Virus record (IMG/VR): IMGVR_UViG_2713896798_000006
Length of the DNA stretch: 25,620 nucleotides
Strand: one strand, 5' to 3'
Origin: a virus
Taxonomy: Duplodnaviria > Heunggongvirae > Uroviricota > Caudoviricetes
Part shown: positions 1 to 25,620 of the stretch, piece after piece
Layout of the letters: each line of letters opens with the position of its first letter
Numbering within the stretch: the stretch's first letter is position 1
The notes under the pieces: model-generated
Seen by the model: the letters and a program-made list of their open reading frames with translations, nothing else
Databases searched by the model: none
What the model was told of the DNA's origin: nothing
Translations under genes and position numbers: made by a program

Positions 1-468
1 ATGCCAGATCAAAAAGAAAGTGAGAACACCAAACTCACTTGTGAAGAACAAAAGGATAATGAACTGGTTTCTCGAGTAATCGAAAATCCAGAGGTCTTAA
101 ACAGGGTTTTGGATAGTCCGCAGGTGCGGGCTATTGTTTGCCAGCATTTTCAGGGGCCTGTTCCGCCACCTTCAATGCTTAAAAAGTATGATCAACTGGT
201 GCCTGGGCTTGCAAATCGACTTGTTGAGTTGACCGAAAAAGAGCAGGCTCATCGCCATAAAACAGTGGCTGATAGCATTGATATTGCCAGAGATGGTCAA
301 ACAAAGGCTTTTTGGTTGGCAATATTGATCATCTTAGCTGCCACTGTCTTTGGCGTCATGGGGGAGACAGTTCTTGCCGGAACTCTCGTTTCAATAGATC
401 TTGTTGCATTGGTTACGGCATTTATTGTTGGAAAACATTATTCTAAGCAGGAACCTGATCAAGATTAG
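1..468 (+). CDS. Hypothetical protein with hydrophobic C-terminal segments (likely membrane anchored); ORF starts at the window edge so the N-terminus may be incomplete
   Basis: 155-aa ORF in the track; C-terminal stretch AFWLAILIILAATVFGVMGETVLAGTLVSIDLVALVTAFIVG is strongly hydrophobic; followed by a hairpin plus T-run. No family recognised. Confidence 0.4.
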   Translation: MPDQKESENTKLTCEEQKDNELVSRVIENPEVLNRVLDSPQVRAIVCQHFQGPVPPPSMLKKYDQLVPGLANRLVELTEKEQAHRHKTVADSIDIARDGQTKAFWLAILIILAATVFGVMGETVLAGTLVSIDLVALVTAFIVGKHYSKQEPDQD

Positions 469-474
469 TCTCCG

Positions 475-500
475 AACCCCGGTTGATGCCGGGGTTTTTA
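475..500 (+). terminator. Rho-independent terminator after ORF 1..468
   Basis: 8-bp stem aaccccgg/ccggggtt with 6-nt loop followed by ttttta. Confidence 0.55.
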
Positions 501-544
501 CACTAGCAAAGCAATATCAACATTTTTCAGCTGCATTTATTTCG

Positions 545-1663
545 TCAAACAACCAATTTAACCCATTCCTGACCACGAGTATCGTTATAACGATCGGTGG
601 TTGCTTGGACTTTATGTCCCAGTAATGTTTTTGTATCAATACCCTGCGCGCGGTACAGTCGTTCTGACAGGGAGCGTTGTTCATGAAATGTTGGCGGAGT
701 TTTTCCTGCTGGTGGAGTTATCCCAGCCAGATCCCGTGCTTTGGCAAAGTAGTCGCTCAGGTTGTCTTTACTCATCGGCTTTGGTTGTTTCTGGTGCCGA
801 CTATGGATTAGATATGGACTTAATATTCTGTCTCGGCACCCATCAATAACTTCTTTTAACGTTATCCCAATGGCATCACAGCGTAGTGTAAGCGGTAACG
901 CCAGACGCATTCTGGTTTTTCCCTGGGTGATATGCAAGTGTTCGTTCCACACATCTGAAAAACGCATGTGGCAAATGTCATCACGGCGCTGACCAGTAAC
1001 AATCGCAAGAAGCATTGCGTTACGGATAAAGTGTTTTTCAGGCGTTGCGTTGTAAATTTTTTGCCAGTCTTCCAGGGTGAGTCTGGATCTGGTCACTTTA
1101 GGGATCGGTTTACGGGTAGCCTCCGGAGGATTCCATCCAGGAGGAACTTCCCCTGCATGCTGTGCTTCTTTATAAATATCAACCCATAATCCGCGATTTA
1201 CTCTTGCTGTGCTGACCATGTCTTTATCCATCCACTCGTCCAGTATTAATGCAAAGTCTCTTACCTCCAGTTCTTTCAATGGGTGGTTTCCCAGGCGGGA
1301 AACCAGGTATGCAGCCATTCGCACTTTTTCTTTGTGGGTTGTAGCTGCAATATCTCCATTTTTCAGTCGCGTGTCCTGTATTTTCAGATATCGATCAACC
1401 CATGCCTTTAATCTGATACCCCGACGTTTTGTTGCTGATGGACTTTCATCAATTTTGCGCATGAAATATTCAGCTTCTGCTGCAGCTATCCGCTGATTGG
1501 CTGTGGAAGCGATTTTTTCTGCCTTACCTTTGTCTGTTCCGAGTCCGTGAAATTTTCCAGTCACAGGATTTTTATACTGGTAGTAAACTCTGCCAGTTCT
1601 GCGATCAAACTTTTCGTAAAGACCGGCTACGTCAGTGCTGTTTTTTCGTGGCCTCGGTGACAT
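545..1663 (-). CDS. int: Tyrosine site-specific integrase, lambda Int family
   Basis: 372 aa; overall pattern and C-terminus (HEQRSLSERLY...LLGHK...RYNDTRGQEW) parallel lambda Int (HELRSLSARLY...LLGHK...YRDDRGREW); start overlaps the upstream xis-like ORF as in lambda. Confidence 0.9.
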   Translation of the reverse strand: MSPRPRKNSTDVAGLYEKFDRRTGRVYYQYKNPVTGKFHGLGTDKGKAEKIASTANQRIAAAEAEYFMRKIDESPSATKRRGIRLKAWVDRYLKIQDTRLKNGDIAATTHKEKVRMAAYLVSRLGNHPLKELEVRDFALILDEWMDKDMVSTARVNRGLWVDIYKEAQHAGEVPPGWNPPEATRKPIPKVTRSRLTLEDWQKIYNATPEKHFIRNAMLLAIVTGQRRDDICHMRFSDVWNEHLHITQGKTRMRLALPLTLRCDAIGITLKEVIDGCRDRILSPYLIHSRHQKQPKPMSKDNLSDYFAKARDLAGITPPAGKTPPTFHEQRSLSERLYRAQGIDTKTLLGHKVQATTDRYNDTRGQEWVKLVV

Positions 1664-1910
1664 GAGTTAAAATCTCCTTCAGTGCATCATCATCGCCAGT
1701 ATGAATTTCCGGCGCAATTCCCGTTTCACCAGGCCCAACAAATACTGCTCGGCGATCTATCAGCCAACGCCCACGAATTTTTTGTGGTCTTGGAACGATG
1801 TATCCTAGTTTTCCGTATTTCACCAGGGTAGTGTTTGTTATTGGGAGACTGAACCGTTTTGGTTTCCACTCGTCGAGCGTTATCAGGTACTGTTCGCTCA
1901 TGGCTATCAC
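1632..1910 (-). CDS. xis: Excisionase (Xis-like)
   Basis: Small ORF directly upstream of and overlapping int; YLITLDEW...RP...PPP-like N-terminal resemblance to lambda Xis (YLTLQEW). Start may be the second Met (MSEQY). Confidence 0.65.
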   Translation of the reverse strand: MIAMSEQYLITLDEWKPKRFSLPITNTTLVKYGKLGYIVPRPQKIRGRWLIDRRAVFVGPGETGIAPEIHTGDDDALKEILTHVTEATKKQH

Positions 1911-1962
1911 TCCGGAACGCGCCAGTTGCAGAATATCAACGACAACTGGCGACGGTTGAACA

Positions 1963-4434
1963 TTAAAAATCAGCCTGACTCGGGATCAGTTTTTGCCAGA
2001 TAACTGAAACGTATTTTGCCTGGTAACGGGCGTCATCAAGTGCATTATGGCGCTCACCTTCGAATGGAATAGCCGTTCTGGCATCGAAGTCTATGGCTTT
2101 CCCCAGCTCAACGATTGTGCGTACATCGCGATCGTTGTAGTAACGCCACGGGCAGGGGATCCCCTGCCGTTCGTATGAACGGCGCAAAATCGTGTTGTCG
2201 AAGTTGGCTCCATTTCCCCAGACCTGAACAAAAAATTCACCGGAGTTTTCGTCGATAAATTCCCGCAATTGTAACAGTGCATCATCTAACGGGATTTCAT
2301 CGGTCATAATGGCAGATTGCGCTTCGCGTGATTGCTTAAGCCACCATTTAATGGTGTCCCGATCAATGACTCCGCCAGCAGTTTCCAGATCGATAGTCTT
2401 ACTAAATTCCGGTCCCATATCTCCGGTTTGCGGATCGAAAAATATTGCACCTATTGAGATGATCGGGGCATCAGGATTTTTTCCCATGGTTTCAAGGTCG
2501 ATCATTAGATGGTCACACGTCCTGCTGGTGGATGTGATTTCTTGATGACCGTTCACCTTAATTGAGTGATCTGCCGTCTCGCCAGTTTCATTATCGCTAT
2601 CGTGATGCTGATTGCCGCCAGTGTTCTCCTTGTGTGGATGTTCAGCGCCTTCCATTTTCTCCGGATCATCTTCCTGAACTTCAACCTGATACTCTTCATC
2701 GAATGTTTCCTGGTATGTTGCGTCGCCCATCACTGCGCCACAATCAGGGCAGTTGCCGCCGCCGGTCTGACCGCAGGCGGTGCAGACTTTTTCCACTTCC
2801 TGTTGCGCCACTGGTTCAGGCTGTTTCGTTTCTGGCTCGTTTTGTAACGCATTTGGGCTGTTTTGTTCCGCTTTTTGGTAGTTCCGTTCCGATTCATGCT
2901 GGTTCTGGTTTACAGAATCGCGGGTCTGGATCCCCTTAACCCATTTCGGATCATTCGGGTCGCTAATCCCTGCAACAAATTCTCCGCGAGAGGCAGCAAG
3001 CAACTTATCGGCGTCAGGCTGGCTGATATTGGCTGCCTGCATAATTTTGTTTACTTCGTCAGCGGTAACTTTTACCGGCTCTGGTTGTGCGGTCGTGTCA
3101 GATGCACCAGTATTTTGTTGTGAACCTGAGTATGTACTGTTTTTGCGGGCGAAATATTCTTCTTTCGTGATTTCAGTAGCCCCGGCAGCCAGTGCCTTAT
3201 CCAGACCAGAAAGTTTGTTTGCGCGACCGTATTTTTCGCCATCCTTGTCGGTGAAGAGGAAGTAGAACGGCCCCTCACGCTCTACAGATGGTTCGACTTC
3301 CACTTTGCATTCGGTTTTTTCGTTGTCCGGAATTGCCGTTTCCACTGCATCAGTTTCTGGTACTGGCGACGAGAGAGTATCAGTTGCGCTCTGATTTGTT
3401 CCTTCATCTTCAAACACGCCCTTTGTAGTCAGGTATTCAGTAATGTATTTGTTCAGTGCCACAGGGTCTTTGTGAATGTCGATCGGACGTTCACGGACAA
3501 GGCCAAAAATAGTCTGGCGGTCGTAGCGAAGGGCATCAGGCTGTTTGCGCATTGATGCCGAGATACGCTTCCAGTCTTCGCGGTCGTTGTCGATAACTTC
3601 ATTTTTTGCCCAGCGATGGATGCTGCCGTCAATGTTTCCGGCATCCACATCACCAGGCCAGAGAGCGTAGGCCAGTTCGTCATCCAGTGTTTTCCATGTC
3701 TGCTTGTATTCGCGATGAATGGCAGCAATGACCGGGCTGATTTTTCCTGTTGAATTTTCAGTGTGCTGTTGATTGGTTCTGGCGCGGGCGAGATCAACAA
3801 CAGACGTGTATTTTCCGGTTTCCTTGCGTTCACCTTCGCGACGTTTTTTCCAGATGCGCATCTCTGCCTGAATTTCGGGCCATTTGGCACCAGGCTTACA
3901 TTTATGCTTAACCCACCCGATGGCATGCAGCTTAAGCTCCGGATACATGGCGTTAACTTCTGGCATTTTCATCAACGCTTCAACGATATGTCCGTCGAAT
4001 GTTGCCATGTCTTCCTGCAACAATTCCTGTGCGCTAATAACCATATCAACGGTGATGTTTTCACATGTGTCGAACTTAACCATGACAGCGTTCTGTACTT
4101 CAGGGGCCAGCTTGTCAAAAGTGACGTTCATCGGATCTGATTCAGTCTCAACCGGAACAAAGGAAGCAGACTCCTCATCCCAGCGGTTTTCCTGCATATA
4201 TTCAGCATCCCATGAATCGAGGGCAGGGCGGGGTATGCCAGGTTTATCCTCGCAGATAATAAATTTATAAGCGCAGTCCTGAGCAGCCGGATAATGTTCC
4301 AGGAATTGCCAGTGAAATTTTGCTCGAGCACGGCGTTCGTCGCCAGCTTCAATAGCTGTGGCTACAGCGACTGCACCTTCTTCCTTTATTGCCTGTTCGT
4401 CCGGAATGGCGGCGCAAATAAAGACTTTACTCAT
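1963..4434 (-). CDS. Large early-region protein (823 aa) with C-terminal DnaQ-like DEDDh 3'-5' exonuclease domain, central Cys4 zinc ribbon and acidic/Gln-rich linker
   Basis: C-terminal motifs MIDLETMG (Exo I), WGNGANFDNTIL (Exo II), HNALDDARYQ (Exo III, His type); CTACGQTGGGNCPDCG zinc ribbon mid-protein. Sits where Qin carries ydfE; not RecE-like. Confidence 0.7.
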   Translation of the reverse strand: MSKVFICAAIPDEQAIKEEGAVAVATAIEAGDERRARAKFHWQFLEHYPAAQDCAYKFIICEDKPGIPRPALDSWDAEYMQENRWDEESASFVPVETESDPMNVTFDKLAPEVQNAVMVKFDTCENITVDMVISAQELLQEDMATFDGHIVEALMKMPEVNAMYPELKLHAIGWVKHKCKPGAKWPEIQAEMRIWKKRREGERKETGKYTSVVDLARARTNQQHTENSTGKISPVIAAIHREYKQTWKTLDDELAYALWPGDVDAGNIDGSIHRWAKNEVIDNDREDWKRISASMRKQPDALRYDRQTIFGLVRERPIDIHKDPVALNKYITEYLTTKGVFEDEGTNQSATDTLSSPVPETDAVETAIPDNEKTECKVEVEPSVEREGPFYFLFTDKDGEKYGRANKLSGLDKALAAGATEITKEEYFARKNSTYSGSQQNTGASDTTAQPEPVKVTADEVNKIMQAANISQPDADKLLAASRGEFVAGISDPNDPKWVKGIQTRDSVNQNQHESERNYQKAEQNSPNALQNEPETKQPEPVAQQEVEKVCTACGQTGGGNCPDCGAVMGDATYQETFDEEYQVEVQEDDPEKMEGAEHPHKENTGGNQHHDSDNETGETADHSIKVNGHQEITSTSRTCDHLMIDLETMGKNPDAPIISIGAIFFDPQTGDMGPEFSKTIDLETAGGVIDRDTIKWWLKQSREAQSAIMTDEIPLDDALLQLREFIDENSGEFFVQVWGNGANFDNTILRRSYERQGIPCPWRYYNDRDVRTIVELGKAIDFDARTAIPFEGERHNALDDARYQAKYVSVIWQKLIPSQADF

Positions 4435-4526
4435 TTTGTTTTACCTCATTACAGATTTAAGGGTGAACAAATCCCTGCCATTGCTGGCATATAAGAATGA
4501 AATCGGATGTTTATTACGGAACTGTT

Positions 4527-4718
4527 TTAAAGACCTGCCGGGATTTCGTTATTATCCTGGTGAATAACTTTATCGACCGGGTAACAGTTACCGGGAATTT
4601 TCTGTTCGGTTGCTGCAGTTACACACTCCTGCATTGTCCTGTGAACACTGACTGCAATATCAACTGGCTCTCCGGAAACAAGAAAAACTGTCAGAACAAG
4701 TGCAAATGCTGTATTCAT
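4527..4718 (-). CDS. ydfD: YdfD-like small protein (Qin prophage lysis protein family), 63 aa
   Basis: MNTAFALVLTVFLVSGEPVDIAVSVHRTMQEC...NCYPVDKVIHQDN.EIPAGL matches my recollection of K-12 YdfD; start overlaps the dicB stop by 4 nt. Confidence 0.65.
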   Translation of the reverse strand: MNTAFALVLTVFLVSGEPVDIAVSVHRTMQECVTAATEQKIPGNCYPVDKVIHQDNNEIPAGL

Positions 4719-4903
4719 TGCCAGCATCCTTTTTGCATCGGACGTAAACGGGCCAGCATTGAAAGAATGCATATTTTATTTAATAGCTCCCGTTCGTGTT
4801 TTCTCTTGTTAATGGCATCTTCAGTAAATACAGGGTTACTGATAGTGACACCAATTTCAAAACAACCTTCAGACGTATTAACGTTTGGTAATAACGTTTC
4901 CAT
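4715..4903 (-). CDS. dicB: Cell division inhibitor DicB (62 aa)
   Basis: METLLPNVNTSEGCFEIGVTISNPVFTEDAINKRK.ERELLNKICI.SMLARLR is near-identical to K-12 DicB as I recall it. Confidence 0.85.
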   Translation of the reverse strand: METLLPNVNTSEGCFEIGVTISNPVFTEDAINKRKHERELLNKICILSMLARLRPMQKGCWQ

Positions 4904-5078
4904 TATCGCGTCCTCAACAATGAATTTTGTGATGCAGTGCCTGGTGCCTCCAGGTGACGTTAACCAGTTAACAATTAACGCCGGATACAGAGCATTCCCG
5001 TTACGCCCGTAAAAGACCGCTTGTTTTAACTGTTCCGCGTGCGCTTAGCCGCATTCACCGCATCACAAAATTCACTTT

Positions 5079-5136
5079 AAAAAGGGCGGCAGAGCAGCCA
5101 CGGAGTAAAACTGATACCGCCAAACGTCACCAGAAA
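5079..5136 (-). ncRNA. dicF: DicF small RNA (ftsZ-targeting sRNA of the dicB operon)
   Basis: Reverse complement of 5084..5136 reads TTTCTGGTGACGTTTGGCGGTATCAGTTTTACTCCGTGGCTGCTCTGCCGCCC followed by TTTTT, matching the ~53-nt DicF sequence as I recall it; lies about 175 nt upstream of dicB. Confidence 0.8.
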
Positions 5137-5175
5137 ATTGATAACAGAGGGCGTTGCAGCGGGGTTGTCACTTAA

Positions 5176-6371
<1,196 letters not shown>

Positions 6372-6677
6372 TTAAGCGTATGGTCAACCTGACAACCCGG
6401 TGTCCTCAACGGGGGAAGGAATAACCCCGCCATACTTACCGCCGCGCCATTTCGCGGATTGCCACAACCGGAAGCGCACGGTCGACGAAAATTTAACGAC
6501 AGGCTATCTATGAACCAGCTACCTCGCCGTGCGCTTTCGCGTTATGGTCTGACTTTTCAGGGAAATATCCTTTCAGTAAACTGTCAGTGCCGGATGCTCA
6601 CCCGTGTCCGGCGCAAGCACTCCACCTCACCCGTGGAGAACTCCTTAATTACCAACCTTAGCTTCGTTGGTTAGCTA

Positions 6678-6896
6678 TTAACGCGGGTATGTAATCATTC
6701 TGGCAATGGTTAATGCCGCTGCTTTTTCCAGATTGGTGATATCCTGCTCCAGAGAGGACAGATTTTCAGCCTGCTTAGCCCTGACTTCATTAGCCCATTT
6801 CAGATCCTGCGCTGCATTAATTTTCTGGTGCATCCACTCATAAAGTTCATCATTGGTATAGTCTGGCGCGATGATGACGGGTTCTCGTTTCTGCAT
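6678..6896 (-). CDS. Small protein, 72 aa, in the position and size of Qin YdfC
   Basis: ORF follows ydfB-like with a GAGGAA ribosome-binding site; length and operon position match ydfC; sequence identity not verified. Confidence 0.5.
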   Translation of the reverse strand: MQKREPVIIAPDYTNDELYEWMHQKINAAQDLKWANEVRAKQAENLSSLEQDITNLEKAAALTIARMITYPR

Positions 6897-6925
6897 ACTG
6901 ATTCCTCGCGGTGCTGTTTCGCTTA

Positions 6926-7054
6926 TCAGCCATTAGATTTTGCCGAACTGGAAAGCACCTGTTTAAATTCGTTGAAGCTGTGAGCTTCTTCGCCTTCGGC
7001 AAGGCCTTCGAAGTATTCTTCGTAAGCCTTTTCCATGATTGTGTCGAAATCCAT
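6926..7054 (-). CDS. ydfB: YdfB-like small protein (42 aa)
   Basis: Not in the ORF track (under 60 aa); manual translation MDFDTIMEKAYEEYFEGLAEGEEAHSFNEFKQVLSSSAKSNG; start ATG lies 1 nt after the ydfA stop (tight coupling). Confidence 0.55.
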   Translation of the reverse strand: MDFDTIMEKAYEEYFEGLAEGEEAHSFNEFKQVLSSSAKSNG

Positions 7055-7055
7055 A

Positions 7056-7211
7056 TCACCCACCTGAATTTCTTTCCAGCCAGCGACGCGCTCCAGATTC
7101 GGTTTTAAACGTTTTGCTTTTGGTATACGTCATTGCGGTGAACGTACCGTACTGGTTGGGGAACACGCCACATACCAGAGATTCGCTGTTGCCAAGATCG
7201 ATAGTATCCAT
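7056..7211 (-). CDS. ydfA: YdfA-like small protein (51 aa)
   Basis: C-terminal 51 aa of track ORF 7056..7292: MDTIDLGNSESLVCGVFPNQYGTFTAMTYTKSKTFKTESGARRWLERNSGG, matching my recollection of K-12 YdfA. Confidence 0.6.
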   Translation of the reverse strand: MDTIDLGNSESLVCGVFPNQYGTFTAMTYTKSKTFKTESGARRWLERNSGG

Positions 7212-7392
7212 GCTGACCTCATTTCCCCTTAACGCCGGGGTAGCGGAACAAAAACCTGCTGCATAGTTATTAAAGTTGAACCCTGCCGTCATGTTCTTAC
7301 GCCTCGGGCTGGCTACTTAACCCGTGACCACTGCCTGGTAACTCGAGGTATTGCCCTGTATTGTGTGGGACGGGATGGGTTGGTATGGGAAA

Positions 7393-7434
7393 ACTATAGG
7401 AAATGCCTAATTACTTGTCAATAGGCTATGCCTA
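7393..7434 (-). promoter_or_regulatory. Leftward PL-like promoter with overlapping operator palindrome, predicted to drive ydfA-ydfB-ydfC-dicF-dicB-ydfD
   Basis: Minus strand reads TTGACA (plus 7416..7421), 17-bp spacer, TATAGT (plus 7393..7398); operator TAGGCTATGCCTA at 7422..7434 abuts the -35 and a half-site GCCTAAT lies in the spacer. Confidence 0.5.
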
Positions 7435-7529
7435 ATAATTTGGGCGCAACCTAATAGGTGATGGTTTGTGGAAGAGGTAGTAGGAGTTAACTAACGGGAA
7501 CTAGGAATTTCCCGTCGGACCATATAAGT

Positions 7530-8006
7530 TTAAGTTCCTGTCTTGGTGATGTTCTGGCTTTTCCGTTTTGATTCTTGATTTTTCAGATAGTTAGCTACCT
7601 TCATTTCCATTGCGGCAATGTAGGCGCGAACGTCATGATCAACCCAACTAGGCTCCGTAGCATTTCCAGATAAGATGAAAGCCACAATTGCTCTTTTTTC
7701 ATCAGAGGCGGCTTGATAAAGGCTGTTTATGTCTAAAAGTTCACTTTTTGTATCTGAAGTGGATGGGGTTGGTATGGGGTATTCGTTAAGCCCCCAATGC
7801 TCTGGACCAACCACATCAGAAAAGAAACGCCATAGTTCTGGAAGTTTGTCTTTACTTATCGAACCTTTCTTAATCCAGTCATGGATTGATGGTGGTTGGA
7901 CTTTGAAATGACGTGCGATTTCCGCCTTTGATTTGACGGCTCCTGATGCAATTTTTTTGTTAATGGCCTGCTCTATCGCTCGGCCTAAGTCTTTACCACT
8001 AAGCAT
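7530..8006 (-). CDS. Prophage repressor, HTH DNA-binding protein (158 aa; RacR-like by size and context)
   Basis: N-terminal HTH-like segment SKAEIARHFKVQPPSIHDWIKKG; flanked on both sides by operator palindromes; divergent from a Cro-position gene. Confidence 0.65.
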   Translation of the reverse strand: MLSGKDLGRAIEQAINKKIASGAVKSKAEIARHFKVQPPSIHDWIKKGSISKDKLPELWRFFSDVVGPEHWGLNEYPIPTPSTSDTKSELLDINSLYQAASDEKRAIVAFILSGNATEPSWVDHDVRAYIAAMEMKVANYLKNQESKRKSQNITKTGT

Positions 8007-8034
8007 TGCTTAATAGTCTCCTATGCGCATCGCG

Positions 8035-8103
8035 TTAGGCAATCCCTACTCTCGATGTATTAGGCATAGCCTATTGACAATTTCATTAGGCTAAGCCTAA
8101 TAT
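8035..8103 (+). promoter_or_regulatory. Rightward PR-like promoter with operator sites
   Basis: TTGACA (8074..8079), 18-bp spacer, TAATAT (8098..8103); palindromes TAGGCATAGCCTA (8061..8073) and TTAGGCTAAGCCTAA (8087..8101) plus half-site TTAGGC (8035..8040). Confidence 0.55.
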
Positions 8104-8130
8104 TGTTGCGTGTTTTTTGGAGTTCATTCG

Positions 8131-8454
8131 ATGAAAAAAGATAACTATTCATTCAAACGAGCTTGTGCTGTTGTCGGTGGGCAATCAGCAATGGCTAGGC
8201 TTTTAGGTGTATCTCCTCCAAGCGTAAATCAATGGATCAAAGGTGTACGTCAGTTACCTGCTGAGAGATGTCCTGCGATTGAACGAGCAACAAAAGGTGG
8301 TGTTCTGTGTGAAGAACTTCGTCCTGATGTTGATTGGACATACTTACGACGCTCGTCATGTTATTCGCAGAATATGTCGATGAAGCAACCAAATGACGAA
8401 AACGATCATACCCGAAGCATCAAGAGGCAAATGATTCATGAAAATCAAACATGA
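8131..8454 (+). CDS. Cro-position HTH protein, YdaS-like
   Basis: ATG at 8131 preceded by GGAG; sequence MKKDNYSFKRACAVVGGQSAMARLLGVSPPSVNQWIKGVRQLPAERCPAIERATKG resembles Rac YdaS; the track start at 8110 is a GTG. Confidence 0.6.
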   Translation: MKKDNYSFKRACAVVGGQSAMARLLGVSPPSVNQWIKGVRQLPAERCPAIERATKGGVLCEELRPDVDWTYLRRSSCYSQNMSMKQPNDENDHTRSIKRQMIHENQT

Positions 8455-8863
8455 GCACATCCGCATGGCGATGAATGCCTGGGCATACCCTGATGGTGAG
8501 AAAGTTCCTGCAGCTGAAATAGCCCGGACTTATTTCGAACTGGGGATGACGTTCCCTGAACTGTACGACGACAGCCATCCGGAAGCCCTGGCCCGTAATA
8601 CCCAGAAAATTTTCCGTTGGCTGGATAAAGACACCCCTGATGCTGTTGAAAAAATGCAGGCTCTGTTACCGGCGATCGAAAAGGCGATGCCGCCTTTGCT
8701 GGTGGCCCGTATGCGCAGCCACAGTTCTGAATATTACCGTGAGATCGTCGAACGGAGGGATCGGCTGGTGAAGGATGTCGATGATTTTGTTGCGTCAGCG
8801 GTTGTTTTGTATGACCAGATGAATCGCGGCGGCCCGGCAGGGAATGCTGTGGTGATGCACTAA
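8438..8863 (+). CDS. YdaT-like protein (141 aa)
   Basis: Overlaps the end of the YdaS-like gene; size and context match Rac YdaT (140 aa). Confidence 0.55.
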   Translation: MKIKHEHIRMAMNAWAYPDGEKVPAAEIARTYFELGMTFPELYDDSHPEALARNTQKIFRWLDKDTPDAVEKMQALLPAIEKAMPPLLVARMRSHSSEYYREIVERRDRLVKDVDDFVASAVVLYDQMNRGGPAGNAVVMH

Positions 8864-8870
8864 AAGCACG

Positions 8871-9848
8871 GTGTTCGGGGGTTTTATGAGCAGCAAGCTT
8901 CATGGTCTTGTCTGGGAAGGGTGCGCCTTCACCGGCATGATCTTATCCAGGGTGGCGGTTATGGCCCGTCTTGCAGACTACAGCAATGACGAGGGCGTGT
9001 CATGGCCTGCCATTGAAACTATCCGGCGTCAGATCGGTGCAAGAAGTGAATCCACAGTGAAATCGGCTATTGCAGAACTGGCGAAAGAGGGCTGGCTGAC
9101 GAAGGAAGAGCGTAAGGTCGGTGGGCGTAATGTAAGCAATATCTATCGGCTTAATGTGGAAAAACTCGAAGCAGCTGCGGCGGCGGCGCGTGAGTCATAT
9201 AAACCGAAAAGAAAAATTAGCCCGGCAAAAAATGACCCGTTAACAGTTGACCCGTCAAATATTGACCCCTCAACGGTTGACCCGTCAAATTTTGATGGAT
9301 CAACTGTTGATAAAAAACTGCCGATTAGGGGGGCGATGATTGACCCCGATCCGTCAGTATTAAAACCTGATCCGTCAGATAAAAGATCTTCTTGTCCGGA
9401 CGCTTCGCAACCGGACCCGCAGACGGCTGAACAGGATTTTTTAACCCGACACCCTGACGCGGTTGTGTTCAGTGCGAAAAAACGCCAGTGGGGAAGTCAG
9501 GAAGATTTGGTGTGCGCACAGTGGATCTGGGGACGAATCGTGAGTCTTTACGAGCAGGCGGCCAGCGATGATGGCGAGATCACTAGACCGAAAGAACCCA
9601 ACTGGACAGCATGGGCCAATGACGTTCGCACAATGCGGATGCTGGATGGCAGAACTCACAGACAAATTTGTGAAATGTTTGGGCGTCTCCAGCGGGATTC
9701 GTTCTGGGTAAAAAACATCATGAGTCCGGCAAAACTCCGGGAAAAATGGGATGAACTGGTTATCCGCCTGGGGCGTTCGCCTGCGCAGCGTTGCGTGAAT
9801 CACATTTCTGAACCGGACACTGAAATACCGCCGGGATTCAGGGGGTGA
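8871..9848 (+). CDS. Replication initiator (lambda O-like) containing the iteron array; start may be at 8886 (MSSKLHG)
   Basis: N-terminal wHTH-like region; internal 15-bp-period iterons encoding DPLTVDPSNIDPSTVDPSNFDGSTVD; immediately followed by a DnaC-like gene. Confidence 0.7.
   Translation: MFGGFMSSKLHGLVWEGCAFTGMILSRVAVMARLADYSNDEGVSWPAIETIRRQIGARSESTVKSAIAELAKEGWLTKEERKVGGRNVSNIYRLNVEKLEAAAAAARESYKPKRKISPAKNDPLTVDPSNIDPSTVDPSNFDGSTVDKKLPIRGAMIDPDPSVLKPDPSDKRSSCPDASQPDPQTAEQDFLTRHPDAVVFSAKKRQWGSQEDLVCAQWIWGRIVSLYEQAASDDGEITRPKEPNWTAWANDVRTMRMLDGRTHRQICEMFGRLQRDSFWVKNIMSPAKLREKWDELVIRLGRSPAQRCVNHISEPDTEIPPGFRG
9232..9303. repeat. Putative replication origin iterons: five 12-bp near-palindromic repeats at 15-bp spacing
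   Basis: ATGACCCGTTAA, TTGACCCGTCAA, TTGACCCCTCAA, TTGACCCGTCAA, TTGATGGATCAA starting at 9232, 9247, 9262, 9277, 9292; degenerate copies at about 9338 and 9367. Confidence 0.6.
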
Positions 9849-9854
9849 CGTGTC

Positions 9855-10595
9855 ATGAAAAACATTGCGGCAGTTGGGGTTCTTGAACGTATTCGCAGAC
9901 TTGCACCACAGGGGGCGGTTCCACCGTACCGGACGGTGGAGGAGTGGCGGGAATGGCAACTTGCTGAAGGACGAAAACGCAGCGAGGAGATTAACCGCCT
10001 GAATCATCAGGTGCGGGTTGAAAAAATCCTGAACCGTGCGGGCATCCAGCCGCTTCACAGGAAGTGCTCATTCGGGAACTACCGGGTGCAGAACGACGGT
10101 CAGCGCCATGCTCTGAGCCAGGCGAAATCCATTGCCGATGAATTGATGACCGGATGTACAAACTTCGTGTTCAGCGGTAAACCTGGTACCGGTAAAAATC
10201 ACCTGGCAGCAGCGATTGGCAATCGGCTGATGGCGAAGGGGAGAAGCGTGATTATCGTCACCGTGTCCGATGTCATGAGCGTGTTGCATGACGGCTACGA
10301 CAACGGCCAGTCCGGGGAAAAATTTTTACAGGAGCTTTGTGGAGTTGACCTTCTGGTCCTTGATGAAATTGGCATGCAGCGGGATACGCGCAACGAGCAG
10401 GTCACGCTGAACCAGATAGTCGACCGCAGAACGGCTTCGATGCGTAGTGTCGGAATGCTGACGAACCTGAATCACGCAGCGATGAGCACACTCCTCGGAG
10501 ATCGGGTGATGGACCGTATGACCATGAATGGTGGTCGTTGGGTGAATTTTAACTGGGAGAGCTGGCGGTCAAACGTTGGACGTCAGGGTATGTGA
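9855..10595 (+). CDS. DnaC-like helicase loader (AAA+ ATPase, IstB/DnaC family)
   Basis: Walker A GKPGTGKNHLAAAIG and Walker B LLVLDEIG; 246 aa; downstream of the O-like gene. Confidence 0.85.
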   Translation: MKNIAAVGVLERIRRLAPQGAVPPYRTVEEWREWQLAEGRKRSEEINRLNHQVRVEKILNRAGIQPLHRKCSFGNYRVQNDGQRHALSQAKSIADELMTGCTNFVFSGKPGTGKNHLAAAIGNRLMAKGRSVIIVTVSDVMSVLHDGYDNGQSGEKFLQELCGVDLLVLDEIGMQRDTRNEQVTLNQIVDRRTASMRSVGMLTNLNHAAMSTLLGDRVMDRMTMNGGRWVNFNWESWRSNVGRQGM

Positions 10596-10620
10596 GAATT
10601 TTTGACGAGGTAAATTTTCG

Positions 10621-11391
10621 ATGGAAACTGTATTGCATGCACTGAAAGCGATGGGAAAAGCCAATTCTGTTGAACTGGCGGCGCGGCTTGATATCAGCCG
10701 TGAAGAAGTTCTTAACGAACTGTGGGAACTCAAAAAAAATGGCGTTGTTGATAAAACGGGTCACACCTGGTTTCTGGCTGTCGAAGGTGAAGCCGGGGTA
10801 ACCGAAGGGCAGGCACTACAACCTGAAGCGCCGGATGTGGTAACCGAAGAGGTCGCTCCAAAAGTTACCGCAGACATGATGGTTGAGTTTATCGGTCAGG
10901 ATGGTGCTAAAACGTGTGAGGAACTGGCGGGTAAGTTCGGCGTCAGTACTCGCAAGGTTGCTTCCACGCTGGCGGTGGTAACCGCAACGGGGCGGCTGGC
11001 ACGCGTTAATCAGAACGGTAAATTTCGTTACTGCATGTCGGGGGGTAATTTACCAGCAGATCCGAAAGCCGCGCCGGTAACGAAAAATGATGGTAAGGCC
11101 TTTCCTCAGCCAGCAGGTGCTGCGTTACCAGTCCGGGAAGCCGCAACACAGGAAGAAATTAAAACAGAAACTGTGGCGGACATTGTGCAGCCGTTGCTAT
11201 CGTTTACCGAAACGCAAGCAGATGAGCTGATTTTTCCGTCCCTGCGCAGGGCAAACCTGGCGCTGCGCAGGGCGAAAAGTGATGTTCAGAAGTGGGAGCG
11301 AGTCTGCGCCGCGCTGCGGGAGCTGAACAAGCACCGGGATATTGTTCGACAGATTACTGATTCTTCCCGCCGTGTTGTATCGGAAAAGTGA
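10621..11391 (+). CDS. Hypothetical prophage protein with N-terminal winged-helix-like segment
   Basis: 256-aa ORF; N-terminus ANSVELAARLDISREEVLNELWELKKNGVVDKTGHTW looks like a wHTH; central Ala/Pro-rich linker. Confidence 0.5.
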   Translation: METVLHALKAMGKANSVELAARLDISREEVLNELWELKKNGVVDKTGHTWFLAVEGEAGVTEGQALQPEAPDVVTEEVAPKVTADMMVEFIGQDGAKTCEELAGKFGVSTRKVASTLAVVTATGRLARVNQNGKFRYCMSGGNLPADPKAAPVTKNDGKAFPQPAGAALPVREAATQEEIKTETVADIVQPLLSFTETQADELIFPSLRRANLALRRAKSDVQKWERVCAALRELNKHRDIVRQITDSSRRVVSEK

Positions 11392-11406
11392 TAGCCGGAG
11401 GCGCTT

Positions 11407-11802
11407 ATGGCGAAACCTTTTACACACGAACAGCGTGAAGAACTGAAGGCCCGAATTATCGGGCTGGTACGCAAAAATGAACGCATGACGATATCACAAC
11501 TGGAGAGAGCGACGGGAGCAGGCTGGCATTCAGTCAGACGTTGCCTTGTGGATGTACTGGCTTGTGGCGATTTATACATGCCCGGTAAATACGGTGTTTT
11601 TACATCAGAACAGGTGTATCGCGTATGGCGTAAGGCAGCGGAGAAAGCAACCGACCAGACATTGATTCGAAAGTTACCAGACGGAGAAATACGCCGCTAC
11701 GACAGACAACAGAACATAATCTGTGGCGAGTGCCGGAAGAGTGAAGTTATGCTGCGTGTACTGGCGTTCTATCAGGGCAATTTTCAGGAGGCGGTACTGT
11801 GA
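11407..11802 (+). CDS. Hypothetical prophage protein (131 aa)
   Basis: ORF with GGAGG ribosome-binding site 6 nt upstream; possible HTH-like MTISQLERATGAGWHSVRRCL; overlaps the next gene start. Confidence 0.45.
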   Translation: MAKPFTHEQREELKARIIGLVRKNERMTISQLERATGAGWHSVRRCLVDVLACGDLYMPGKYGVFTSEQVYRVWRKAAEKATDQTLIRKLPDGEIRRYDRQQNIICGECRKSEVMLRVLAFYQGNFQEAVL

Positions 11803-12443
11803 GTGAATTAGCTATCAGGCTTCAATTGTCGCTGGCATTCGCATCAAAGGAGAATGAGATGATCACTTTTACAAAAGAGCAGTTAATCAGTCATGTTAGT
11901 GAAAATGTAAAGGCGATGAAATTTGCAGTAAAACAGACAGTATTCAAAAATTCTCTCGAGGCAATTGAGTTGGATTTAGCACTGGCCCTTGTTGCTCAGG
12001 CTTCGCTGGAAGCAGAGCCCGTGCTTTATATGAATCGATTTACCGGAAAGACATTCTCACTGGAAGAGCAACCCGGTGCTGATAAGGAACCGGAAATATA
12101 CGTGCCGCTATATGCTGCCCCGCCAGACAGCGCCGCCATGCTTCAGGCTGGAAACTTTCGGGAAAATAAGGGTTCGTCAACCAATAATTTTCGGGAAATC
12201 TCGGAAACGTCAACCAACTATCCGGTAACTCCGGATGGTTGGATAAGCTGTAGTGAGCGAATGCCGGATGATGGTCAGCACGTAATTATTTTATGTGATG
12301 GCGCATTCGTTCTTTATGCGCAATATCGAGACGGTGAGTTTTTTGATGTAGTCCGTAATGGTGATGAATTTTTCGAAACACAGAGCCGCAATGTAACCGA
12401 CTGGATGCCGCTACCAGAACCGCCGCAGGAGGTGCGCCAATGA
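11799..12443 (+). CDS. DUF551-like C-terminal domain protein; alternative start at 11859
   Basis: C-terminus WISCSERMPDDGQHVIILCDGAFVLYAQYRDGEFFD...WMPLPEPP typical of DUF551; both GTG 11799 and ATG 11859 have good Shine-Dalgarno sequences. Confidence 0.6.
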   Translation: MSELAIRLQLSLAFASKENEMITFTKEQLISHVSENVKAMKFAVKQTVFKNSLEAIELDLALALVAQASLEAEPVLYMNRFTGKTFSLEEQPGADKEPEIYVPLYAAPPDSAAMLQAGNFRENKGSSTNNFREISETSTNYPVTPDGWISCSERMPDDGQHVIILCDGAFVLYAQYRDGEFFDVVRNGDEFFETQSRNVTDWMPLPEPPQEVRQ

Positions 12444-12523
12444 TCTGGCCTGAAGCCTTTGCAATTACAGGCGTTGCTATAGCTATTGATTTTTTAGTAT
12501 ATGTTATTTGTCGGTGGGGGTAA
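12440..12523 (+). CDS. Tiny hydrophobic ORF (27 aa), MIWPEAFAITGVAIAIDFLVYVICRWG
   Basis: ATGA overlap with the preceding stop; manual translation; not in the ORF track. Confidence 0.25.
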   Translation: MIWPEAFAITGVAIAIDFLVYVICRWG

Positions 12524-12558
12524 AAACGTTCGCCGGGATTCACACCAAAGGAGGGAAT

Positions 12559-12663
12559 ATGTCGGATGATATTTCACTGGCAATGGAAGGTGCTCTGGCT
12601 GTTATTGCTGTTGTGGGCGTTTACTGCCTGGTTGTGTTTTTGATGGATCGACTAGGGAACTGA
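12559..12663 (+). CDS. Small membrane peptide (34 aa), MSDDISLAMEGALAVIAVVGVYCLVVFLMDRLGN
   Basis: Strong Shine-Dalgarno AAGGAGGG 4-5 nt upstream of ATG; single predicted transmembrane helix; manual translation. Confidence 0.4.
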   Translation: MSDDISLAMEGALAVIAVVGVYCLVVFLMDRLGN

Positions 12664-12671
12664 ATTCATTA

Positions 12672-12693
12672 CGATATGGGAATTCCCATATCG
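12672..12693. promoter_or_regulatory. 22-bp perfect palindrome CGATATGGGAATTCCCATATCG (candidate dimeric regulator site or RNA hairpin) in the hok leader region
   Basis: Exact reverse-complement symmetry seen directly; no flanking U-tract on either strand. Confidence 0.4.
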
Positions 12694-12908
12694 GGTAAAA
12701 ACGGTTTGCGGTAAAGCGAGAGTTAAGTAGAATTGCTGCGGGTGCTTGAGGCTGTCTGCCTCGGGCATGCCACCGTAAGGCAGACAGAGAAAAGCCCCAG
12801 TTAACATTACGCGTCCTGCAAGACGCCTAACATTAATCTGAGGCCAATTTCATGCTAGACATATGTAGGTTAGCCTCTTACGCGCCGAAAGGCAAGGAGA
12901 AGCAGGCT

Positions 12909-13064
12909 ATGAAGCAGCAAAAGGCGATGTTAATCGCCCTGATCGTCATCTGTATCACCGTCATAGTGACGGCACTGGTAACGAGGAAAGACCTCTGCGA
13001 GGTACGAATCCGAACCGGCCAGACGGAGGTCGCTGTCTTCACAGCTTACGAACCTGAGGAGTAA
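12909..13064 (+). CDS. hokD: Hok/Gef family type I toxin (51 aa)
   Basis: MKQQKAMLIALIVICITVIVTALVTRKDLCEVRIRTGQTEVAVFTAYEPEE is essentially K-12 HokD as I recall it; followed by a terminator; the track ORF extends upstream in frame from 12852. Confidence 0.85.
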   Translation: MKQQKAMLIALIVICITVIVTALVTRKDLCEVRIRTGQTEVAVFTAYEPEE

Positions 13065-13133
13065 GAGACCTGGCGAGGGAGAAATCCCTCGCCACCTCTG
13101 ATGAATCAGGCATCCTCAACGCACCCGCACTTA

Positions 13134-13159
13134 ACCCGCTTCGGCGGGTTTTGTTTTTT
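13134..13159 (+). terminator. Rho-independent terminator of the hok transcript
   Basis: Stem acccgc/gcgggt with ttcg loop followed by tttgtttttt; preceded by a second hairpin ggcgaggga...tccctcgcc. Confidence 0.7.
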
Positions 13160-13231
13160 CCTGGCATTCTGGTTTACAATTCGCACGCCAGCCTGAACAA
13201 CTGGCACCTGCTGCGCCAGCAGAGACAACCG

Positions 13232-13510
13232 ATGGCGCACGATACCAAATTATACAATTCTGATGATTCTGCCGTCTTTGCCAGCAGGCGCGGACGGTGT
13301 TTTCACGCATTCAAATCTGACTGGTACCAGCATCCCCCATGCACTGAAGAACAGGCCGAATGGCTCATTCAGTGTTACCGCAGGCGCGGATGCGAGGTTA
13401 AAAAAGCCCTTAGCCTCGACTACCGTCACTGGATAATCTCCGTCAGGCTCCCTTACTCCGAACGGCCACCGCGTCCGTCCCGCACATTCCAGCAACGGAT
13501 CTGGAGGTAA
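13232..13510 (+). CDS. Hypothetical small protein (92 aa) in the position of Qin rem
   Basis: Start MAHDTKLYNSDD chosen downstream of the hok terminator; Cys-rich; synteny with hokD-rem-ydfU. Confidence 0.45.
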   Translation: MAHDTKLYNSDDSAVFASRRGRCFHAFKSDWYQHPPCTEEQAEWLIQCYRRRGCEVKKALSLDYRHWIISVRLPYSERPPRPSRTFQQRIWR

Positions 13511-13511
13511 T

Positions 13512-14561
13512 GTGCGGGTATTACTTCGACCTGTTCTGGTACCGGAACTCGGTCTGGTTATCGTTAAGCCAGGCCGTGAATCAATGTCAGCATTCCATAA
13601 CGGCAGAATACTGGTGGAGCCGGAACCAAAAAGCATGCGAGCTCTGCCGTCCGGGGTTGTACCTGCCGTTCACCAGCCGCTGGCGGAAGATAAATCACTA
13701 CTGCCATTTTTCAGCGATGAGCGGGTGAGCCGTGCTGCGGGTGGCGCTGGTGCACTGTCTGACTGGTTATTACGTCACGTGAAATCCTGCCAGTGGCTAC
13801 ACGGTGATTATCATCACAGCGAAACCGTCATTCACCGTTACGGTACCGGCGCAATGGTGTTGTGCTGGCACTGCGACAACCAGCTGCGTGACCAGACATC
13901 CGAATCACTCGAGCAACTTGCTCATCAAAACCTGTCAGCATGGATGATTGACGTCATCGGTCACGCAATAAGCGGTACGCAGGAGCGTGAATTATCTCTG
14001 GCTGAATTATCCTGGTGGGCGGTCCGCAATCAGGTGGCGGACGCGCTACCGGAAGCGGTATTACGTCGTTCGCTGGGGTTGCGTGCGGAAAAAATCCGCT
14101 CCATGTACCGTGAAAGCGACATCGTACCGGGAGAGCAGACCGCCACCAGCATACTGAAACAGCGCACAAAAAATCTTGCGCCGCTGCCTCACGCCCACCA
14201 GCAACAGAACCCACCACAGGAAAAGACGGTGGTCAGCATTGCCGTTGATCCTGAGTCTCCGGAATCTTTCATGAAACGACCTAAACGTCGCCGCTGGGTT
14301 AACGAGAAATACACTCGCTGGGTGAAGACACAGCCGTGTGCGTGTTGTGGTAAGCCAGCCGACGATCCCCATCACCTGATTGGTCATGGTCAGGGCGGAA
14401 TGGGGACAAAATCTCACGATATTTTCACGCTACCGCTGTGTCGGGAGCATCACAACGAGCTTCATGCGGATCCGCTGGCGTTCGAAGAAAAGCATGGTTC
14501 TCAGGTTGATTTAATTTTTCGTTTTCTTGATCACGCCTTTGCAACTGGCGTGCTTGGGTAA
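13512..14561 (+). CDS. YdfU-like protein (349 aa) with C-terminal HNH/zinc-finger-like motif (DUF968-like)
   Basis: C-terminus CACCGKPADDPHHLIGHGQGGMGTKSHDIFTLPLCREHHNELH; size equals Qin YdfU; start is a GTG preceded by GGAGG. Confidence 0.6.
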   Translation: MRVLLRPVLVPELGLVIVKPGRESMSAFHNGRILVEPEPKSMRALPSGVVPAVHQPLAEDKSLLPFFSDERVSRAAGGAGALSDWLLRHVKSCQWLHGDYHHSETVIHRYGTGAMVLCWHCDNQLRDQTSESLEQLAHQNLSAWMIDVIGHAISGTQERELSLAELSWWAVRNQVADALPEAVLRRSLGLRAEKIRSMYRESDIVPGEQTATSILKQRTKNLAPLPHAHQQQNPPQEKTVVSIAVDPESPESFMKRPKRRRWVNEKYTRWVKTQPCACCGKPADDPHHLIGHGQGGMGTKSHDIFTLPLCREHHNELHADPLAFEEKHGSQVDLIFRFLDHAFATGVLG

Positions 14562-14573
14562 AAGAGGTGACTG

Positions 14574-14948
14574 ATGCTCATAGATTTGGTTTTACCTTAC
14601 CCGCCGACGGTGAACACTTACTGGCGACGCCGTGGCAGCACATATTTTATCTCGGAGGAGGGAAAGCGTTATCGCCGGGCTGTGGCGCTTATTGTTCGCC
14701 AGCAGCGGCTGAAATTAAGCCTGTCCGGAAGGCTGGCGATAAAGATTATTGCCGAGCCACCGGATAAGCGCCGCCGTGACTTGGACAATATTCTGAAAGC
14801 GCCGCTGGATGCGCTGACGCATGCGGGGTTGCTAATGGACGATGAGCAGTTTGATGAAATCAATATCGTTCGTGCTCAGCCAGTATCTGGTGGACGTCTG
14901 GGGGTGAAGATTTACCCCATAATGCTTGAAGGGCAGGTCAAAAAATGA
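14574..14948 (+). CDS. rusA: RusA-type Holliday junction resolvase
   Basis: PPTVNTYWRRRG...PDKRRRDLDNILKAPLDALTHAGLLMDDEQ parallels RusA (PPSNNRYY...[26 protein letters not shown].Q). Confidence 0.75.
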   Translation: MLIDLVLPYPPTVNTYWRRRGSTYFISEEGKRYRRAVALIVRQQRLKLSLSGRLAIKIIAEPPDKRRRDLDNILKAPLDALTHAGLLMDDEQFDEINIVRAQPVSGGRLGVKIYPIMLEGQVKK

Positions 14949-15766
14949 AACTGGAAGATTTACCGAAATACTACTCCCCAAAATCCCCCGGCCTGACTGA
15001 TGCATCGGCCTCAACGTCGAAAGATACGCTGAGTATCACTGATGTGATGGCTGCGCAGGGCATGACACAGAATTGGGCTGAGATGGGGTTTTCTGCGTTC
15101 CTTGGGAAAATGGGCATTAGTATGAATGACAGAGAGCGGGCAACAGAATTGCTGACAGAATATGCACTCAGTCGGTGTGATCGCGTGGCGGCGTTAAGAA
15201 AACTCCCGGCAGAAATAAAACCGGCAGTGATGCGTATTATGGCTTCGTATGCGTTTGAAGATTATGCCCGTAGCGCGGCGAGCAAAAAACAGTGCCCCTG
15301 TTGTCACGGAAAAAAATTTATTGAAAGCGAGGTTTTTACAAACAAGATCCAGTATCCGGATGGTAAGCCGCCAGTGTGGGCAAAGTGCACAAAAGGCGTG
15401 TATCCGTCTTACTGGGAGGAATGGAAAAAAGTCAGGGAGGTGGTAAAAGTTGCCTGTCCGGAGTGTGGAGGGAAGGGGGAGGTTTCCACCGCCTGTAAAG
15501 ATTGTCGTGGGCGCGGTGTTGCCATTCATCGTGAAGAGTCGGTAAAACGTGGTATGCCTGTTATCAGAGACTGCCAGCGTTGTGGTGGTCGTGGCTATGA
15601 AAGATTACCTTCAACGGAGGCATTTAATGCCATATGTAATGTAACCGATGCCATATCTCTTGATACATGGAAAAAAACAGTTAAACGTTTTTACGATACG
15701 CTGGTGGTGCAGTTTGATATTGAAGAAGCATGGGCAGAACAACAACTGAAAAAGGTGACCAGATAG
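14945..15766 (+). CDS. Putative late antiterminator (Q-like) with DnaJ-type CxxCxGxG zinc-finger repeats
   Basis: Three CxxCxGxG motifs (CPECGGKG, CKDCRGRG, CQRCGGRG) plus CPCCHGKK; located after rusA and before a promoter/terminator pair and the lysis genes. Confidence 0.5.
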   Translation: MKLEDLPKYYSPKSPGLTDASASTSKDTLSITDVMAAQGMTQNWAEMGFSAFLGKMGISMNDRERATELLTEYALSRCDRVAALRKLPAEIKPAVMRIMASYAFEDYARSAASKKQCPCCHGKKFIESEVFTNKIQYPDGKPPVWAKCTKGVYPSYWEEWKKVREVVKVACPECGGKGEVSTACKDCRGRGVAIHREESVKRGMPVIRDCQRCGGRGYERLPSTEAFNAICNVTDAISLDTWKKTVKRFYDTLVVQFDIEEAWAEQQLKKVTR

Positions 15767-15771
15767 CTTTG

Positions 15772-15799
15772 TTGATTTTTCCCGAATCTGTGGTAAATT
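15772..15799 (+). promoter_or_regulatory. Candidate late promoter (PR'-like)
   Basis: TTGATT (15772..15777), 16-bp spacer, extended -10 TGgTAAATT (15791..15799). Confidence 0.35.
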
Positions 15800-15846
15800 T
15801 GCCCTAACGATGGGCGTTTTATGCCTGACGTTAGAAGATTTTTTAC

Positions 15847-15870
15847 ACCCGTCGCTAGGCGGGTTTTTTT
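15847..15870 (+). terminator. Candidate tR'-like intrinsic terminator downstream of the Q-like gene
   Basis: Stem ACCCG/CGGGT with 8-nt loop followed by seven T. Confidence 0.5.
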
Positions 15871-15915
15871 ATGACTGAAATCACGCCAGTACAGTAAACG
15901 CGCTGGTGGTTGTGA

Positions 15916-16366
15916 ATACCGGTCTTTCAGCTTGCTGGCTTTTTCGACAAGAGTTATTGGTGTGTCACGTTAACCGGAAAAAGGAAAGTTTGAGAAACGC
16001 GATCTGGCACAGGCGGTTATTAATGCTGCCTACCTGGTGGCCTGTGCAGATGGTGAATGTGAGGCTTCCTAGAAAGCGAAGATCGAACAGGTACTGCGTA
16101 ATCAGCCTGCGCTGTCCGCGTTTACGTCAGAAATTAATGCGATTAGCGCAACCATTATCGGTCAGCTGGATACGAACTTTAAAATTGGTCGTCGTGCGGC
16201 GTTACGTGAGATCGAGGATGTGAAACACGATACGCGTGAAGCGGAAGATGTGCTGGATGTGGCGGTGGCCATTGCGGAGGCAGACGGCGAAATTGAGCCG
16301 GAAGAGCGCAAGGTGCTGGAAGAGATTGCCGGTGTTCTGGGTCTTCGTCTGGAGAATCACCAGTGA
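15916..16366 (+). pseudogene. TerB-like domain gene remnant (frameshifted, in-frame TAG, no start codon)
   Basis: One frame reads ...KRDLAQAVINAAYLVACADGECEAS*KAKIEQVLRN...DVLDVAVAIAEADGEIEPEERKVLEEIAGVLGLRLENHQ; upstream part (FQLAGFFDKS) is in another frame; TAG at 16070..16072. Confidence 0.45.
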
Positions 16367-16530
16367 CGGTAAAACTGCGCCTGGCTGTGGCTGCACTCCT
16401 GCTGTTTCTGGTGGTGATGGTGGATTTCACCAGCAGAATCATGTCGGTGCTGGCGGATGGGGTGCTGGTCTGCGGCATTGTGGTATTGCTGTGGCCGGTG
16501 ATAAAAAGAAACAGCCTGCATAATGCTTGA
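16363..16530 (+). CDS. Small two-helix membrane protein (55 aa) starting with GTG, overlapping the TerB-remnant stop
   Basis: Manual translation VTVKLRLAVAALLLFLVVMVDFTSRIMSVLADGVLVCGIVVLLWPVIKRNSLHNA; not in the track (under 60 aa). Confidence 0.3.
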   Translation: MTVKLRLAVAALLLFLVVMVDFTSRIMSVLADGVLVCGIVVLLWPVIKRNSLHNA

Positions 16531-16695
16531 TTTTTTTGTTTACTGTTTATTAAAAATACTACTGCATGGTGAATCCCCCTGTGCGGAGGGGCAATCAGCA
16601 ACCAGGTATATGTGATAATCGCGGATTCAGGTGCTGATACTGAATTCACCGGGAGGCACCCGGCACCATGCAAGAAAAAGAATGTGCATGCAAAC

Positions 16696-16723
16696 ATGCC
16701 CCTCTCCTGAGGGGCATTTTTAT
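16696..16723 (+). terminator. Rho-independent terminator (plus strand)
   Basis: 9-bp stem ATGCCCCTC/GAGGGGCAT, loop tcct, then ttttta. Confidence 0.55.
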
Positions 16724-16724
16724 G

Positions 16725-16752
16725 GGTAAAAAATGCCCGAATGGGTTCGGGC
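16725..16752 (-). terminator. Rho-independent terminator (minus strand), back to back with the plus-strand one
   Basis: Stem gcccgaa/ttcgggc with loop tggg; on the minus strand it is followed by the U-run complementary to ggtaaaaaat. Confidence 0.4.
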
Positions 16753-16848
16753 AATAGCATGAGATACTGATATTGTTGTGTTGTTATCGTGTGGATTTTA
16801 ACCAGGGTTTATCAGGCTGCGCAACTGCGTGGCCTTTTTTCATTTCTT

Positions 16849-16893
16849 GGGCTGTAGTCCCCGTGTGTCATTCAGGCTTCCGGACTACAGCCC
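16849..16893. repeat. 12-bp perfect inverted repeat with 21-nt spacer, about 45 bp upstream of the esterase gene
   Basis: GGGCTGTAGTCC (16849..16860) and GGACTACAGCCC (16882..16893). Confidence 0.5.
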
Positions 16894-16936
16894 ACTCCAT
16901 ATCTGATTTAATACACTATCCCGGCCGGGAGGAATA

Positions 16937-18787
16937 ATGACATTTAAACATTATGATGTTGTCAGGGCGGCGTCGCCGTCAGACCTTGCGGAAAAGCTGA
17001 CACACAAACTGAAAGAGGGCTGGCAGCCGTTTGGTAGTCCGGTGGCCATAACCCCTTATACCCTGATGCAGGCGATTACAGCAGAAGGTGATGTGGTGGT
17101 CAGTGGTGCAACTGAGCCGGAGTGGTACTACGTCATCGTACTGGCCGGGCAGTCCAATGCCATGGCTTACGGTGAAGGGCTTCCGCTGCCGGATTCATAC
17201 GATGCTCCGGATCCGCGCATTAAACAGCTGGCGCGCCGCAGTACAGTGACGCCGGGTGGGGCTGCCTGCAGATATAACGATATTATTCCGGCCGACCACT
17301 GCCTGCATGATGTGCAGGATATGAGTACGCTGAATCATCCGAAGGCAGACCTGAGCAAAGGGCAGTACGGCTGTGTCGGCCAGGGGTTACATATTGCCAA
17401 AAAACTGCTCCCGTATATCCCGAATAACGCGGGGATCCTGCTGGTACCATGCTGTCGTGGTGGTTCGGCATTTACCCAGGGCGCGGAGGGGACATTCAGT
17501 GCGGACACGGGGGCCAGCCAGGATTCGGCGCGCTGGGGTGTGGGTAAACCGTTATATCAGGACCTGATTGCGCGCACCAAAGCTGCATTACAGAAGAACC
17601 CGAAAAATGTGTTGCTGGCGGTGTGCTGGATGCAGGGAGAGTTTGACATGAGCGCCGCCACCCACGCACAGCAACCTGCGCTGTTTACAGCCATGCTGAC
17701 ACAGTTTCGTGCTGACCTCTCCGTGTTTAACGCGCAGTGCCATGGTGGCAGTGCTGCAGATGTGCCGTGGATTTGTGGTGACACGACGTATTACTGGAAA
17801 AATACATACGCTACCCAGTACGACACCGTGTACGGCGGGTATAAAAACAGGGAGAGTGAGGGCGTTTATTTTGTGCCCTTCATGACAGACGGTAACGGCG
17901 TCAATACCGCCACTAACGCGCCGGCAGAAGATCCGGATATTCCGGCATCAGGATATTACGGTGCGGCATCGAGAACGAATGGAAACCAGGTATCATCAAA
18001 CCGCCCGACACATTTCAGTTCATGGGCGCGCAGGAGCATTATTCCGGATCGTCTGGCAACCGCTATTCTGAACGCAGCCGGGCGCACCTCAGCCTTCATC
18101 AGTGGTAAGGCACCGGAAATCAAACCCTCGCCCGGCGGCAACACGCCATCGGGTCCGTCTGCAGATACGTCCGTTCGCACAATCTCCCTGCTGCCGGCAG
18201 CCGGAGAGGCTGCTGCGCAGGGCTGGAGCATTAAGGATGGCGGAATTCAGTTGTCAGATGGTGTATTTAAGATCACCAAGCAGAGCAATAAAACCTGGTC
18301 CCTGACGCATCCGGTGGATGACGCAATTACCCTGCTGACACAGGGCGGCAGACTGACCTGTAAGTTCCGCCTGTCAGGCGCACTGACCAACAATCAGTTC
18401 GGGCTGGGGATTTATCTGTATACGGATGCTCCCGTTCCTGATGGTGTGGCGATGACGGGTACCGGTAATCCGTTCCTGATGTCGTACTTCACTCAGACCA
18501 CTGACGGCAGAGTGAATCTGATGCATCACAGGAAAGCCGGAAACACGAAGCTGGGGGAGTTCGGCGATTACGGTAACGACTGGCAGACGCTGGAGCTGGT
18601 GTTCACCGCCGGCAGTGCCACGGTTACTCCGAAACTGAATGGAGTGGCTGGCCCGGCATTCCAGGTTATAAAAGACAGTCTGACACTGGGACTGAATGCG
18701 CTGACGCTGACGGATGTTACAAAAAATGCAGCGTATGGCGTTGAGATAGAAAGTCTGATGCTGGAGATAAATGCACCGGCAGCATAA
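16937..18787 (+). CDS. Prophage sialate O-acetylesterase-like protein (NanS-p type; SGNH/SASA hydrolase with N- and C-terminal extra domains)
   Basis: 616 aa; GQSNAMAYGEG motif early in the hydrolase domain; located between the Q-like gene and the holin, the usual site of nanS-p genes in EHEC lambdoid prophages. Confidence 0.6.
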   Translation: MTFKHYDVVRAASPSDLAEKLTHKLKEGWQPFGSPVAITPYTLMQAITAEGDVVVSGATEPEWYYVIVLAGQSNAMAYGEGLPLPDSYDAPDPRIKQLARRSTVTPGGAACRYNDIIPADHCLHDVQDMSTLNHPKADLSKGQYGCVGQGLHIAKKLLPYIPNNAGILLVPCCRGGSAFTQGAEGTFSADTGASQDSARWGVGKPLYQDLIARTKAALQKNPKNVLLAVCWMQGEFDMSAATHAQQPALFTAMLTQFRADLSVFNAQCHGGSAADVPWICGDTTYYWKNTYATQYDTVYGGYKNRESEGVYFVPFMTDGNGVNTATNAPAEDPDIPASGYYGAASRTNGNQVSSNRPTHFSSWARRSIIPDRLATAILNAAGRTSAFISGKAPEIKPSPGGNTPSGPSADTSVRTISLLPAAGEAAAQGWSIKDGGIQLSDGVFKITKQSNKTWSLTHPVDDAITLLTQGGRLTCKFRLSGALTNNQFGLGIYLYTDAPVPDGVAMTGTGNPFLMSYFTQTTDGRVNLMHHRKAGNTKLGEFGDYGNDWQTLELVFTAGSATVTPKLNGVAGPAFQVIKDSLTLGLNALTLTDVTKNAAYGVEIESLMLEINAPAA

Positions 18788-18999
18788 TAAAAAAAGCCAG
18801 CGCCCACTCTGAAGGACGCTGGCTAAAACGGGTAGATGTACTTCACATGATACTTATATTTGGCAGTACATTTTCTGACAGACAGTGACGGATGTTGTCA
18901 AGATATTGTGTCATTTATAACCTGAATCAGGGGTTGGTCGGAATGTTATCTGGCATTTTTAGCAGAGCCTGAATGCCATAATCACGGCTCCCGGCGTTG

Positions 19000-19034
19000 G
19001 CCGTCAGTGGGTGACACTGGCGGCTTTTTGTTTT
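19000..19034 (+). terminator. Intrinsic terminator immediately upstream of the holin gene
   Basis: Stem GCCGTCAGTG/CACTGGCGGC (one mismatch) with loop ggtga followed by tttttgtttt. Confidence 0.5.
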
Positions 19035-19079
19035 CCTTTACTTTCATTTTCTGTCGGCGGTGACGGAGACATACATCAG

Positions 19080-19286
19080 ATGGAAAAAATCACAACAGGT
19101 GTGTCATACACCACGTCAGCGGTAGGGACGGGATACTGGTTACTGCAACTGCTGGACAAAGTCTCTCCGTCCCAGTGGGTGGCAATAGGTGTGCTGGGGA
19201 GTCTGCTGTTTGGCCTGCTGACGTATCTGACTAACCTTTATTTCAAGATTAAAGAAGATAAGCGTAAGGTGGCGCGGGGAGAGTAG
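19080..19286 (+). CDS. Holin, phage 21 S-type pinholin
   Basis: [68 protein letters not shown] closely parallels S21 as I recall it. Confidence 0.8.
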
Positions 19287-19351
19287 TCGATGAATAAACA
19301 ATACGAACTGGTTGTAAAATGGTAAGCGTCAACGGAGCACCGTATTGACGC

Positions 19352-20965
19352 TTATTTATTGGTGAGTACTACGTTCCATGGCAGGAGTTCGTCAACTCGG
19401 TTGGAAGGCCATTCCGGCAGTACGCTCAGGATATGGCGCAGATACGCTTCCGGATCGATACCGTTCAGACGGCAGGTGCCGATCAGCCCGTACAACAGTG
19501 CTCCACGCTCGCCGCCGTGATCGCTGCCAAAGAACATAAAGTTTTTCTTTCCGAGACAGACTGCACGAAGCGCTCTTTCCGCAGCATTATTATCCGCCTC
19601 CGCCAGACCGTCATCACTGTAATAACAGAGGGCATCCCACTGATTCAGTACATAGCTGAACGCTTCGCCCAGTCTGGATTTTTTCGACAGCGTACCATTC
19701 TTCTCCACCATCCATTCATGCAGCGACGTCAGTAACACTTTGCTTCGCTGCTGCCTGACGGCAAGACGCTCTGACTCCGGTAATCCCCGTATTTCATCCT
19801 CGATGGCGTACAGTTCACTGATTCGCTTCAGGGCTTCTTCTGCCGTCGCACTTTTGCTGCTGATGTATACATCGTGGATTTTTCGCCGGGCATGGGCCCA
19901 GCACGCAACTTCTGTCAGTGCACCACCTTCACGTTCTGCACTGAACAACCTGTCGTAACCTGTGAACGCATCCGCCTGCAGGATACCCCGGAAGGGGCGG
20001 AGGTGTTGCTCCGGGTGTTTCCCCTGCCGGTTCGGCGAGTACGCGAACCAGACCGCTGGAGGAGATGACGAACCCACATTGCGATCATCCCGGACATACG
20101 TCCAGATACGCCCTGTTTTCGCCTTTTTCTGACCCGGTGCCAGTACCTTTACCGGTGTGTCATCAGTGTGAACCTTGCGGGTGTTCATTACATAACGGTA
20201 CAGGGCATCATTCACCGGTGTCATTAACTGGCAGCACGCGTCAACCCAGTTGGAGAGTAAGGCCCGGCTCAGTTCGACACCCTGGCGGGCAAAGATTTCA
20301 CTCTGACGATACAGTGGCAGATGTTCGCAGTATTTTCCCGTTAACACGCGGGCAAGTAATCCGGGGCCCGCGATACCACGCTCTATCGGGCGGGACGGCG
20401 CCGGTGCTTCAACAATACAGTCACATTTTGTACAGGCTTTTTTTACCCGTTCTGTGCGGATCACTTTCAGGGCACTGCTCACCAGTTCCAGCTGTTCAGC
20501 GCTGACTTCCCCCAGATAATCCAGCTCACCGCCACACTCCGGGCAACAGCTTTCTTCTGGCTCCAGGCGGTGTATTTCACGGGGAAGGTGTGCCGGTAAC
20601 GGACGACGATGGCGCGACTGTCGCAACTGGCGGGGAACCTGAGGATCGTCTTCCCGCCCACTGTAACGATCGCTGTCCTGTTCACGTTGTTTCAGCAGAG
20701 CCTCAGCCAGTTCAACTTCACGACGCAGTTTTTCAGAACGGGTACCGAACAGCATCCGGCGCAGTTTTTCTATCTGAGCCCGCAGATGTTCTATTTCCCG
20801 TTCATCTTCTTCGATCTTTTCTTCGGCACGTGTCAGTGCAGAGCGCAGGAAGGCTTCCGTCTCTTCAACCAGACTCAGTTGCTGGTCTTTCTGACGGAGG
20901 GCTTCAGCCTGCTCAGAGAGCAACCTTTCCAGCTCTGCGATGCGAATGAGGTATTTCTGACTCAT
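19352..20965 (-). CDS. IS66-family transposase (TnpC, 537 aa)
   Basis: N-terminal coiled-coil/leucine-zipper region, Cys-rich zinc-binding segment (CPECGG...CTKCDC) and length typical of IS66 TnpC. Confidence 0.85.
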   Translation of the reverse strand: MSQKYLIRIAELERLLSEQAEALRQKDQQLSLVEETEAFLRSALTRAEEKIEEDEREIEHLRAQIEKLRRMLFGTRSEKLRREVELAEALLKQREQDSDRYSGREDDPQVPRQLRQSRHRRPLPAHLPREIHRLEPEESCCPECGGELDYLGEVSAEQLELVSSALKVIRTERVKKACTKCDCIVEAPAPSRPIERGIAGPGLLARVLTGKYCEHLPLYRQSEIFARQGVELSRALLSNWVDACCQLMTPVNDALYRYVMNTRKVHTDDTPVKVLAPGQKKAKTGRIWTYVRDDRNVGSSSPPAVWFAYSPNRQGKHPEQHLRPFRGILQADAFTGYDRLFSAEREGGALTEVACWAHARRKIHDVYISSKSATAEEALKRISELYAIEDEIRGLPESERLAVRQQRSKVLLTSLHEWMVEKNGTLSKKSRLGEAFSYVLNQWDALCYYSDDGLAEADNNAAERALRAVCLGKKNFMFFGSDHGGERGALLYGLIGTCRLNGIDPEAYLRHILSVLPEWPSNRVDELLPWNVVLTNK

Positions 20966-20995
20966 GACCGTTTTTATAATGCGGTCAGGAGTTTT

Positions 20996-21346
20996 TTACA
21001 ACATTGTCAGTGAGTTACGGCTGGATGTTTTTGGCTGACGCCAGTCCAGCTTATCGAGGAGCATTGCCAGTTGCGAGCGGGTAATGGATACCTTGCCGTC
21101 ACGTACCGCAGGCCAGATAAACTGGCCTTCCTCCAGGCGTTTGGTGAACAGGCACAGACCATCAGCATCAGCCCAAAGAATTTTGACGGTGTCACCCCGT
21201 CGGCCACGGAAGATAAACAGGTGACCGGAGAAGGGATTATCATTCAGCACATGTTGTACCTGTTCTCCCAGTCCGTTGAAGGATTTACGCATATCGGTAA
21301 CGCCGGCAACGAGCCAGATACGGGTACCTGATGGGAGTGAGATCAT
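20996..21346 (-). CDS. IS66-family accessory protein TnpB (116 aa)
   Basis: MISLPSGTRIWLVAGVTDMRKSFNGL... typical IS66 Orf2; overlaps tnpA stop. Confidence 0.8.
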   Translation of the reverse strand: MISLPSGTRIWLVAGVTDMRKSFNGLGEQVQHVLNDNPFSGHLFIFRGRRGDTVKILWADADGLCLFTKRLEEGQFIWPAVRDGKVSITRSQLAMLLDKLDWRQPKTSSRNSLTML

Positions 21347-21768
21347 CTTCCCCTCCCGGTCAGTTCACGGATCAACACTGTGAGCAGCTCTGGCGATGGA
21401 TTTTCCAGCGTCATGTTACCGTGACGGAATTCCACCTTGCAGGAACTGGCACTGACTCTGGTCTGAGTGGAAGTGGATAAAGACGGCGCAATGGCCGCCA
21501 CAGGTTCTTTCTGCTCATCCGGCGTTATTTCTACAGGTAATAATTCAACGCCAGTGTCAGAAGAGGTCGTTACCGGAAGACGCCGCGAAACACGCCCTTC
21601 GTTCTGCCAGAGCCTGAGCCATTTGAAAATAACATTATCATTGACGCCATTTTCACGTGCAATCTGTGCAACACAAGCTCCAGGTTGTGATGCCAGTTCC
21701 ACCATACGAAGTTTGAATTCATTCGAATAGTTTTTACGAGGTTCTTTTCGCCAGTCCTGTAATTCCAT
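21343..21768 (-). CDS. IS66-family accessory protein TnpA (141 aa)
   Basis: HTH-containing first ORF of the IS66 operon, immediately upstream of and overlapping tnpB. Confidence 0.75.
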   Translation of the reverse strand: MELQDWRKEPRKNYSNEFKLRMVELASQPGACVAQIARENGVNDNVIFKWLRLWQNEGRVSRRLPVTTSSDTGVELLPVEITPDEQKEPVAAIAPSLSTSTQTRVSASSCKVEFRHGNMTLENPSPELLTVLIRELTGRGR

Positions 21769-22081
21769 ACTTAGATGTCCGTCTATATCAGATGGGCGTC
21801 TAAGTTACCAATTCTCGTCTGATGGCTACATACGGCGGTCAGTTTACGCTTACGTAAAATGAATATTTCTAACTGAAAAAACGTTCCATGAGGTGAGAAA
21901 AGGTCACAGGCAATCAATAACAGGACGTGATGAAAGACCCTTGCATTTGTGCGCTTTCTCTTTAGATAGCAGCAGATACTGAAAATCTGAGTTGTCGGGG
22001 AGTCAGGGATACAGCTGTGCAAGAGTTGGTCATTGTGATTCCATTGAAATCCTGTATGCCATGAAGGGCAGGATTTTATGG

Positions 22082-22396
22082 CTACCTGAGCTTTGGTGAT
22101 AGTAAGTTGAAAATTCGCATTTTTTGCTGACATGCGTAACGAGAATCCCATAAGCAGGGAGGACTTAATTCTTCATTAACCCATGCGTTGATATTATGTT
22201 TCAGCCGTTGAAGCATCAGCGGTGTTAATGTTGTGGTAATAATATCCAGCGTTTTATGTGAGATCTTACCGTAAGGGTCTGCAAGAATGCTGCTTGTTGC
22301 TTCGTTATTATCTGCCATCAGAAGAAGTAACTCTGATTTAACGTTTTCTGTCATTAGTTGTAAAAATCTTCTGCGCAAACTTTCTTTACTGTTCAT
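22082..22396 (-). CDS. Hypothetical 104-aa protein on the opposite strand, in an AT-rich segment between holin and endolysin
   Basis: ORF in the track; upstream on the minus strand is a perfect TATAAT; size and position resemble Qin ydfR (103 aa) but sequence identity not verified. Confidence 0.4.
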   Translation of the reverse strand: MNSKESLRRRFLQLMTENVKSELLLLMADNNEATSSILADPYGKISHKTLDIITTTLTPLMLQRLKHNINAWVNEELSPPCLWDSRYACQQKMRIFNLLSPKLR

Positions 22397-22513
22397 TTAT
22401 ATGGCTTCATTTGTTGTAATCTGCTGCGTCTCAAGGGATATGTTTATGAGAGCGACCATGAGTGTTGGATTATATACCTAACATATCAAGGGATTAGAAA
22501 TCGATAAATCCCC

Positions 22514-23047
22514 ATGAACGAAAAAATAAAATACGGCCTGTCGGCTGCCGTTCTGGCGCTGATTGGTGCAGGTGCTTCTGCGCCTGAAATCCTCGACCAG
22601 TTTCTGGATGAAAAGGAAGGTAACCACACCACGGCATACCGTGATGGTGCGGGGATCTGGACCATCTGCCGTGGTGCCATTCTGGTGGATGGTAAGCCTG
22701 TTATTCCTGGCATGAAGCTGTCAAAGGAAAAATGCGACCGGGTTAATGCCATCGAACGTGACAAGGCGCTGGCATGGGTGGAGAAAAACATCAAAGTGCC
22801 GCTGACCGAACCCCAGAAAGCGGGGATCGCGTCATTCTGTCCGTATAACATTGGCCCCGGTAAGTGTTTCCCGTCGACGTTTTATAAACGAATTAATGCA
22901 GGTGATCGAAAAGGTGCCTGCGAAGCGATTCGCTGGTGGATTAAGGACGGTGGCAGAGACTGCCGTATCCGCTCAAATAATTGCTACGGTCAGGTATCCC
23001 GGCGAGATCAGGAAAGTGCGCTGGCGTGCTGGGGTATCGACAGATAA
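22514..23047 (+). CDS. SAR endolysin (T4-lysozyme-like, GH24) with N-terminal signal-anchor-release domain
   Basis: Weakly hydrophobic Gly/Ala-rich N-terminus YGLSAAVLALIGAGASAP; catalytic E-x8-D-x5-T (EGNHTTAYRDGAGIWT); 177 aa. Confidence 0.8.
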   Translation: MNEKIKYGLSAAVLALIGAGASAPEILDQFLDEKEGNHTTAYRDGAGIWTICRGAILVDGKPVIPGMKLSKEKCDRVNAIERDKALAWVEKNIKVPLTEPQKAGIASFCPYNIGPGKCFPSTFYKRINAGDRKGACEAIRWWIKDGGRDCRIRSNNCYGQVSRRDQESALACWGIDR

Positions 23048-23141
23048 GCAGAATATTTTGCTTAAAAATGACGTTGGCCAACGCGGGCAGATAACACGAA
23101 ATCCTGCGAACTGGCAAAACCCAAGTGAATAAAAGTAAAAA

Positions 23142-23172
23142 CCCCGTTTGTTGGTTGCAAACGGGGTTTTAT
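23142..23172. terminator. Hairpin with U/A-rich flanks on both sides (possible bidirectional terminator) between endolysin and Rz
   Basis: 9-bp stem CCCCGTTTG/CAAACGGGG, 7-nt loop, followed by ttttatgtttat and preceded by aaaagtaaaaa. Confidence 0.5.
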
Positions 23173-23339
23173 GTTTATGGCAGTAAGCTATGGGAGGCTG
23201 CCTTGATTGATTTTAGCAAACTGATTAGGGAGTTGCGACTCATGATTAGTCAATTACCAAACTGGAAATTTTTGCTGGTCTGGAGCATCCCTTTTTTATG
23301 GGTAGTATCCCAGTGAATTGTGGCAATTAAGGGGTAGCT

Positions 23340-23471
23340 ATGTCAGACAAACTCATAATGCTGGCGAAGATCCTCTGTGTAATCGTCGGCATTTCATTTT
23401 CACTAATGCTGGTTGCTCTTTTTCTTTCCATGGGCTGGATGATGTTGTCTTCGTCGGGGCTGCTGGGGTGA
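23340..23471 (+). CDS. Small membrane peptide (43 aa), [43 protein letters not shown]
   Basis: AAGGGG Shine-Dalgarno 5 nt upstream of ATG; manual translation; stop overlaps the candidate GTG start of Rz. Confidence 0.3.
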
Positions 23472-23482
23472 GCATAAACCGA

Positions 23483-23941
23483 ATGCTTTCCGCGTTTACC
23501 GTTATTCTGCTGGTGGTCTGTGGTGCGCTTAGTCTGGGGCTGAATCATTACCGCGATAACGCCATCACCTACAAAGCGCAGCGCGATAAAAAAGCCAGTG
23601 AGCTGGATCTGGCAAACGCAACCATTACTGATATGCAGGTGCGCCAGCGCGATGTTGCTGCGCTCGATGCAAAATACTCGAGGGAATTAGCCGATGCGAG
23701 AGCTGAAAATGAAACTCTGCGTGCTGATGTTGCCGCTGGTCGTAAGCGCCTGCGGATCAACGCCACCTGCCCCGGTACCGTGCGTGAAGCCACCGGCACC
23801 TCCGGCGTGGGCAATGATGCCGCCGTCGAACTCTCTCCGGTTGCTGGACGAAACGTTCTCGGTATCAGAGACGGAATCATCAGCGACCAGGCAGCATTGA
23901 GAATGCTTCAGGAATATATCCGCACTCAGTGTATTAACTAG
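23483..23941 (+). CDS. Rz-like i-spanin (inner-membrane spanin subunit)
   Basis: N-terminal transmembrane helix then coiled-coil-like charged region; contains an embedded +1-frame lipoprotein ORF; alternative GTG start at 23468. Confidence 0.7.
23709..23900 (+). CDS. Rz1-like o-spanin (outer-membrane lipoprotein embedded in Rz in the +1 frame)
   Basis: [15 protein letters not shown] lipobox followed by Pro-rich mature region [16 protein letters not shown]; fully embedded in the Rz gene. Confidence 0.7.
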
Positions 23942-23964
23942 TATTTTTGTTATTCGGAGAATGC

Positions 23965-24189
23965 ATGAAGAAATTATTGGTAACCGTAAAGCCTTTTCAG
24001 GGAACAATTCCGTTCCGTATTTTGCAGCGTGGTCGTGTTCTTGTTGAAGGTTCGTTCAGTGGTAAATGTACGCAATTACACTCCCGGACCTTTCAGGTGA
24101 ATGCCACGAATGAAGAGCTAACCGTTGAGTGTACGATGAATGCCGCTAAATGCCGCATGGTATCCGCTGCATTACAGCCAGTGTGTTGA
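23965..24189 (+). CDS. Hypothetical small protein (74 aa)
   Basis: GGAGA Shine-Dalgarno before ATG at 23965; MKKLLVTVKPFQ...; no family recognised (not a CspA-type cold shock protein). Confidence 0.4.
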   Translation: MKKLLVTVKPFQGTIPFRILQRGRVLVEGSFSGKCTQLHSRTFQVNATNEELTVECTMNAAKCRMVSAALQPVC

Positions 24190-24922
24190 GCGACCTTATT
24201 ATTCATGCGCGGTATTGTCGCCGTATTCCTGCATTAACAGAGACCGCAGCCCGACCGGGAGAATCCTCTGCGCGAGTGTGCGGGGATAATCAAAAACGAT
24301 ACACACCGGGGTTTACCGCGTTAACGGAGCGCGGCGTTGTCCCCTCATGGTCGCTGGTCCGGTGCGATGGTGGAAGAAGCCGGATGTTTATCACTATTAA
24401 TTGATAACACAGAAATGGATTCATTGATTTTCAGCACGTTTTTGTATTCGTATTATTGAACATCTGTTTATTTTACTTTTAACATATTGATAATAAAAAG
24501 AGCTGTAAATCTTTAGATGAGTCGATTTTGTCCGGGGAAGTTCAAATGGATTTTATGCTGACGGTTTCTGGTGTGGTTATCCTGTCCATTGCTTATACTG
24601 CAGATAAATATGGCTGCCATTTGTTATCACGTATTGGCGCTTATTGCTCGTTGATGCTGATTTTCTCGTCGCTTTTTTTTGAGTAAGTTATATTAATTAT
24701 AACAAATAATTTTCTGTGTTTTTTCAGGCTATCCCGTCAGACGGGAAGCCTGTACTGCCGGGGGACGAATGGAAAACTGATGTGTCCGGTAACTGTGTGT
24801 TCTGTGAACACCATGTTACTTAATTATGTAATTCATACCCGAACGCTCTGTTGACAGCCTTCTTCTGCAGGCTTCAATAACCCACGCTGAAAAGTTACCG
24901 GAACCTTGGTAATGACTCCAAC

Positions 24923-25426
24923 TTATTGATAGTGTTTTATGTTCAGATAATGCCCGATGACTTTGTCATGCAGCTCCACCGATTTTGAGAACGACAGCGA
25001 CTTCCGTCCCAGCCGTGCCAGGTGCTGCCTCAGATTCAGGTTATGCCGCTCAATTCGCTGCGTATATCGCTTGCTGATTACGTGCAGCTTTCCCTTCAGG
25101 CGGGATTCATACAGCGGCCAGCCATCCGTCATCCATATCACCACGTCAAAGGGTGACAGCAGGCTCATAAGACGCCCCAGCGTCGCCATAGTGCGTTCAC
25201 CGAATACGTGCGCAACAACCGTCTTCCGGAGCCTGTCATACGCGTAAAACAGCCAGCGCTGGCGCGATTTAGCACCGACATAGCCCCACTGTTCGTCCAT
25301 TTCCGCGCAGACGATGACGTCACTGCCCGGCTGTATGCGCGAGGTTACCGACTGCGGCCTGAGTTTTTTAAATGGCGGAAAATCGTGTTGAGGCCAACGC
25401 CCATAATGCGGGCGGTTGCCCGGCAT
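24923..25426 (-). CDS. insB: IS1 InsB
   Basis: 167 aa, [58 protein letters not shown]... Confidence 0.9.
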
Positions 25427-25620
25427 CCAACGCCATTCATGGCCATATCAATGATTTTCTGGTGCGTACCGGGTTGAGAAGCGGTGTAAGTGAACTGCAG
25501 TTGCCATGTTTTACGGCAGTGAGAGCAGAGATAGCGCTGATGTCCGGCGGTGCTTTTGCCGTTACGCACCACCCCGTCAGTAGCTGAACAGGAGGGACAG
25601 CTGATAGAAACAGAAGCCAC
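25345..25620 (-). CDS. insA: IS1 InsA
   Basis: 91 aa, [43 protein letters not shown]...; start codon at the last base of the window. Confidence 0.9.

Follow-up and report, generated by a model that had tools for sequence, protein, structure and literature searches.

The stretch of DNA analysed here (25,620 nt, called the window in the following) belongs to a lambdoid prophage whose integration site adjoins potC. A complete insertion sequence of the IS66 family lies in its late region, between the holin gene S and the endolysin gene R (Table 1). Within the window, the ORFs for int, xis, the repressor, Q, S, R, Rz and Rz1 are intact. Two further IS elements are present, one of IS5 type (5323-6303) and an IS1 (24908 onward), and the IS elements found in the window sit in non-essential regions. 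The window ends inside the IS1, with the packaging and structural genes expected beyond that end.

Table 1. Features of the late region around the insertion; positions refer to the window.
Feature	Position	Strand	Basis or remark
Q antiterminator gene	14945-15766	+	PF03589 4.7e-50
Intrinsic terminator upstream of S	18999-19025	+	11-bp stem, then TTTTTGTTTT
S, phage-21-type class II holin (pinholin), 68 aa, intact	19080-19286	+	PF04971 1.8e-32
ydfR remnant, 10 codons (MNKQYELVVK)	19291-19321	+	empty-site reading ATGAATAAACAATACGAACTGGTTGTAAAATGA
Target-site duplication, left copy, GTAAAATG	19314-19321		nt 25-32 of ydfR remnant
ISEc23 (IS66 family), complete, 2532 bp	19322-21853	-	inverted repeats and target duplication at borders
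Terminal inverted repeat, tnpC end, GTAAGCGTCAACGGAGCACCGTAT	19322-19345		24 nt
Hairpin with 10-bp stem, overlapping the tnpC-side IS end	19323-19354		terminator-like in both directions; UUUAUU follows on + strand
tnpC, DDE transposase, 537 aa	19352-20965	-	PF03050 (DDE_Tnp_IS66) 9e-98
tnpB, IS66 accessory protein, 116 aa	20996-21346	-	PF05717 (TnpB_IS66) 1e-36
tnpA, HTH accessory protein, 141 aa	21343-21768	-	PF01527 (HTH_Tnp_1)
Terminal inverted repeat, tnpA end, GTAAGCGTAAACTGACCGCCGTAT (from outside inwards)	21830-21853		24 nt
Target-site duplication, right copy, GTAAAATG	21854-21861		perfect 8 bp
90-aa ORF native to the S-R gap	22082-22354	-	WP_000138558.1 in relative
R, putative SAR-type endolysin, 177 aa, intact	22514-23047	+	PF00959 3e-24
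Rz i-spanin, intact	23483-23941	+	PF03245 9e-40, profile positions 1-125 of 126
Rz1 o-spanin lipoprotein, embedded in Rz	23694-23900	+	PF06085 7e-21; lipobox VVSAC

The element is identical over its full length (100%) to many E. coli copies annotated as 'IS66-like element ISEc23'. We use the name ISEc23 on the basis of such identical copies, which NCBI PGAP calls 'ISEc23 family'. The tnpC product also matches zf-IS66, LZ_Tnp_IS66 and IS66_C, and scores 452 bits against the NF033517 equivalog (cutoff 180). The other two products were recognized by NF033819 (tnpB, 120.9 bits, cutoff 50) and NF047595 (tnpA, 83 bits, cutoff 74). The TnpB of IS66 elements is not related to the protein of the same name in IS200/605. 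As read from the sequence, the tnpA stop and the tnpB start overlap as ATGA (21343-21346). The terminal inverted repeats are imperfect (24 nt, 83% complementary) and both begin with GTAAGCGT (GTAA). Imperfect repeats of about 15-35 bp are usual in the IS66 family, and 5'-GTAA is their hallmark in the ISfinder descriptions. Membership of this family is indicated by the type of TnpC, the overlapping tnpA-tnpB-tnpC gene order, the 8-bp duplication and the GTAA repeats.

The general picture of the IS66 family is one of tnpABC organization with tnpC encoding the DDE transposase and 8 bp as the normal length of the target duplication (PMC6778807). The prototypes IS66 and IS679 (Machida 1984, Han 2001), taken here from the summary in PMC6778807, share these three properties with ISEc23 but stem from other hosts and are divergent in sequence. 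In size and inverted-repeat length, ISEc23 lies in the range of other members. Compared with ISEc23 from E. coli RefSeq genomes and plasmids, the copy in the window has the same ORFs, GTAA repeats and 8-bp duplication, and no difference in the element was seen. Perfect 8-bp duplications also flank eight other ISEc23 copies, and identical copies occupy many different sites, each with a duplication of its own, which is an indirect sign of transposition activity. The copy in the window is complete and seems to be functional. As judged against 5426 complete genomes, novelty is limited to the insertion site, and the element itself is already known.

The 25.6-kb window contains two copies of the octamer GTAAAATG and no more, each directly abutting a terminal inverted repeat. 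The probability that 8/8 positions agree by chance at the two ends of the element is about 1.5e-5, and any remaining doubt about the insertion is removed by the existence of a natural empty site. The empty site was reconstructed by joining the flanks with one copy of GTAAAATG (1201 nt); it is found uninterrupted and 100% identical in NZ_CP144930.1, in O103:H2 12009, among others, it is 99.8% identical, and 595 of the 5426 complete genomes have it at a coverage of at least 80%. The original prediction had placed an IS66-family element at 19314-21861, inserted with an intact 8-bp duplication between the holin gene and those for endolysin, Rz and Rz1, and transcribed opposite to the late operon. 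These coordinates are exact, both copies of the repeat being included; the flanking direct repeat was seen again on re-inspection, gene order and orientation are as described, and the uninterrupted locus in other genomes bears out a simple insertion.

Over 19,321 nt, the window and the prophage of NZ_CP144930.1 are 99.995% identical, with a single SNP (position 7438), and the next 1,734 nt are 100% identical. The same IS junction was found in none of the 5426 complete E. coli genomes. The best junction match (96.4%), in O39:NM F8704-2, was rejected as a different insertion, 2 nt off. On these comparisons, ISEc23 entered by a simple and recent insertion that is private to the genome studied, since a natural empty site exists and none of the complete genomes searched has the junction. 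One SNP in 19.3 kb relative to a genome with the empty site indicates that the insertion is very recent and not a fixed lesion. Taken alone, it adds one further prophage copy of an IS that is frequent in E. coli, and is of use mainly as a strain-specific marker.

The interrupted cassette is of phage 21 type according to profile matches and reading of the translations, which give a pinholin, a SAR-like endolysin and Rz with embedded Rz1. S also matches phrog_9876 and phrog_20 (both holin) and is named 'class II holin family protein' by RefSeq in the identical relative. The translation of R has a Gly/Ala-rich N-terminal segment (YGLSAAVLALIGAGASA) and an E-x8-D-x5-T motif, which suggests a SAR-type endolysin with a SAR-like N-terminus. 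PF04971, PF00959, PF03245 and PF06085 follow each other in the same order as in the phage 21 cassette (S21, R21, Rz/Rz1). Unlike phage 21, the start of S has no evident dual-start motif as far as can be read from its sequence, and S and R are separated by a 687-bp spacer, which contains the ydfR remnant and the reverse-strand 90-aa ORF.

The insertion point is located 35 bp downstream of the stop codon of the pinholin gene, inside the ydfR remnant, whose counterparts in intact ydfR genes start MKKKYELVVKG (L002) and MTQNYELIVKG (L003). The actual target of the IS is a non-functional remnant, and no functional gene is disrupted. The reverse ORF covers only positions 70-158 of the 159-position phrog_1853 and has no match in Pfam or NCBIfam; in the annotation of NZ_CP144930.1, the order at the empty site is holin, reverse hypothetical, lysozyme. 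A once-contiguous lysis cassette, as originally assumed, is contradicted by this arrangement, because the 687-bp spacing with both sequences is already present in the empty site. With S and R already 687 nt apart, there was no coupling between them to lose.

We consider it probable that the insertion is a mostly neutral event at a target site favoured by the IS, and that R, Rz and Rz1 would still be expressed. The terminator located 55 nt upstream of S has a folding energy of -20.5 kcal/mol (z -4.8) and a U-tract, and the gene called 'antitermination protein' by RefSeq in the relative encodes Q. A strong terminator just before S, together with a Q gene, suggests that only terminator-resistant (Q-antiterminated) polymerase reaches S, in which case terminators borne by the IS should be read through as well. 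Such read-through should apply here by analogy with the biology of lambda, 21 and 82. Suppression of polarity was reportedly described by Forbes and Herskowitz in 1982. The classical polar IS insertions known from lambda and from the gal operon, whose effect is relieved by N or Q, likewise place the IS inside an antiterminated phage operon, so suppression would be expected here too; the genetic tests of those cases used IS1 and IS2, while for ISEc23 and a PF03589-type Q we infer it. Polymerase loaded with Q is highly processive, resists pausing and termination, and suppresses polarity (reviewed in PMC12360218).

ISEc23 has transposed into the ydfR remnant by simple insertion with an 8-bp duplication. 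The proposed course from there is as follows. The insertion would add 2.54 kb of antisense sequence to an R leader of 687 nt that lacked translation even before. Only Q-antiterminated RNA polymerase which has passed the pre-S terminator would reach S, R and Rz/Rz1. It would also read through the hairpin at the border of the IS, and through Rho sites if the IS has any. Expression of R, Rz and Rz1 after induction would be kept, at most with a short delay or a modest reduction.

Alternatively, the insertion may be a strongly polar lesion, uncoupling S from R, Rz and Rz1 and leaving a lysis-defective prophage as a step in domestication. The original prediction had taken this view, and it finds some support in the position of the IS between S and R, antisense to the late operon, and in the presence of the two other IS elements in the prophage. 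Further, the late transcript first meets a terminator-like hairpin inside the IS, with folding energies of -18.3 kcal/mol on the + strand (z -3.7) and -17.0 kcal/mol on the - strand (z -5.1); it had been missed by the first terminator scan because its loop is longer than 8 nt. An Rfam scan gave no match within or beside the IS. A sequence scan of the + strand between the IS and R revealed no promoter-like site, so that R lacks an independent one upstream and depends on the late transcript with or without the IS. We nevertheless regard a strongly polar lesion as unlikely. The stronger terminator at 18999-19025 already demands antitermination, Q-modified polymerase resists termination, and the earlier distance of 687 nt means that no coupling existed. 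All lysis genes are intact and only one SNP in 19.3 kb separates the prophage from its empty-site relative, thus giving no sign of long-term decay. Lysis by phage 21 depends on a pair of pinholin and SAR endolysin, and loss of R still leaves a lethal pinholin, so the prophage would not be made harmless.

Strong polarity of ISEc23 on R, Rz and Rz1, which the original prediction expected, is therefore opposed by the pre-S terminator and the Q gene and appears unlikely, whereas some polarity on downstream genes may occur. The hairpin at the IS end with its UUUAUU (-18.3 kcal/mol) could terminate a fraction of the transcripts, and the long untranslated antisense RNA may destabilize the downstream message. 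The claim of a lysis-defective, domesticated prophage is not supported, since the ORFs of all four lysis genes and of Q, integrase and repressor are intact, and the insertion happened very recently. Causes other than this IS may still make the prophage defective, as the window ends before the structural genes. Among the O157 prophages, those that bear IS elements and look defective can often still be induced (PMC2669165), and an IS within a late operon should not be equated with a dead phage. Four isolated lambdoid phages with ISEc23 (Lambda_4C10, 4A7, 1W and 3W) were considered as a test of polarity and proved uninformative because the IS is at the very end of their late operon, beside the tail-fibre gene.

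The first nucleotides of ydfR have been hit repeatedly. At least seven independent ISEc23 insertions are located within nt 15-37 of ydfR, a stretch of 23 bp, in three prophage backgrounds and in both orientations. The starts of seven of them, or by another count of six of the eight in the S-R gap, lie no more than 16 nt apart; for six of eight, simulation gave a p of about 5e-7 with a 690-bp gap. Identical 8 bp were used by two insertions (L003, L008). The three cases in opposite orientation were found with a chimeric query carrying a flipped IS, and a single orientation of all S-R gap insertions was thereby recognized as an ascertainment artefact of the junction query. The remnant in the window was still hit by ISEc23 although ydfR itself has been lost. 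Repeated insertion in both orientations and in other prophages fits a target preference better than selection for one effect. On balance, the first approximately 37 nt of ydfR (consensus TAYGAACTGRTTGTNAAAGGGAT), downstream of S21-type holins, seem to be a regional target hot spot for ISEc23. We know of no other regional target hot spot in the IS66 family. None is mentioned in the passages on the IS66 family that were covered here.

That the IS was instead selected in the S-R gap to tune or delay lysis or to abolish ydfR would explain the recurrence (ISEc23 entered the gap eight times independently, in different E. coli lineages) but is very improbable, as the insertions cluster tightly although any spot in the 340-bp ydfR or the gap would serve, both orientations occur with the same 8 bp used twice (L003, L008), the site is seldom occupied (in a few of the roughly 500 genomes that carry one type of prophage), and in the window no function was left to inactivate since ydfR was already a 10-codon remnant.

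A preferred target site, if mechanistic in origin, would be a predictable point of IS-driven variation in E. coli prophage lysis cassettes, including those of ExPEC and STEC lineages. At the hot-spot position, the lysis cassettes of otherwise identical prophages differ among closely related clinical isolates. The recurrent 23-bp target is a natural, sequence-defined substrate for studying target choice by an IS66-family transposase, and a mechanistic cause of the hot spot would offer a rare handle on this choice in a poorly understood family.

An inverted-repeat-like sequence (TAAGCGTAA, family D19) in the 3' end of S in the window was rejected as a general cause of the hot spot because the other backgrounds with hot-spot insertions lack it. 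Folds of 102 nt for three variants revealed no DNA hairpin or cruciform above shuffled controls (z 0.21, 0.85 and -0.55). A metagenome scan for more hot-spot junctions returned six matches, all chance occurrences of GAACTG elsewhere. Among twenty ISEc23 duplications, taken from E. coli as well as from other genomes, no clear target motif emerged beyond a mild A/T richness beside the tnpC end.

The 8-bp sequence GTAAAATG occurs twice in the whole window (19314–19321 and 21854–21861), and both copies immediately adjoin imperfect inverted repeats which enclose three IS66-type open reading frames. The start of tnpB overlaps the stop of tnpA in ATGA. All testable defining traits of the IS66 family are present (tnpABC order, IS66-type DDE transposase, GTAA inverted repeats, 8-bp duplication and typical size), in agreement with the original prediction. 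The element comprises 2532 bp and is 100% identical over its full length to many chromosomal and plasmid copies from Escherichia coli. Its name, ISEc23, is taken from the RefSeq label of these copies (‘IS66-like element ISEc23’) and not from an ISfinder reference. A near-full-length copy is found in 2489 of 5426 complete genomes. The finding is real but ordinary: an already known insertion sequence in an already known kind of place.

Features of the window. Rfam hits exceed the gathering score.
Feature	Position	Strand	Remarks
DicF sRNA	5084–5135	−	Rfam
sok antitoxin RNA	12740–12914	+	Rfam; adjoins hokD
Q (antiterminator)	14945–15766	+	PF03589; intact ORF
STnc100	16538–16727	+	Rfam; between Q and SASA esterase gene
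AgvB (anti-GcvB sRNA)	16728–16789	−	Rfam; between Q and SASA esterase gene
S (holin)	19080–19286	+	PF04971, phage-21 type; intact ORF
Terminal inverted repeats	19322–19345 and 21830–21853		24 nt, 83% complementary, each begins GTAAGCGT
tnpC	19352–20965	−	PF03050 (9e-98); zf-IS66, LZ and IS66_C domains; NF033517, 452 bits (cutoff 180)
tnpB	20996–21346	−	PF05717, NF033819
tnpA	21343–21768	−	HTH protein; NF047595 above cutoff
Reverse ORF of S–R gap	22082–22354	−	Matches only positions 70–158 (C-terminal part) of 159-position phrog_1853
R (endolysin)	22514–23047	+	PF00959; Gly/Ala-rich SAR-like N-terminus; E-x8-D-x5-T motif; intact ORF
Rz (spanin)	23483–23941	+	PF03245; intact ORF
Rz1 (spanin)	23694–23900	+	PF06085; intact ORF

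Joining the flanks and keeping one repeat copy gave a 1201-nt query representing the empty site. E. coli SCPM-O-B-9504 (NZ_CP144930.1) has this sequence uninterrupted and 100% identical. Strain O103:H2 12009, like many strains of O145, O45 and O103, has it at 99.8%, and it is present at a coverage of at least 80% in 595 genomes. The comparison with strains having the uninterrupted locus, as originally proposed, hence confirms a simple insertion with target duplication. The SCPM-O-B-9504 prophage, which adjoins potC, aligns with the entire window, with one mismatch in the 19,321 nt before ISEc23 and 100% identity over 1,734 nt after it. No match to the window's ISEc23 junction was found among the 5426 complete genomes searched. 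Based on this absence and the single mismatch, the insertion is recent and private. The Rz gene of SCPM-O-B-9504 carries a 66-nt in-frame deletion between CAGCGCGAT direct repeats (window 23588–23653; approximately 22228 in the relative's locus), whereas that of the window has the intact form. The portal gene of SCPM-O-B-9504 is annotated with a frameshift.

The window contains the same type of pinholin/SAR-endolysin/spanin cassette as phage 21. It had been described as once contiguous, which does not hold: at the empty site, 687 bp separate the holin stop from the endolysin start, and RefSeq marks a 90-aa reverse-strand hypothetical protein between them. This reverse ORF gave no match in Pfam and NCBIfam searches and looks like a 5′-truncated moron remnant. 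A short ORF, ATGAATAAACAATACGAACTGGTTGTAAAATGA, begins 4 nt past the S stop. As its product MNKQYELVVK matches the N-termini of intact YdfR-family proteins encoded at the same position in other prophages (MKKKYELVVKG..., MTQNYELIVKG...), ISEc23 has lodged in a 10-codon ydfR remnant, interrupting no functional gene.

The predicted polar effect on the lysis genes is plausible in a weakened form only. A canonical intrinsic terminator (18999–19025; 11-bp stem, −20.5 kcal/mol, followed by UUUUUGUUUU) is located 55 nt 5′ of S, so that polymerase arriving at S must be terminator-resistant already. In lambdoid phages, it is Q that confers this resistance by modifying the enzyme at the late promoter. 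R is preceded by 687 nt of non-coding sense-strand RNA even without ISEc23 and thus was never reliant on translational coupling to S. Polymerase travelling along the late operon would meet a single recognisable obstacle in ISEc23: a 10-bp hairpin (19323–19354; −18.3 kcal/mol, followed by UUUAUU) that overlaps the element's end on the tnpC side and is weaker than the terminator already passed by the late transcript. A plus-strand scan found no promoter-like site ahead of R, with or without the element. The upstream terminator and the pre-existing gap argue against strong polarity on R, Rz and Rz1, which would still be produced after induction. Since 2.5 kb are transcribed in about 1 minute, the cost would be at most a short delay or a modest reduction; some late transcripts may end early or be degraded.

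Nor do the data indicate a domesticated prophage. The genes for int, xis, repressor, Q and lysis are all intact, and divergence from the empty-site relative amounts to one SNP; intactness refers to genes of the window, which stops inside an IS1 (from 24908), with packaging and structural genes beyond. O157 prophages that seem defective and bear insertion sequences are often still inducible (PMC2669165). The IS1 (24908–25620; PF03400; 98–99% identical to IS1A/IS1B) breaks a ylcI/ynfO-family gene past the lysis cassette, runs off the window end and is missing from the near-identical SCPM-O-B-9504 prophage. It may represent a simple insertion or the boundary of a deletion or rearrangement. An IS5-family element (transposase ORF 5323–6303, minus strand; ISKpn26 according to the relative's annotation) sits in the early-left region, with dicB/DicF on one side and ydfC on the other; it is common to both prophages and therefore older than the ISEc23 insertion.

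Less expected, if true, is a hot spot for ISEc23 in the 5′ end of ydfR. Junction searches in both IS orientations revealed ISEc23 in the S–R gap of eight further genomes, representing seven distinct events (E24 and E25 share one), every one with its own perfect 8-bp duplication.

ISEc23 insertions in the S–R gap. Positions are counted from the ydfR ATG.
Genome	Duplication	Position	IS orientation relative to late operon
SCPM-O-B-7615	CGAACTGG	nt 15–22	Co-directional
E24/E25	AACTGATT	nt 17–24	Opposite
The window	GTAAAATG	nt 25–32	Opposite
O39:NM F8704-2	TAAAGGGA	nt 27–34	Opposite
884	AGGGATCC	nt 30–37	Opposite
21714	AGGGATCC	nt 30–37	Co-directional
E41-1	GACCTGTT	Downstream of hot-spot positions	Opposite
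EC931	TGGAATGG	Downstream of hot-spot positions	Co-directional

The candidate hot spot covers nt 15–37 of ydfR (23 bp; window 19305–19327) and received six to seven independent insertions in three prophage backgrounds and both orientations. In the other prophage loci, it maps to 4804 (L002), 4752 (L003), 3793 (L006), 3752 (L008) and 3739 (L009). Strains 884, 21714, E24/E25 and E41-1 carry one prophage type (same holin protein, same neighbours), which was thus struck four times independently; its uninterrupted locus exists in about 504 genomes at ≥99% identity. Six of the eight distinct events in the ~690-bp gap start within 16 nt, as did one in 2,000,000 uniform simulations (p ~5e-7). On balance, we lean towards a genuine target hot spot. 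Very tight clustering, the use of both orientations even at an identical 8 bp and a remnant that no longer has a product speak for a mechanistic preference for this target rather than for selection. Folding of the region found no hairpin at the hot spot, 20 ISEc23 duplications yielded no target consensus, and a metagenome scan added no further hot-spot insertion. Comparison of window 19318–19330, joined to 21862 onward, with ydfR of L002 and L003 shows that homology between gaps bearing ydfR and gaps like that of the window, which has the reverse ORF in place of ydfR, breaks off at about nt 30 of ydfR, within the hot spot. This may be coincidence or the trace of an older IS-associated rearrangement.

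Directly past Q lies a pseudogene of the TerB family that contains an internal stop (about 16004–16366; transferred from the relative's annotation). Further downstream, a 616-aa NanS-p-like esterase (16937–18787, plus strand; DUF1737, SASA and DUF6645) occupies the same place as in Stx phages, but the window has no stx genes. Identical ISEc23 copies adjoin the tail-fibre gene, beside sitABCD cargo, in the isolated lambdoid phages Lambda_4C10 (LR595861.1, 5001–7532), 4A7, 1W and 3W, indicating that ISEc23 travels within packaged phage genomes.

What the first reader, a model, noticed from the sequence alone, without database searches (positions are those of the whole stretch)
21854..22513. AT-rich 660-bp segment with a reverse-oriented 104-aa ORF between holin and endolysin
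Holin and endolysin genes usually abut or overlap. Here, even after removing the IS, about 690 bp separate them, and the segment is markedly AT-rich with a minus-strand ORF preceded by a perfect TATAAT. It may be the ydfR-like (DUF1327) gene that Qin carries between essQ and rrrQ, or an unrelated moron; I cannot tell without a search.
Basis: partly seen in the sequence, partly recalled or inferred. Interest (0 to 1): 0.55.

Follow-up and report, generated by a model that had tools for sequence, protein, structure and literature searches.

The report
Orphan prophage gene beside dead YdfR-like gene
The AT-rich gap between the holin and endolysin genes holds a real, conserved but uncharacterised small prophage gene on the opposite strand, next to the decayed remains of a YdfR-type gene; this is an ordinary accessory ("moron"-type) insertion, not a new kind of system.

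Summary
With the IS66-family element (19322-21853, 8-bp duplication GTAAAATG) removed, 687 bp separate the class II holin from the lysozyme. The segment has 39.4% G+C against about 50-53% in the flanks. It carries a 104-aa minus-strand ORF (22082-22396) with a TATAAT 72 nt upstream.

The ORF is not YdfR/DUF1327 (no Pfam match). It belongs to PHROG 1853 (unknown function), a narrow family found in E. coli and Salmonella, almost all about 104-106 aa. It is a real gene: dN/dS is 0.14-0.35 against homologs whose synonymous sites are saturated. EDL933 annotates the identical protein as "unknown protein encoded within prophage CP-933O".

AlphaFold predicts a soluble five-helix bundle (pLDDT 84). No fold, defence-database, Rfam or literature lead emerged.

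In related prophages the gene always lies opposite to the lysis genes. It is usually convergent with a variable "partner" gene, which in Stx2 phage 86 starts with a DUF1327 domain. Here that partner is dead: only its first 10 codons (19290-19319) and a decayed C-terminal remnant (about 21903-22034) remain.

Most likely this is an independently transcribed moron whose product acts as a cytoplasmic binding protein. Its function is unknown. Interest is low to moderate.

The parts
19080..19286 (+). Class II (phage 21 S-type) holin gene. It forms the left border of the gap.
   Evidence: PF04971 at E 4.5e-32. Corresponds to 'class II holin family protein' WP_000411804.1 at L001 5767-5973.
19290..19321 (+). 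First 10 codons (MNKQYELVVK) of a DUF1327/YdfR-type gene, followed by a stop that is also present in IS-free genomes. This is the 5' stub of the dead partner gene.
   Evidence: 8 of 10 residues identical to the N-terminus of phage 86 gp05, which carries DUF1327. blastn alignment to phage 86 at 87% identity runs from the holin through window 21865.
19322..21853 (-). IS66-family insertion sequence (tnpA, tnpB, tnpC on the minus strand) with an 8-bp target-site duplication, GTAAAATG, at 19314-19321 and 21854-21861. It is not part of the feature but interrupts it.
   Evidence: Pfam DDE_Tnp_IS66, TnpB_IS66 and HTH_Tnp_1. Boundaries and duplication come from comparison with the IS-free O26 locus. 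This junction is found in none of 5426 complete E. coli genomes.
21903..22034 (+). Decayed remnant, with in-frame stops, of the conserved C-terminal domain of the partner gene (PHROG 1085 type).
   Evidence: tblastn gives 39% identity over 41 aa to LC567842 protein 290, with two stops. A profile HMM of six intact partner C-domains scores 8.1 bits, E 0.0011 over six frames, above all 300 shuffles (maximum 4.4). Strand and position are as expected from intact loci. The evidence is modest.
22082..22396 (-). Intact 104-aa gene of the PHROG 1853 family: a soluble, basic (pI 9.3, 12.1 kDa) predicted five-helix protein of unknown function.
   Evidence: phrog_1853 at E 3.5e-47. Homologs at 31-100% identity, nearly all 104-106 aa. 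dN/dS 0.14-0.35. AF2 pLDDT 83.8 with five helices. No TM segment (maximum Kyte-Doolittle 0.66). Identical to EDL933 'unknown protein encoded within prophage CP-933O'. PGAP calls only the last 90 codons.
22397..22513 (.). 117-bp divergent spacer between the small gene and the lysozyme gene. It holds candidate sigma-70 elements for the small gene (TATAAT 22474-22469; TGaTATGTT 22488-22480, minus strand) and a GGGATT-N11-AATCCC hairpin (22490-22510) directly before the lysozyme ATG.
   Evidence: Direct reading plus my own hexamer scan. The -35 elements are weak and the standard scan found no promoter. The RNA fold of the spacer is not unusual (z = -0.9). No function has been shown.
22514..23047 (+). 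Lysozyme (endolysin) gene with an N-terminal Gly/Ala-rich hydrophobic stretch. It forms the right border of the gap.
   Evidence: PF00959 at E 3.2e-24. Annotated 'lysozyme' WP_001003112.1 in the O26 and O103 genomes. The signal-anchor-release (SAR) nature is inferred from the N-terminal sequence and established knowledge of phage 21-type endolysins.

Best explanation
The AT-rich gap is what remains of a two-gene accessory cassette that many E. coli and Salmonella lambdoid prophages carry in or just before the lysis cassette.

One member is a forward 'partner' gene. It has a variable N-terminus (DUF1327/YdfR-type in Stx2 phage 86, coiled-coil-like in others) fused to a conserved C-terminal domain of about 95 aa. 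The other member is a convergent, reverse-oriented gene of about 105 aa (PHROG 1853).

In this window the partner is a pseudogene: a 10-codon stub plus a decayed C-terminal remnant. The reverse gene is intact and under purifying selection.

The reverse gene behaves as a moron. It is foreign in base composition and points against the Q-dependent late transcript. It must therefore be transcribed from its own promoter in the 117-bp spacer it shares with the lysozyme gene, chiefly when the late operon is silent (lysogeny or early infection).

Its product is a small soluble basic five-helix protein with no membrane segment, catalytic motif or DNA-binding signature. It most likely works by binding another protein in the cytoplasm. 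The target may be a host or incoming-phage factor, or proteins carrying the partner's C-domain.

Shown: gene reality, family membership, context, and partner decay (the last only with modest support). Inferred: the promoter, the timing of expression and a binding-type mechanism.
For: Gene reality:
- dN/dS is 0.14-0.35 with saturated dS against seven homologous loci.
- Length is conserved at 104-106 aa down to 33% identity, with invariant P41, G43, L57, W72, E76, Q91, K92 and F96.
- Canonical Shine-Dalgarno sequences precede the same start in other lineages.

Family:
- phrog_1853 at E 3.5e-47.
- About 70 clusters, named sources only E. coli and Salmonella, none with a function.

Context:
- Always on the strand opposite to the lysis genes.
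- The 5' end is divergent from the lysozyme or holin gene.
- The 3' end is convergent or overlapping with a partner of 268, 260, 222, 213 or 184-185 aa. In some loci the partner is a decayed 65-aa remnant, and in L016 it is absent.

Partner:
- Partners share a C-domain. Phage 86 gp05 starts with DUF1327.
- Remnants of the partner in the window are shown.

Autonomy of the small gene:
- It is intact where the partner is dead or absent (window, L013, L016).
- A 31-36% identical branch lies in an ICE-like island with no partner and no lysis genes.

Moron features:
- 39% G+C against 50-53% in the flanks.
- Holin and lysozyme overlap directly in L005.
- TATAAT and TGnTATGTT lie upstream.

Protein:
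- pLDDT 83.8, five helices.
- No TM segment, pI 9.3.

Spread:
- 631 of 5426 complete E. coli genomes carry the segment, 623 records at >=99% identity.
Against: No expression data exist for this gene.

The promoter is weak on paper. The -35 elements match at 2-3 of 6 positions, and the standard scan found no promoter in the spacer. The TATAAT is not conserved in the L013, L016 or phage-86 lineages.

No terminator follows the ORF. The Shine-Dalgarno sequence in this lineage is poor.

The persistent position next to lysis genes at 33-50% identity could reflect a lysis-related role rather than a lysogen-expressed one.

The remnant assignment at 21903-22034 rests on a weak score of 8.1 bits.
Confidence: 0.6

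Rival explanations
1. The small protein is the antidote, immunity protein or regulator of the partner protein's conserved C-terminal domain. The two form a functional pair, and in this window it survives as an orphan, perhaps protecting the lysogen against related phages that express the partner.
For: Tight convergent linkage, often with 4-33 nt of 3' overlap, occurs in E. coli, Salmonella and metagenomic lineages at 33-100% identity. The conserved part of the partner is exactly the domain adjacent to the small gene, whereas the partner N-termini are swapped. In Salmonella L022 the pair persists in a defective prophage with no holin or lysozyme gene called at that locus.
Against: The small gene is intact without any partner in several lineages and in an ICE-like island. 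Convergent orientation is atypical for toxin-antitoxin or immunity pairs. L007 combines a phage-86/LC567842-type partner with a window-type small protein, so the two recombine independently. There are no PADLOC hits for either protein.
Confidence: 0.15
2. The unit acts mainly at the RNA or transcription level. Leftward transcription from the spacer opposes read-through from the late promoter and makes RNA antisense to the partner and holin genes. This would damp leaky lysis-gene expression in lysogens, with the encoded protein secondary.
For: The orientation is invariably opposite to the lysis genes in prophage contexts. No terminator lies between the ORF and the holin, so the transcript would run antisense into the holin gene in IS-free genomes. 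In intact pairs the 3' ends overlap.
Against: Strong purifying selection on the amino-acid sequence with saturated synonymous sites shows that the protein itself is selected. The ICE-borne relatives have no lysis genes to oppose. In L005, L010 and L011 the transcript would be antisense to the partner, not to the holin.
Confidence: 0.1
3. The protein is a cytoplasmic lysis-cassette accessory factor, for example a lysis-timing modulator acting on the cytoplasmic tail of the holin or on the endolysin before export.
For: It sits next to holin or endolysin genes in every prophage locus examined, with two different holin families (PF04971 and PF05106).
Against: It is on the strand opposite to the late operon, so it is unlikely to be co-expressed with the lysis genes. 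It has no TM segment or signal peptide. It occurs in an ICE-like island and in a Salmonella prophage remnant with no holin or lysozyme gene called next to it. Prophages such as Sakai Sp9 have a lysis cassette without any reverse gene of this kind annotated between S and R.
Confidence: 0.08
4. The ORF is the YdfR/DUF1327 gene, as in Qin, or else a spurious ORF in AT-rich junk.
For: DUF1327-type genes do sit between S and R in related prophages: phage 86 gp05, and 114-aa forward ORFs between S and R in Sakai Sp9 and Sp17 whose family I did not test. Long ORFs can arise by chance in AT-poor frames.
Against: No PF07041 match for the ORF or any of 13 relatives. The ORF is on the opposite strand from the DUF1327 gene in phage 86. 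dN/dS of 0.14-0.35 and conserved length rule out a spurious ORF.
Confidence: 0.02

Closest known systems
Stx2-converting phage 86 gp06 (YP_794053.1; orf6) and LC567842 protein BCI98957.1
   Same: Same family (49-53% identity), same 104-aa length, same reverse orientation, and same position immediately upstream of and divergent from the lysozyme gene.
   Different: In those phages the partner gene is intact (268 or 213 aa) and fills the space up to the holin. Their upstream leader carries a conserved hairpin (CGCCAGTG...CACTGGCG) that the window lineage lacks. No function is known for them either.
PHROG 1853 (phage protein family, unknown function)
   Same: The window protein matches the profile at E 3.5e-47 over residues 1-102.
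   Different: The profile has 159 positions and the match covers positions 57-158. The upstream frame in the window is closed by stop codons, and nearly all homologs found are 104-106 aa. The extra N-terminal profile positions probably come from over-extended gene calls (inference).
YdfR / DUF1327 (PF07041), the gene between essQ and rrrQ in the Qin prophage
   Same: It occupies the same slot between holin and endolysin. A 10-codon stub of such a gene survives at 19290-19319.
   Different: It is on a different strand, belongs to a different family, and shows no sequence relation to the 104-aa ORF. DUF1327 itself has no known function; one paper mentions it only in passing.
Lambda-type morons such as bor (my own knowledge: Juhala et al. 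2000; Hendrix et al. 2000)
   Same: An extra gene inserted in the late region, with deviating base composition, reverse orientation (like bor next to Rz) and promoter-like sequences of its own. It is absent from otherwise similar prophages.
   Different: Bor is a characterised outer-membrane lipoprotein expressed in lysogens. This product is cytoplasmic, its expression is untested, and no flanking terminator was found.

Membership tests
YdfR / DUF1327 (PF07041) | Significant match of the protein to the PF07041 profile. | tested here: not met
   No Pfam family at E<=1 for the 104-aa ORF. None at E<=10 for 13 family members. The positive control, phage 86 gp05, gives E 3.7e-45.
YdfR / DUF1327 (PF07041) | Gene co-oriented with holin and endolysin, lying between them. 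| tested here: not met
   The ORF is on the minus strand while the holin and lysozyme genes are on the plus strand. Only a 10-codon plus-strand stub at 19290-19319 fits.
PHROG 1853 | Significant match to the family profile HMM. | tested here: met
   E 3.5e-47, 161 bits, residues 1-102 against profile positions 57-158.
PHROG 1853 | Protein-coding conservation across members (purifying selection, conserved length). | tested here: met
   dN/dS 0.14-0.35. Length 104-106 aa down to 33% identity, with 8 invariant columns among 13 sequences.
Moron (autonomous extra gene in a prophage) | The gene is present between two genes that are adjacent in related phages. | tested here: met
   Holin and lysozyme overlap directly in L005. 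In L016 only the small gene lies between holin and lysozyme.
Moron (autonomous extra gene in a prophage) | Base composition differs from the neighbouring phage genes. | tested here: met
   ORF 38.4% and segment 39.4% G+C, against holin 50.2% and lysozyme 52.6%.
Moron (autonomous extra gene in a prophage) | Own promoter and terminator flanking the gene. | tested here: inconclusive
   TATAAT (22474-22469) and TGaTATGTT (22488-22480) are present, but the -35 elements are weak. The standard scan finds no promoter and no minus-strand terminator. The promoter position is not conserved between lineages.
Moron (autonomous extra gene in a prophage) | Expression from the repressed prophage. | not testable with these tools
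   No transcriptome data are available here, and literature searches found nothing on this gene.
Known anti-phage defence systems (PADLOC-DB v2) | Match to any defence-protein model. | tested here: not met
   No hit at E<=1 for the ORF, two distant family members, four partner proteins, or the ICE-context neighbour.
Toxin-antitoxin or immunity pair with the partner gene | Obligate co-occurrence and co-transcription of the two genes. | tested here: not met
   The genes are convergent, not co-transcribed. The small gene occurs without the partner in the window, L013, L016 and L025-L027.
Membrane-acting lysis regulators (antiholin, spanin, releasin-type) | Transmembrane segment, signal peptide or lipobox. 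| tested here: not met
   Maximum 19-residue Kyte-Doolittle mean is 0.66, and GRAVY is -0.33. The model is an all-helical soluble bundle.

The most novel reading that the evidence does not exclude
The 104-aa protein and the partner's conserved C-terminal domain form a previously unrecognised two-gene module carried by lambdoid prophages. The small protein alone is also carried by an ICE-like island. The small protein would neutralise the partner, or block related superinfecting phages that depend on it, making this a new exclusion or addiction-type system embedded in the lysis cassette. The window would then hold an orphan 'immunity' copy kept by selection.
Probability: 0.12. Interest if true: 0.6.

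Novelty: new member of a known kind. Interest (0 to 1): 0.3.

Why it matters
The practical value is mostly for annotation.

- It explains why holin and endolysin are 687 bp apart in a lysis cassette present in about 12% of complete E. coli genomes, including O157, O26, O103, O111 and O145 STEC.
- It shows that the PGAP 90-aa gene call is probably 14 codons too short.
- It identifies the rest of the spacer as a pseudogene remnant.

Biologically, it flags a narrowly distributed protein family under purifying selection, with no fold or functional relatives, that rides on prophages and on an ICE-like island. Families like this are where new lysogenic-conversion, exclusion or anti-defence functions tend to be found. 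Nothing here shows such a function.

Tried and rejected
Database searches on the ORF that found nothing:
- Pfam, NCBIfam and PADLOC scans.
- Pfam scan of 13 family members at E<=10, which gave only scattered single-member noise.
- PDB sequence-profile search, which hit only a designed helical protein at E 0.0016.

Structure searches with the AF2 model, none informative:
- Foldseek against PDB, best E 1.4.
- Foldseek against BFVD viral structures, best E 0.77.
- The afdb50 library was unavailable.

RNA searches:
- Rfam at gathering score over the whole window found nothing in the segment.
- Rfam at E<=1 on 21780-22560 gave only a sub-threshold AfaR hit at the IS edge.
- The RNA fold of the spacer is not unusual, z = -0.9.

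Searches for related loci:
- megablast against 50,697 phage records found no match.
- Two viral-contig scans with distant homologs found nothing.

Literature searches, none of which gave anything relevant: holin/endolysin/opposite orientation/Stx, ydfR+holin, moron terms, WP_000138558 and DUF1327.

Attempt to find a Sakai locus tag: I read Sp17 and Sp9. Both have a forward 114-aa ORF between S and R and no reverse gene, so no Sakai tag was obtained. EDL933 annotates the protein in CP-933O.

ORFs rejected as spurious:
- The 122-aa minus ORF at 21783-22151 runs into the IS end and has no family hit.
- The 64-aa plus ORF at 22287-22481 is antisense to the conserved gene.

Full report
**What is there**

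The window is the late region of a lambdoid STEC-type prophage. Positions 13314-19321 and 21854-24907 are 99.9-100% identical to a prophage of E. coli O26:H11 11368. The annotated order there is SASA esterase, class II holin, a reverse hypothetical protein, lysozyme, Rz and terminase. O103:H2 12009 has the same arrangement.

In the window, an IS66-family element interrupts this arrangement. Its tnpA, tnpB and tnpC genes have Pfam hits. It occupies 19322-21853 and is flanked by the 8-bp duplication GTAAAATG. That junction occurs in none of 5426 complete E. coli genomes.

Without the IS, 687 bp separate the holin stop (19286) from the lysozyme ATG (22514).

The finding's segment has 39.4% G+C against 50-53% for the holin, lysozyme and IS. 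The quoted 104-aa ORF is at 22082-22396 on the minus strand. A perfect TATAAT lies at 22474-22469, 72 nt upstream.

**What the ORF is**

It is not YdfR/DUF1327. There is no Pfam, NCBIfam or PADLOC hit, and 13 relatives give no consistent Pfam hit even at E<=10. It matches PHROG 1853, 'unknown function', at E 3.5e-47.

The family is small.
- An exhaustive HMMER scan of 1.84 billion representatives gave 15 hits.
- A profile search of 5.8 billion proteins gave 70 clusters. All are unnamed or 'hypothetical', and the only named sources are E. coli and Salmonella enterica.
- The identical 104-aa protein is on record as 'unknown protein encoded within prophage CP-933O' of EDL933.
- The 660-bp segment is present in 631 of 5426 complete E. 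coli genomes, with 623 records at >=99% identity. These include O157:H7, O26, O103, O111 and O145.
- No deposited phage genome carries the segment at the DNA level. Only four Stx2 phage records encode a relative, at about 53% identity.

The ORF is a real gene.
- Homologs down to 33% identity keep a length of 104-106 aa and share invariant residues P41, G43, L57, W72, E76, Q91, K92 and F96.
- Pairwise Nei-Gojobori dN/dS against seven loci is 0.14-0.35, with synonymous sites near or beyond saturation.
- Other lineages have good Shine-Dalgarno sequences before the same start. The 104-aa start is therefore more likely than the 90-aa start that PGAP uses.

**Context in relatives**

In every prophage locus examined, the gene lies on the strand opposite to the lysis genes. 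Its 5' end faces the next lysis gene: the lysozyme in most loci, the holin in L005, L010 and L011.

Its 3' end is convergent with a co-oriented 'partner' gene and often overlaps it. The partner varies widely:

| Locus | Partner |
|---|---|
| Stx2 phage 86 (gp05) | 268 aa |
| LC567842 | 213 aa |
| L007, L008 | 222 aa |
| Salmonella L022 | 260 aa |
| L005, L010, L011 | 184-185 aa |
| L013 | decayed 65-aa remnant |
| L016 | none |

Partners share a conserved C-terminal domain with motifs GRCMGxLQ(V/L)AAEIE and DNPPFK...PG..YLKGR. This corresponds to PHROG 1085/26186. Their N-termini differ, and that of phage 86 gp05 is DUF1327 (E 3.7e-45).

More distant family members (31-36% identity) sit in an ICE-like island with TraG_N and an integrase, next to an L31 paralog. 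That island has no lysis genes and no partner.

The small gene is therefore the constant, autonomous element, and the partner is dispensable. L007 pairs a phage-86/LC567842-type partner with a window-type small protein, so the two recombine independently.

**The rest of the gap**

Directly after the holin stop, the plus strand reads MNKQYELVVK and then a stop. This is 8 of 10 residues identical to the start of phage 86 gp05. DNA similarity to phage 86 (87%) extends from the holin to window 21865.

Further right, 21903-22034 translates, with two stops, to a sequence 39% identical over 41 aa to the partner C-domain. A profile of six intact C-domains scores it at 8.1 bits (E 0.0011), above all 300 shuffles.

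So the non-coding part of the gap is most likely a gutted YdfR-type partner gene. The remnant evidence is modest.

**How it probably works**

Because it points against the Q-dependent late transcript, the gene must use its own promoter in the 117-bp spacer. Two candidates are the TATAAT at 22474-22469 and an extended -10-like TGaTATGTT at 22488-22480.

The case for either promoter is weak.
- Both have poor -35 elements.
- The standard scan reports neither.
- Their positions are not conserved between lineages.
- No terminator follows the ORF.

Foreign composition, reverse orientation and presence or absence between otherwise adjacent genes fit the classical moron pattern. Expression would then occur mainly when late transcription is off.

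The product has no enzymatic, membrane or DNA-binding signature. A cytoplasmic protein-binding role is the default inference, not a demonstrated one.

The rivals I considered are:
- an antidote or regulator of the partner domain, now orphaned;
- an antisense or transcription-interference role;
- a lysis-timing factor.

Each is weakened by the partner-less and ICE-borne copies, by the strong selection on the protein, or by the strand.

**Comparison and verdict**

The closest known entities are phage 86 gp06 and PHROG 1853 (members, function unknown), DUF1327/YdfR (same slot, different gene) and lambda-type morons such as bor (same logic, different product).

No literature on this gene or on DUF1327 function was found.

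This is an already catalogued but uncharacterised accessory gene next to a pseudogene remnant. It is ordinary for a mosaic prophage late region and of modest interest as an orphan family under selection.

Noticed in passing
window 19322-21853, with duplications at 19314-19321 and 21854-21861: An IS66-family element (2532 bp, termini GTAAGCG..., 8-bp duplication GTAAAATG) is inserted 35 bp after the holin stop. This insertion site is found in none of 5426 complete E. coli genomes. Its tnpA-tnpB-tnpC genes are on the same strand as the small ORF with no terminator between them, so transcription from the small gene's promoter could read into the transposase genes.
   Followed up: partly
L003 4395-4425, L004 4398-4425, L005 3925-3955, L010 1338-1361, L022 about 3425-3455 (upstream of the small-gene homologs): A conserved 8-bp-stem hairpin, CGCCAGTG-loop(4-8 nt)-CACTGGCG followed by T-rich sequence, lies about 50-90 nt upstream of the small gene in the phage-86, Salmonella and metagenomic lineages. 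The stem is invariant and the loop varies. A second, covarying stem-loop may follow it. There is no Rfam match. It is absent from the window lineage, which has the TATAAT there instead. It could be a leader or attenuator structure.
   Followed up: partly
L025 980-1297, L026 3501-3800, L027 980-1279: Family members at 31-36% identity lie in an ICE-like island (TraG_N, tyrosine integrase, next to a ribosomal L31 paralog) rather than in a prophage. In L025 the gene is preceded on the same strand by a 217-aa protein with a hydrophobic N-terminal region.
   Followed up: partly
window 22490-22510: An inverted repeat, GGGATT-N11-AATCCC, ends 3 nt before the lysozyme ATG, and there is no obvious Shine-Dalgarno sequence at normal spacing. 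An AAGGGA lies 20 nt upstream and could be brought closer by the hairpin. Related loci keep a similar pairing (AGGATT...AATCC).
   Followed up: no
window 23138-23170 and 23340-23471: A strong bidirectional terminator-like hairpin (13-14 bp stem, AAAACCCCGTTTG...CAAACGGGGTTTT) sits inside the late operon between the lysozyme and Rz genes. It is followed by a 43-aa hydrophobic ORF (annotated hypothetical in O26 and O103) just before the Rz gene.
   Followed up: no
window 5084-5135 (-), 12740-12914 (+), 16538-16727 (+), 16728-16789 (-): Rfam matches above gathering score elsewhere in the window: DicF, sok (hok/sok antitoxin RNA), STnc100, and the anti-GcvB sRNA AgvB directly abutting STnc100 on the opposite strand.
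   Followed up: no
L001 6229-6501, equivalent to window 22082-22354: RefSeq/PGAP annotates the gene as 90 aa (WP_000138558.1), starting at Met15. Conservation of the N-terminal 14 residues and of the 104-106-aa length across divergent homologs suggests the longer start is correct.
   Followed up: yes
L016-L018, about 4913-5704 in L016: In the prophage lineage carrying P0018, a 263-aa Enterotoxin_a/Scabin-like ADP-ribosyltransferase gene lies just upstream of the holin.
   Followed up: no
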